Shown: positions 1 through 64,000 of the stretch, one piece after another
How positions within the stretch are numbered: the first letter of the stretch is position 1
Layout of the letters: every line of letters begins with the position of its first letter
Assembly: GCF_902713615.1 (NCBI RefSeq)
Contig: NC_052149.1
Location: forward strand, 67,445,443-67,509,442
Direction of reading: 5' to 3'
DNA: 64,000 bases
Origin: Scyliorhinus canicula
Taxonomy: Eukaryota
The notes under the pieces: generated by a model
The model's database searches: none
The model's input: the letters and a program-made list of their open reading frames with translations, nothing else
What the model was told of the DNA's origin: nothing
Program-made: the position numbers and the translations under genes

Positions 1-39
1 CAGGAGAATATTTGACATGGTCCTGGAGCAGCACTATAG

Positions 40-750
40 ATAGCCAAGCAAACGGGGATTAGAGCATAGTTTATTATGGGCAGAATGCAATGCCCCCACT
101 GAGGCAGGTTCAGAGGGTGGCGGTTATGTGATAGACAGATTCCACCACCTTTTCGCCTACCTCTGAGTTAGTCCAGGATGGGAAGGCTCGAGGACATTTA
201 TAGCCCTTACATAACCACTTACATTAGCAGATGGCTAGGGGCATTCCACATGGGGAATACTCTGGCAGAGAGGCATGGGGCCTGACCAGGGGTCAGGGAT
301 GGTTGGGATGTTGACGTGTTCCTCCCCGCTGGACACTTCTCTCCATGCCTGATGGAGGCACCTGTTGATGGAAAAGAAGGGACCCAAAGTAGAATCCTCC
401 TCTGACCTTCGAATCAACAATCTACCTATCCCCTCACTACACATCCCTGAAGTGAACATGCCCCACCTGGGGGGGGGGGGGGGGGCACCATCGCCAATCC
501 TTTGCCTCGGGCTTACTGTTGTACCAGCAAAGACCACCCCGTTTCCAGCTGGTGGTCAGGCCTTCCACTGCAACCATAATAGTCTTGCAGGGCTAATTGC
601 TGACCTGCCATTAAAACTGTTATACTGACAGAAGCTGCATTTTGGAGCAGAAAACATCTCAATGGAGACAATAATTTCCAATTAAAATATAACCACTGTT
701 CTGGTGAAACAACATGGAAGAGAGGGAGCAGGATAAGCACAATAATTGCT
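40..750 (-). mobile_element. Decayed PIF/Harbinger element fragment (Myb/SANT partner gene remnant)
   Basis: Minus-strand translation contains 'FFSINRCLHQAWREVSS', resembling the 'LF...AW.EVA' motif of Harbinger Myb/SANT proteins; similar to remnants at 24780-24966 and 35860-36140. Confidence 0.45.
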
Positions 751-1599
751 CCACAGAGCTACAGCCTGCAGCTGCATGCAGACTTAAAGTAGTTATTTTA
801 CAAAGCACTCTTATTACATAATGGCAGGCATTGAGTGACCCCAGGGGCAGTCTCCCTCCTGTTCAGCATAAAACAATAGCTTCTTGGTCAATTGATATTT
901 TCAAGACAAGAGACCAATTTGTTTGGGTTTTAGTTAGGGTATCAAAGGAAGTTGAGATACCCAGCCATGTTCTAATCAAATGGTGATACAGGATCAAGGG
1001 ATTAAATAGCTTACTCCTGTTTCTGTGCAGCTTACTTTCTTGTGAATATTTTGAAATCTATTCTGTCAGGGATCAAGGGGTCAGGGAGCAGAAATAACAA
1101 TGTTTTTTAAAAAAGCAACACAGGAAGCAATGGAGGAAAACATTGGGGGGGGGGGGGGGTTAGATTCAACACATTTTTGAGATACTTCTGAAATTCTTTT
1201 TGGCTAATGTATTTTCAAATGAATGGGATTTCATTTAGGCTTCTCAACCTGCCTGCTTCAGGGTTGGCCTCCACTCCCACCTTGGGTCTGCCAAAATGGG
1301 CGCTTAATTAAGGCCCCGGCGACTGGAAAATCCTTGGCAGCCCGGAGATTGAGGCAGGAATGTTTCTTGGCTTAAGTCCTGTCTCCTGCTTCCCACCTCC
1401 CTTGGAAAAATTGGACCCTAGAGTTTTGCAATAAGAATAGAATACTTCAATGAGAGGGCTGAAATGGACATATATTAGATTGAGAGTATAGTTTCCAGAA
1501 ATGCTCATTGGGTTTGAGACTTGTTTCTTTTATGTATGTTTGAAGTATCACCGCATGTTAAGAAATATGATTCTTCACAGTGAGATGTATTTGACTGGA

Positions 1600-2160
1600 A
1601 CAAAATAGAAGACATGAACAAACTTGCAAAATGGGCATGTAACTGGCAAATTAATTTCAATTTAGATAAGTGAGGGTGTAATTTGGTACGATGAGTAAGT
1701 TTGAAAGGATGAAAAAGAGGCTACATTCTGCTTGGATCAAACGAATATAAATGCAGTGGAGGAACAAAGGAATCTGGAGTACCTTGAGCTATATAATTGC
1801 CTAATCATTAAAAAGTAACAAAGCAGGTTAATAATGTCATAAAAATGCAAACCAACAACTGGGATACATTTCTGGAGGAATAAAATTGAAAAGCAGAAAA
1901 TCTGTGTTAAAGTTGCACATAACCTTGATTAGACTGCACTGAGTACTGTGCTTCTTCTGCTCTTGGTATTACGAAAAGGATATTAAGGTACTTGAGCAGT
2001 TGCAATGAAAGATGTACAATTATGATACGAGAACTGAGAGGTGATAGCTATCAGGAAGAACAGAATATGCTGTGCCTTTTTTCTCTGGATAAGAAAAAAC
2101 TGAGAGGTGACCTGATAAACGTCTTAAAACATCCTAAAATTGAAGAGGTTCAGTAGGATA
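1600..2160 (+). mobile_element. Old CR1 LINE 3' ORF2 fragment
   Basis: Degenerate similarity to 62230-62740 of the in-window CR1 (W-Q-F-N-K segment, 'accttgattagactgcactgagtactgtg', 'tgagaggtgacctgata'). Confidence 0.7.
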
Positions 2161-3099
2161 GAGTCATAAGATATCATGGAGAGAGACCCTCTGGATATGA
2201 TAACCTAAGTGATTCCGAGGCTACCTTGACCCATCTCACTCAAGATTGTTGACCAATTCCGACCTCATGACCCGAAATGTTCGCTCCTGGATCGGGTGTG
2301 CAGAGACAAGAGAATTTGTGGCTCTGTGAACCTGACCTTTAAAAATAGGGACCTGCAGTGCTGATTTTTACTCTGGAGGCAGGCTGGATTAGATTTCAGG
2401 CCCACGGAACGATTATGGAGGCTGCTAAGTGTGGAGGTGCACTGAACAAAAGGAACTTTATTGTTTTAATTATTTTTTATTAAATTCATTCTACGCCTCC
2501 CCCCACACACACTCTCCATATGCTATCCATGTGAAAGTATGTCACCTCATGTCTCCGCTCATCCGCTAGGCTCCTAATGCATCGTCTGGCGTACAGCTCT
2601 GAGGACTGGGAGTGCGACCAGGAGGACTGGTCTCCATTAGTGGAAGATTGGGAGCGTAGGGAGGAGGCACCATCGGGAGAGTGAGGAATTATATTACACA
2701 TTAAACACACTTCTGAACAATCAGTATGACGCCTCTGTCACTTTCTTCCGCAGTGTGGGCCAACCTCCAAAGCCTTGGTCCATCTCTCCAGACATTTCCC
2801 ACCACCTGTCCCCGGGCACACCGCATGTCGGTGATGGGTGTGAGCGAGCACTCAGCAGAGAGGCAGGGGTCAGACTAAGGCATAGTCTGCGGGTTTCATC
2901 ACCCCCCCTGCACTCAACAGTGCCAACACAGTCAAAGCACCCTGGAGTGATGTGACACATGGCCTGGGAGGGTGGGAAATGGGAAAGAGGTGTGACGGAC
3001 CAGACCACGTCCTAGGTGAATTGGGCGAGTATGAGGGCCTCACTGGCCCTCCAGGCTTCCCAGACTCTGGCTATTGCTGCTGTCCTGCAGCCTCTGGCT

Positions 3100-4110
3100 G
3101 ATCCTCAGGTTCCTCCCCACCTCATCCTCCAGCCCCTGCTGATCCGGCGCTGCCTCACCATCCTCATCCTCCTTCTCGGAGTTAGCCACATGTTCCTCAT
3201 CTCCAACTTATCTCAACCTGCTGCTGTGCGAGGTTGTGGAGGCACAGCAGACCACCACAAAGCAGGCGACCATCGGAGCAGTGCACCACCGGAACGGATG
3301 AGGCATCGGTACTGCATATTGAGTAATCTGATGTATCGCTCGATCGTAGCCCAGGTGGCCACATGGGCCTCGTTATGCTGGGTCTCTGCTTCGGTCTCCG
3401 GCCTCTGTACTGCCGCCATTAGCCAGGTCCTCAGCCGATGCCCCTTATCCCCCAAGAGCCAGCCGCTGAGCCTGGGATGCTTCTCAAAGTGGCCGGGGAT
3501 GACCAACTGCCCAAGGATGTAGCTGTCATGCACACTCCTCGGAAAGCATGCATACACATGCATTACCTTTATATAGTGGTTGCATGTAAGCTGTATGTTG
3601 AGGGATTGGAACTCCATTTTTGTTAACGTAGGACACCCCCGATGACCCAGTGATCTCAGGACAACATACATGGCATTTATGGCTCACTGGATCTGCGGCA
3701 TCCTGACGGTGGCAGAGAAGCCTGCTGCCCGGGCATCTTGTTGTGCTTGGTCCATGCCAAAGGTTTTTTTTAAAATTTAGAGTACCCAATTCATTTTTTC
3801 CAATTAAGGGGCAATTTAGCATGGCCAATCCAACTACCCTGCACATCTTTTGGGTTGTGGGGGTGAAACCCACGCAGACATGGGGAGAATGTGCAAACTC
3901 CACACGGACAGTGACCCAGAGCCGGGATTCGAACCCATGTCCTCAGTGCCGTAGGCAGCAATGCTAACCACTGTGCCACCGTGCTGCCCGTCCATGTCAA
4001 AGATGATGTAGTTTTCCTCCCGGTTGTACAGGGCATCTGTTACCTGTGGGCTGTGGCCTGTGAGATACCACATAATGTGGCTCCCACCCCAGGGCCCTCC
4101 ATTTCCCCCA
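3100..4110 (-). pseudogene. Harbinger (HARBI1-like, DDE_Tnp_4) transposase pseudogene, interrupted by a SINE
   Basis: Translation: LCGISQATAH..VTDALY..YIIFDMDQAQQDARAAGFS..; FQSLNIQLTCNH..FPRSVHDSYIL..GWLLGDKG..WLM..ETEAE..HNEAH..TIER..RCL.RSGGAL; stops and frameshifts present. Confidence 0.85.
3763..3989 (-). mobile_element. HE1/V-type tRNA SINE, poly(A)-tailed short variant
   Basis: Head GGGCAGCACGGTGGCACAGTGGTTAGC with B-box GGTTCGAATCC; 13-bp TSD gtccatg(c/t)caaag at 3750-3762 and 3990-4002. Confidence 0.9.
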
Positions 4111-5579
4111 TTGATTCCCCCCCCCAAGCGGAAAGCCCTGCCACACCCAGCCACAGCGATCCCCCCTCAATGTACCCCAGACCCTGAACCTGAACCCCGG
4201 ACATGCGCTCGTAACATCATGGTCATGTCCCTGTGGCACTCACCCACCCTCCAGCCATGGACATGTCCCATCCACTGGATGTCCGGATATTGACTGCTGT
4301 GTGTGTGTGGTGTTGCCTAAGTATTCAGGGACAGTGTCCAGGCATCACGGTTTTATTGGAATGCTAGGCAATGACTCCCACATGCTACATGATCCGCCCA
4401 CACACGAGAATGCACTTGGGTTGTGCGAAGTGCACATTAACCATGATTGACAATTTCCTATTAGCAATATCCTTTAGACGCATGGCCAGAGGCCTCGGCA
4501 ATCGGTGGGTGTCATGGGTGGTTGTTGGGTTAGACGAGCAGGGTCAATGGTTGCCCCTGGAACAGATACACACGATCTAGGCATTGGTGGGTTGTGCCGC
4601 GAGCTGTTACCCTCCGCTCAGCGCCTCCCCCACCCTCCCATGGCAGCCACCCCTGTGGAGAGTCCACCATCCCTCATCAAGCACAGGGGCAGCAAGCCCA
4701 GCCTGTAAACAAAGATGGCTGAGCACCTCCTTGGCTCCCTGAAGAAGCCCTTCCTCCACGTTTCTAAAAAGGAGTACTAATCAGCGCCAGTGTGACCACT
4801 TGCTGGGGAGGCTGATGAATGACAGGAGGCTGTTGGATACGGGGTGGCTCTCGTTAATTGGATGAAATTGGGGATTAAGTGGTGATAATTGATTTCTCGC
4901 CACACTACGGCGAGATCCCGATTTCGCTTTGGGGAGCGAGCCAGGTGCATCACAAATTGATTGGCGCCTGATGTTTTTGGCCTCTTCCGCTATTCACCGT
5001 CCTAATTTTGCTTGAGTGAGAGCATTATGACGCTGAGAATCACACCCCCTGTGTTAACTCATGCCCTCCATGCTCTATCCTTTGCCCTAACCCTCCATTC
5101 CAACTCAATGGGTAAACCTCAGGAGCCATAATGACATAAAATAGAGTTGTATCTCTTGATACCATTATTAGTTTAAGCAAACAAACAAATACAAAATATT
5201 CTTTCAACTAATCATTTATGAATTCAAACATTTCTACTCTCCAACCACTTAAAGCTGTCAATCAAACCGCTCACTTAACAGGCACTTCACATTTCATGTT
5301 AATTTGTAAAATCAGTCATTGCAGCACAAACCCTTTGCTGATAACCCTCAAACTTATGCCAACAGTCAGAATGAAATATGGAACACTGATTTTTTTATTG
5401 AATTCCAGATTTTAAAAAAGATTTAAAGCCCAGCTGAATTAATTCTATTGACAGCTTTAACAGTTACCTATCCAAAAGGATAGCTTACTTACCCCAAAGG
5501 TGCCTTACCTCTCTGAAGGGTGCCTCGACCATATCCATAGGGGTACTTTACCTCACCAAAAGTCCCATCTCGGCCTTAT

Positions 5580-5790
5580 CCATAGGTCCCCAGCATCACT
5601 GATGGTAATTTTCAGCCAATTCATTCACCCACGTGATATCAATAAACAGCTCAGGGCATTGAATACTGGAACGATTATGGGCCCTGACAATATTCCAGCA
5701 ATAGTATTGATGACCTGTGCTCCAGAACCTGCCATGCTCATAGTCACGCTGATCCAGTACAGCTACAACAATGGCATTTACCAGGCAATT
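5580..5790 (+). mobile_element. CR1-clade LINE (second family) ORF2 fragment
   Basis: Translation 'LRALNT..MGPDNIPAIVLMTCAPE..LIQYSYNNGIY' matches the pre-RT region; same family as 63520-63850. Confidence 0.75.
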
Positions 5791-5879
5791 TTATCTTGAA
5801 TGAAAACCCAACTAAGGGGAAAAGTCCTATTCTGTATTGAGACGCAAAGATGTGATCAAATTCAACAAGTCCAGTTGCT

Positions 5880-6062
5880 TCAGACTCCCTACACCTCTCC
5901 ACCCCTCCAAGTTACTTTTCTTACATCTTTGACTTAGCCTTTGGTCAACTGGTCTAATATTCCCTATTATGTAGCTTGGTGTCATATTATAATTTAAAAT
6001 GCTCTTGTGAAGTGCCTTAGGATGTGTTATTATACTAAATGCACTCCATAAAATAGGTTATT
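5880..6062 (+). mobile_element. L2 LINE 3' tail fragment
   Basis: 'gctcttgtgaagtgccttaggatgt...' is a degenerate L2-type 3' end, reverse-complement-like to 40378-40445. Confidence 0.55.
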
Positions 6063-7004
6063 AAAAACAAATTGAACACATCATTCAAAATGACAATTTC
6101 TTTAAAAAAAATAGATGTCATGTCAGCAACCAGACCAAGACAATCAAAACCAGCTAAAATGTGGGAAAAAATATTGAAATTATGGAAGCAAAGTATGATG
6201 GCTGTCACTGATATTCAGCTTCATGCAATGGGAGGTTCAATTATCCCTCTGGTTGAACATTGTCCAGAGGTTGCTAGATTATATATGCAGTAGCTGTTCA
6301 GCCACTTGATGTTCTGGCTGGGTCATATTTTGTGTTTTCTGACAGCTAGCTAAAGATTTTTGCGAGATAACTATGCCAGGTCATCCACCTACTGTCAGGA
6401 GAGCAGTGACTAGAAGCAGACCTAAATAGATAACTGAAGTGATTAATTTTATATTTAAAATGTTAAAGTATAGGCACTTGGGACTGAGTCACAGGGTAGA
6501 AATCAGTGCTTATGCCTGTCTACCAGTGGAAATAAATAGAGGCGAAAATGGTTAACTTTGCAGGGCTATGCCCTGTAATGCAATGATGGCCAGGTGACCT
6601 TTAGGCATTCAGAATAGACACTTAAAAGAGGTGTCCAGCCCCCTGTATCTACTAATAAAGGGTCTAACATCTTCTTTAGCATGTCTCTGGGAAGTTGGAA
6701 AAGTTTGATTGGCATCAAATATTGTAGGTGCGGATGTAGTTACATCACTCCTGAGGGCTGCTGATGGGGATAATCGGCCCTCCTACTTTCCTACTGTTCT
6801 CTCCCACTGCTCCTGCATCTCTCATCTGCACCCCATACACTTACTTGGGGGCTGTTTCCTGTGAGCACAACTGTTGCTGACAGTTCACTGACCTTATTTA
6901 TGTGAGACCTCGGGCCTCCTGTTTTGGATGCAGCATTGATTCTGAGCGCAAAGACAGGACTAAGTAAATTTCTGTCTCTCTGACTCATCATGTTTCATGA
7001 AACA

Positions 7005-7232
7005 GGGCAGCACGGTGGCCTAGTGGTTAGCACAACCGCCTCACGGCGCTGAGGTCCCCGGTTCGATCCCGGCTCTGGGTCACTGTCTGTGTGGAGTTTG
7101 CACATTCTCCCCGTGTCTGCGTGGGTTTCGCCCCCACAACCCAAAAAATGTGCAGAGTAGGTGGATTGGCCACACTAAATTGCCCCTTAATTGGAAAAAA
7201 TAATTGGGTAATCTAAATTTATAAAAAAAAAA
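7005..7232 (+). mobile_element. HE1/V-type SINE, poly(A) variant
   Basis: Intact A/B boxes, A-rich tail, perfect 15-bp TSD atgtttcatgaaaca (6990-7004, 7233-7247). Confidence 0.92.
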
Positions 7233-7799
7233 ATGTTTCATGAAACACATGGAATTATGACTGACTGGTTTGATGCTTACGATAAACGTACCTATTTGAA
7301 CAGTTTGAATGATTTGTGTTTGGAATTACAAATATATTATTAATTCATTAAGGAGGTAAAAATTGTGAAAAAAACTGATTTCAAATATTGTGGTTACCAA
7401 TCTGAAAAACAATGTTGAAAACATTGCATGACTTCATTCATCAATTTCTGCTATTTTTCAGATTGGGATTGATAGATTATAAATATAATCGAAAAATGTG
7501 GTTGCTCCCCTATCTGTTTCTCCTTTGTTGTTCTTTGACACTTGTTGAATTTAGTTACTTAACAAATGCTCACATTTAGTCAGTCGTATGATGGATAACT
7601 CAAATAAATAACAATGTGCTACCTAAGATTTAATCGTCTAAGGGTGTATCTTCTGGCACAATGCTTTTCACAAGTATGGCACATTGAACATGTGGACAAC
7701 TTTAAGGTTTTTTTCTGGGTCAGGCATGACCAATTTTCTAATTCAAGTGACATTGTATGCTAGAAGACCCTGCCACTTTCACACAGCAGTATTCAAATA

Positions 7800-8870
7800 A
7801 AAGTAGGAACTGTAGGAAAATCATGCATCATATTTTCTGTTACTATACCTTAAGTTACACTTGCCTACTAACAACGGGATTCCCAGCAGAAATTCCTTAC
7901 ATCTGTCAGTGCCTATTGAACCAGAATTTTCTGACCATATTGCAGACATCCTGGGAATGCAGAAGGACGATCCACTTAACAAGGGAAATCATTTGGGAAT
8001 TGTGTTGTATGCTGCAGGCTGACCTGCAAAATAGCTCCAGTGCATCCATCACACTGCATCCTGATTCCCTCTTGAAGCTTTACCAAAACATCAGTGACAA
8101 CCTCTCTCACTTTCCCAAAATCTAATATTCATTTACAAAGCCGACTGTGGCAGAGAACCTGTTGGTTGCAATCCAAGTGTAACCTCAGGAATGGCAACAC
8201 AAGAGTGCATTCTGGCACTGATCCTATCAAGTGTTTGAAAGGTGATTGAGAGGTCATCTCATTCCCATGGAAGAGGCACAAGTGTCACTCCATCTCCACT
8301 CATTAATCTATGTAGGTTGAAAACTCCAAAACCCTTGGCCCCATTGGAGACAGCGCAGACACCACAGAAACACAGAGAGAGAGTCAGTTGAGTGAGCTGA
8401 GTTTTGATTTTAAAAAACCTCTGAGGGAAAACTAGGAGTGAAGCAGAGAAAAGGAGAGATTTTGGAAGAGATTTTGGGTAATATTAAAGCATGATGGTAA
8501 ATGTGCCTGTTTTCTCCACGTGCCTACACAGGAGTGAATGCTCGTCACCAACATTCCCCCAAGCCCGACCATGATGCCTTTGCCTCCGTGGTACAGGGGC
8601 CAATCTGTCCAAGGTTATTTTGGCCTTGACCCTGCTGGTGAAGCCATTTCTGCTCTATGGAAGCTGGTGCACTTCATTTCACTTGAAGTCCCAGCCTCCA
8701 CTGACGAGTGACGTTTCTATTAGCATGTCTGAGCAAATATTCCAGTTGTCAGGAAAGCTCACCTTATAGCTCTTAAATAAAGAAAATAACCACTCTCTGC
8801 TATTTTCAGTGGTGGGATCCTGCTGGAATTATAGTGACAGACCTAAGAGAAAATTTGTTGTCAACTTCTT
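7800..8870. mobile_element. Highly decayed Harbinger element remnant
   Basis: Plus-strand 'ECRRTIHLTREIIWELCCMLQADLQ' resembles the Harbinger transposase N-terminus; Myb-like remnant on the minus strand near 8560-8720. Confidence 0.5.
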
Positions 8871-9058
8871 AGTATATGCTTATACTTCATGATTTCCTTC
8901 ACCATGCTTCCGTTGGTGCCAGTGTATGATGTTTGACCTCTAGTGCGTCGCCATTTTCCTAAATACCACCTGAGAGACAGGTGCGCATGAAGTAGATGGC
9001 TGCTAACTCTTGGGATAATGGTGGCTCTTCTTTCATTGCACGACTGTCTGAGAAAGGA

Positions 9059-9252
9059 GGGTGACATGGTGGCACAGTGGCTAGTAATGCTGCCTCATGG
9101 GTTCGATCCAAGCCCAGGGTCACTGTGCACGTGGATTTTGCGCATTCTGCCTATGACTGCGTGCGTCTCACCCCCACAACGCAAAAAGAGGCACAGGGTT
9201 GGTGGATAGGCCACGCTAAATTGCCCCTTAATTGGAATTTTAGAAGAAAAAA
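9059..9252 (+). mobile_element. HE1/V-type SINE, poly(A) variant, degenerate
   Basis: Similarity to 7005-7232 including 'ccacgctaaattgccccttaattgg'. Confidence 0.8.
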
Positions 9253-9964
9253 TGGCTGGAAAAGGATAAACTAATCTGAATCACCAATGCAGATAACTGG
9301 GCAACCTGGCCCTGGAACTTTATTGCCGGCAATACAGACATCTAAGGAGATCAGCTGGAGGACATGTTTGACTACCGAGAATAAAACTTCAACATGAAGA
9401 AAACACAGTTAAGAGACCATAATGCCAAATTTACTGCATACAATATCATGGGAAATCTAACTATTAATCAGAATAATAAGTTGTATTATCCCAAAAGAAA
9501 TGTTTAATTATATAAAGACAATATATATGCATTTTCTTCCCTAGCTGCAGCTCGCTCCTCTGTATGGCAAGTCGAGAAAACAGCAGACCATTAATCCTCA
9601 CTCTCAAGTGTTTTCCAAAAACACTTTCCTCTTCTCTACTTTGCTCCTACAGTTTCCCTCAAGAGGTTTTCTTTTTGCAAAATTAAGCTTACTTTCATCT
9701 GTCTCTTCTCTTTGTTTCAGTGGTATCAGGAAATAGAATGCTTATATTTTATGTCAACAAAAGACAAGTGTGATAATTAGAGGATACATGTTTCCATCAA
9801 AATTCAACTTTTTTGAAAACTGAACTGCTATTAAGATGAAGAAAGACATTTTGTTTCTTTATGTAAGCATAATATGCTTCCTGTAGTTTCGGAACAAAAG
9901 ATATAACAGATGTATAATCAATGTACCCTTTCATTCTCCCTCTTTTTTCATACACAACTTCTTT

Positions 9965-10705
9965 CAGGAGAAAAAAGAGACATGTCAAAGCTTTTTTTCT
10001 TGCACTCATCAGGACACTCTGCAAGAATATCAATATAAGGGGAAAATAACAATTTATACTGTAGGAGAAGAAAATGCTGATTGGTTGGCAAGTGGATTCT
10101 AATAGGCAGAAGTGTTGCCATGGAGAATGTACCAGTTGATGGTGACTGACTATTAACTGCCAAGCATTGTTTGAAATTTAAACCAGACAGCCTGACCCTT
10201 ATTAATTAAGACGTTGCTTTGGGGAATGAGTCAACAAATGGCTGCATAGAATACCTACAATGCAGAAGAAATTTATTTGGCCCTTCGAGACTGCAACGGC
10301 CCCCTGAAAGCACACCCTACCTAGGCCCACAACTCAGCCCTGTCCCCATAACCCCACCTAACCTTTGGACACTAAGGGGCAATTTAGAATGGCCAATTCA
10401 CCTAATCTGCACATCTTTGGACTGGGAGCAAACTGGAGCACCCAGAGGAAATACACTAGACACAGGAAGAATGTACAAATTTCACACGGCCAGTCACCAA
10501 AGGTTGGAAACGAACTGGGTCCTTGGCGTTGTGGGGCAGCAGTGCTAACCACGGTGCCACCATGCTACCCCCCAGTCACTTATTTTAAACAGCTAAAGTG
10601 GGCACATTTTGTAAAGCTGAAGTGGACACAATGTGTGCATATCACCTTTCTGTCTGCAAAGAACACGGCCTTGTGTATTGTGTATTTATATATGCAGATC
10701 CTCTG
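9965..10705 (-). mobile_element. Penelope-like (PLE)-type non-autonomous repeat with degenerate minimal hammerhead motif; interrupted by a SINE
   Basis: Minus strand reads tgtc-CTGATGA-gtgcaag-aaaaaaa-gct-tt-gaca at 9983-10016; the adjoining sequence resembles a shark interspersed repeat recalled from memory. Confidence 0.45.
10245..10570 (-). mobile_element. HE1 SINE (CR1/HER1 tail), older copy
   Basis: Reverse complement of the HE1 head, V-domain and CR1-type tail. Confidence 0.85.
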
Positions 10706-10854
10706 ATACTCTTGTCAGTTAAAGGAAAGTAGATGATAGGTTTTGGAGACCAGACTTGGAGGCATAAATATTGAAGGGTGGGGAGCAATGCGCGCAGAGT
10801 ACCCTGAATGATGCATCATTTTGGTTGGACCTCCTTTTGAGGAAGAAGTGCTGT

Positions 10855-11195
10855 CTGGTAGCACAGTGGTTAGCAATGCTGCCTCATAGCGTCAAGGACC
10901 CAAGCTCAATTCCAGCCTTGGGTGACTGTGTGGTTTTGTGTAAAGTTTGCACTTTCTCCACATGTCTGCTTGGGTTTCCTCCAGGTGCTTTGGTTTCCTC
11001 CCACAGTTCAAAGATGTTCAGGTTAGATGGATTGGCCATAATAAAGTTACCTCTTAATGTCCAGGGATTTGCAGGTTAAGGTGGGGTTATGGGGATAGGG
11101 TAGGGTAGTGGGCCTCGAGGTAGGTTGCTGTTTCTCAGGGTTGGTGAAACTCGATGGGCCGAATGACCTCCTTCTGCACTGCAGGGATTCTATGA
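10855..11195 (+). mobile_element. HE1 SINE (CR1 tail)
   Basis: Head, 'gggtttcctccaggtgct..ggtttcctcccacag' core and tail 'gggccgaatgacctccttctgcactgcagggattctatg'. Confidence 0.85.
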
Positions 11196-11199
11196 TGCT

Positions 11200-11330
11200 A
11201 CGATGGAGAGCTCTGAAACATCCTGGTCGGGGATGGAAGTGTGGAGGAATTGGATGTCCATAATGAAGAGGAAATGGTAGGACTGGAAACGAGAAGCTGT
11301 TAGAGTGACATAGAGCATCGGAAGAACCCA
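11200..11330 (-). mobile_element. Penelope-like retroelement RT fragment
   Basis: Minus translation 'FLFIMDIQFLHTSIPDQD' resembles the PLE RT motif LFTMDVQSLYTSIP. Confidence 0.65.
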
Positions 11331-11597
11331 CTTGTGTCACTGTGTGTGCGGAGTCTGCACGTTTTCCTCGTGTCAGCGTGGGCTCCAGTTTCCTCCAACA
11401 GTCCAAAGATGTGCAGGTTAGGTGGATTGGTCATGCTAAATTGTCCTTAGTGTCCAAAAAGAAAATAAAAGGTTAGGTGGGGTTACGGGGATAGGTTGGA
11501 GGTGTGGGCTTAAGTGGGGTGCTCTTTCCAAGCACTGGTGCAAACTCAATGGGCCGAATGGCCTCCTTCTGCGCTGTAAATTCTATGCTTCTATGAT
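11330..11597 (+). mobile_element. HE1 SINE, 5'-truncated
   Basis: V-domain plus CR1-type tail 'gggccgaatggcctccttctgcgctgtaaattctatg'. Confidence 0.85.
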
Positions 11598-12561
11598 AAC
11601 CATGGATGTAGGTCAGAAAAGAAACTGTGCAAAGGGAGAAAGAAAATGTAGTTGGGATAGGAATTAATAAGTTCAGTGTTTTAAGAATAGGTTGAAATAA
11701 TGGGCTGGATTGTATGGCCTGCCCGGGGTGTATGTTTTCAGTGGGGGTTTGTGGCAGGTAAAATATATCAAGTGGTGAGCCCACTACCTTCCCACCACCC
11801 CAGACCTGGTCCCCATTATACAGTGGGGGTGGGTAAGGCTGTGGAGGAAAGATCTCCAACTCTTCCAAAGAGCGGACACAGGTACAATGGACCGAATGTT
11901 TTGTTTCTGTGCTGTATGATTCTGTGACAATCTCCATGTTAGTATTCACCTAATTTGCAATGTAAAAAAAACACAAACGGAAAACACAAACGGAAACTGT
12001 TGTCAGTTGAAGGATTTTGTCAAAAGGCATAAAAATACCATAGCCAGTTTCTGGAGTATGCCTGGGGAGACAATATAGCATAGCCATTCAATCGTAACTA
12101 GATATTGAACAGACCTCAAAGAAATGAGCCTGGAAGGTCTGCCACAGAGGAAAATCGACTGCAAAGCTACAAGTGTAAACAAGTTCTGCTAACCTGGTCG
12201 GATAAATTGGATAAGAGAATGAATGAGTCCAAATGTCTATCAGATAACGGATGACTATATTGTAGAAGTACTTTAAGTGCACAAAGAGGAACTGTGGCAA
12301 TCTTCACCATTTTCACTGCTACTGCTCATTCATTGCTGGTACAGACCAACTCCTACATTATTGGATTTTCAAAACGTACACACGCAATACCCCCAACCAC
12401 CCGCCCCACACCGCCCCCTTCCCAAACAGTATGTACTGATGACATTCTTGACTTGTTACTACATCGTGAGTATTTGATCCAGCACATAATGAAACCTTTT
12501 TTGCAACAATGTCTATCTGTCGAAGTTAATAAATAGGTTTTCATTTAAAAGTACGACATAC

Positions 12562-12897
12562 CATAGAATTTACAGTACAGAAGGAGGCTATTCGGCCCAT
12601 CGAGTCTGCGCCGAGAGCACCCTACCCAAGGTCAATACCTCCACCCTGTCCCCATAACCTAGTAACCCCACCCAACACTAAGGGCATTTTTGGACACTAA
12701 GGGCAATTTATCATGGCCAATCCACCTAACCTGCACATCTTTGGACTGTGGGAGGAAACCGGAGCACCCGGAGGAAACCCACGCACACACGGGGAGGATG
12801 TGCAGGCTCCGCGCAGACAGTGACCCAAGCCGGAATCAAACCTAGGACCCTGGAGCTGTGAAGTAATTGTACTATCCACAATGCTACCGTGCTGCCC
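12562..12897 (-). mobile_element. HE1 SINE (CR1 tail), young subfamily
   Basis: Near-identical to 20037-20380 and 30790-31143. Confidence 0.92.
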
Positions 12898-13836
12898 ACC
12901 AGACGTCTCTTTGTAACATTCTTTTTCTCGCTATCTTTCATGAAGGAACAGCCAGTTATTGTTATACAGTCCCATTGGTTCCAGAAACCCTATCGTGCAT
13001 CACTCAATGGATGATTCATCAAAGCCTCTGGATACTGAGCATCAACAGTGAAGGCTACGACAGCACAATGGTACCCTATTCACAACTGATATCCAAACAG
13101 GCAATTCCTAACAGGAGTCATTGGTGCTAGGGGCAGGGCCCCTATTGTTCTACAACAACCATATTGGTCTGATGAGTTGACCCACTTTCATTATTCTTCT
13201 CTTTCATCCTACCCCAACATTGTAAATACACAGGTCACAAAATGTTGATGAGGTGGTGTTTGGAGTTATCATCCAGTCGCCTGGATAAGGGGTAGACCCA
13301 ATATGGAAGAGAATCACCTATGATGCGCTCTATGAGCATGTTTCAGATCATTTAATTTATTTTAAGTTCCATTAATTTAATCTTTTGCACTACTTCACAA
13401 AGTCAAAAATCTATCCTCATTTTCTGTTGACTTATGGACCTATGAGGCCCCATGTTGGGGCTGTTTTGGATCACAGTTTTAATCAAATAGTCATCAGATA
13501 GTCATATCAAGACTTACTCTGGATCACAAAAAAAATGGAGGTATATAAGGGATATGCAGTAGCTCCTTGCAAACTAAAATTGCTAATTTTGGTTTGATGT
13601 ATTCCTAGAGATTTGATCACGTGGCACTTAATCACATTGTATTTTGCCCACTATTTGCAAATGTTACTTCATTGAGATTCTGAGTTATCACCAATCCTCA
13701 AATAAAATATTTACCTGTTTAAAAAAAGGGTAATTTATAAATGAACGTAAGTACACAAACAAATGTAAAGATTTCAGCATAGATGAAAGAAAAAAGTTGT
13801 TATGTTACCGCAGTATGAGCCACAATGAAAAATAAC

Positions 13837-14215
13837 TGGCGCGATTTTCCCACCGCATTGTGCCCAGCTCCAATCCCGTTAGCCAGGTGCATAGCGGGAG
13901 AGAAGAAAAATGGTTTTCACGCTGGGCGCCGAGCCGCGCACGATGCACCAGACCTGCCACGCCTGACACAATCTGGACCATCCCCTCACTGGGCGTGATC
14001 CAGATCATTGTCTTCAAATGAGTCATTAAGCTCATTTAAATATGCGCAGCTCATTTGAGACAGCAGTCTCCTGGCTCCCAGTATTCATCAACCCCACCTC
14101 GCAGCGGCGCAAATTAATACTAGTCTCCAGAAACGGATGCCAGACATGATGGTCATGCCCGGGGGTTCAGAGGCCCTTAGAACACCTGGGTGGTCGGGGA
14201 CAGAGCAAGGCAGCA
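13837..14215. mobile_element. Truncated Harbinger-type MITE
   Basis: Starts with TIR-like 'ggcgcgattttcc'; no matching second TIR found. Confidence 0.5.
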
Positions 14216-14285
14216 GTTTTATTTCCCCCAATGATTTTGGAAATAAGACAATAATTTTCAGGAACTTTATTAAGGCAAAATTTAT

Positions 14286-15000
14286 GGGCGCGATTCTCCG
14301 CCCCCTACGACGGGTCGGAGAATAGCGGGAGGGCCTTCCCGACATTTTTCCCGCCCTCCCGCTATTCTCCCCCCCCCCCCCCCCCGCCCAACTCCCGACA
14401 CGAATCGCTGCCGCCGTTTTTTTTACGGCCGGGCAGCGATTCACAGCTGATAGATGGGCCGAAGTCCCAGCCCTTTACGCTGTTTTTACGAACGACAAAC
14501 ACACCTGGTCTGGCCGTTCGTAAAAACGGCGGGAGCAACTCGCTTTTTATAACCATGGCACCGATTGGCACGGCAGTACCACGGCCGTGCCAAGGGTGCC
14601 ATGGGCCCGCGATCGGTGGGCACCGATCGCGGGCAGCGGGCCCGATTCCCGCGCACTATTTCTCCTTCCGCCGCCCCGCAGTATTCATTCGCGGGGCGGC
14701 TGAGGGGCATCCCAGCCCGCGCATGCGCGGGTTTCGCGCAAATACGCGATGACGTCATCCGCGCATGCGCGGTTTGGAGTCTTCCAATCCGCGCATGCGC
14801 AGCTGACGTCATATGACGCGTCAGCCGGCGCTAACTCCGGCAAGCGGGCTTAACGAAATTCGTTAAGCCCGTGATGCCGGAGCTTACGGCGTCGGGCTGC
14901 TAGCCCCGACCGGGGACCAGAATCGGTTCCCGGTCGGGAAGGGGCGCGTTGGGTTTGACGCCAGCCTTACGATTTCTCCCGTTTTGGGAGAATCGCGCCC
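14286..15000. mobile_element. Complete CpG-rich PIF/Harbinger-type MITE (715 bp)
   Basis: Perfect 14-bp TIR gggcgcgattctcc / ggagaatcgcgccc; 3-bp TSD TAT (14283-14285, 15001-15003). Confidence 0.92.
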
Positions 15001-15004
15001 TATA

Positions 15005-15410
15005 TTTTTTTCTAAAAAAATTTAGAGTATCCAATTATTTTCTTTCCAATTAAGGGTCAATTTAGCGTGGCTAATCCACTTAGCCTGCACATCTTTACAA
15101 AGATACTAATCTTTATTGCCACAAGTAGGCTTACATTAACACTGCAATGAAGTGACAGTGAAAAGCTCCTAGTCGGCACAATCCAGCGGCTATTCGGGTA
15201 CACAGAGGGAGAATTCAGAATGTCCAAATTACCTAACAGCTCACCTTTCGGGAGTTGTGGGAAGAAACCAGAGCACCCGGAGGAAACCCACACAGCAGAC
15301 ACGGGAGAACGTGCAAACTCTGCACAGACAGTGACCCAAGCCAGGAATCGAACCTGGGACCTCTGCGCCGTGAGGCAGCAGTGCTAACCACTGCGCCACC
15401 GTGTCGCCCC
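15005..15410 (-). mobile_element. Two SINE pieces: poly(A)-variant 3' fragment (15005-15097) and HE1-head SINE with alternative (ATT)n-type tail (15103-15410)
   Basis: Reverse complements of the variants seen at 7005-7232 and 55948-56252. Confidence 0.85.
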
Positions 15411-15558
15411 AAAATGTATAATTTTTTTCTAATGAGAATATTTGTGGGTGGGATATTCCATGCAGCCCATGACATGTTTTGCTGAGGTGGGCCGCTATTG
15501 GCCAGCGGTGGGATCTTCAGGTCCCGCCACTTTTAATGGGGTTTCCCATTGTATGAAC

Positions 15559-16071
15559 TGTGGTGATATGCATCACTGTAAATACACAAGAGGTTAATGT
15601 AGATACACTAGGCAGGGCACTGTAAATACACAAGGGCTTAATGTAAATACACTAGAACTAAATAAACACTAGAGGGAGTACCAGAGACATCATGATACAC
15701 AGACATTAAACCAATAGGCCAGTAAGATAGGACACAACCAATGGGTAATCAAGACATACCTAGAGGTGACACTACGACAAGAGGGCAACCCATATAAAAG
15801 GACAGGGCACACATGCTCTTTCTCTTTCCATAGGCGACACTCAGAGAGACAGGGGCAGATCAGGAAGCATCACACCCACCGCATGGATTAGAGCAGACTG
15901 GTTAGTTAGATTGAGTTACTGCAGTTAGATTAGCAGGAGAGTCGAACCCAAGTAGTAGAATTGTTAACTGTTCAATAAATGTGTTAAATCTGTCTCCAAG
16001 TCTGAACCTTCCTTTGTCAGAGTATACATCAAGGAAGCAGCTTATGCTACATGTAGAAGCATAACACAACA
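15559..16071 (+). mobile_element. Solo LTR (513 bp) inserted in a short MITE
   Basis: TG...CA ends, 5-bp TSD TGAAC (15554-15558, 16072-16076), TATA-like 'catataaaag', AATAAA near 15974. Confidence 0.9.
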
Positions 16072-16970
16072 TGAACCACCACCACTGAGAAACTCAAACA
16101 CATAGAGTTTCATCATTGCTGGGTCCGGCCAGAAAATTCTGGCCCATATGTGAGAGAGAATTGAGATAATGACTTTGAATTAATATTTGGAACTTTTGTT
16201 TCGATAATCTTAAAGTGAAGTTATCATGTGTTTTGTTGGAAGTTGGAAAAGGTAATTACTCAGTTCTTACACCTGTGAATCAGAGATCCTAATTGCTAAC
16301 ACTTTTGTCAAAGGCGGATAATTGCACCTTCATTTTATTTGACTTGAGGTTTTAAATGCAAGTCATTCATTTTGAAAGCCCCTTTGAAAGAACGAGATAG
16401 GAAGGAGGGAAAGGTAAGAAAGAAGAGATCAGGCTAAGGATGAGTGCACTACTGACTGCTTAAAATCAGCCATTTGACAAAGTGGCTAGGAGTAGCATGG
16501 AGAAGAAGAAAGTTAAAGGATAAAGTGAGTGATGGCAGTGCAAAGCTTGCGGGGAGTGGGGGGGGGGGGGTGGCTGGTGCTACAGTGATTAAGTAGGCAG
16601 TTCAGAATCGAAGGTCTGGAGGCAGTGATGTGAGACAGAAGGAGGATAGTGGATTAACTGAAGGGGAAACAATCATGGAATGTTTACCTGGTCTCTGGGT
16701 CTACATTTGCTTTTCTGGAGGTTCTGCTCCTTTATAAGGCTGCCTGGAGTCCAGAGTTATGGTGGGAGTCCAACAGAACTGCCAAGTCTTTGTAGCCTCA
16801 CTCTGTGTGGCTAAGCACAAGTAGAAACATGATTCTGCCTAATGGTCCATTCAGCCTGCTTTGCGATTTTGTTACTCATGGCAGAATAATTTAATTTGGA
16901 ATTCCAAAGATTACTCCATATTCATTACAGCCCTTAGTTCCCAAGTAGGTCAGGTCCTCCTCTTAAATAT

Positions 16971-17026
16971 GGGCTGAAATTCTCCGGCCGTTGGGCTTCT
17001 CTTTTCCTGTTGGCAGCACCGAAGCC

Positions 17027-17061
<35 letters not shown>

Positions 17062-17190
17062 CTTCTGCGGATATTCTGGGGGCTTGGGGTGGGAAATCTC
17101 ATTGACAAGCGGCGGGAAGAGAGTATCCCACCACCAGTGAAATGCGCACCTCCAAGACACACGTGGCTGGGAGACTGGAGAATCCTGCCC
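16971..17190. mobile_element. Short Harbinger-type MITE with poly-C run
   Basis: Imperfect TIRs gggctgaaattctcc / ggagaatcctgccc; no clear TSD. Confidence 0.7.
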
Positions 17191-17771
17191 GTGTAATTTA
17201 TTTTGCAACTATGATCTCTATGATCCTACATTCCGCATTATAAAAATTCTCTCGTTGCTTTCCTTATTCAATTTGTTCAAATTTTAAGATTACGTCCAAT
17301 TGTTGCAGGCTCACCTACTGGAGGGAAGGGGTTTGATCCCTATTTCACCTGACAATTCTCTTCATTAATTTAAGCCTCTCAATCAGATTATCCTTTAATT
17401 TCCGATCTAGAAAATAAAACAAAATTACCCAGTTTATCTTTATAGTCAAGCTTTTTCATCCCAAATTCCATGATACTGATTAATCACTTAACATCCTCTG
17501 CAAGGAAAAAAATAAAAGATTTTTCTTGGACATGCTCCTGGGTGCTCAATAGGTGAGCATGCCTGAGATGTACTGCATTTGCCAGAGAGGGAATGTCTTA
17601 GCCGTGGGTTAGAAAGCATTTCCAGGCCACCGGTTTGGTCCTTGGAATGAGATTGGGGAGCAAAAATAGGAGGATAGCTTTGGAGTGGCTGCTAGCTTCT
17701 GGACCTAAAGCTGTTTTTGGATGTGACTGTTCTTTGAAAATGTAGAGCTTCATTTCTTTTTTCATTTTCAG

Positions 17772-17804
17772 ACTGCTATATCATGTCCCCAGCTATTGTG
17801 ATTG
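17772..17804 (+). CDS. Candidate 33-nt micro-exon of an unidentified gene
   Basis: Strong acceptor 'catttctttttttcattttcag' and donor 'TTG|gtaaat' in non-repeat DNA; two open frames (DCYIMSPAIVI or LLYHVPSYCD). Confidence 0.3.
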
Positions 17805-18744
17805 GTAAATACTTACTGCTACTCCCATTCCAATAATTCAAGAATGTAGTTGATGATGTCACAGCTATATATTTGACCAATATTAACCACAATGATTTAT
17901 TATACCTCTCGTGGAGAGAATGGATATTTCAAACAATGCTTTAGGTAATAGCAAACACTTTAATTGAATTGTTCACTAATGGTATATGTTCAAGGTCATT
18001 TGGCTGCCGGTCCTTTTGTCATTTACTTGTATTGCACTTTTTTGTATTGCACAACCAACTTGAAAAAACAATCAATTGGGAAACTGATGCTATTCAGGCA
18101 ACTATACCTAATGTTGAATTAACCAATTACTACAGCAATGGTTTCACCAACAGGCCATTCGGTTGTTCAACTTCCAACAATTGACATTGCTTTGTCTGTT
18201 TGCCTTATAGCATGTTGGGTGTTTTGCACAATTATTTTCTCGCAGTTCAGCCGTTATGTTAATCAGCCTTTCAAGAATTTGTCTGAATGATTTGCTTTCA
18301 TAAAGCCACATAATGTTCCCTTTTCCTGCATTCTCACTCTGACAGTATTAATACTCACTACACCATCTGCTGCAAATCTGTGAAGCAGTTTATCGCGCTC
18401 TCTATCGCTTTCCTTTTACTAATCTAAACACTGTAATTGCTCAGTCTCATTTAATCACTACTCCTTAATTCATTCTTCTATTTCCCACTTCAGACCTTTA
18501 TCTACACTTCTCAGTGTTTGAAAAAATAGACTGTCCTCTAGCTGCATTTTATTTCATGCAGTTACATCTAACATTCCTTATATATTTGGCCTATTTCTTG
18601 TTTATAGTCATTTGGAGATGTTATGGATGGAGAGAAGTGATGTTTTTAAACCCCTTTTGGGTGTTGTGACTTTTAATAATAGACATAAAACAAGCATTCT
18701 GGTAAGTTTAAATCAGAAGTGCAGGTAAATGTTTATTCACACAG

Positions 18745-19056
18745 CCCTGGGAATGTAAATGCACAGTGGAGAAGTAGGCCACCTGTCCCATTGAGTCTGC
18801 ACAGATCCTTCGAAAGAGCACTCTTCCCAGGTCCACGTCCCCACCCTATCCCCATAACTCTGCACATTGATCATGGCCAATCTACCGAACCTGCAAATCT
18901 TTGGACTGTTGGCGGAAACTGGAGCAACCGGAAGAAACCCATGCAGACACTGGGAGAACATGCAAACTCCACACAGACAATCACAGACAACCACTCAAAC
19001 CAGAATTGAGCCCGCTGTGAGGCAGTAGTGCTAACCACTGTGCCTCTGTGCTGCCC
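18745..19056 (-). mobile_element. HE1 SINE, degenerate
   Basis: Reverse-complement similarity to HE1 copies. Confidence 0.8.
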
Positions 19057-19249
19057 CAAGAAAAGATAAGTTTACAGATGATATGTGCACTTAGGTTGTT
19101 AACATAGAAACAAGAAAACAAATCAAGTGTTTGAATTAAATTTTTCAGACAAACAAATTGTTGGCCTGAATGGGGTCCTTCAGGTGAATGGAGGTTGGAA
19201 ATCTTCGGGTTTTCACGTGGTTGAGGCTCTGAAGAAAAAGCAATTTGTT

Positions 19250-19560
19250 TTGTTTTTTCATGGGATGTGAATGTCACTGGCCAGGCCAGCATTTATTGTC
19301 CATTCCTAAATGCCTTTCTGAAGGTGATGATGAGCTGCCTTCTTGCACCACTACAGTCTACAATTCTACATGGTATAGGTATACCCCTATTAGGAAGAGA
19401 GTTTCAGGATTTTACAATGAAGAAATGGTGATATATCCCTTGTCAGGATAGTGTGCGACTTGGAGGAGAACCTACAGATGGTTGTGTTCCCATGCATCCA
19501 CTGCCCTGGTCCTTCAAGGTCATAGGATCACTGTTTTGGAAGGTGCTGTTGAAGGATATA
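19250..19560 (-). mobile_element. CR1-clade LINE (second family) 3' end
   Basis: 'ggccagcatttattgtccattcctaa' tail plus body shared with 57560-58110 and 59170-59530. Confidence 0.7.
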
Positions 19561-20036
19561 CTTTTGTTTTGCAGGTGTGAACAAATTAGCCCCTCTCTTA
19601 CTGTCTTGGCTAACTGGTCGTTAGGTAGGATTCTATCTTCTTGCTGGAGGTATGATCCCACTTGGTCCCTATTGGTTTTCAGCCAAACTGCCCCTGCCTG
19701 GTCCTCGGAATAATAAGATGCGTTACCTGAAGTCAGTATAGATCATATGACGATATGATCAATACTTATATTGTCCACACAAATGACTTGAAGTTAGAAG
19801 TCTGTGCTCCACAATCGTGATGAATGGTGACCATTATCAGCTGCTTGTGATAGACTGACTTCTTCAAGCCTTTGTTGAATTTTGAGTTTGCAGACATCGA
19901 AGGTGGAATTCTCCCATTTTGAGATTAAGTGCCGTGATGGGGGCAGGAGTGTGGAATGTTTCCTGCTGTGATGGCCAGTGGGCACACACGCCAAATCTTC
20001 CAGCCCTGAGCTAATTACTTATGCACCCTAACATTT

Positions 20037-20380
20037 CATAGAATTAGAATTTACAGTGCAGAAGGAGGCCATTCGGCCCATCGAGTCTGCACCGGCTCCT
20101 GGAAAGAGCACCCTACCCAAGGTTAACACCTCCACCCTATCCCCATAACCCAGAAACCCCACCCAACACTAAGGGCAATTTTGGACACTAAGGGCAATTT
20201 ATCATGTCCAATCCACCTAACCTGCACATCTTTGGACTGTGGGAGGAAACCGGAGCACCCGGAGGAAACCCACGCACACACGGGGAGGATGTGCAGACTC
20301 CGCACAGACAGTGACCCAAGCCGGAATCGAACCTGGGACCCTGGAGCTGTGAAGCGATTGTGCTATCCACAATGCTACGG
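20037..20380 (-). mobile_element. HE1 SINE (CR1 tail), young
   Basis: Near-identical to 12562-12897. Confidence 0.92.
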
Positions 20381-20613
20381 CATATTCAGTGACAGGGCAG
20401 GCCTGAACGGTGTACCGTTACCTTGTCCGGTTGCCATATTGAAAAAGTGCCCAACATCACTGACCCACCATTGACGGAAGAAGCTGGACCTCCTGAAAAT
20501 GAAGATAGATCTCTGGGACCACTGAGACTGGGAGGTGGACCTCCCGAGAACAAAGATTAATCTTGGGGAACATTGAGGTTGGAAGATGAACCCAGTCTAG
20601 GATATATAATCTG

Positions 20614-21297
20614 GGGCGGCATTCTCCCCTACCCGGCGTGACGGAGGGTCCCGGAGTAGGGGAGTGGCGCCAACCACTCAGAGGTCGGGCCTCCCGAAAG
20701 GTGGGGAATTCTCCCCACCTTTGGGGGCCGGCCCCGCGCCGTTGAGGTTGGCACCAGAAGACTGGCGCAAAAAACCGGCGCCCCCGGCAGCGGGGCTGGC
20801 TGAAAGGCTTTCGCCGGTCCGCGCATGCGCCGGCAGTGACATCAGCGGCAGCTGGCCGCTGACGTCACTGCCGGCGCATGCGCGATGTGGGGTTCTCTTC
20901 CGCTTCCGCCATGGCGGCCGCGGAAGGAGAAATAGTGCACCCAGGGCACTGGCCCAGAGTCTGAGCGGGGGGCCCCGATCGCGGGCCAGGCCATCGTGGG
21001 GGCACCCCCCGGGGTTCGATCGCCCCCCGCCCCCCCCCAGGACCCCGGGCCCGCTCGCGCCGCTGATCCCGCCGTTCCAGAGGTGGTTCAAACCTCGGCG
21101 GCGGGAGAGGCCTCCCAGCGGCGGGACTTCGGTCCATCCGGGCCGGAGAATCACCGCAGGGGCCTCTCCGATCGGAGTGGCGAGATTCCGCCGCCGCCAC
21201 TTCCCGGGTGGCGGAGAATCTCTGCCACGGCAGGGGCGGGATTTTAGGCGGCCCCAGGCGATTCTCCGACCCTGCTGGAGGTCGGAGAATTTCACCC
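20614..21297. mobile_element. Complete CpG-rich Harbinger-type MITE (684 bp)
   Basis: TIRs gggcggcattctcc / ggagaatttcaccc; 3-bp TSD CTG (20611-20613, 21298-21300). Confidence 0.9.
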
Positions 21298-22080
21298 CTG
21301 AATTGTGCACCTGCAGATGCATTCCTGCATGGTGTTCCAGGGTTACAGGTGGCCTCCATCCTGAACTCCAGAAGCAGTCCCAGGCATTGTTTAGGTGAAT
21401 CACGACATCTGCACGCCACATTGTCCCAAGCATATTTTTCCGCCAGTATCATGTTGAATCTGGCGTGGGAGGAGCCAGGGCTTCATCTGTACAATGTAGC
21501 ACCGAGGGCAGATCTGATCAGCCAGCAGCATTCTAAACACAAAGGGTTTTCACTCTGAGTGTACACCTGGCCTGTGATCACCAGAAACAAAACTCAAGTG
21601 CGTGTGCGCTACCCAATGTGCTTTCATGCCTTGTACATCCTCAGTAACTCAGTGTTCGCTCATCCTCGTCCTCGTAGCTGCAGGGTTGACTTCCTGGTGA
21701 CAGGGGATGCTACAGAAGACACCAGCGTGGAACCCGCAAAGTGATGCAGCGGAGTGGTATAATGCTACTCACACCTTAACAAGGACAACAATAGAGTAGA
21801 CTACAGCACAAAAAATAAGGTTCTACTGCTTGGATCGCTCAGGCGGAGCACTACGGTACTCTCCAGAGACATTGCCCTTGACTATTGTGGTCTGCATGAC
21901 TTCACTCAGCAAAGGAGGGGAAGAATTTGCAGAGGGGAGTTGGAGGATCCAGATAGCTGCTCTGACCAGGAGGAAGGGGTAGATGATGCTGATGAAAAGG
22001 GAGCGGATGTGCAGATGCAGCGGCAGATGCCGGGATGATGGTGAAATGTGACAGACAGGTTTGTGACCACCTCATTGTCA
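21298..22080 (+). pseudogene. Harbinger transposase pseudogene
   Basis: Translates to KGFHSLSVHLACDHQK..VRYPMCFHALYILSNS..DRSGGALRYSPE and an acidic tail; frameshifted. Confidence 0.8.
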
Positions 22081-22869
22081 GCAGATTCTAGACTGAGTGA
22101 GTCGCCACATCAACTGTACACCACTGTAGGCTATTAAATACTGATGGCTGGAAGCATGGGGTTCTCTCATGTATGTGGACATCTTTGTTTTATTCGCTTG
22201 TACTTGATTTAGTAGCTGTACTAAAGTTAACATGTTCACTTTAACACTGCTGGTATTAGTATCCTGTGCTAATCTGGAAAAAAACATATCCTACAGGAGC
22301 TAGATGTAGAGTGCCAGAAACCCCGAACACTACCTGCGTAATACTGTACATTCCTGCAACCTCTGGCACCTGGAAGGAAAATTGCTGCACCAGCATTTGC
22401 TGTGACACAAACAAGCCTAGTATGCATGCTATATTGGAAACCACATCCACTTGCAATATGGCAGGGAGTCAGACATGTCTCACTGATACATTCTCCAAAT
22501 AGGGGTAATGCCTTGTAAAGAACTCTTGTCATGTGGATACCAGCAAGACTTGCAATCACTCGGCTGCAGACGCTGCTCAGGCTGCAGACTCAGAGGGCTG
22601 ATAAATGATAACCTGCTGAGTTTCCAGATGTGTTCCAATCCCCCAACTTTAAAAATATGCACAATGTTTCATCCACATATGTCAGGATACTCAAGAGATA
22701 TCACTACTGACAATGTGACAAAATAAATGGTGTATGCATAGGCCCGTGTCATCCAAAACTGATCAGAAACAAATACACGCAACCATCACAGCAACATAAT
22801 GAAAATACAACATATATGAATAAAATGAAATTAATCAAATATTCACAAGTGTTTCATATATACAGTGAA

Positions 22870-23232
22870 TAGACATAGAACATAGAACAGTACAGCACAG
22901 AACAGGCCCTTCGGCCCTCGATGTTGTGCCGAGCAATGATCACCCTACTCAAACCCAAGTATCCACCCTATACCCGTAACCCAACACTCCCCCCACCCCC
23001 CACCCCACCCCCAAACCTTATTTTTAGGACACTACGGGCAATTTAGCATGGCCAATCCACCTAACCCGCACATCTTTGGACTGTGGGAGGAAACCGGAGC
23101 ACCCGGAGGAAACCCACGCACACACGAGGAGGACGTGCAGACTCCGCACAGACAGTGACCCAGCCGGGAACTGAACCTGGGACCCTGGAGCTGTGAAGCA
23201 TTTATGCTAACCACCATGCTACCGTGCTGCCC
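22870..23232 (-). mobile_element. HE1 SINE with (TGTTCTA)n CR1-type tail
   Basis: Tail 'gagggccgaagggcctgttctgtgctgtac' closely matches the CR1 3' end near 63027-63058. Confidence 0.92.
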
Positions 23233-23239
23233 CACTTAT

Positions 23240-24966
23240 GCCTTTATAACTTTTTAATCTTTCTTTTCCTACCATGATGCCTAGGTGTGGCACTGACACC
23301 TACAGCCAATGTGGAGGGAGCCTGCTGATATGCTTTACCTTGTTGATTGAGGTTAACTTGGTCATCATCCTCTGGTGGTCTGAAGTCTAGTGGACTCCGA
23401 CCTACTGAGGGTTCTATTATAGGAGCACCCTCCTCAGCTTGACCTGCTGGCTGTGATGGAGTCACTGGCAGAGGGGAGGTCGAGTGGTAGGGCACCTTTG
23501 GAATGAGATGAAGCCCACAGAATGCTTGGCTGTTGCGCCTCCTCTCTGTCAGTGCGCAAAGGCACCTCCTTGACTCCTTAAGAAGACGAGGCACCTGGAA
23601 GGAGGTTGGCATACCTCATTCGCTTTTTGCCTAGCCATTGCTGCAGTTACACCCATGACTAGTGCACTGGGGTGCAGGTCCAAGCACATATCTGGCAGCT
23701 ACTGTGTCTTCAGCTGGACCTGGCTCTCCCAAGTCGGTTGCCAACCTTTTCCCGGAGGAAGATAAATGCTCGCATGCTGGAGCCTCGACAGCAGTCACAG
23801 CATGGATGGTCTCCTCCGGCCTTGTGCACAGGTCTGCACTAAACCTTTGGCATCTCTGCCCAATGTTCCCCTGCATATCTTTGCAACTCCAGGTGTCTTC
23901 TAGCTGAATCCAATGGCTTATCATTTTCATGGGGTTAGCATGGGCCTGGTCTCCAACAATCCTCTGAGTGTCAGAGACCTCAGCTGATATTATCTTCCAA
24001 CAGCAACAGGCATGTGTCTGTCTTGTGCTTACCAGATTGTGACTCTGAGCCTAATCTAGAATGAGTATCCACCAAGGTGATTGCTCTGGTGGAGGGTAGA
24101 GGAATGTTGTGAACGGTGCTTCCACTGAGGGTTCTGAGTCACCATCATCAGAGCTGGTGCACATGGTGGAGATGGAGCTGGGGGAAGGTTTTCTCCTCTT
24201 CTTACTTTTTGACTTCCTGCAGTGGGGAACAGAAAGAATTAGCTGATGGTTATGCACAATTCCTTTTCTGAACAATGTTCCGGGTGTTACTCCTGTACGT
24301 CCATTTGTCAACACTAGACCGGAAGCATCCTTACTAAATTGAGGAACTCCAGTCTCTCCATTTGTGCTGGCTCAGCCTCCCTGCCAATTTCTGCAGCCTC
24401 CTCCTCCAAATGGGCCAAGATTTGTATGTCTGGGATACCTCCACCAGTCTTTCAGTGCTGCTGCATGTTCTGAATGTTTTGTTTCCCTGCAGACAGACAG
24501 AATGAGAGTGTCAACCTAATGGGTGCACAACCGCTTCATGAGAAGCATGGCTATGACAGTTTTTGAGCCCTCCCCAGTTTGACACCCACACTTGTGTTGC
24601 AGCTGATACAACATTCACAGCATGAAGTCGCTCTCATGCATTCAAACCACATGTTCCATCTGCTGCTGAGGGCTGCAACTCAAACTCCTGTCTGACATCC
24701 CTCTATACCCTCACATTTGCAATACTTAATGTCCTTGTCAGTGTCACTTTGCAGTGCCACTTAGCCTTATGCAACACAGCAGATCATTCATTGCCTTCCT
24801 GCACCAGTCCCAGATTCCACCCAGAATGCCTAGATAAGACTTGAGGGCCTCCTGCTGCCATCCCTGGGAAACAGGACCTCTTCCATTTCTCAGACTGCCT
24901 GGAGAAGAACCTGAAGCAAGTCATCTCTGAACCATGGGCCACCCGTTGTCTGCTTTGAGACATCAT
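23240..24966 (-). pseudogene. Harbinger Myb/SANT-domain partner gene remnant
   Basis: 24780-24966 gives frameshifted 'RVA...LFP.DG.RRPS...WCRKAMND', a Myb/SANT-like signature; downstream low-complexity Ser/Pro/acidic pieces. Confidence 0.6.
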
Positions 24967-25413
24967 TCTGGTAGCAGTGGTTGATTTTTTGCAAGGTTGA
25001 AAGTTCGAAAGATTCCAGCTGCAGCTGCAGTGTCAAAACCTCCAGTCATGGCCAGAATGATGCTGCTGGTTGGCAGGGAATGAATGCCTGTCCGGCTGTC
25101 CTTCAATTATGGTGCCTGGACCATCAACACTTATGGTAATGGCAAGGGCACTAGCCTCCTGCCCACTCCCGCTGCATGATTCACTGTGTTACTTGACCAT
25201 TCATTGCTAATTAGCATTCGCAGCTGGCCAGTCATCCCATCCCTGTGTGGAAGTACCGTTCACTTCCTAAACTCCCACTGACAACTTCACCACTACTGGA
25301 AGATTCCGCAGATCACCATTGATTCAAAAAGCATATTCACACGTTACCTTCTTAATGTCAGAAGTTAAGCCCATTCACTTGGAGTTGGGCCAGCATTCTT
25401 AATGAGGCCATTT

Positions 25414-25705
25414 GGGCAGCACGGTAGCACAAGTGTATAGCACTGTGGCTTCACAGCGCCAGGGTCCCAGGTTCAATTCCCCGCTGGGTCACTGTCTGAG
25501 CGGAGTCTGAACATTCTCCGTGTCTGCGTGGGTTTCCTCCGGGTGCTCCGGTTTCCTCCCACAGTCCAAAGACGTGCATGGATTGGCCATGATAAATTGC
25601 CCTCAGTGACCTAAAAGGTTAGGAGTGACATTGAGGGCTTAAGTGGGTCGGTGCAGACTCGATGGGCTGAATGGCCTCCTTCTGCACTGTATGTTTTATA
25701 TTCTA
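25414..25705 (+). mobile_element. HE1 SINE (CR1 tail)
   Basis: Head, V-domain core and tail present. Confidence 0.9.
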
Positions 25706-26059
25706 TTTGGCAAAGCTGATGTTTGGCCATCTGTACAGCCTGCTTTGCTGATGCAGTTGCAAGATAGAATTTCATTATGAATGATTGGCTGAGCTTCAGA
25801 TATCATTGATGGACTGCAAGCTTTGGTTGATGGACAGTTTTTTCTGAGGTGGTATTAATTTTATGTTTATTTGAAGTAATTTTTCAATGCCTATTTATTT
25901 GGACAGATTTAAGAGATGTTAGGTGGATTAAAGTTTTCTCATTGGGGCTATGAAGGGCTGTGTTTGGTTGATAGTTTTATGAACTTGCAAAGAGGCAACT
26001 GTTTTCCAAGGGATTTTAAAAATTGCTTTTTAAAATCTCGTGAGCAGTTTAATGCTGAA

Positions 26060-26656
26060 GGGAACGCCCCACGCCGGGTGGGAGAATCGTGGGAGGGCCA
26101 GGCGACTCATTTCGCGTCCCCCTGGCGCCCCCCGCGATTCTCCCACCCCCCACTCGATGGGCCGAGCGGCCTGCCATTCGCGACCATTTCACGACGTCGG
26201 CAACCACACCTGGTCGCTACTATTGTGAACATGGGTGCCAAAGGCCTGTTTGAAGCTTGTGGGGGACGGAGAGGGGAGTGAGCACCACGGCCGTGCTCGG
26301 GAGTGGACTGGCCCGCGATCGGTACCCACTGATCATCGGGCCGTCGTCTCTAAGAGACGCACTCTTTCCCCTCCGCCGCCCCGCAAGATCAAGCCGCCAC
26401 GTCTTGCGGGGCGGCGGAGGGGAAGACGGCAAACGTGCATGCGCGGGCTGGCGCCGGCCAACCTGCGCATGCGCAGCTGACGTCATTAGGCGCGCCGGCC
26501 GCGTCATTCCCGGCGGCCGAGAATAACAGAGCGCCGCTCCTAGCCCCCCGGGTGGGGGTGAATAAGGTGAGAGGAGCGGCCTCCGAAGCCGTCGTGAAAC
26601 TCAGCCGAGTTCACGACGGATTTCTCGATTTTCCACGGAAGCGGAGAATTCTGCCC
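26060..26656. mobile_element. CpG-rich Harbinger-type MITE lacking the outermost left TIR
   Basis: Right TIR ggagaattctgccc; internal motifs colinear with 14286-15000. Confidence 0.8.
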
Positions 26657-26918
26657 TTTATCTTTGGATAAAATACTCTAATGCATCTGAACCCTTACAC
26701 AGTGCTCGCCAATTTAATGACCTCCTGCTTTTTAAGGACAGAGACCGATGACCAATTATTGCATTACTCATGGCAGGCGGGGGGAATGGCTTGCTAATTT
26801 TAAAATTAGGAGCCCTACAAGCCTGCCATTTGTTCTTCCAGGAAAATCCAGCTCTGGAAAAGCATTAATTTGTTTTTCTGTCTAGTTATATGTGGTATTG
26901 GCAGTGTGTGGACACCAT

Positions 26919-27629
26919 GGGCGGGATTCTCTGACCCCCGCCGGGTCGGAGAATTCCCGGGGGGCGGCCCGAATCCCGCCCCGCTGCTCACTCGCCGGCT
27001 GCCATATTCTCCAGCGTTGGTTTTCAGGCAGGGGCGGGGTTTACGGCGTGCTGGTCAGGGGCTGTTGTCAGAGGCCCCCCAGGCAATTTTCCGGGTGGGC
27101 CGCACGGCCGTCGTTTCCTGGCCAGTCCCGTCGACGTGAAATGGACATGGTCCATCACTGCGGGACCTGGCTTGTAGGCCGGCTAGGTAAGCCCTCAAGG
27201 GGGGGGGCGTGCAGGGGGGAGATCCGACCCCTGGGGGATGGGGGATCCGGCCCCTGGGGGGGCCCCCATGGTGGCCTGGCCCGCGATCGGGGCCCACTGA
27301 TCTGCGGGCGGGCCTGTGCCGTGGAGGCACTCTTTCCTTCCATGCCGGCCTCTGTCGGGCTCCGCAATGGCCAGCACGGAGAAGAACCCCGCTGCGCATG
27401 CGCAGGACACGCCGACCGGTCTGCGCATGTACGGAACCACGTGTGCGGTTCTGTGCACGCGCCAACTCGCGCCGGCCCTTCGCCGGTTGTCGTGGCGCCA
27501 ACTCTTCCGGCGCTGGCCTAGCCTCCGGAAGTGCAGAGGATTCCGCACCTTCCTGTCGGCCCGGCGCCGGAGTAGTTCATGCCACTTTTGGTGTCGGGCC
27601 ATCCGGCCAGTTGCAGGAGAATCCCGCCC
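26919..27629. mobile_element. Complete CpG-rich Harbinger-type MITE (711 bp)
   Basis: TIRs gggcgggattctc / gagaatcccgccc; 3-bp TSD CAT (26916-26918, 27630-27632). Confidence 0.92.
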
Positions 27630-27684
27630 CATGTTATATTACATATTGCATGTGTTCTGTATGCAGTATCTGTAGAGTTATTAC

Positions 27685-27968
27685 AGAAACCCTATAGTGC
27701 AGAAGGAGGCCATTTAGCCAATCAAGTATGCCCTGACCCTTGGAAAGACCCTTCCCTGCCCTATCCCCATAACCCCATCACACCTTTGAACATTAAGGGG
27801 CAATTTTATCATGGCTAATCCATCTAACCTGCACATCTTTGGACTGGGAGGAAACAAGCGGACCCAGAGGAAACGCACGCAGACACGAGGAGAAAGTGCA
27901 AACTCCACAAACTGAGCTGAGAATCGAACCCGGTACTGTGAGGCAGCAGTACTAGCCACTGTGCCACC
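27685..27968 (-). mobile_element. HE1 SINE, degenerate
   Basis: Reverse-complement similarity to HE1. Confidence 0.8.
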
Positions 27969-29739
27969 CTTGACATCTTGAACAATTAATTTGTATAAGC
28001 TTAGGTCTAATGATTCACATTGCCTTTGGATGGAATAAGAGACAGTTCAGAATCATGGAAACTGTAATACAGAAGGAGACCTTTCAGCCCATCAAGTCTG
28101 TGCTGGCTCTTTAAAATGCCATTGTTTAATCCCACATCTGCATCAGCTTCCATCACCTTTTTCAGGTAGTGTTCCAGATACTGACAATTCACATCATTTG
28201 ATTTATCTCTTCATCCATAACTGAATTTAGACATTCACAGTAATTCTCAATGCTGTTTAATAAAATTAGTCAAATTAACCATCTGTCTAGTTCTTTATTT
28301 GGACTCTATTCGGCTCAGCTAACCGTGCTGGTCTCAAAAACTATTTTATTTTGATACAAAATAGATCCCAAGTGCTCTTATAGCTGTCCCATAATATCAT
28401 AACTATAACATGTATGTTTCTGTTAGCCGAATGAAAATACCTTTTACTTTTTACATTCTGCACTAATAGTATAAAAAAAATTAATCAACCTTGTCTAGTA
28501 GGTCTGAAACAATCAGAACATATTCACATTTTTAAATGTACTTTCCCGCTCCCAATTCAGTGAATTTGAATTATCTTCTTCGTGTTTTATCATATGGTGA
28601 CCTAGAAAACCTTTAGCAGTTATGCCAGGATTGCACAAGTTGCTGCCTGCAGCTTGTGGGGGATGATTGTGGTAAAAATGCTGGATGCCGGCATCCCAAC
28701 AGAAAGATGCCAAGAAACTGGGCAAATCCTGATCTACTTTGGTTAACTGCTCAGTAGGAATCACCTGTGGTTTGCCTCTCAGGAGAGATGCAGGAGTGAG
28801 TAATTCCTGTGTCAGCTCGCCAGACTTGTATTAACTAGTTCAAATTGGAATTAATTTATTTTACAGCTCTGTGCTGTGAGATCGTTTCATCCATTTTGCA
28901 TTGGCTACTGGCCCCGGTTGAATTTCTCCTCCGTTACTTGTGTACACACAAATCTCAGTTGGAGGTGTACCTGAATAACACATCAAACGTGTTCAGTATC
29001 CACTTTTATCCTCTTCTCAGAACTGACTTCATTTGGTCATATTTCTGTGGGTTGATTGATTTTTCTCCGCCTTTTGAGCCCTCAGTTGTCGCACTCCTAC
29101 TGCTCTCCTGGTTGGGATCAATATGATCGTCAGAGACCAGAGATTCAACCTGGTCCAGTACTGGCCTGTGATACTACCACACGAGCAATACAAGTATCCA
29201 GTGCTGCTGAGGGGGCCTCATAATTTCCACTTTCATTCTATAATGAAATAAATAAATGCACCTTTTGTAGTTTTTAAGATGGATAAGAAACATGAATATA
29301 AGAAATATATAACCCTGAGTAATAATGATGGAGGTTATCAATAACAGACTTATGAAGGACGTCCGAACACATCTTCATGATTAAAAGCAGCTGTCAATAT
29401 ATTGCCAGCTATTAACTTATCCTGCAGGCTTGACACACCGACCAGGTGTTAGGTGACAAGCTAATTAAATAATGTTGAAAAGAGTTATTATTTAATACAT
29501 ATTGAGGTTAAGAGTCATACAACTGCAAATACTGTTAGCAATTTACTATTCCCTAATCCATTCTTTCAAGGGTTGTGAGAATTATATAAAGCTTACCTTG
29601 TTTTTGAAATTGCTTTGCGGGCAAAGGCATTGCATCCAGATAAAACCATCACTTCTTTGCTTTATGCAACTCAATTTTATGCTGATGTTATGCAAGCTTT
29701 TGTGAATATTTCTAGTAAAACTAATAATTTCTGGTAAAA

Positions 29740-31835
29740 TGGTGGGATAGTGGTTAGCACTGCTGCCTCACAGCGCCAGGTACCCGGGTTCAATTCCGGC
29801 CTCGGGTGACTGTCTGTGTGAAGTTTTCACTTTCCCCTCGAGTCTGCGTGGGTTTCATCCGGGTGCTCTGGTTTTCTCCCACAGTCCAAAGATTGGGTGG
29901 CATGGTAGCACAGTGGTTAGCACTGTTGCTTCACATGCCAGGGTCCCAGGTTCGATTCCTGGCTTAGGTCACTGTCTGTGCGGAGTCTGCACGTCCTCCC
30001 CATGTCTGCGTGGTGTTGTGCCTAAACCACAATATGTCTTAACCCATATTGAGTGGACAAATGACTACAAGTCTGCTTCATATAATCATTCAATATTTAT
30101 TAACCAACACACAATTGTTACTGTTAATCGATCATACACACACACACATACTTAAGTCAAACTACAAAGCTAGTATGCACAAGACCTTAACTTAACTTCA
30201 GACTGACTAGCAAGTACCAGACAGATATTGGCCTTTATCTGTATCCCGAATCTTATAGTGCTCAATGTTCAGTCCTTGGTCTGATCTGTTCCTAGCTCTA
30301 GTCTTCCTTCAGTTGGTTGGGTGATGGTCTTTCTCCTCTGCCGTTCAAGCGTCACCATTGTTGGTTGTTGCTGCAGAGAGGTTCTAAGTTGGTGCAGCAC
30401 CTTTTAACCTGCTTGGAATTTGTGCCCTTTGGTGGGCGGTCTCTGGGTCATTGTCAATCAATTGATCAGGGCTCGGTCACTCTGATCAATCAAGTCCAAT
30501 CAGGCTGCCACATTGATTTTGGGGTGGGCACTCAGTGGCAATGCATGCAAGTCTTGGGGGCAGGTAGGCACTTCCAAATAAGTAGCTTCGGTGCCGCTAT
30601 GTCTGGTAAACAAGTGTGATTGACAGGATAGTTCTATTGTTCCTGGGATGGCCTGGAGATGACATTTTTCCTCTGTTACTTTGCAAAGTCTAGGCTGCAG
30701 CTTTTTGTGTATTTGCAAGCTGCAGCCGGTCTGTCCCTGAACTTGGCCACTTTTCCCAGCATCCTTTGTGGGAGGCCACAGCGGGTTTCATAGAATTTGG
30801 TGTCATAGAATTTACAGTGCAGAAGGAGGCCATTCGGCCCATCATGTCTGCCCCGGCTCTTGGAAAGAGCACCCTACCTAAGGTCAACAACTCCACCCTA
30901 TCCCCATAACCCAGTAACCCCACCCAACACTAAGAGCAATTTTGGACACTAAGGGCAATTTACCATGGCCAATCCACCTAACCTGCACATCTTTGGACTG
31001 TGGGAGGAAACCGGAGCACCCGGAGAAAACCCACGCACACACGGGGAGGATGTGCGGACTCCGCACGGTCAGTGACCCAAGCCGGAATCGAACCTGGGAC
31101 CCTAGAGCTGTGAAGCGATTGTGCTATCCACAATGCTACCGTGTTTCCTCCAGGTTCTCCAGTTCCTCCCGCAAATCCCAAAAGACGTGATTGTTAGGCG
31201 AGTTGGACATTCTGAATTCTCCCTCGGTGTACCTGAACAGGCGCAGGAGTGTGCGACGAGGGGATTTTCACTGACTTCATTGCAGTGTTAATGTAAGCCT
31301 ACTTGTGGCACTAATAAAGATGATTATTTTAGAACATTACAGCACAGAACAGGCCCTTCGGCCCTCGATGTTGTGCCGAGCAATGATCACCCTACTCAAA
31401 CCCACGTATCCACCCTATACCCGTAACCCAACAACCCCCCCCTTAACCTTACTTTTTAGGACACTACGGGCAATTTAGCATGGCCAATCCACCTAACCCG
31501 CACATCTTTGGACTGTGGGAGGAAACCGGAGCACCCGGAGGAAACCCACGCACACACGGGGAGGACGTGCAGACTCCACACAGACAGTGACCCAGCCGGG
31601 AATCGAACCTGGGACCCTGGAGCTGTGAGGCATTTATGCTAACCACCATGCTACCGTGCTATTATTATAAAGATTATGTGCAACTTAGGTGGATTGGCCA
31701 TGTTAAATTGCCCCTTAGTGTCCAAACGTTTAGGTGGGGTTACGGGCTTAAGTAGGGTGCTCTTTGCAAGGGTCAGTGCAGACTCAATGGGCCAAATGGC
31801 CTCCTCCTGCACTGTAAATTCTACGATTCTACGAT
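29740..31835. mobile_element. Nested cluster of four HE1-type SINEs and one solo LTR
   Basis: Outer SINE 29740-29893 resumes at ~31675; inner ATT-tail SINE 29895-30013 resumes at 30781-30789 and 31143-31330; minus-strand HE1 copies at 30790-31143 and 31330-31660. Confidence 0.85.
30014..30780 (-). mobile_element. Solo LTR (767 bp), Gypsy-like
   Basis: TG...CA ends, 4-bp TSD gtgg/gcgg exactly splitting the SINE motif ctgcgtgg|gtttc; minus-strand AATAAA near 30095. Confidence 0.75.
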
Positions 31836-32246
31836 AATCAATGCATCCATTGGAGTATTAGCACCTTAATTTACGTTGATGCCAGCCTCAAAGTCCTCAT
31901 TGAAATCCAGAAATTGCATCAGATCTGTTCAAAGAGGTAACATGGGTCAATCGGAAGACATTGATGACATCTATTCCCTTACCTAGCCCCTGCCCCTTTC
32001 CATCTTTCTCTCCAAGGAAGAATTGGGTGTATAATCGTTAATACAAACACAAAATGTATGGGCATTGTTACAAATACCACTTTCAGGATGATGCTTGTAA
32101 GGAGCAATAGATCCAGCAGACCTGAGCTATATTGCTGATGTTACATTGTATTCTAGCTAGGAGAAACAGGGCTATAAACATGCATCCATAGCATATGTCC
32201 ATAAAGAAACTTCAATAGCTGATTCATTATCATTTAGCATAATGCT

Positions 32247-32648
32247 TGTCATGATATGCAGACATGCACATAATGAGATACAGACAGGCAGCTAATGAAC
32301 ACAGAGAACAGGACATAACCAATCAGCAGGCAGAACACTTGGGGATGATTTCCCACTATAAAAGGCATGAGGCACTCACACTCCGCCTCTTTCCACTAGG
32401 GACATCTACAGAGTGAGTCCGGTGTATATATCACGTAACGCATACAGCATGTGGCTGAGAGCTAGTCTGGTTCAGTCAGACATAGGGACCACACTTAGGT
32501 TAGCAGAGAGTTGCACTCACAGAGAATAGTGCTAACTGTGTGACAGGTTCAATAAATCAAATTGAACTAACTTCAAGGTCTGGACTCTATTTCAGTCATA
32601 GCTGCATCCAGTTGCAGCCCATGTTATCTCAGTGTGCTTAACACAACA
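32247..32648 (+). mobile_element. Solo LTR (402 bp), related to 15559-16071
   Basis: TG...CA ends, 5-bp TSD ATGCT (32242-32246, 32649-32653), TATAAAA, AATAAA, shared 3' end 'taacacaaca'. Confidence 0.9.
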
Positions 32649-33093
32649 ATGCTGAAGCTCTAGTTGGTATTCTGCTAACATTAAGAACAATGATTAGAAG
32701 TTTCCCACAGTTCATTGGACCTCTTCACTTCACTTTTTGATACACAGGAACTGGTACAAAGTGATGTGAGGGTGCTCTACTCTCTCGAGGTGACCCACCA
32801 TATGGTGCTGCACAGTTATTTTTTTATGGAACTGAAACTACAATACATTGGTATAATATGTACATTGTAATTGTGCTATTCGTCAGTTGTTCCAAAGCAA
32901 CATTATGGGCATGAGAACAGTGAGAACTTTGAAACACTACCTTTTCAGCATAATATGACTTTTTGTCTCTTTGATTTTGAATTGTAGGAATCAATGCATC
33001 AACAGATTTAGTCGATGTACTATTTGTTCTATCTGTAATGTTAAAGACTAATAAAAATGTTGACGTAAAGCGAGATCCTCTCTGTTCTTGCAG

Positions 33094-33112
33094 GGTGTAT
33101 CGACTCAAATTG
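33094..33112 (+). CDS. Candidate 19-nt micro-exon
   Basis: Acceptor 'cctctctgttcttgcag', donor 'TTG|gtacgc', locally retained CpGs in non-repeat DNA; stays open when joined to 17772-17804 in two frames. Confidence 0.28.
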
Positions 33113-33422
33113 GTACGCGGTGCTTGTCAGCCTAATATTTACCTTTTTGTGGTTGTGTAAACTGTGGCCTGGACCTTCCTCAGAGTAACAATCTCCAGCG
33201 GATCTCTCAGGACGGACGTGCTGTAATTGCAAAGCTCATCTCGCCCAACCTTCCTCACTAAGGCTAGATGAGCCAGGAGCAGCTACTACCCCTGGCTGTG
33301 TCAACAAGCTATAACTGGAGTGCATAGAAGAAAAGAACCCCTCCTTTTTACAGCACAAGCTGCTGGACTGGGAGCAGGGTCAGTCCAGGCAATGGGAAGG
33401 GTTGGTCAGGTCAGTAGGTGGG

Positions 33423-33662
33423 TGTGATGTTGAATCAACCCTGTGTCTGTACTCACTGAGTGTCTCCACTGGAAAGAGGAAGATCATGTGTGCTGTGTCC
33501 TTTATATATGTGTTGGTGTAATGCCCCCCTGTGGTAGTGTCACCTCTGACCTATTGGTTGAGAGTCTGTGTGTCATGTCTCTAGTGCTCCCTCTAGTGTC
33601 TAGCTAGTCTACATGTACTTACATTAACCCCTTGTGTATCTACAGTGATGCATATCACCACA
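33423..33662 (-). mobile_element. Partial LTR of the 15559 family
   Basis: Ends with the reverse complement of 'tgtggtgatatgcatcactgta'. Confidence 0.8.
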
Positions 33663-33879
33663 GGGGGGTGGGTCAGTCAATCCGGGAAAGGGATTTGGAC
33701 CGGAGTGTGGGGGTTGGTCAGACCGGGAGTGAAGGGATTGGGTGGGGTTGGTGTGCCGGGTCCACTTGTGGGTGGGTGGGGTTTCTACCCAAACTCTAAT
33801 TCTGGTGGATGCGGAAAGGCAGCAGTGTTCAGACCCACTCTGCCTAGCAAGTGATCTTCTCACCTTCAGGCTCACCACC

Positions 33880-34195
33880 AGCGACAGCAGAAAATCCCAT
33901 CTGAGGGTAAAAGGCAAAAGGAATGGCACTGAGACAAGTACAAAATCAAAAGATGTTCCCAGAAGAGATCTGAATGGAAAAAACTGGGACATCATCAACC
34001 ACTGCAGTCCAAAAATAAGAGAATACAAAAAGTGAAACAAAATGGGGGCAGAGGTTATGAACTGAAATTTTGTTGAGTCCAGAAGGCTGTAAAGGCAAGA
34101 TGCTGCTGTTCCTTCAGCTTATGTTTGGTTTCATAGAAACTGTGGAGGAGGCTGAAGGCAGAGTGGGAGTAGGTAGGGGAATTAAACAGATCGGC
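33880..34195 (-). mobile_element. Penelope-like element 3' remnant (GIY-YIG C-terminus)
   Basis: Minus translation 'KLKEQQHL...LQPSGLN' resembles the PLE endonuclease end. Confidence 0.6.
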
Positions 34196-35679
34196 AATCA
34201 TAGAATTCCTACAGTTCAGAAGGAGACCGTTCGGCCCATCGAGTCTGCGACGAGCCTCTGAAAGAGCACCCTATCAATGCCCATAAACCCCCACGCCTCG
34301 CGCCTCGTGTTAATACCCATCAATGTGAGAATATCTGTGCTGGTGAAGGGTGCACTATACTGATGAGATGCTCTTAGATGATGTGTCTTCTTGAGGTTTC
34401 CTGTGGCCCTAGAACAATGGTCAGTTAATTGTCTCTCCTGTAGGTCCACGAGCAGATAATAGTGAAGGTTAACAATTTGCTCCTTCAATCAACTCTCACT
34501 ACTTGCTCTTGACCTGGATGTCACTTTGGTTAGCAAGGCTTTCAGAAAAACCTTACACATTATTAGCCAAAAGGTTTAATGCCCGCATTCTTACCATTAC
34601 TCTCTATGACAGCTTCGCCCTCAGTAACTTTTTGCCCTGCTGAAACCCATCATAATTCCATTGCTTCATCTTCTTTCAGAATCAGTAGAGCTATGATTGA
34701 CATACCATCGGTAGTTCTTTTCTGTTACCTTGCATTGGGAGATGCTTCTCATTCACTGGGGGGATTTTCTGATATTCCCCGTCCCTGTACAGTGACATAA
34801 TGTGGGACCGTCGTTTCCATACATTTTGATACATTAACATATTATTAAAGGGCTCCCCAGCCACATGACTTCACCCCCCCGCCCTCAATAAATATTCATA
34901 CTGAAGTGACATCACAACAGCTATATAAGTCCGGCAATCAGACGAGGGAACTGGCCAAAGATGCAAAGGTACCTGTAGCCTGGGGGAGGGAGACATACCC
35001 AGGCATGTGGGGGGGGGGGGGGGGGGGGGCTGTGGTATGTGCAGGTGCCTGTGAAAAGGGAGTCGGGGTGTGCCATGCCTGTGAATGGCATGGTGAGGGG
35101 GGTGGGGGGGATCCCACGCCTGTGAACAGGGTGTGAGAGTGGCATGATTGTGAAGGGGGTCGTGGAGGGGTTGTCTTGTCTGTCAAGGAGGAGGGGGAAG
35201 GGAGACTTGCCTGTGAAGAGGTTGGTGGTGGGGTGGGGCGGCTGGGGGTTTGCACCAAGGTAGAGTATGCCCGTGATAATGACACAGGGGAAGGGGAGTG
35301 GAGAAAAGAGTGCCCCTGATACTTTTATAGTAGTGGGGGAAGGGAGTGTGCCCCCTGATACTTGTGTGGTTCTGGGAATGAGAACCCCCGATAATTCCAT
35401 GGTGAGGGGGGGTTCCTCTTCGTCTGTGATGGGCGGAGTTTAATTTCAGCACTGATCGGGGCGCCCTTTAAAGATGATGCCCCAATCTCTGTTTACATGA
35501 CCTTGCGGCTCTCAGGCCCTGCCCCCAGCAGTGATGGCGTAAAGCACATCCTCAGGTGTTCTGTGCATTGAGTATGAGAAAATTTGGTCCAAAAATGTGA
35601 CTTTGCATCTGGAGAGTAACATGCTTGTTTTCAGTCAGAGCCTGGGAATTTCAACCATAGTATCACTCATATCATAGCC

Positions 35680-36972
35680 CAGTTACACCACTCCTTGGCC
35701 TGTGCCACCATCCTTGTGCAGCATCATGCTTCTTGAGAAACTGTCTGGAAGGAGTCGTTGAGTCTTGGCAATACAGTCAACAAGTCTGGCTGATCATGGG
35801 CCTCTAGTGTGAGGCTAGTGGCTGTTCATGTCCAATGCATGGTACAACAACTTCTCTTCACATCCTCTGGGCACCATTCATGAGTTGCAAGAATGGACAT
35901 TTGCTATTATGAATGCAACTCATCTTACCAAAGCGTCCAAGGACACCTAAATGTTTGCTGCACCCAACCCGTGTCTGTGCAATCATCCTGTGGCTGCTGA
36001 CATCCTGGACCACCACCAGCCATGCCTCCTTGGCAAGGCTTGGTCGCATTCTCCCATCCACTGGAACGCATGCCTCTCTGTCCATTCCATTTCTGCCTGC
36101 AGCAACTCCTCCTGAGGTGTCAGTGTCCAATCTCTCCACTGACTCCAGACATTAGCGGGGGGGGCGATTCTCTGAGGTGCGGAGAATCGGCGCCTTTTGC
36201 GCCGGCGCGTTTGGCGCTGTGCTGGCCGCAGGCCACTGGAATCAGTGGGGCCGCCAATTCTCCGGCCCAGATGGGCTGAGCGGCCGTGCTGATACGACAG
36301 AGTGCTGCCGGCGGTGTTCACCCCTGGTCACTGCCGGCGGGAACTCTGCACGATCAGTCGGGGGGGGGGGGCGGCCTGTGTGGGGGGCTCCTCCACCGGG
36401 GGGGCCTCGAACGGGGTCTGGCCCGTGATCGGGGCCCACCGATCGGTGGGCCGGCCTCTCCCCCGGGCCTACTTTCTGGCGTGCCGGCTCCTGAACACCG
36501 ACGCCATGTTGAGTTGTGGCCAGCGCATTAAAGAAGTCCCCCGCGCATGCATGGGTTGGCGTGGCACCGCAAAAGGAGGCTGGAGCGGCGTGAATTGCTC
36601 CAGTGCCGTGCTGGCCCCCTGTGGCCCGGTTCGAGCCATCGTGAAACGCGACCGCGTTCACGACGGCGCAAAGACTTGGGCTCCATATTGGAGAATCACC
36701 CCCTGCAGCTCAGCATTGCTTGTTCAGCACCCCTTCCACTGTCCTCATTGTGTGCAGCCTGGAGCAGGGCTGCTCAGTGCGCTTTAAATATGGTACCTGT
36801 CTTTGAGCTGCTAGTGTTTCCTCCTGCTTGCCACCCGTTATTGACTGGTTCTCTTGCCTGCTGGCGATTAATTGGCTGCAGGTGGCAAAATCCTCAAGGA
36901 AGTCCCATCGCCTTTGCAGCTCACACTGAACACGGACGTTGGGATTTCCTTTCTTTTGCTAAAATTCAATCC
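35680..36972 (-). mobile_element. Harbinger Myb/SANT gene remnant split by a MITE
   Basis: ORF 35858-36139: 'REACVPVDGRMRPSLAKEAWLVVVQDVSS...QTRVGCSKH', Myb/SANT-like. Confidence 0.6.
36160..36703. mobile_element. CpG-rich Harbinger-type MITE
   Basis: TIRs gggggcgattctc / gagaatcaccccc; shared core ggcccgtgatcggggcccaccgatcgg; TSD obscured by G run. Confidence 0.85.
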
Positions 36973-37462
36973 TTAAATTGTGAATACAATCAGTTAAATT
37001 CATTGTCTCCTGAGGGTGAATGACAGACAACACAATTGCTCCAGTTCACTGCAGGAAATATATGCAATTGTTTTGTTGCTTCTGCAGGCACCCTGATCTA
37101 TCTAAATATTCATAGTATTGAACCACTGTGAATTGAGTAAGACTCTGCAGAAGAAAGTACAAATGAGTTTAATTCTCTTTGTGCCCTTGGGAGACAAACA
37201 TGTGCTCTGGCATCCGACAAGTCTTGTAACATATGTTCACTGCGAAATATCCTCTTTGGGTCGCTTTTAAGAACAAAAGGCCTCCGTAACTCAATAACAA
37301 GTAGAAGTTATGTCAGCACACAAAACAACTTTAACATTTCCCTTGTATTACTATGCTTTATAATAGTTACAAAGGGATCCTAAATCGAAGGCATAAACTC
37401 TCAGAAGTGAAAAATTGAGGTGCCGTTTGCTTGATTGCCCTGGAATACCAGGTGATGCAAGG

Positions 37463-37760
37463 TTGGATTGGATTGGTTTCTTGTCACGTGTACCTAGGTG
37501 CAGTGAAAAGTATTGTTCTGCGTGAAGCTCAAGCACATCATTCCACATATGAAAAGAAAATATATAAGGCAAACAAAAAATACACAATATAAATACATAG
37601 ACACAGGCATCGGGTGAAGCATTCAGGGCTGTAGTACTACTCAGTAGAGAAGATTTGTGAAGAGATCAGATCAGTCCATAAGAGGGTCGTTTAGGAGTCT
37701 GGTAACAGCGGGGAAAAAGCTGTTTTTGAATCTGTCAGTGCGTGTTCTCAAACTTTTGTA
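37463..37760 (-). mobile_element. Rex1/Babar-like LINE 3' end
   Basis: (TTGGA)n tail and 'gtctggtaacagcggggaaaaagctgtttttgaatctg' resemble this clade's 3' region; family assignment from memory. Confidence 0.55.
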
Positions 37761-39908
37761 GCGAGGGTGAGAGTTCAATTATAAATATCAACATATATCC
37801 ATGAACGTAGTCTTCACAATTACAATGTCGGGTAAAATCATAAAATGAACTGTGCTAACCCAAATGGAACTTTTTTCTGCTCAACAGTTGTTGAGTAAAA
37901 TTAAGAAGCGAGAATAAGAAATTAGTCACTACTGTTTTAAAAATACTGTGCGAATGTTCAGAGGATAGATTTTGAGAAGGAAAAATGGCACTGGGCTGAG
38001 ATCGGAATGTCGTTATCAGCTTGCCTGCCATGTACTAACAAACCCAACTACTAGGTTATATGAATCAGGGTAAACACGGCTTGATTTTAGAAGAGCAGTA
38101 AAAGATATAACTGCAAAAACCCACCCAGTTCTGACAAAGGTTGGGGGGCCAGCAAGGCTCCTAAAAAGAAGCGATAATCACATTCGCCTGGAAAAGTAAT
38201 GCACAAACATTAAGAAACAAAATATTAATAAGAATCACCCGTTAATGAAACAAAAATAATTAAGGGCAGCAGGACCATTTATTATGACCGAAAGACGTGA
38301 GCTAATCTTCTGGCTGAACATCAAAAAAAGAGGAGCCACCCCAATATGTCTGTTATAATGTAGACCTGATGATCCTCTTGCGTGTTCACCTTTAGGCCCC
38401 TTCCACGATCTGGTAATGTAAATTACAGAAATACTTGATCCTTAGAATACAAGAGTAGAAATCCATGAATTCCCAACCCTCTAAAAACTAGAAACAAACA
38501 GACAGAATGTGAAAACAAACAACATTCAACTACCTCTTCTCCCATTAGGGCCTGAGACACAGCATTATTCACCCCATGAACCAGAAGCAGCAGTCCCACT
38601 TCAGCCTCCGCCTTTTGCTGATGACAGCTGGCAGCTGCAGACGCATCGAGAAAGAGCCCCCTGCGCTTTGCTAGCAATCACAGGAATCACTCCACATCTG
38701 TCAGCAAGGAACGGACAGAGACCCTAAAGGCACATTATTGGAAAATAAATTGACTACAAAGGGTTACAAATATCCCCTGCCAACAAAAAAAGTAACAGAA
38801 AATTATTACAGTAAAGTTCAGCAACTATAAAACTCCAGCAAATGAATAGCATGATCGATCTATCTTTCAAGTTAGCCAGCACAAGATTTCCTTCAAATAT
38901 GGTTTGAAAAAGCAAAGAACTAATAAAACATTCTGAAATCAAATTTAGCAACCAAAAAGAGATTTTTATTAGCAAGCAGCTTGAAGAAGCTTTCAATTAA
39001 ATCTAGAGTACTGCACTCTGGTGATTATTCCACTGGACTAATAATCCAGAAATTGCAGGAGAATGTTCTAACGTTTTTGACCCATTTGGATATGGGGTGG
39101 GGGGGGGGGGGGGGGGGAGGTGTCATACCGAGCATGAGGACTCACAATTTGGTGTGTGTGTGTTCCCTGCACGACAGCATGAGTGTGACACCGCCTCATG
39201 ATTGACAGGCTTGGTTTTCAGTCGAGTGTGGGTGAGCTCTGAAGGAGGGTATAACACAATTAGATCTTCACCATGACTGGGCATGGGCTGACCCTGAGGG
39301 CAGGGACTTCGATCCAGCTGGGGGATTTGGAGGCCTGGGCAGAAGTGGAGTTGGGTGAGGGGAAAATGGGTTAAGAGTTGTCACTGGGAGAGAGGACAGC
39401 AGCGATCAGAGGCTTTGTGAGGAAATAATCAGATAAGTGGAAAGGCGTAGAGATTTGGAAGTTCAGACGTCGCCATGGCCGCTTGAGAATTTGAAAGTGT
39501 AAAAATGCTACATTCCCCAGTACTAACCTCGCTCTGCTTGAAAACAAAATCACTGAATGAGAGAAAGTGCTAATTGTGTTGTTAGTAATTGCTGCTACTT
39601 CAATTGATTAGAGGCAGGACCAGCTGGAAGATTTTGAAATGGGTTGGCAATCATTTCCCAGACTCATTTTAAAAATGTATTTGGAGCTCTGGCAGCCCAT
39701 AATTATTTTCTCCTCTCCCCTTCTGACCTCCTGTCATTTCTGAAGTTCTGTTTCACGATTCTGTTATTATCCATTTTAAAATGGCCTTCATTCACATGCC
39801 ATTAGTCATGCTATTCTACTATAGAAGGCATCACTGCCAAGCCATGCACAAATGTGCTCGCAGGCTGAATCCACATTCTCTTTTCCCTTGCTTGTGATGG
39901 CCAATTGC

Positions 39909-40136
39909 AGGGCAGCACAGTGGCGCAGTGGGTTAGTCCTGTTGCCTCACGGCGGCAAGGTCCCAGGTTCGATCCTGGCTCTGGGTCACTGTCTGTGTGG
40001 GGTTTGCACATTCTCCCCGTGTTTGCGTGGGTTTTGCCCCCACAACCCAAAGATGTGCAGATTGGCCACGCTAAATTGTCCCTTAATTGGAAAACAATGA
40101 ATTGGGTACTCTGAATTTATTTAAAAATAATAATAA
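39909..40136 (+). mobile_element. HE1/V-type SINE, poly(A) variant
   Basis: 15-bp TSD gtgatggccaattgc (39894-39908, 40137-40151). Confidence 0.92.
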
Positions 40137-40377
40137 GTGATGGCCAATTGCTTCCTTCTGTGCAGTGCTGATTTTTGCTTTTAATAAGGTGGCAGTGAGA
40201 CTGGAACCAATGGATGGTGTTGGGTTTATACCATTGTATCCTTTTCTAATTTGGATATTTTGGATTTGTAGCTGTTGTTCTGATGGATGTGTGGATGTTA
40301 GAGAAGGCGTACGGATGCTGCAGTTTTACAGCAGTACCATGGTGGAATGTATCCTTCTTCCTGTCGCAGTAGTGACA

Positions 40378-41190
40378 CAACAACAACTTATATTTATTTA
40401 GAACCTCAAACATAATGAAATATTCCCAAGGTCCTTCATAAGTGCAATATTGAACAAAATATGGCCCCGAGTCATTTAAGGGAAATTAGGACAGTAAAGG
40501 AGGGAAGTGAAGTAACAGACAGGGAGAGGTGTCGGGAGGGTATCTCAGAGCTTGGAGCCGAAGCAACGGAAAATACAGCCACTGATAGTGGAGCGATTCT
40601 AATTGCAGATGGGCAAGAGGCCAGATTTAAAGCATTGAAGGTACCTTGGAGTGATGTGGGACTGAAGATGATTACAGATTTAGGGAGGGGAGGGGCACGG
40701 TCATGGATGGACTTGAAAACAAAGATGAGAATTTTAAAATAAAGCCATTTCTTGTTTGCAGGCCATTATAGGTCAATGACACAGGGGGTGGTGATTGGGC
40801 AACCGGATTTAAACAGCTTCAAGGTTATGGAGGGTAGAATGTGGGAGACCATCCAGGAGTGCATTTGTATAATCAAATCTAGAGGTAACAAAGGCATGAA
40901 AGATGGGGTTTGGCAGCAGATGGGTTAAGACAGGTGCGATATTATGAGTTGGAAATAAGCAATCTTAGTAATGGCATGAATATATGGTAGGAAGTTCACC
41001 TTGGGATCAAACATGATACCAAGATAGGAATGGATTTGTTCAGACTGTTGCCAGGAAGAAGAGTGGGATCAGTAGCTAGGGAATGAAGTTTGAATCGGGG
41101 ACCAAACACAATGGTTTTCATCTTCCCGTTGTTAATTGGGATAAATTTCTGCTCATCCAGTACTGGATGTCAGATGAGCAGTCCATTAAT
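40378..41190 (-). mobile_element. L2 LINE 3' fragment
   Basis: 'caacaacttatatttatt...cccaaggtccttca' L2-type tail followed by degenerate ORF2 3' sequence. Confidence 0.7.
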
Positions 41191-41817
41191 CTTTGCCCTG
41201 TGTGACCACGTCCACCAGAGTCTTGAAGTTGTGCAGATGCGTTGAGCGGGTAAAATGTGGGAAGTCCAATGCTGTGGTTACTGCTCAGTTCTGTGTTGTA
41301 TGTCATCTCGAATGCTGTTTGTCCTGGGGAAGTAGGCTTGAAGTGGCCAGCAGCAGGTCAGCATTGTTTGGAAGGGCCGCGAAGGACCACTCCTGCTCCT
41401 CTTAATTTTTTCATGAAAAAGTGAGGTTAATTTCTGGTGCTGTTTTTTTAAGTGGCATCCAGCAATACCTTTTAAACACAACTAGTATAGGTCACTTACT
41501 GCCTGGAACAGATGAGTGGATAACCTATGACTCTAGATTTGCATATTACAAAGCCTCCCACTTACTTAGGCAAGAGGCTGCTCGTCATTTATAAGTCCTT
41601 CTGAAAGATATGTCACATCACCCTTGGGCCTTAATGGGGTGGCCACGGTAACCCCTAGTTACTCATTCGTCAGGCAAGAAATGTGCCAACCATTGAAAAT
41701 AACACTCCCCTACCCCTCCCCCACCACGCTTCCCACCAGTTTATCTTAATCCATTTTTTCATGATATTGGATATTGTTTTGGACCACCTCAAAGTCTATC
41801 ATATTTCAAGTTGCAGT

Positions 41818-42236
41818 GGAGGCAGTGGCATAGTGACATTGTCGCTGGACTACTAATCCAGAAACCCCTTGGTGTTTAGATGTGTAGATCAGGTGGGGTT
41901 ACGGGAATAGGGTGGGGGAGCAGGGCAAAGTGAGGTGCTCTTTCAGAGGGTCGGTGCAGACCTCTGCCCAGTAGGGATTCTATGGGTCTGTTGTAATGCT
42001 CTGGGGCCCCAGGTTCGAATCCCACCATGGCAGATGGTGAAATTTGAATTCAATAAAATCTGGTATTAAATGTCTAATGATGACCATGACACCATTGTCG
42101 ATTGCCTTAAAGACTCCTCTGATTCACAAGGAAATATGCCTTCCTTGCCATTCTGGCAATTGACTCTTAAGTGCCCTCAGGGGTGGGCAATCAATGCTGG
42201 CCCAGCCAGCGACTCCCATATCGCATGAACAAATAA
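41818..42236 (+). mobile_element. tRNA-derived SINE (AmnSINE2-like) with an HE1 3' fragment inserted (~41870-41985)
   Basis: Head 'gtggcatagtg..gctggactactaatccaga', B-box ggttcgaatccc, tail 'gggcaatcaatgctggcccagccagcga' shared with the second CR1 family. Confidence 0.65.
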
Positions 42237-42602
42237 TCTTGTGCTAATTTTATGACTGTAGAAAAAACATGAACACAAAATATTGCAGAGCGAGGCCAAA
42301 ATGATTGATAAAATTTAAAAAAATATTTGGAACAAAAGAGATTCAAAATTTTGCCCTTCAGAGATTGCACACAATGTTGTTAAAGTTTGAATTTATAAAA
42401 TAGGAACACATTGGAGTGACCTCCCTTTATGTTTCCTGCTGTTTGTCCTTCTGTAATCTAAATTCAAGAATGGGCTAATGCGAAGGAAATAGTTAAAGAA
42501 TGACAATTAACTTATTTCACATCAGTTTCTGTTGCCTTTATAACCTGAAGAATAGGAATTTACTTATTAACTATTCAGGTAAATAAACTTGAATCAATAA
42601 GT

Positions 42603-42800
42603 AAATCCGCCACAGTCCCAGATGACCATAGGCTGCCTGGTGGTGATTTAACCTGAGGATTCCCACACCTCAGGCAAGGGTCAAGATAGAGAAGGTGGGT
42701 CTTCATGAATATCCTCAGCCAGTACAGGAATTGAACCAAAGCTGTTGGTCTCCCTCTTTATCACAAACAGGCTGTCCAGCCAACTGAACTAAATTGACCA
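42603..42800 (-). mobile_element. Short tRNA-derived SINE (second head type)
   Basis: Minus head 'ttagttcagttggctggacagc...ggttcaattcctgtactggc' related to 50720-50798, with a different tail. Confidence 0.7.
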
Positions 42801-43907
42801 CCAAACTTGCATCACTGTGAATTGGCTTAAAATTTCAAGCACATTTATTGAGACTTGCAGCATCTGGAACATTGAGTCAATTGGAGCTTTTGGAATGTAA
42901 TGTGGTTGTTGTCATTGTTTTTCTTACCCATGTGGTTGCTGCTTATCTACGTGTTCCTTGGACATTTGCAACAACTTGATTTCATTGACTATGACTTATT
43001 TGCAGCAATAATAACATAGTTATAGAGCTCTACACCTGCTATTTTATTAAATAACAGATGTTGCTGAAGAAATGGAATCAGATCTAATATCTAGATTATG
43101 TGTCGGTTTAAAGCAATTATTCATAATTAAGCTGTAATCATACCCTCCCTATAGCTTCCTGAGCATTTTGTTTCAATTTGTTCTCAGCATATGGGCATCA
43201 TTGGCAAGGCTGGCATTTATTGGCCATCTCTTGTTGCCCTCTGAGGGTGTGACCTTCTTGGACTGCTGGTCTGTATGGTGACTGGCCTACTTGTGTCCCA
43301 TAAAATTATTTGATTACGCTCTCATAATGCTGTCAGGAGATCCTGAAATTTGACCCTTGTAGCAATTTGATACAACCTTGTCTTTCTAAAGCAAATGTTC
43401 CCCCCTAAAGGGAATTGGAGAACTATGTGGGATTTTACAACACCTTCGTAATGATGGTGGCATATATTACAGACTTTTTAAAAGCCTCTCAAACTGTTAG
43501 TGAGATTTGAACTCATGCTTATATTTCGCAGTAACATAACCATTACATTCCTGAACATTTCCTTTAAAAATGTCATTATTTTTTTGCTAAGTCCGAGTCT
43601 AGATGGGGATGATAGCAATGATTTGAGTTTAGCTGCTAATAAAATTTAATTACAAATGTGGATAAACATAAAATTGAATTATTCCCATCATAATTGACTG
43701 AAGTAAATGGGGAAAAGAAACCTTTTAAAAATCAAAGCCTTCTGTCTTGATTTTATGGTTCTAGTAGAATGTGTGCCCAGAATGGATGCAGAAAGCTAGC
43801 CCAAAGGTTGCTGAGCTGACTGCATGTAATTCTGGGTGTGAAGTCACTTGAGTAATTAACACATTCTCAGCAACATGTTGACCTTGTGTGAAAACTAACC
43901 TATAGGG

Positions 43908-44696
43908 TGTGACGAATATAAGAAATGGTCATATTTTATCATTTGTATTTTTGCAGTAATGTTATTAAAACCAAGGTTAAAATGCTTGCAGACAGTGGGC
44001 AGGATTCTCCCAGCCCTGCACCGGGCCGGAGAATCCCCGTGAATGGGCCATGCCGCCCCAATGCCGGCACGCGTTTTTCCTCAGTGCGGAGAATCTGCGC
44101 CATTGGCGCCGGCGTGGTTGGCGCGGCGCCAGTCGCGGGCCGCACAACACGGCCAGCCTGCCAATTCTCCGGCCTGGATGAGCCGACCGGCTAAACAAAT
44201 CAAGACACATTTTGTAACAAAAGATAAAATAATTCTTTATGCTTTGTGCAGCTGGTGTGGCTAATTGGGGGGGGGGGGGGGGGGGGTTGCTTGGTCTGTC
44301 TGGAGTTGCTTCCAGTGCTCTAAGCTGAGCAGAGGACTATCAGCTTGGTCTTTATAAAAAGGTTTCTCACTCCAAGGACTCTGCGCTAAGATAAACAAGT
44401 AAAACCTGGTTGTCAGCTTTATATATAAGTGGTATTCAAAATATATGGGTTACTTTATTGGAATGTAGAGGCAGATTTCAGGAAGCAAGTTAAAATGTTG
44501 TACCTGTTCACTGTAAAGCTATTTCTTTGTTGCCATGCTGCTTAATTCTGTGTTCACATTAAAGGTTGTTTTATTATAAAAATTATCTACTGGTCAGTGT
44601 TATCACTCCTGTGGTGTAGTAACATTTCCTCACAGCTTAGTTGGGTTCTAATCCTGGATCTTAACCAAAATTGGGGTTCTGGTCCAGGCCATAACA
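43908..44696 (+). mobile_element. Solo LTR with a truncated MITE inserted at 43997-44190
   Basis: TGTGACG...ATAACA ends, 4-bp TSD aggg/agga (one mismatch); internal TIR gggcaggattctcc at 43997. Confidence 0.65.
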
Positions 44697-45287
44697 AGGA
44701 AGCTGTGGAAAATCTGGGAAAACTCCTACTTACAGGGACTTGGTTCTTTCTTGATGTGCGGCTGCTTAAAGCGTGCATTGTTTCAGGTTTTAAAAAGTTC
44801 AGCACAGGATGACAAATATTTGAAATCAGTGTCAAACCTTTGATGAAAACGAGGGATGAAGTGCTGGGCAAATATGAAGTGAAAGGAAACCAAACATGGA
44901 GTCAACATCTATCAAAGGTTGATGGAGTTGCAATGCATCTGAACCCTTGTTTGGTGGTGACATGAAGTGGGTTTGAGGAAGGTTGTTTCTATATTGCACA
45001 CTTTCTATTCAGAGGGCAACAGCATAGCACATCATGAGGTGGCAACCAGGCTTGATGGTCTGTACAATACTTGGGTACCAGACACAAGGACAGCCCTGTG
45101 CACAACGTGTGATGTACAGTTACATATGTACTTTATCCCTCCATAGCTCATTCTCCAATTCTAGGATTCCTTTGAAACCTAACGAATTGCCATTGTGCCC
45201 ACTTCGGTTGCTGCAATTGAAAAAAAGTTTGAAGCAAGAAACAGAGTTAGAAATATGAATTTGCAGTGCAAAGCAAAAAAGTTTGAG

Positions 45288-45605
45288 AATCATAGAAACC
45301 CTACAGTGCAGAAGGAGGCCATACGGCCTAACATGTCTGCATCGACCCTCTGAAATAGCACCTTATCTAGGCCCACACCCCCACCCTATACCCATAACCC
45401 AGTAACCTCACCTAACCTTTTGGACACTAAAGGACAATGTAGAATGGCGGATCTACCTAACCTGTACATCTGTGGCCTGTGGGAGCACCCGGAGGAAACC
45501 CATGCAGACGTGGGGAGAATGTACAAACTCCACATAGACAGTCACCCAAGGCTGGAGTTGAACCCTGTGAGGCAGCAGTGTTAACCACTGAGCCACCATG
45601 CCGCC
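45288..45605 (-). mobile_element. HE1 SINE (CR1 tail)
   Basis: Reverse-complement similarity to HE1. Confidence 0.85.
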
Positions 45606-46879
45606 TTTCACAACACACATTAACGTACCGAGGAAATGCAAATAAATCAACAGTCTGTAATAAATCAAACTTTTCAAATAGTAATATATTTTTTAAAATT
45701 CCGATCCTTTCAAGCCATTCCACAATCTGCTGAATCTGATCCATATCGGCAAGCAGAACTGGTGAAAAAGTCGTTAAATCCGGCATGAGACCACGATTTA
45801 AAATTTTAACATCCAAAATTTGGCTATTTTCCCGGCTGCCAATTGTAACCTGCACTTGCCCTTAGCAGGTTTTACATTGTCAGTGGAACTTCACAGAATT
45901 GGCGTTAATATTTGATTTACAGTTTAGAACTTTCCAGACATCTCACTCAAAACACAGGCAATGCCAACCGATGTGCATGCCAGTTCCGTTCTAGAACATA
46001 GAACATAGAACATAGAACAGTACAGCACAGAACAGGCCCTTCGGCCCTCGATGTTGTGTCTGAATCTCACTCCAAATGTGCAAGATTATATAGATTGATT
46101 TTCTAGTCAGTTGACAGAAAAATGCATGATTTCGCAACTTGTGCCAATGATGAATTACTAGTGACAAAGAAATGAAACCTACCCTGAAAAGTAAATACTA
46201 CTGGAGGGTGTATGTTTTCCCTGTTGTATGAATTATTGCAAAGAGATTCAGTGCATGAACAAGTGATGATATTTGCTTACTTTTGGCCAATCTCTAACAG
46301 TTCTCAGCAAAGGATTCCACCCTTGTAAGCATGAACGCCAGAGAGCCATTGATGAATTTGAGGTTCTCAATGTACAAGCATTGAACCATTCTTGTCAGGT
46401 GCATGGAAAAATAGGAAAAATGAGCTTGCATTTGGAATATAACAGCTGCAAAATTTGGCTCTGCAGCGGCAGAACTAGAGGCCCTCAAAACGGTTGGCAA
46501 CTTATTTCCGAACATGCAAACGTCAAGCTTATTTGATACACATTTTGCATATTTGGACTGTGCAGGTCCGGGGGACACCGTAACCCAAGAACTCCCAGCC
46601 AAATATGCGTTCAGCAGTATGTGGGATCCCACTGGCAGAATTTAAGGACCATTTTAAGCAAATTTTACAGAAATATTCTTGAAGGATATTTGGTAACTTT
46701 CTAGGTTTTGGAGGGCGTGTTGTTGCTTTCTGGTCAGAAGAGTTTTGCACCATGTGAACAGAAAGCCAGCTGGCATTACTAGTGGCTTTGCAGTTTCAGC
46801 CTCCCTTGATCTTGATCTACAACACAATGCAGGGAGATGGATTTGAGGCTGTAGAGAGGGGAAGCCATGTACAGAAGGA

Positions 46880-47838
46880 GGAGGAGGGCTCTCCACAGAA
46901 GGTCTTACCCATGAAAGATCTTCAGGGAGAACCTCTCCTACTGCCACCTCAGTCAAGAGCTGTATTTGCGGCAACTAACTTCATCAAGCAGGTGATCACA
47001 GAAATGTGTTAAATCCTACAATAATTTCCTAGCAGGACAAGGACACCACTGCGAGTGGTCACTGTTGCACTCATATTTCTTCGCAAACAGTTTCTTCTAG
47101 ACTGGAGCCGTTGACATTGCCCACATTTTCCAGTTTCTCTTAAAATTTGAGAAGGGAGGTATACCAGTAGAGGAGACTTCTCTTTAACTAGATAAAAGCA
47201 GTAGAAGTGGGCAGATGGCTTTACCAAAATAGCTGGATTCCCAATGATAAATGATTGGGGCAGCACAGTGGTTAGCACTACTGCCTCACAGCTCCAGGGT
47301 CCCGGGTTCAATTCTGGCCTTGGGCGATTGTCTGTGTGGAGTTTGCGCTTTCTCCCCATATCTGCGTGGGTTTCCTCTGGGTGCTCCGATTTCCTCCCAC
47401 AGTCCAAAGATGTGCATGTTAGGTGGATTGGCCATGCTAAATTGACTCTTGGTGTCCAAAAGGTTAGGTGGGGTTACTGGGTTACGGGGATAGGATGTAC
47501 GCATGGGCATAAGTAGGGTGCTCTTTCCAAGGGCGGTGCAGACTCGATGGGCCGAATGGCCTCCTTCTGCGCCGTAAATTCTATGATAAACAGGCAGAGG
47601 AAAGGAACTGCAAAGGATTCCACTCCATTAACATGTCGTTGGTTCTCAAGCAACACATTTTAGAGACAACCTTGCAATACTCACTGGAGGACGTCTCCAA
47701 AATCATAGTGATCTCCTCCACAATCTTGATTTTATGAGGGTTGTAGTCCTTGCCATCAGGCATACAGAGGCCATCTGGAACAGAGGAGGAAGTAGGGAGG
47801 AAGTCCATGGACCTCTTCGGTCCAGGCAGGTTTTGTGT
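46880..47838 (+). pseudogene. Harbinger transposase pseudogene interrupted by a SINE
   Basis: Frameshifted 'RRRALHRRSYP*KIFRENLSYCHLSQE..FIKQVITEMC..VTVAL..FFANSFF*TGAVDIAHIFQF..IAGFPM..NCKGFHSINMSLV..LQYSLEDVSKIIV..LHNL'. Confidence 0.75.
47258..47587 (+). mobile_element. HE1 SINE (CR1 tail)
   Basis: Full head, core and tail. Confidence 0.92.
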
Positions 47839-47842
47839 ACAG

Positions 47843-48790
47843 ACGAACAAAGAACAGGAACAGGCCCTTTGGCCCTCCAAGCCTGCGCTGATCACGTGTC
47901 CTATCTAGACCAAACATCTGTACCCTTCTATACCCCGTCTGTTCATGTGTCTATCCTGATAAGTCTTAAAGGTCGCTAACATATCTGCCTCAACCACCTC
48001 ACTTGCAGTGCATTCCAGACTATCACCACCCTCTGTGTAAAAGAAATTCCCCACACACATCTCCACTAAACCTATCCCCTTTCTCCTTGAACTTGTGCCC
48101 CCTTGGAATTGTCATTTCAGCCCTGGTAGAAAACCTGCAACTGTTCACCCTATCTACACCCCTCATAATTTTATAAACTTCTATCAGGTCGCCCCATCAC
48201 CCTCTGTCTTTCTAGGGAGAACAATCCAGCTTATTCAATCTCTCCCTCCTCATAGCTAATACTCTCCATACCAAGCACCATCCTTGTAAACCTTTCTGTA
48301 CTCTTTCCAAAGCCTCCACGTCCTTCTGGTAATGTGGTGACCAGAATTGGACACAGTATTCCAAATGTGGCCTAACCAACGTTCTATATGACTGTAACAT
48401 AATTTGCGAGCTTTTATATTCAGTACCCCGTCCTATGAAGGCAAGCATGCCATATGCTTTCTTTACCACTATTTCCACCTGTGCTACCACTTTTAAGGAT
48501 CTGTGGAGCTGCAAGCCCAGATCGCTGTGTGTCTATGCTCCTGGTGGTTCTGCCATTTATTGTATAGCTACCTCCTGAATTGGTCTACCAAAATGCATCA
48601 CTTCAAATTTGTCCGGGTTAAATTCCATCTGCCATTTCTCCGCCCAATTTTGTAGCCTATCCATATCCTGTTGTATTCTCTGACAATCTTCATCGTTATC
48701 AGCAACTCCTGGAATCTTAGCATCATCCGCAAACTTGCTAATCAGACGAGCTACGTTTTTTTCCAAGTCATTTATATATATTCCAAACAG
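47843..48790 (-). mobile_element. CR1 LINE 3' fragment, close to the 60076-63080 family
   Basis: ORFs with IYINDLE..ISKFADDAK..WAEKWQMEFN and LVRPHLEYCVQFWSP; 3' stem-loop and tail. Confidence 0.92.
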
Positions 48791-48919
48791 TATAAATCTT
48801 GCCATGAAAGATTTATGCAACAGCACATTCAATAATACATATACTGTGGTTCCTTTCGGATGTCATCCCATCACCACTGGATCTGGACAGTCCCCACTTT
48901 TCAATCCACCTACCATGTC

Positions 48920-49432
48920 ATAGAAAATAGGAGCAGGAGTAGACCATTGGGTCCTTTGAGCCTGCTTCGCCATTCAATATGGTCATGTTTGATCATCCAA
49001 CTCAGTAACCTGTGTCCGTTCCCCCCTCCCCATATCCTTTGATCCCTTTAGCCCCAAGAACTATATCGAACTCCTTCTTGAAAACATACAATGTTTTGGC
49101 CTCAACTGCTTCCTGTGGTAGAAAAGTCCACAGGCTCACCATTCTCTGGGTGAAGATATTTCTCCTCATCTCTGTCCGAAAAGGCTTACCCTGTATCATT
49201 AGACTATGACCACTTGGTTCTGGACACACCCACCATTGGGAACATTCATCCTGCATGTACCCTGTCTAGTCCTGTTACAATTATGTAGTTTCTATGAGAC
49301 TCCCTCCCAACCAAATTCTTCTGACTTTCAGCGAATATAATCCTAACCGACTTAATCTCTCTCCATATGTCAATCCCGCCATCCCAGGAATCTGTCTGGT
49401 AAACCTTTGCTGCACTCCCTCTATGGCAAGAT
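48920..49432 (-). mobile_element. CR1 LINE 3' fragment (another subfamily)
   Basis: 'LAIEGVQQRFTR.IPGMAGLTYGERLSRLGLYSL', 'FRTEMRRNIFTQR'. Confidence 0.9.
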
Positions 49433-50606
49433 GTCCCATTATGCATTCTTGGCCAAAATCCTGCAATAAAATCTATCAACATAAATCTTGCCATAAAAGC
49501 TTTATGCAACAGCACAATAATGCATACGAAAATGAACTATTCCCCTTTGTGAATTCCCTTATGATCTGTCTTGCGAATACCGTTACCTGCCCCTGTGCTC
49601 CTAAGTAGTGCTACCCCAGTGACAAGGGCTTGGCTGGTGGAAGGTTCCTGACTTTCACTTGGGGAGATTACAGATGGTCTTGCAGTGCAACCTCAAGCAC
49701 CTCTGGGCCTTGATGACCCAGCATGAGGTCAAAATGATCACAGCAGCCTGGAATGGCTCACAGATAGGCATTTTCGAGCGTATTGGGGTACTTGCAGTGG
49801 TGGCAACACAGAAATGTTGTAACTTGAAGATCAGGCAGCTGGTTAATGCTCAGCGGAGCCACTGGAACTCTCTGAGGTGGTCAGTCAGTAATCTGTAGGG
49901 GGATTGCTGCGAGACCCTGCAAATCCCTTTGAGCACTGAGATCAAACGAACATGGTGGCAGAAGTCGAAACCTGCATGGCAGCAAGTATTCAAAAACTCA
50001 GGACTGCCATCTGACCTCCCACATCTGCACTCAGACATTGAGTGACTTCTGTTTGTGGAAATTGTTACCTCAGGCACCAGACACTGCATTGTGCGCAGGC
50101 CTGCAAGTGTTGCCATGACATTACCCATGGGCTCCAAGCTCTGCATGATGCCTTATGTTAAGTTGGAGCCAGATTCCTCCATTCTCCCTGACAGTGATGA
50201 GGCTGGCTGGCAGATTTGCGAGGCATCTCTGTGTGCATGTACATCAGTTTTCACCACAATGTTGTTCCATCATGAAACTATCTGAGTGCCTAATAGTAGA
50301 TCTCTTCCTTAAACTTGTACACCATGGCACTGACAAAAGAACTGTCCTATGCCTCAAACTGGTTTTGGCAAAGTTGTGCCCAGTGATGCACTTTGTGCTG
50401 ATCCTGATTCTATACTGTCATCTAAGGTACTCACAGGATCAATATCTGGTGGCTGTAACTGTCAGATCAAGTGAGGTTGATTCCTCAGAGGACTGTGGCA
50501 GCTCTTGCCCTTCCTCCTGAGGTTCCACTACCTGGCCAGGCAGCAGATCTTGATTATCTGATAGTAGGAAATAAGGGGAAGGAAAGGGGTTGGAGTGAAA
50601 AGCAAT

Positions 50607-50798
50607 TAATAATAATAATAATAATAATAATAATTGCTTATTGTCACAAGTAGGCTTCAATGAAGTTACTGTGAAAAGCCTCTAGTCGCCACATTTCGGC
50701 GCCTGTTCGGGGAGGCCGGTACGGGAATTGACCCCGCGCTGCTGGTATTGTTCTGCATTACAAACCAGCTGTTCAGCCCACTGTGCTAAACCAGACCC
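50607..50798 (-). mobile_element. Short tRNA SINE: second head type fused to the (ATT)n-type tail
   Basis: Tail 'gtggcgactagaggcttttcacagtaacttcattg..agcctacttgtgacaataa' shared with 55948-56252; (ATT)n terminus. Confidence 0.85.
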
Positions 50799-51029
50799 TC
50801 TTTTGAGGTCCATGTTTCATTATCGCTTGTGCTTAATGCCAGATAGCAAGATGATGGTCAAGGGGATCTGAGAAGGTGCATAAGGCAGGCACCTATAAGT
50901 AGCGGGAAGAATGTGAAATGTAGCATTATCATCTAAAATTCAATCTTTCACTAGTAGTTGCCCACTACAATTATGCATAATTACAATACAGAAGAAAATG
51001 CACCAGCAGTGCACCTAACTGCTCTCAAT

Positions 51030-51470
51030 CTATTATTGAAACACATGGAGGTTATACTAAATTTATATAGAATCAACAATACAGTGAAGTACTGGAGAAG
51101 GTATAAACAAGTGTACATAATACTAGACGTAGAGCAGATATTTCCTCTTCTGGGGCAAACTAGAACCAGAGGTCATAGTTTTAGGATAAGGGGTAGCAGA
51201 TTTAAAACAAGAGATGGGGACAAATTACTTCTTAAAGGGTCGTAAATCTTTGGAATTCACTACCCTAGAGTGTGGTGGATGCTGGGACATTGAGTAAGTT
51301 TAAGGAGAAGATAGACAGATTTTTAATCAGTAATGGGTTGAAGGGTTATGGAGAATGTGCAGGAAAGTGGAGTTGAGGCTGAGATGAAATCAGCCATGAT
51401 CGTATTGAATGGCAGAGCAGGCTCGAGAAGCTGAATTGCTTAATCCTACTCCTAGTCTTAGGTTCTCTCT
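51030..51470 (+). mobile_element. CR1 LINE 3' fragment with internal deletion
   Basis: 'IFPLLGQTRTRGHSFRIRGSRFKT' and 3' UTR 'tcagccatgatcgtattgaatggcagagcaggctcga'. Confidence 0.85.
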
Positions 51471-51934
51471 ATTACTGCAGTGGGTATCCAAAAAGACCCA
51501 ATCAGCACAGGAAAATTTGGTTCCTGCAGCACCATTTAGAAAAAAGTAAGGCAAGCCTCCCCTCATCTGAAAAGCCGGCATGGATTCAAAATTTACTTTG
51601 CCAGAACGATTTGGGCAGATGGAAGTGCCAGACCAGAAACAGAATTGGGCACTATGGAACAGGAGATGTTTAAGATACAGAATTGCATTGCATTAAATAA
51701 TAAATCCGAGGGCTGAGAAAGCTAATACTTTGGGCGGGATTCTCCGTAGCCCTTCGTAACGCGGGTTGCCTGCGAAAAAAATCGGTGTTAATCACTCCGG
51801 CGCCGGGGCCTTCTTTAAGGCCGCTATTCTCCGTTCCCGGAGGGGCTAGCAGCTGACTGACGCGATACGCGTCAGTTTCACCAGCTGCGGAAGTGGTGAG
51901 ACCCGGCGTTTTTTGGAGGATAAGGAGGAGAGAC

Positions 51935-52535
51935 GGGGGGTGGTGTGTGTTCCGGCATTTGGGGGGGTGGGGGTGTGTGTTCCGGCATTTGGGGGGGGTG
52001 TGTGTGTTCCGGCATTTGGGGGGGTGTGTGTGTTCCGGCATTTGGGGGGGGGGGGTGTGTGTGTTCCGGCATTTGGGGGGGGGGGTGTGTGTGTTCCGGC
52101 ATTTGGGGGGGGGGGTGTGTGTTCCGGCATTTGGGGGGGGGGGTGTGTGTTCCGGCATTTGGGGGGGGGGGTGTGTGTTCCGGCATTGGGGGGGGGGTGT
52201 GTTCCGGCATTGGGGGGGGGGTGTGTTCCGGCATTGGGGGGGGGGGTGTGTTCCGGCATTGGGGGGGGGGGGTGTTCCGGCATTGGGGGGGGGGGGGTGT
52301 TCCGGCATTGGGGGGGGGGGGGTGTGTTCCGGCATTGGGGGGGGGGTGTGTTCCGGCATTGGGGGGGGGGGGGTTCCGGCATTTGGGGGGGGGGTGTGTT
52401 CCGGCATTGGGGGGGGGGGGGTGTGTGTTCCGGCATTTGGGGGGGGGGGGGTGTGTTCCGGCATTTGGGGGTGTGTGTTCCGGCATTTGGGGGGGGGGGG
52501 GGGTGTGTGTTCCGGCATTTGGGGGGGGGGGGGGG
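51935..52535 (+). repeat. G-run minisatellite, 22 units of (GT)n-TTCCGGCATT(T)-Gn
   Basis: Counted by eye; unit ~23-33 bp with variable G runs. Confidence 0.95.
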
Positions 52536-53159
52536 TTGGGGGCAGCGGCGGGCAGAGAGGGGGGGCGACGGATGCCCGGGGCCAACGCACCGTCGCCCCC
52601 CCCCTCTGTCCGCCGCTGCCCCCTACCCCAACCCCCTCCCCTCACCACCCCTACCCCCTTCACCACCCCTACCCCACTCCAACGCCGCACCCACCCCCCC
52701 ACTAACGCCGCACCCCCCCCCCCCACTAACGGAGGAAGGAAGGGGGGGAGGAGGAGAGAGGGGGGGGTGTGGGTACCGGCCTTCAGAGGGAGGGGGACGG
52801 GGTGTGGGTTGCGGCGTTGAGGGTGGGGGTTGCGGCGTTGAGGGGGGGGGGACCCGGCGTTGAGGGGGGGGGGACCCGGCGTTGAGGGGGGGGGGACCCG
52901 GCGTTGAGGGGGGGGGGTTGCGGCGTTGCGAGAGATGGGGGGCGGCGTTGGAGGGGGGTAGGGGTGGTGGGGAGGGGCGTTGGAGGGAGGTAGGGGTGGT
53001 GAGGGGGGGGTGGTTAGGGTAGGGGGCAGCGGCGTACAGGGGGGGGGGCGACGGTGCGTTGGCCCCGGGCATCCGTCGCCCCCCCCCTCTCTGCCCGCCG
53101 CTGCCCCCCCCTCTCTGCCCGCCGCTGCCCCCCCCCTCTCTGCCCGCCGCTGCCCCCAA

Positions 53160-53740
53160 ACCCCCCCGATGGCCGCAACCCACTCCCCCGATGGCCGCAA
53201 CCCCCCGATGGCCGCAACCCACTCCCCCGATGGCCGCAACCCACTCCCCCGATGGCCGCAACCCACTCCCCCGATGGCCGCAACCCCCCCCGATGGCAGC
53301 AACCCCCCCCCCCCCCGATGGCCGCAACCCCCCCCCCCCGATGGCCGCAACCCCCCCGATGGCCGCAACCCACTCCCCCGATGGCCGCAACCCACTCCCC
53401 CGATGGCCGCAACCCCCCCGATGGCCGCAACCCACTCCCCCGATGGCCGCAACCCCCCGATGGCCGCAGCCCACTCCCCCGATGGCCGCAACCCACTCCC
53501 CCGACGGCCGCAACCCACCCCCCCGATGGCCGCAACCCACCCCCCCCCATGCCGCAACCCACCCCCCCTCCCCATGCCGCAACCCACCCCCCCCAATGCC
53601 GCAACCCACCGCCCCCCCCCAATGCCGCAACCCACCCCCCCCCCCCAATGCCGCAACCCACCCCCCCCCCCAATGCCGCAACCCACCCCCCCCCCAATGC
53701 CGCAACCCACCCCCCCCCCCAATGCCGCAACCCACCCCCG
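53160..53740 (-). repeat. C-run minisatellite, about 26 units of Cn-(GATG/AT/AAT)GCCGCAACCC(AC)
   Basis: Counted by eye; three unit variants in ordered blocks. Confidence 0.95.
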
Positions 53741-55947
53741 ACACTGAACGGCGTCAACCATCATCAGTGGTTGACGCCGTTTTAAATCAACTGTGATTTT
53801 CGCCGACGTGACCCGTGGCCACGTCGGCGGGACTTCGGCCCATCCGGGCCGGAGATTTAAGGTCAGTTCAAAAATAAGGAAATCCCGCCGGCGCCAGCTG
53901 TTTTCACAGGCCGCCGACGGGATTTGCACAACGCCGGTTTTTTTCCGGCGGGAGAATTACGAAACCTGCGGGAGCGGAAATGACGCCGCTTCCCGCCAAT
54001 TCTCCGACCCTGCGTGGGGTCGGAGAATCCCGCCCATTATTGTATTAAATTGATGCAATTGCTGATGATATGACAGGCAGACAAGAGGGATGGATTTTCT
54101 ACCTATGCCAACCATATGCCCTCCATGTCAATTCAGTAGTATCTGTTGACAGCTCTTCAACAGCTTTGGCACTTCTTTAATAGCTTTGACAGTTCTTTGC
54201 CAATTTAGCCAGTTCCTTGACAGCTTTGAAAATTCAATGGCTTTGAACTCCTTTTGCGCAAAGTTATGTTTACTTTAAACAATGAAAAAAGGGTTCTGTA
54301 CCACTACGAAAGTTGTCCTGGCACAATATCCAAAAGGGCTACCATACCTCTCCAAATGAATTAGCTTTTATGTGGTATGATCTGCACTGTCCAGGTTTTC
54401 ACACTGAAGACCTACCAAAATCTCACTTCAGTGGAGGAAGCTGGAAATGTAAATTGCCAGTTAAACTGCACATGCTTGAACCCCGGTCTGACTCCAGTCC
54501 CACTCCCACAAAATTAGGAATTGTTGTGTTCATGGATGAGATTTAGGATTTCCAGGTATGTCTACCAATTTGATCACAATGGTGAGATTCTCTGTCTGGC
54601 AAAACACATTGCTGTATCTCAGAGAAATGCATGGATACAATTACTGTTTTGAACGCAATTGATTTTTTTTTACAAAAGATGCGGGTGCAGCGCACCCATG
54701 CCGGCAGCCCAATTTTCCATCCTGCCAACTGGCCAATTGGGTTTCCCATTGTTGGCAGCCCCACATCGTCAGGAAATCCCCAGGTGTGGGTACGCTGCTT
54801 GCAGAGAATCCAGCCCACGGGTTTTAAAATCACAGCATTGATCCACCACAGATTTAGCAGTGCAACCGCTGAATTCCAAGAAGGAGGCCTATGCCAAAAC
54901 TGGAGAGCATTCCTCAGAAACATGCACGTGGATGACAGAAGGTCAACTTAAGAATTGGGGTTAAGAGTTGAATGTAAGCCTAGACCAGGAAGGCCGTAGG
55001 TTTTTTAGGACTAGTCGAGCTGGGAATAAATTATAGGGAGTTCAGCTCCCTATAATTCTGGTTCGGAGGTGACGCCACTTCTACTCCCTTCAGGTAAAAA
55101 TGTCTGTTGGTCCCTGATGGATGTTATTAGAACCCAATCTGCAGTCAAAGAAGCATCCCACCAGTTGAGCTGATCAGTGTAATATTATAGTAGGTTGGGA
55201 TAGGATTTGGATGGATAAGCCCTTCACACCATTTTAACATCCTTTTTCCCAGTTTCTGCTGTGCAAGTGGAGTTAACAAAACCATTTATACATTATGGCA
55301 TGGAATGTAATTAATTTCACAATTCCAAAATCAAATAGTTGTTTGTGAACATTAATTCAGGAATCACCTTATCGTTTCCTATATAAAATGTTGTAAGGAC
55401 AATTATTAGTAAGTCCCTGTCATATTTGATACAAATGCATATTGATGTACTGGCATTTAACAAATGTCAACCACCTTATGCCTCGCAGGTATTTTTTCCC
55501 TTTGATACCTATTCAATCTGTGGACCTGTTGATCTATAGGTCTGTCCTCCCAACTTCAGCACTTATCACAAGAACATTGCTATACTCTCTTGTTTGTTCA
55601 CATAGACCATACTTTCATATTCACCTCATTATTAGCTATTTCAAAAGTATGGATTAAGACCATATCATGTTTCACAAGTGAAAATTTAAATTTCTCAATG
55701 CTACAACAGTCAATAACCTTATTACAGGAAAATAAAACTGAAGGGTTGGCAATATTCCATTGGCAAATCCCAGCAAATTCTTGGGTTTACAAGATTAATC
55801 CTTTGCATTGTTTCATTTCAATCGTCCAAAGTCTTTTAATGTACAATAAAATTGTGTGTGCAGCCCTTAAAATATGGGGGTGTTCTAAGAGCTGAATTTT
55901 CCTTTCATTGGATTGGTCATATAGAATGTCTTAGCCATAATGTTTTT

Positions 55948-56252
55948 CAGCACAGTAGCACTATGGGTAGCACTGTTGCTTCACAGCTCCAGAGTCCCTG
56001 GTTCGATTTCCGGTTTGGGCCATTGTCTGTGTGGAGTCTGCACATTCTCCCTGTGTCTGCGTGGGTTTTCTCCGGGTGCCCCCGTTTCCTCCCACAAGTC
56101 CCAAAAGACGTGCTGTTAGGTAATTTGGACATTCTGAATTATCCCTCTGTGTACCTGAACAGGCGTCGGCATGTGGCGACTAGGGGCTTTTCACAGTAAC
56201 TTCATTACAGTGTTAATGTAAGCCTACTTGTGACAATAATAAAGATTATTTT
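55948..56252 (+). mobile_element. HE1-head SINE with alternative (ATT)n-type tail
   Basis: HE1 head and core to 'ctcccacaagtcc', then a different tail; ~9-bp TSD taatgtttt. Confidence 0.88.
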
Positions 56253-56271
56253 TAATGTTTTACTAAAGTCT

Positions 56272-56500
56272 GGGCAGCATGGTGGTGCAGTGGTTAGCGC
56301 TGCTGCCTCACAGCGCTAAGGACCCAGGTTCGAACCCGGCCTCAGGTCACTAACCGTGAGGAATTTGCACCATCTCCCAGTGTCTGCGTGGGTCTCACCC
56401 CCACAACCCAAAAAATGCACAGGGTAAGTGAATTGGCCACGCTAAATTTCCCCTTAATTGGAAAAAGATGAATTGGATACTCTAAATTTATCTTTAAAAA
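56272..56500 (+). mobile_element. HE1/V-type SINE, poly(A) variant
   Basis: Similarity to 7005-7232; degenerate long TSD. Confidence 0.88.
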
Positions 56501-57559
56501 ATGCTTTACTTGTCTCTGGATATAAACTCATACCTCAATTTATTAATCTCACACTACCGCGTACTGGAAAAGTCCGAAGTATTGGTGTCTGGGCATGTTG
56601 TTGAGATAGTGTGCAGAGAACTTCACTCTGCATCTAACTTGTAATTCTGGCTGTTAAAATTAGAAGTGTTCGGTTTCGCAGTGCCAACATCCCTCACCTT
56701 GGCAAGTATAATATTTACCGAAAACAATGCTCAATATGAAAAGCTATTCTTGGTTTCATGATAGTTTAATTCTGCTTCGGTAGAATTCAGCCAAACAGAT
56801 TTTAGACTGTAGAGCCTCTCCACTGTGGTAAACATAGTTAAACTGCCCAAACATTCCAAGGCCCACCCATTGTTGCTGGGGAAAGGGTGTGTTTTGCACA
56901 TACATAATTTACAAAGGAAGCTGGCCATATAAATCAGCAGCTGCTTTCACTGAAATGGCATTTTGGCAGTTAGCAAGTATGAAACCCAAAGACTGATTAA
57001 CGGACAGGCGTTCTTCTTTGGGCGGATCCCCCCCATTTTACAGGGGTGGGGTGGGAACAGGGTCAACAGCACGTCTGTATAATTCAGCCTATGGCATAGA
57101 ACAGCCTATCTCTACCCTCCCATCTCCACTGCCCCCACTATCCTTCCCTGCTCCACCCAGTGAATTTGCCACGAGGAAGAGCACACTATGTTAGTATGAT
57201 TAGGGCAATAATACACTAATATTCAATACTGTCAGTTTAATGAAACATCTTGACCAATTTCATGTTTATTGTAGATCAGAGAGGGTGGGGGGGGGGATGG
57301 TGCAGCGGAAAAGTCATGTCTACCTAATATCGAGGTGAGAGGTGGAAATTAACTGGTTCATTAGGGCTCATTGAGACAAAATCAGTAACCTGCCAATGCT
57401 GAACGGCTACTGACAGACCGCTCACCGATTGGGTGGGAAATTAGCTAGCAGGTACATATTTTACAAAGGCAACAGACAGTGGATGCTGGAAATCTGAAAT
57501 ATAACAAAATAAAATGCTGGAAAGCAGCATTTTCTGTTAATATTGCACATTTTTAATTT

Positions 57560-58110
57560 CGCTCATGGGACTTGGGCATCGCAGACATGGCCAGCATTTA
57601 TTGCCCTTGAGAAAGTGATGTTAAGCTCTTATTGAACTGTGACAATCTATAAGGTTAAGGTACACCCACAGTGATGTTAGGAAGTGAGTGTAGTATTTTG
57701 ACGCAGTGACTTGGAAGCAATGGTGATGTATTTAAGTCAGGAAATGGGCAGCACGGTGGCACAGTGGTTAGCATTGCTGCCTACGGCGCTGAGGACCCAG
57801 GTTCGAATCCCGGCCCTGGGTCACTGTCTGTGTGGAGTTTGCACATTCTCCCCGTGTCTGCATGGGTTTCACCCCCACAACCCAAAGATGTGCAGAATAG
57901 GTAGATTGGCCACTCTAAATTGCCCTTAATTGGAAAAAATAATTGGGTACTCTAAATTTATTTTTAAAAAGTCAGGAAGTGTGTGACTTGGAGGGGAACT
58001 TGCATGGTTGTGATGGCTCACCCACGTACATGTTCTTCTAGTTGGTAGCGATTGCAGGTTTGGAAGGCGCTGACAAAGGAGGCTTGGCGAGTTGCTGCAG
58101 CACATCTTGT
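57560..58110 (-). mobile_element. CR1-clade LINE (second family) 3' end containing a poly(A) SINE (57746-57968, +)
   Basis: LINE tail as at 19250; SINE flanked by 12-bp TSD aagtcaggaa(a/g)t. Confidence 0.8.
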
Positions 58111-58264
58111 AAAAGAAAGAGTTGCATTTATATAACTGGATGTCTGAAAATTATTTACAGCATGCACTGTTGAAATGTAGGATACACAGTAACCAAGTTG
58201 AGCGCAGCAAACATCCACAAACAGCATTTGGTATTGGGCAGATAATCTATCCTTATGGCATTGG

Positions 58265-58435
58265 TTGTAGGATAGATATTGGCCGAGGCACCAGGATAAC
58301 TCCCCTGCTCGTCTTCAGAGTAGTGTTGTAAAATCCTTTACATCCAGCTGACTGTTGAGGCCTCCGTTTAACAAATCATCTCAGACCGTACCTCCTCCAA
58401 CAGGGCAGTACTTACTTGATACTGGACTGTACACA
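58265..58435 (-). mobile_element. DeuSINE (SacSINE1/AmnSINE1-like) Deu-domain remnant
   Basis: 'caccaggataactcccctgctc..tttacatcca..ggcctccgtttaac..tcatc..cctcc' resembles the reverse Deu domain as recalled. Confidence 0.65.
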
Positions 58436-58544
58436 GCACATACTGCAGCTGGATTCCACCTGTGGAGCAGGAAGTGAATGTTTAAGATGCACGGTGGATT
58501 GTGTGTTCAGCAGGTTGCTTTGCTCCTGGCTGGTCTTAACCAGG

Positions 58545-58850
58545 AACAGTAACATAATGATTTTGTTACTCAACTAGTAATCCAGAGGCATGCCGAATGA
58601 TCTAGAGACCTGAGTTCCAATCCCACTACAGCAGCTTTGGAATTTGCATTCAGCTCATTAAATATTTTTCAAACTTAAAGAATCATGATTGAGGATGATG
58701 TTACAGTTGATTGTTGTAAAAGCCCACCTGGTTCACTAATGCCGTTCAGAGAAGAAAATGTGCCATCCATTCTCTGTCTTACCTATATGTGAATCCAGAC
58801 ACAGCAATATGGTTGTCTCTTAACTGTTCTGTATAATGGCCTAGCATGAT
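58545..58850 (+). mobile_element. AmnSINE2-like SINE, degenerate
   Basis: 'actagtaatccagag..gttgtaaaagcccacctggttcactaatg..acagcaatatggttg'. Confidence 0.6.
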
Positions 58851-59169
58851 TCCTAGATTCATTGAATGGTTGCAGCACAAAATAAGGCCATTTGGCCCAA
58901 CATACCTGTGCCAGCTCACAGCAAGAGCAGCTCATCTAGTCCCTTTCCCCATCGCGTCTACAATTTAAAAAAAATCTTCGAATAATTTTCTGATGCCCTA
59001 TTGAAAGCCTTGTTTGATTCTGCCTGCACCACACACTTTGGCAGTGCATCCAAATCCTAATTATTCACTGTGAAAAAATGTTTTTCCTCATGTCGATGCT
59101 TCCTTTGCTAATCCCTTTAAATCAGAGTCCTCTGGTTCTTGATTTTCCACAAGAAATATTTTCTCCTTA

Positions 59170-60075
59170 TCTTCTTTTAATTTATTCACAGACTGTGGGC
59201 ATTGAAGGTTCAGCAAAAATTTGTTGCCCATCCTTGATTGCCCTTAAGATGGTGATGGTGAACTGCCTTCTTCAATTGTCACAGTCCATGTGGTGCCATA
59301 ACACCATAGTGCTGTTAGGAAGGGAGGATCCAGGATTTTTACCCAGCAACAGTGAAGGAATGGTGATATATTTCCAAGTCATGATGGTGTGTAGCTAGGA
59401 GGGAAATTTGCAGGGGGTGGTCTTCCCTGCATTTTCCATTCTTGCCCTTTTAGATGGTAGAGGTCACTCGGGTTTGCAAGGTGTTGCCAAAGGAGTCTTG
59501 GTGACTTAATGTAGTGCATCTTGTGGAGAGTACACACTATTGCCACTTTATGTCCGTGTGGAGTTTGCACATTCTCCCCGTGTCTGCATGGGTCTTAGCC
59601 CCACAACTCAAAAAAATGTGCAGGGTAGGTGAATTGGCCATGATAAATGCCCCCATAATTGGAAAAAAAAAGAATTGGTGCTCTAAATTTATTTTAAAAA
59701 TAGATGATGTACAGGCTTTGACAAGCCAGGAGGCGAGTTACTCGCCACAAAATTTCCAGCGCCTAACTTGTTGCTGTGGCCACAGTATTTATATGGCCGG
59801 TCAATGATAAACCCAGGAGGTTGATAGTGGGGGATTCAGAAATGGTAATACTATTGAATGACAGGAGAAGAGGTTAGATTATCTGTTGTTGGTGATGGTC
59901 ATTGTCTGACATTTCTGTGGTGCAAATGTTACTTGCCACTTCACCAAAGCTGAATATTATCCAGGTCTTGCTGCATATATGGAGTCAGACTTCATTAGTA
60001 TCTGAGGAGTCATGAATGGTGCTGAACATTGTGCAATCATCTGTGAATAACCCCTTCTGATCATATGATGGTGGG
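59170..60075 (-). mobile_element. CR1-clade LINE (second family), left part; resumes at 63081
   Basis: Minus 'GLFTDDCTMFSTIHDSSDTNEV' RT motif; contains a 5'-truncated poly(A) SINE (~59550-59700); split by the young CR1. Confidence 0.75.
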
Positions 60076-63000
60076 CACTGGAGCAATAGGTCAGAAGGTG
60101 AAAGCATTGAGGGAGAGCTAGGGTATAGGGCCAGTCTGACTCTGAGGCAGAGCAGACAGGGAGATGTTGCTGAACACAGTGGGTCTGGTGGCCTGAAGTG
60201 CATATGTTTTAATGCAAGAAGTATTATGGGTAAGGCAGATGAACTGAGAGCTTGGATTAGTACTTGGAACTGTGATGTTGTTGCCATTACAGAGACCTGG
60301 TTGAAGGAAGGACAGGATTGGCAGCTAAATGTTCCAGGATTTAGATGTTTCAGGCGGGATAGAGGAGGATGTAAAAAGGGTGGCGGAGTTGCACTACTGG
60401 TTAGGCAGAATATCACAGCTGTACTACGGGAGGACACCTCAGAGGGCAGTGAGGCTACATGGGTAGAGATCAGGAATAAGAAGGGTGCAGTCACAATTTT
60501 GGCGGTTTACTACAGGCCTCCCAACAGCCAGCGGGAAATAGAGGAGCAGATAGGTAGACAGATTTTGGAAAAGAGTAAAAACAACAGGGTTGTTGTGATG
60601 GGAGACTTCAACTTCCCTAATATTGACTGGGACTCACTTAGTGCTAGGGGTTTGGACGGGGCAGAGTTTGTAAGGAGCATCCAGGAGGGCTTCTTAAAAC
60701 AATATGTAGACAGTCCAACTGGGGAAGGGGCTGTACTGGACCTGGTATTTGGGAATGAGCCCGGCCAGGTGGTAGAAGTATCAGTAGGGGAGCATTTCGG
60801 GAACAGTGCCCACAATTCAGTAAGTTTTAAAGTGCTGGCGGACAAGGATAAGAGTGGTCCTCGGGTGAATGCGCTAAATTGGGGGAAGGCTAATTATAAC
60901 AATATTAGGCGGGAACTGAAGAACCTAAATTGGGGGAGGATGTTTGAGGGTAAATCAACATCTGACATGTGGGAGGCTTTCAAGTGTCAGTTGAAAGGAA
61001 TTCAGGACCGGCATGTTCCTGTGAGGAAGAAGGATAAATACGGCAAATTTCAGGAACCTTGGATAACGAGAGATATTGTAGGCCCCGTCAAAAAGAAAAA
61101 GGAGGCATTTGTCAGGGCTAGAAGGCTGGGAACAGACAAAGCCTGTGTGGAATATAAGGAAAGTAGGAAAGAACTTAAGCAAGGAATCAGGAGGGCTAGA
61201 AGGGGTCACAATGAGTCATTGGCAAATAGGGTTAAGGAAAATCACAAGGCTTTTTACACATAGATAAAAAGCAAGAGGGTAGCCAGGGGAAGGTTTGGCC
61301 CTCTGAAGGATAGGCAAGGGAATCTATGTGTGGAGCCAGAGGAAATGGGCGAGGTACTAAATGAATACTTTGCATCAGTATTCACCAAAGAGAAGGAATC
61401 GGTGGATGTTGAGTCTGGAGAAGGGTGTGTAGATAGGCTGGGTCACATTGAGATCCAAAAGGATGAGGTGTTGGGCGTCTTGAAAAATATTAAGGTAGAT
61501 AGGTCCCCAGGGCCTGATGGGATCTGATGGGACCCAGAATACTGAAGGAGGCTAGAGAGGAAATTGCTGAGGCCTTGACAAAAATCTTTGGATCCTCACT
61601 GTCTTCAGGTGATGTCCCGGAGGACTGGAGAATAGCGAATGTTGTTCCTTTATTTAAGAAGGGTAGCAAGGATAATCCAGGGAACTACAGGCCGGTGAGC
61701 CTTATGTCAGTGGTAGGGAAATTACTGGAGAGAATTCTTCGAGACAGGATCTACTCCCATTTGGAAGCAAATGGACGTATTAGTGAGAGGCAGCATGGTT
61801 TTGTGAAGGGAAGGTCGTGTCTCACTAACTTGATAGAGTTTTTCAAAGCGGTCACAAACATGATTGATGCAGGTAGGGCAGTGGATGTTGTCTATATGGA
61901 CTTCAGTAGGCCTTTGACAAGGTCCCTCATGGTAGACTGGTACAAAAGGTGAAGTTACACGGGATCAGGGGTGAGCTGGCAAGCTGGATACAGAACTGGC
62001 TAGGTCATAGAAGGCAGAGAGTAGCAATGGAAGTGTGCTTTTCTGTTTGGAGGTCTGTGACTAGCGGAGTTCCGCAGGGATCAGTGCTGGAACCTTTGTT
62101 GTTCGTAGTATATACAAATGATTTGGAGGAAAATGTAACTGGTCTGATTAGTAAGTTTGCAGGCGACACAAAGGTTGGTGGAATTGCGGAGAGCAATGAG
62201 GACTGTCAGAGGATACAGCAGGATTTAGATTATTTGGAGACTTGGGCGGAGAGATGGCAGATGGAGTTTGATCTGGACAAATGTGAGGTAATGCATTTTG
62301 GAAGGTCTAATGCAGGTAGGGAATATACAGTGAATAGTAGAACTCTAAAGAGTATTGAAAGTCAGAGAGATCTAGGTGTACAGGTCCACAGGCCACTGAA
62401 AGGGGCAACACAAGTGGAGAAGGTAGTCAAGAAGTCATACGGCATGCTTGCTTTCATTGGCCGGGGCATTGGGTATAAGAATTGGCAAGTCATGTTGCAG
62501 CTGTATAGAATCTTAGTTAGACCACACTTGGAGTATAGTGTTCAATTCTGGTCGCCACACTACCAGAAGGATGTGGAGGCTTTAGAGAGGGTGCAGAAGA
62601 GATTTGCCAGGATGTTGCCTGGTATGGAGGGCATTAGCTATAAGGAGCGGTTGAATAAACTCAGTTTGTTCTCATTGGAACGATGAAGGTTGAGGGGCGA
62701 CCTGATAGAGGTCTACAAAATTATGAGGTGCATAGACAGAGTGGAGAGTCAGAGGCTTTTCCCCAGGGTAGAGGGGTCAATTACTAGGGGGCATAGGTTT
62801 AAGGTGCGAGGGGCAAGGTATAGAGTAGATGTACGAGGCAAGTTTTTTACACAGAGGGTAGTGGGTGCCTAGAACTCGCTGCTGGAGGAGGTGGTGGAAG
62901 CAGGGACGATAGCAACATTTAAGGGGCATCTTGATAAATACATGAATAGGATGGGAATAGAGGGATACGGACCCAGGAAGTGTGGAAGATTGTAGTTTAG

Positions 63001-63080
63001 TCAGGCAGCATGGTCGGCACGGGCTTGGAGGGCCGAAGGGCCTGTTCCTGTGCTGTACTTTTCTTTCTTCTTTGTTCTTT
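60076..63080 (+). mobile_element. CR1 (HER1-like) LINE, 5'-truncated, with nearly complete ORF2 and 3' UTR
   Basis: APE endonuclease and RT domains, 3' stem-loop 'gggccgaagggcctgttcctgtgctgtac' and (TTCTTTG)-like tail. Confidence 0.96.
60193..62993 (+). pseudogene. CR1 ORF2 (apurinic endonuclease + reverse transcriptase), disabled
   Basis: FNARS, AITETW, YYRPP, MGDFN, NYRPVSL, QHGFVKGRSCLTNL, GVPQGSVL; stops at 61261, 62684 and 62870; frameshifts near 61525 and 61908; FADD mutated to FAGD. Confidence 0.95.
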
Positions 63081-63850
63081 GGAACATCATTGGTGAAATA
63101 GTTGAAGATGGTTAGGCCTCGGACATTCCTGCGGCGATGTCCCGGAACAGAAATGATTGACCTCCAACAACCACAAGCACTTTCTTCTGTGCTAGCTATT
63201 ACTTCAGTCAGTGGCGAGTTTTTCCCTGATTCCTGTTGACTTCAGTTTTGCTAGGGCCCCTTGATATCAGACTTGGTCAAAATGTCAGGGACAGTTATTC
63301 TCACATGCTATGTTTCCGAGTCAGGGTGGTGTGTAGCTTGAAGGGAAACTTGCAGGTGGTGTTCCCTGTATTTTCCCTGTATTTTCCACCCTTGTCCTTT
63401 AGAGCTCACTCACAGGTTTGGAAGGTATTGTCAAAGGCGTTTTGGTAACTTACTGCAGTGCTTCTTGTAGAGGGTACACACTGCCACCACTTTACACTTT
63501 TCAGCATACCTGTTCATTTTTAGATCAAGTTTGTAATGAGGTCAAGAGCTGAATGGCCCTGGTGGAACCTTAACTGACCATCAGGGAGCGAGCTATTGCT
63601 AAGCAACTGTCGCTTGATGTTGACTGCACCTTGCATCACTTGACTGATGATTGAGAGTAGACTGATATGGTGGTAATTTGCTGGGTTGAATTTGTCCTGC
63701 TTTTTGTGGACAGGGCATATGTGAGCAATTTTCCATATTGTTGGATAGGTGCCAGTGTTGTAGCTGCACCGAGCACAAGACTTCAACACTGTTGTCGGAA
63801 TGATTTTAGGACCCATAGCCTTATTTATTATGCCCAAACCTGGCATGATT
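63081..63850 (-). mobile_element. CR1-clade LINE (second family) fragments
   Basis: ORF 63520-63846 'WKIAHICPVHKKQDKFNPANYHHISLLSIIS..QLRFHQGHSALDLIT'. Confidence 0.8.
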
Positions 63851-63935
63851 AAAAAAAATATATATTTTTGTTGAAAGCAATTCTAGATTTTTTACAAAAT
63901 GCAAAGCACCCATTTCAACCAAAACATTTAAAAAA

Positions 63936-64000
63936 GCACAGTGGTTAGCACAGTTGCTTCACCGGTCCTGGTCCCAGATTCGATTCCCAGCTTGGGTCAC
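63936..64000 (+). mobile_element. HE1 SINE head, cut by the window edge
   Basis: 'gcacagtggttagcacagttgcttcac..ttcgattcccagcttgggtcac'. Confidence 0.8.

What the first reader, a model, noticed from the sequence alone, without database searches (positions are those of the whole stretch)
51732..54035. Foldback Harbinger-type element with two opposed, homologous G-run minisatellite arrays around nested hairpins
Seen: inside perfect 15-bp TIRs the order is a 22-unit G-rich array (core TTCCGGCATTGGG), a self-complementary module (~52538-52622), a short central array (GGCGTTGA-Gn), the same module in inverted orientation (~53022-53107), and a ~26-unit C-rich array. The outermost units of the C-rich array read TTGCGGCATTGGG on the minus strand, one base from the left unit. 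The element is therefore close to two-fold symmetric and presents G-tracts on opposite strands at each end. Inference: this resembles a Foldback-type architecture built on Harbinger termini, able to form G-quadruplexes on both strands and a long fold-back. The arrays may be amplified binding sites for the transposon's Myb/SANT protein. I know of no description of this family, but cannot confirm novelty.
Basis: partly seen in the sequence, partly recalled or inferred. Interest (0 to 1): 0.72.

Follow-up and report, generated by a model that had tools for sequence, protein, structure and literature searches.

The report
Young shark transposon with mirrored arrays
A 2.3-kb non-coding cut-and-paste jumping gene of the Harbinger type, whose inside is built of short G-rich repeats laid out as a mirror image, sits here as an insertion that other chromosomes of the same species still lack; it is real and recent, but this architecture has been described before in other organisms.

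Summary

The new result is an empty-site allele. Short-read contigs from two samples of the same species join 51727 directly to 54035. The whole 2304-bp unit plus 3 bases is therefore one insertion, bounded exactly by the inverted ends, and it is still polymorphic.

Four relatives with the same ends lie in the window, and three have clean 3-bp target duplications. A decayed Harbinger transposase (DDE_Tnp_4) lies next to a terminus of the same type.

The best reading is a young non-autonomous PIF/Harbinger-type element. Its interior grew by repeat slippage and fold-back rearrangement in a source copy and was then moved intact.

G-quadruplex and fold-back potential are confirmed by computation only. 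The idea that the arrays are amplified binding sites is not supported, because the family's conserved subterminal motif is absent from them.

Harbinger elements with opposed subterminal arrays are already described in Medicago, and Tetris in Drosophila is a close analogue. First-stage notes of this scan list similar elements elsewhere in this genome. Interest is moderate.

The parts
51729..51731 (.). Left copy of the 3-bp target-site duplication. It reads TTT, whereas the empty allele and the right copy read ATT.
   Evidence: the joint 51727->54035 skips 2307 bases, which is 3 + 2304.
51732..51746 (+). Left terminal inverted repeat, GGGCGGGATTCTCCG.
   Evidence: 0 mismatches. A contig of a second species (X9) starts exactly at 51732 and runs into unrelated flank.
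51747..51949 (+). Left unique end. It holds the subterminal motif CCGCTATTCTCC (51821-51832), a small hairpin (51857-51875), CCGGCGTT (51903-51910) and a purine-rich leader (51923-51949).
   Evidence: Weakly homologous to the variable-type end of the relative at 27522-27629.
51950..52535 (+). Array A1: 22 units plus one partial unit, TTCCGGCATT(T)-Gn-(TG)n, period 24-28.
   Evidence: G4Hunter mean +1.74.
52538..52622 (+). Hairpin module M: arms of about 30 nt and an 18-nt loop.
   Evidence: (DNA MFE -53.6, z -9.8).
52623..52731 (-). Array A2 (C-rich on +): a short block ending in about 2.5 units whose minus-strand reading is TGCGGCGTTAGT-Gn.
   Evidence: It is the mirror image of 52937-53020.
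52732..52810 (+). Centre, or hinge, of the large palindrome. It is purine-rich and repeats the leader of the left end in direct orientation.
52811..53020 (+). Array A3: 5-7 units (TT/AC)(G/C)CGGCGTTGAG-Gn, followed by a GGTAGGGGTGGTGA-type block.
53022..53107 (-). Hairpin module M', an inverted copy of M with its loop and arm variants swapped.
   Evidence: MFE -48.7, z -9.6; about 95% identity over the hairpin.
53080..53157 (-). 24-bp tandem triplication of the outer hairpin arm.
   Evidence: (period 24-25, 3.2 copies, 96% matches).
53160..53739 (-). Array A4: 26 units on the minus strand, with a 252-bp higher-order period.
   Evidence: G4Hunter mean -1.74.
53740..54020 (-). Right unique end. 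It holds hairpins at 53747-53781 and 53806-53834, CCGGCGTT on the minus strand at 53930-53937, and ATTCTCC motifs. From about 53825 outward it is the conserved end type of the family.
   Evidence: A 31-nt block is 97% identical to the relative at 21119-21149.
54021..54035 (-). Right terminal inverted repeat.
   Evidence: Contigs of many other loci diverge exactly after 54035 (table 7).
54036..54038 (.). Right copy of the target-site duplication (ATT).

Best explanation
This is a young, non-coding, non-autonomous DNA transposon of a high-copy shark family. The family has the terminus GGGCGGGATTCTCCG, subterminal ATTCTCC and CCGCTATTC motifs and a 3-bp target duplication, which makes it PIF/Harbinger-type.

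It moves in trans. A Harbinger transposase, with its Myb-like partner, made by an autonomous relative recognises the ends, cuts the whole unit out and pastes it in with a 3-bp duplication. Only the insertion event is shown here. The identity of the enzyme is inferred.

The interior is cargo with no coding capacity. One ancestral unit of about 22-28 bp, a CCGGC/GCGGC core plus a G-run, is also present once in each subterminal region as CCGGCGTT. This unit was amplified by replication slippage or unequal exchange. It was then duplicated in inverted orientation twice by fold-back or template-switch repair, giving four arrays (-> <- -> <-) that converge on two hairpins. Each array was afterwards homogenised on its own.

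This happened in a source copy, and the finished 2.3-kb structure was then transposed to this site. G-quadruplex and cruciform/fold-back potential are by-products. They probably make the element unstable rather than useful.
For: Shown:
- Empty-site contigs in two samples and studies (X2: 490 nt at depth 4.3, about half the flank depth of about 8; X1: 192 nt) join 51727 to 54035 with 1 nt of overlap. They leave a single ATT.
- The ends are exact. Contigs from other loci and from a second species diverge at 51732 and 54035.
- Relatives with the same ends sit at 14286-15000, 20614-21297 and 26919-27629, with TSDs TAT, CTG and CAT.
- A DDE_Tnp_4 remnant (E 7e-13) lies at 3216-3683, 1.35 kb inside a terminus GGGTGTGATTCTC. 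That terminus carries CCGCTATTC 52 bp in. This 9-mer occurs only 4 times in the window, always within 100 bp of a family terminus.
- No ORF of the element matches a Pfam family.
- The ends, hairpin module and centre have summed contig depth of 10^3-10^4 against about 5 in the flanks. 53 contigs cross the module, and the family majority base at 52610 equals the right-hand copy.
- All arrays share one unit theme. CCGGCGTT lies symmetrically at 51903 (+) and 53930 (-).
- A single unexpanded unit sits in the truncated relative at 44057.
- Long G/C runs are common in family copies.
- The same architecture and the same explanation (abortive gap repair at VNTRs, inversions) are published for Medicago PIF/Harbinger elements.
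Against: - The four TSDs (TAT, CTG, CAT, ATT) do not follow the usual TWA preference. This copy's left TSD differs by one base (TTT against ATT).
- No intact autonomous partner with these ends was seen. The in-window link rests on one decayed copy with an 11/14 terminus match.
- Short-read contigs cannot confirm the array lengths or the order of the interior blocks at this locus.
- Summed contig depth is not a copy number. The interior is much less deep in X2 than in X1, which may reflect poor reading of poly-G or a rarer interior.
- The order of the rearrangement steps is inference.
Confidence: 0.75

Rival explanations
1. The arrays are functional. They would be amplified binding sites for the transposase or its Myb/SANT partner, or a fold-back device that brings the two ends together, kept because they raise the element's mobilisation rate.
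For: The array core resembles CCGGCGTT, which occurs once in each subterminal region in TIR-symmetric orientation. CCGGC is 7-21 per kb in family copies against 1.1 per kb elsewhere. Galileo carries multiple transposase-binding sites in long repeat-bearing TIRs (PMC3688188). This element with its arrays did transpose.
Against: ATTCTCC, the one motif conserved in the termini of all family members, is absent from the arrays even at one mismatch. The roughly 700-bp relatives lack arrays and still have clean TSDs. Left and right array units have drifted apart, and so have inner and outer units, which does not fit a conserved site. No binding data exist.
Confidence: 0.1
2. The interior is partly an assembly artefact. 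A long-read chimera or a mis-resolved palindrome could have created the second hairpin and the inner arrays, or distorted the array lengths.
For: Palindromes and long G-runs are hard to sequence and assemble. No record spanned the stretch. Interior depth is very uneven between the runs.
Against: Both hairpin orientations, the inner blocks and both arrays are covered by many independent short-read contigs in a run of a different study. The skipped length in the empty allele equals the assembled element plus 3 bp, with exact TIR ends. First-stage notes list similar mirrored elements elsewhere in the genome, but these are unchecked.
Confidence: 0.07
3. The arrays and palindrome grew in place after a small MITE-like element inserted here.
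For: Minisatellites can expand quickly. Unit variants are arranged in blocks, and a 252-bp higher-order repeat shows local duplication.
Against: The insertion is still polymorphic, so it is young. The interior needs at least two inverted duplications plus divergence of four arrays. The module and inner blocks are high-copy elsewhere in the genome.
Confidence: 0.05
4. It is a member of the classical Foldback group, related to Mutator-like elements, rather than of PIF/Harbinger.
For: It has inverted arrays of tandem repeats around a central domain and a strong fold-back prediction.
Against: The TSD is 3 bp, not 8-10 bp. The inverted symmetry does not reach the termini. The ends are shared with relatives linked to a DDE_Tnp_4 remnant.
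Confidence: 0.03

Closest known systems
MtPH-A6-4 PIF/Harbinger-like elements of Medicago truncatula (Grzebelus et al. 2007, PMC2213677)
   Same: Non-autonomous PIF/Harbinger elements with short TIRs and a 3-bp TSD. [quoted passage not shown] The repeats promote internal inversions. Empty sites document mobility.
   Different: It is a plant family with an unrelated 60-bp AT-rich unit. No G-runs, no second-level palindrome and no hairpin hinges are reported. Sequence relatedness to the shark family was not tested and is not expected.
Tetris and its MITE relative DAIBAM in Drosophila virilis (Dias et al. 2014, PMC4079207)
   Same: A non-autonomous, modular, fold-back-like element whose inverted arms contain tandem repeats. 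It shares only its terminal portions with a small MITE, and both are presumably moved by one autonomous element. It is a source of satellite DNA.
   Different: Tetris has 8-10-bp TSDs and is assigned to Mutator. Its repeats are 220 bp. Here the TSD is 3 bp, the units are 22-28 bp with G-runs, and the outer 200-290 bp are not mirrored.
Drosophila Foldback (FB) elements and Galileo (PMC3688188)
   Same: Long inverted arms built of tandem repeats around a middle domain. In Galileo the arms carry several transposase-binding sites (abstract).
   Different: In those elements the inverted arms run to the termini and belong to other superfamilies (Mutator-like, P). Here only 15 bp are inverted at the tips, and the mirrored arrays are internal.
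Tourist-type MITEs such as mPing (my own knowledge of the field)
   Same: Non-coding, short TIRs, 3-bp TSD, mobilised in trans by PIF/Harbinger/Pong transposase together with a second protein. Insertion polymorphism marks activity.
   Different: MITEs are under about 800 bp and have a TWA target. This element is 2.3 kb, and the four TSDs seen are not TWA.

Membership tests
PIF/Harbinger superfamily (non-autonomous member) | 3-bp target-site duplication | tested here: met
   TAT, CTG and CAT flank three relatives. At this copy the empty allele has one ATT and the filled allele has TTT...ATT.
PIF/Harbinger superfamily (non-autonomous member) | Usual target preference TWA (typical rather than obligatory) | tested here: not met
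   0 of 4 TSDs are TTA or TAA.
PIF/Harbinger superfamily (non-autonomous member) | Short terminal inverted repeats | tested here: met
   15 bp, perfect. The literature gives 14 bp in Medicago and 25-50 bp in fish.
PIF/Harbinger superfamily (non-autonomous member) | [quoted passage not shown] | tested here: inconclusive
   One decayed DDE_Tnp_4 ORF (E 7e-13) lies 1.35 kb from a terminus matching 11 of 14 bases, with the family's CCGCTATTC subterminal motif. No Myb-like ORF, no second end and no intact copy are in the window. The protein word search gave one unrelated fragment.
Foldback (FB-like) elements | Long inverted repeats that reach the termini and make up most of the element | tested here: not met
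   The left and right ends align only over the 15-bp TIR. The mirrored arrays start 200-290 bp inside.
Foldback (FB-like) elements | Inverted arms composed of tandem repeats around a middle domain | tested here: met
Foldback (FB-like) elements | 8-10-bp TSD, as in most described foldback elements (Mutator-related) | tested here: not met
   The TSD is 3 bp. The criterion is taken from PMC4079207.
MITE | Small size (below about 800 bp), non-coding, high copy number | tested here: not met
   This copy is 2304 bp. It is non-coding and its ends are high-copy. The relatives of about 700 bp fit the definition.
G-quadruplex-forming minisatellite | Four or more G-tracts able to fold, shown biophysically | not testable with these tools
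   Prediction only. G4Hunter means are +/-1.74. 31% of 25-nt windows score 1.5 or above and 25% score -1.5 or below, against 1.5% in the rest of the window.

The most novel reading that the evidence does not exclude
The family is still transposing in living catsharks, which would make it a naturally active Harbinger system in a vertebrate. On this reading the mirrored G-run arrays are not passive cargo. They are retained because they help mobilisation, either as extra protein-binding sites or by folding the two ends together, while seeding G-quadruplex-prone, unstable minisatellites across the genome.
Probability: 0.1. Interest if true: 0.7.

Novelty: new member of a known kind. Interest (0 to 1): 0.42.

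Why it matters
Insertions of DNA transposons that are still polymorphic are uncommon in vertebrates, and no naturally active Harbinger has been shown in one (my own knowledge of the field). The empty-site allele found here is direct evidence that a 2.3-kb Harbinger-type element moved recently in this shark lineage. It points to a possibly still functional transposase and partner pair worth looking for.

The element also shows that a transposase can carry kilobase-scale palindromic, G-quadruplex-prone arrays to new sites. That is one way in which unstable minisatellites and satellite seeds spread.

The architecture itself is not new. It parallels the Medicago MtPH-A6-4 elements and Tetris.

Tried and rejected
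- **Rfam over 51300-54500.** Only sub-threshold matches of the hairpin to assorted miRNA precursor models (23-46 bits against gathering scores of 58-137). These are generic hairpin hits.
- **Pfam on six ORFs through the element.** Nothing found. The ORFs are artefacts of G/C-rich repeats.
- **Nested or head-to-head insertion of two elements.** No internal TIR-like sequence lies between 51832 and 54022.
The arm starts CAGCG, which fits the loose hAT end rule. However, there is no 8-bp duplication around either module and no related sequence elsewhere in the window. The question is left open, not supported.
- **Two scans of metagenome contigs.** The hairpin loop 22-mer gave 0 hits. The terminal 18-mer gave 25 hits, all chance matches in GC-rich contigs with unrelated upstream sequence.
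- **Protein word search with the DDE_Tnp_4 remnant**, meant to reach an intact shark Harbinger with its flanks. It gave one 130-aa fragment on a 1.2-kb contig, which was of no use.
- **Earlier findings searched by sequence.** Blank.
- **Source genome and Dfam/Repbase.** Neither could be searched, so copy numbers, a family consensus and prior curation remain unchecked.
- **Summed contig depth.** Used only as a sign of high copy number, not as a copy count.
Full report
**1. The observation**

- **Ends.** GGGCGGGATTCTCCG lies at 51732-51746 and, reverse-complemented, at 54021-54035. Neither copy has a mismatch. The window holds 11 matches at up to 2 mismatches, against 0.03 expected.
- **Left array.** Tandem Repeats Finder reports 51935-52533, period 24-28, about 22 copies. 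Splitting at the core gives 22 units plus one partial unit of TTCCGGCATT(T), a G-run of 5-15 and (TG)n.
- **Right array.** Tandem Repeats Finder reports 53160-53739, period 22-25, about 26 copies. Splitting gives 26 units on the minus strand. The six outermost read TTGCGGCATTGGG, one base from the left core. The inner ones have drifted to TTGCGGCCATCG...AGTGGG, with a 252-bp higher-order period.
- **Hairpins.** The 85-base module at 52538-52622 folds as DNA at -53.6 kcal/mol (shuffles -27.7, z -9.8). Its copy at 53022-53107 folds at -48.7 (z -9.6). Alignment shows that the second copy is the first turned around, including the 18-nt loop and the two arm variants. Identity is about 95% over the hairpin and 80% over 231 columns once the adjoining blocks are included.

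**2. Finer anatomy**

G/C skew in 48-bp bins runs G, C, G, C, with switches near 52580, 52735 and 53065. The interior therefore holds four arrays in alternating orientation:
- A1 (+, long)
- A2 (-, short, 52623-52731)
- A3 (+, 52811-53020)
- A4 (-, long)

A1 and A2 converge on hairpin M. A3 and A4 converge on M'. A2 and A3 diverge from an 80-bp purine-rich centre.

All four arrays use variants of one unit, a (C/G)CGGC core followed by TT and a G-run. The centre repeats, in direct orientation, the purine-rich leader that precedes A1 in the left end. That similarity lies in low-complexity sequence and I treat it as suggestive only. The outer arm of M' is triplicated in tandem at 53080-53157.

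Folded as a single DNA strand, the whole element gives -825 kcal/mol, against -619 +/- 8 for dinucleotide shuffles (z -26). 618 of 844 pairs are centred near 52820-52860, and 518 of them span more than 600 nt.

G4Hunter means are +1.74 (A1), -2.16 (A2), +1.83 (A3) and -1.74 (A4). 31% of 25-nt windows in the element score at least +1.5 and 25% score at most -1.5. In the rest of the window, 1.5% pass either limit. These are predictions, not measurements.

**3. It is one mobile unit, and the insertion is polymorphic**

Public short-read contigs were laid on 51300-54500. One 490-nt contig of run X2 covers 51587-51727 and continues directly at 54035-54383. It has one other letter on each side. Its depth is 4.3, where the flanks total about 8. 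A 192-nt contig of run X1, from another sample and study, shows the same joint. The overlap at the joint is one base, so a k-mer assembler could not have jumped it by mistake.

The empty allele reads ...TAATAC ATT ATTG... The assembled allele reads ...TAATAC TTT [2304 bp] ATT ATTG... The insertion is therefore the element plus 3 bases, bounded exactly by the TIRs. Its target duplication ATT carries one changed base on the left. Depths fit heterozygosity in both samples, but coverage is low.

Either a recent insertion or a precise excision would give this picture. Both imply recent transposase activity.

The termini are confirmed from elsewhere. Contigs from other loci run on unlike after 54035. 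A contig from a second species (X9) matches 51732-51895 with one mismatch and then leaves into unrelated sequence.

**4. Family and superfamily**

The window holds relatives with the same ends:
- 14286-15000, TSD TAT
- 20614-21297, TSD CTG
- 26919-27629, TSD CAT
- a truncated copy from 43997
- several solitary ends

One end type is conserved: the TIR followed by a terminal hairpin ending in GGTCGGAGAAT. The other end is variable, and this element has one of each.

ATTCTCC/GGAGAAT occurs 51 times in the window, against about 8 expected, clustered in these copies.

A scan of 150 ORFs found one DDE_Tnp_4 (PF13359) match, at 3216-3683 on the minus strand, E 7e-13. About 1.35 kb from it, facing outward, lies a terminus GGGTGTGATTCTC (5035-5047). 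The 9-mer CCGCTATTC sits 52 bp inside that terminus. This 9-mer occurs four times in the window, each time within 100 bp of a family terminus, and one of the four is at 51821 in this element.

Together with the 3-bp TSDs, this places the family in PIF/Harbinger. The link is not complete:
- The copy is decayed.
- Its second end and its Myb-like gene were not found.
- None of the four TSDs is the usual TWA.

Published genome papers report PIF/Harbinger and Tourist elements in sharks without detail. A teleost survey did not find them in the elephant shark.

**5. Abundance**

Summed contig depth is 5-12 in the unique flanks. It is 5,000-48,000 over the ends and 28,000-47,000 over the hairpins and centre in X1. 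In X2 the ends reach 5,500-49,000, but the hairpins and centre only 300-1,400. The tool warns that this is not a copy number, so I use it only to say that the ends and the hairpin/centre blocks are high-copy. The difference between runs in the G-rich interior could be a sequencing bias, and I cannot tell.

53 X1 contigs cross 52610, and nearly all carry A there, the base of the right-hand copy. The module therefore exists in many other places, and C at 52610 is private to this copy. Several joints, such as 52541 to 52950 and 53166 to 53613, look like family copies with other internal layouts.

**6. How it most likely came about and works**

- **Shown:** a non-coding unit (no Pfam family in any ORF) with Harbinger-type ends was inserted or excised recently as a whole.
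- **Inferred (mobilisation):** it is moved in trans by a Harbinger transposase and its partner, through the TIR and the ATTCTCC-type subterminal motifs.
- **Inferred (interior):** the interior arose in a source copy.

Three observations point to an origin of the unit within the family's own sequence:
- The unit core occurs once in each subterminal region, as CCGGCGTT at 51903 (+) and 53930 (-), symmetric with respect to the TIRs.
- A single TGCCGGCATTGGGG sits in the truncated relative at 44057.
- Long G/C runs are common in family copies: C17 at 14369, C33 at 17028 and G20 at 44267.

Slippage would amplify the unit. Two rounds of fold-back or template-switch repair would give the arrangement -> <- -> <- with hairpin hinges. 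Independent homogenisation would then make the four arrays differ.

**7. The binding-site idea**

The only motif conserved across all family termini, ATTCTCC, is absent from all arrays even at one mismatch. The array-free relatives transposed normally. The CCGGC-type core is enriched in family ends, at 7-21 per kb against 1.1 per kb elsewhere. A role for that core therefore cannot be excluded, but nothing here supports it.

**8. Comparison and novelty**

The closest known cases are:
- the Medicago MtPH-A6-4 elements, which share the superfamily and the layout of opposed subterminal arrays
- Tetris/DAIBAM in Drosophila virilis, a fold-back-like non-autonomous element that shares only its tips with a MITE
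- FB and Galileo

This element fails the Foldback definition on two counts. The inverted arms do not reach the termini, and the TSD is 3 bp.

First-stage notes of this scan list similar mirrored elements inside Harbinger ends elsewhere in the same genome (s1-200293, s1-228709). One follow-up (s1-228647) describes a young high-copy catshark element with hairpins at the hinges of internal palindromes. I could not test those notes. They agree with the present reading. That the genome is a catshark also comes from those notes, because run names were coded.

**9. Verdict**

The element is real and well delimited. It is a young, polymorphic member of a known kind. The G-run units, the two-level palindrome and the evidence of recent movement in a vertebrate give it moderate interest. 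Nothing here points to a new mechanism.

Noticed in passing
window 3216-3683 (-), terminus at 5031-5047: A decayed Harbinger transposase fragment (DDE_Tnp_4, E 7e-13). A family-type terminus GGGTGTGATTCTC and the subterminal CCGCTATTC lie 1.35 kb away. The second end and the Myb-like gene were not found and may lie before the window start.
   Followed up: partly
window 14286-15000, 20614-21297, 26919-27629, 43997-44190; possibly 36160-36703: Relatives of about 700 bp with the same TIR, clean 3-bp TSDs (TAT, CTG, CAT) and GC-rich interiors full of GCGCATGCGC-type palindromes. One copy is truncated. TSDs show no TWA preference.
   Followed up: partly
window 51300-51513: Just upstream lies a very high-copy repeat, with summed contig depth of 18,000-61,000 against about 5 in unique flank. 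Many contigs diverge at 51389 and 51424. It looks like the tail of a retroposon, and no tRNA head was found.
   Followed up: no
window 60061-62683 (+): LINE remnant with endonuclease (Exo_endo_phos, E 1e-18) and reverse-transcriptase (RVT_1) ORFs. A weak RVT_1 piece also lies at 48560-48862 (-).
   Followed up: no
window 17028 (C33), 14369 (C17), 44267 (G20), 35009 (G21), 39099 (G19), 469 (G17), 1145 (G15): Long G or C homopolymers outside the element. At least three lie in or beside copies of the same transposon family, so long G-runs seem to be a family habit.
   Followed up: no
run X9 (coded organism B), laid on window 51732-51895: A second species holds the left end with 1 mismatch in 164 nt, at a different locus. 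None of this window's unique flank matched at 88% or better. This fits a very close species or, less likely, transfer between species.
   Followed up: no
window 54146-54198: A short 20-bp tandem repeat (2.7 copies, 78% matches) about 110 bp downstream of the element. It is unrelated to the arrays.
   Followed up: no
window 51950-52535: Each left-array unit contains CCGGAA on the minus strand, an ETS-like core, and a CCGG site. That gives 22 evenly spaced copies. This is purely a sequence remark.
   Followed up: no
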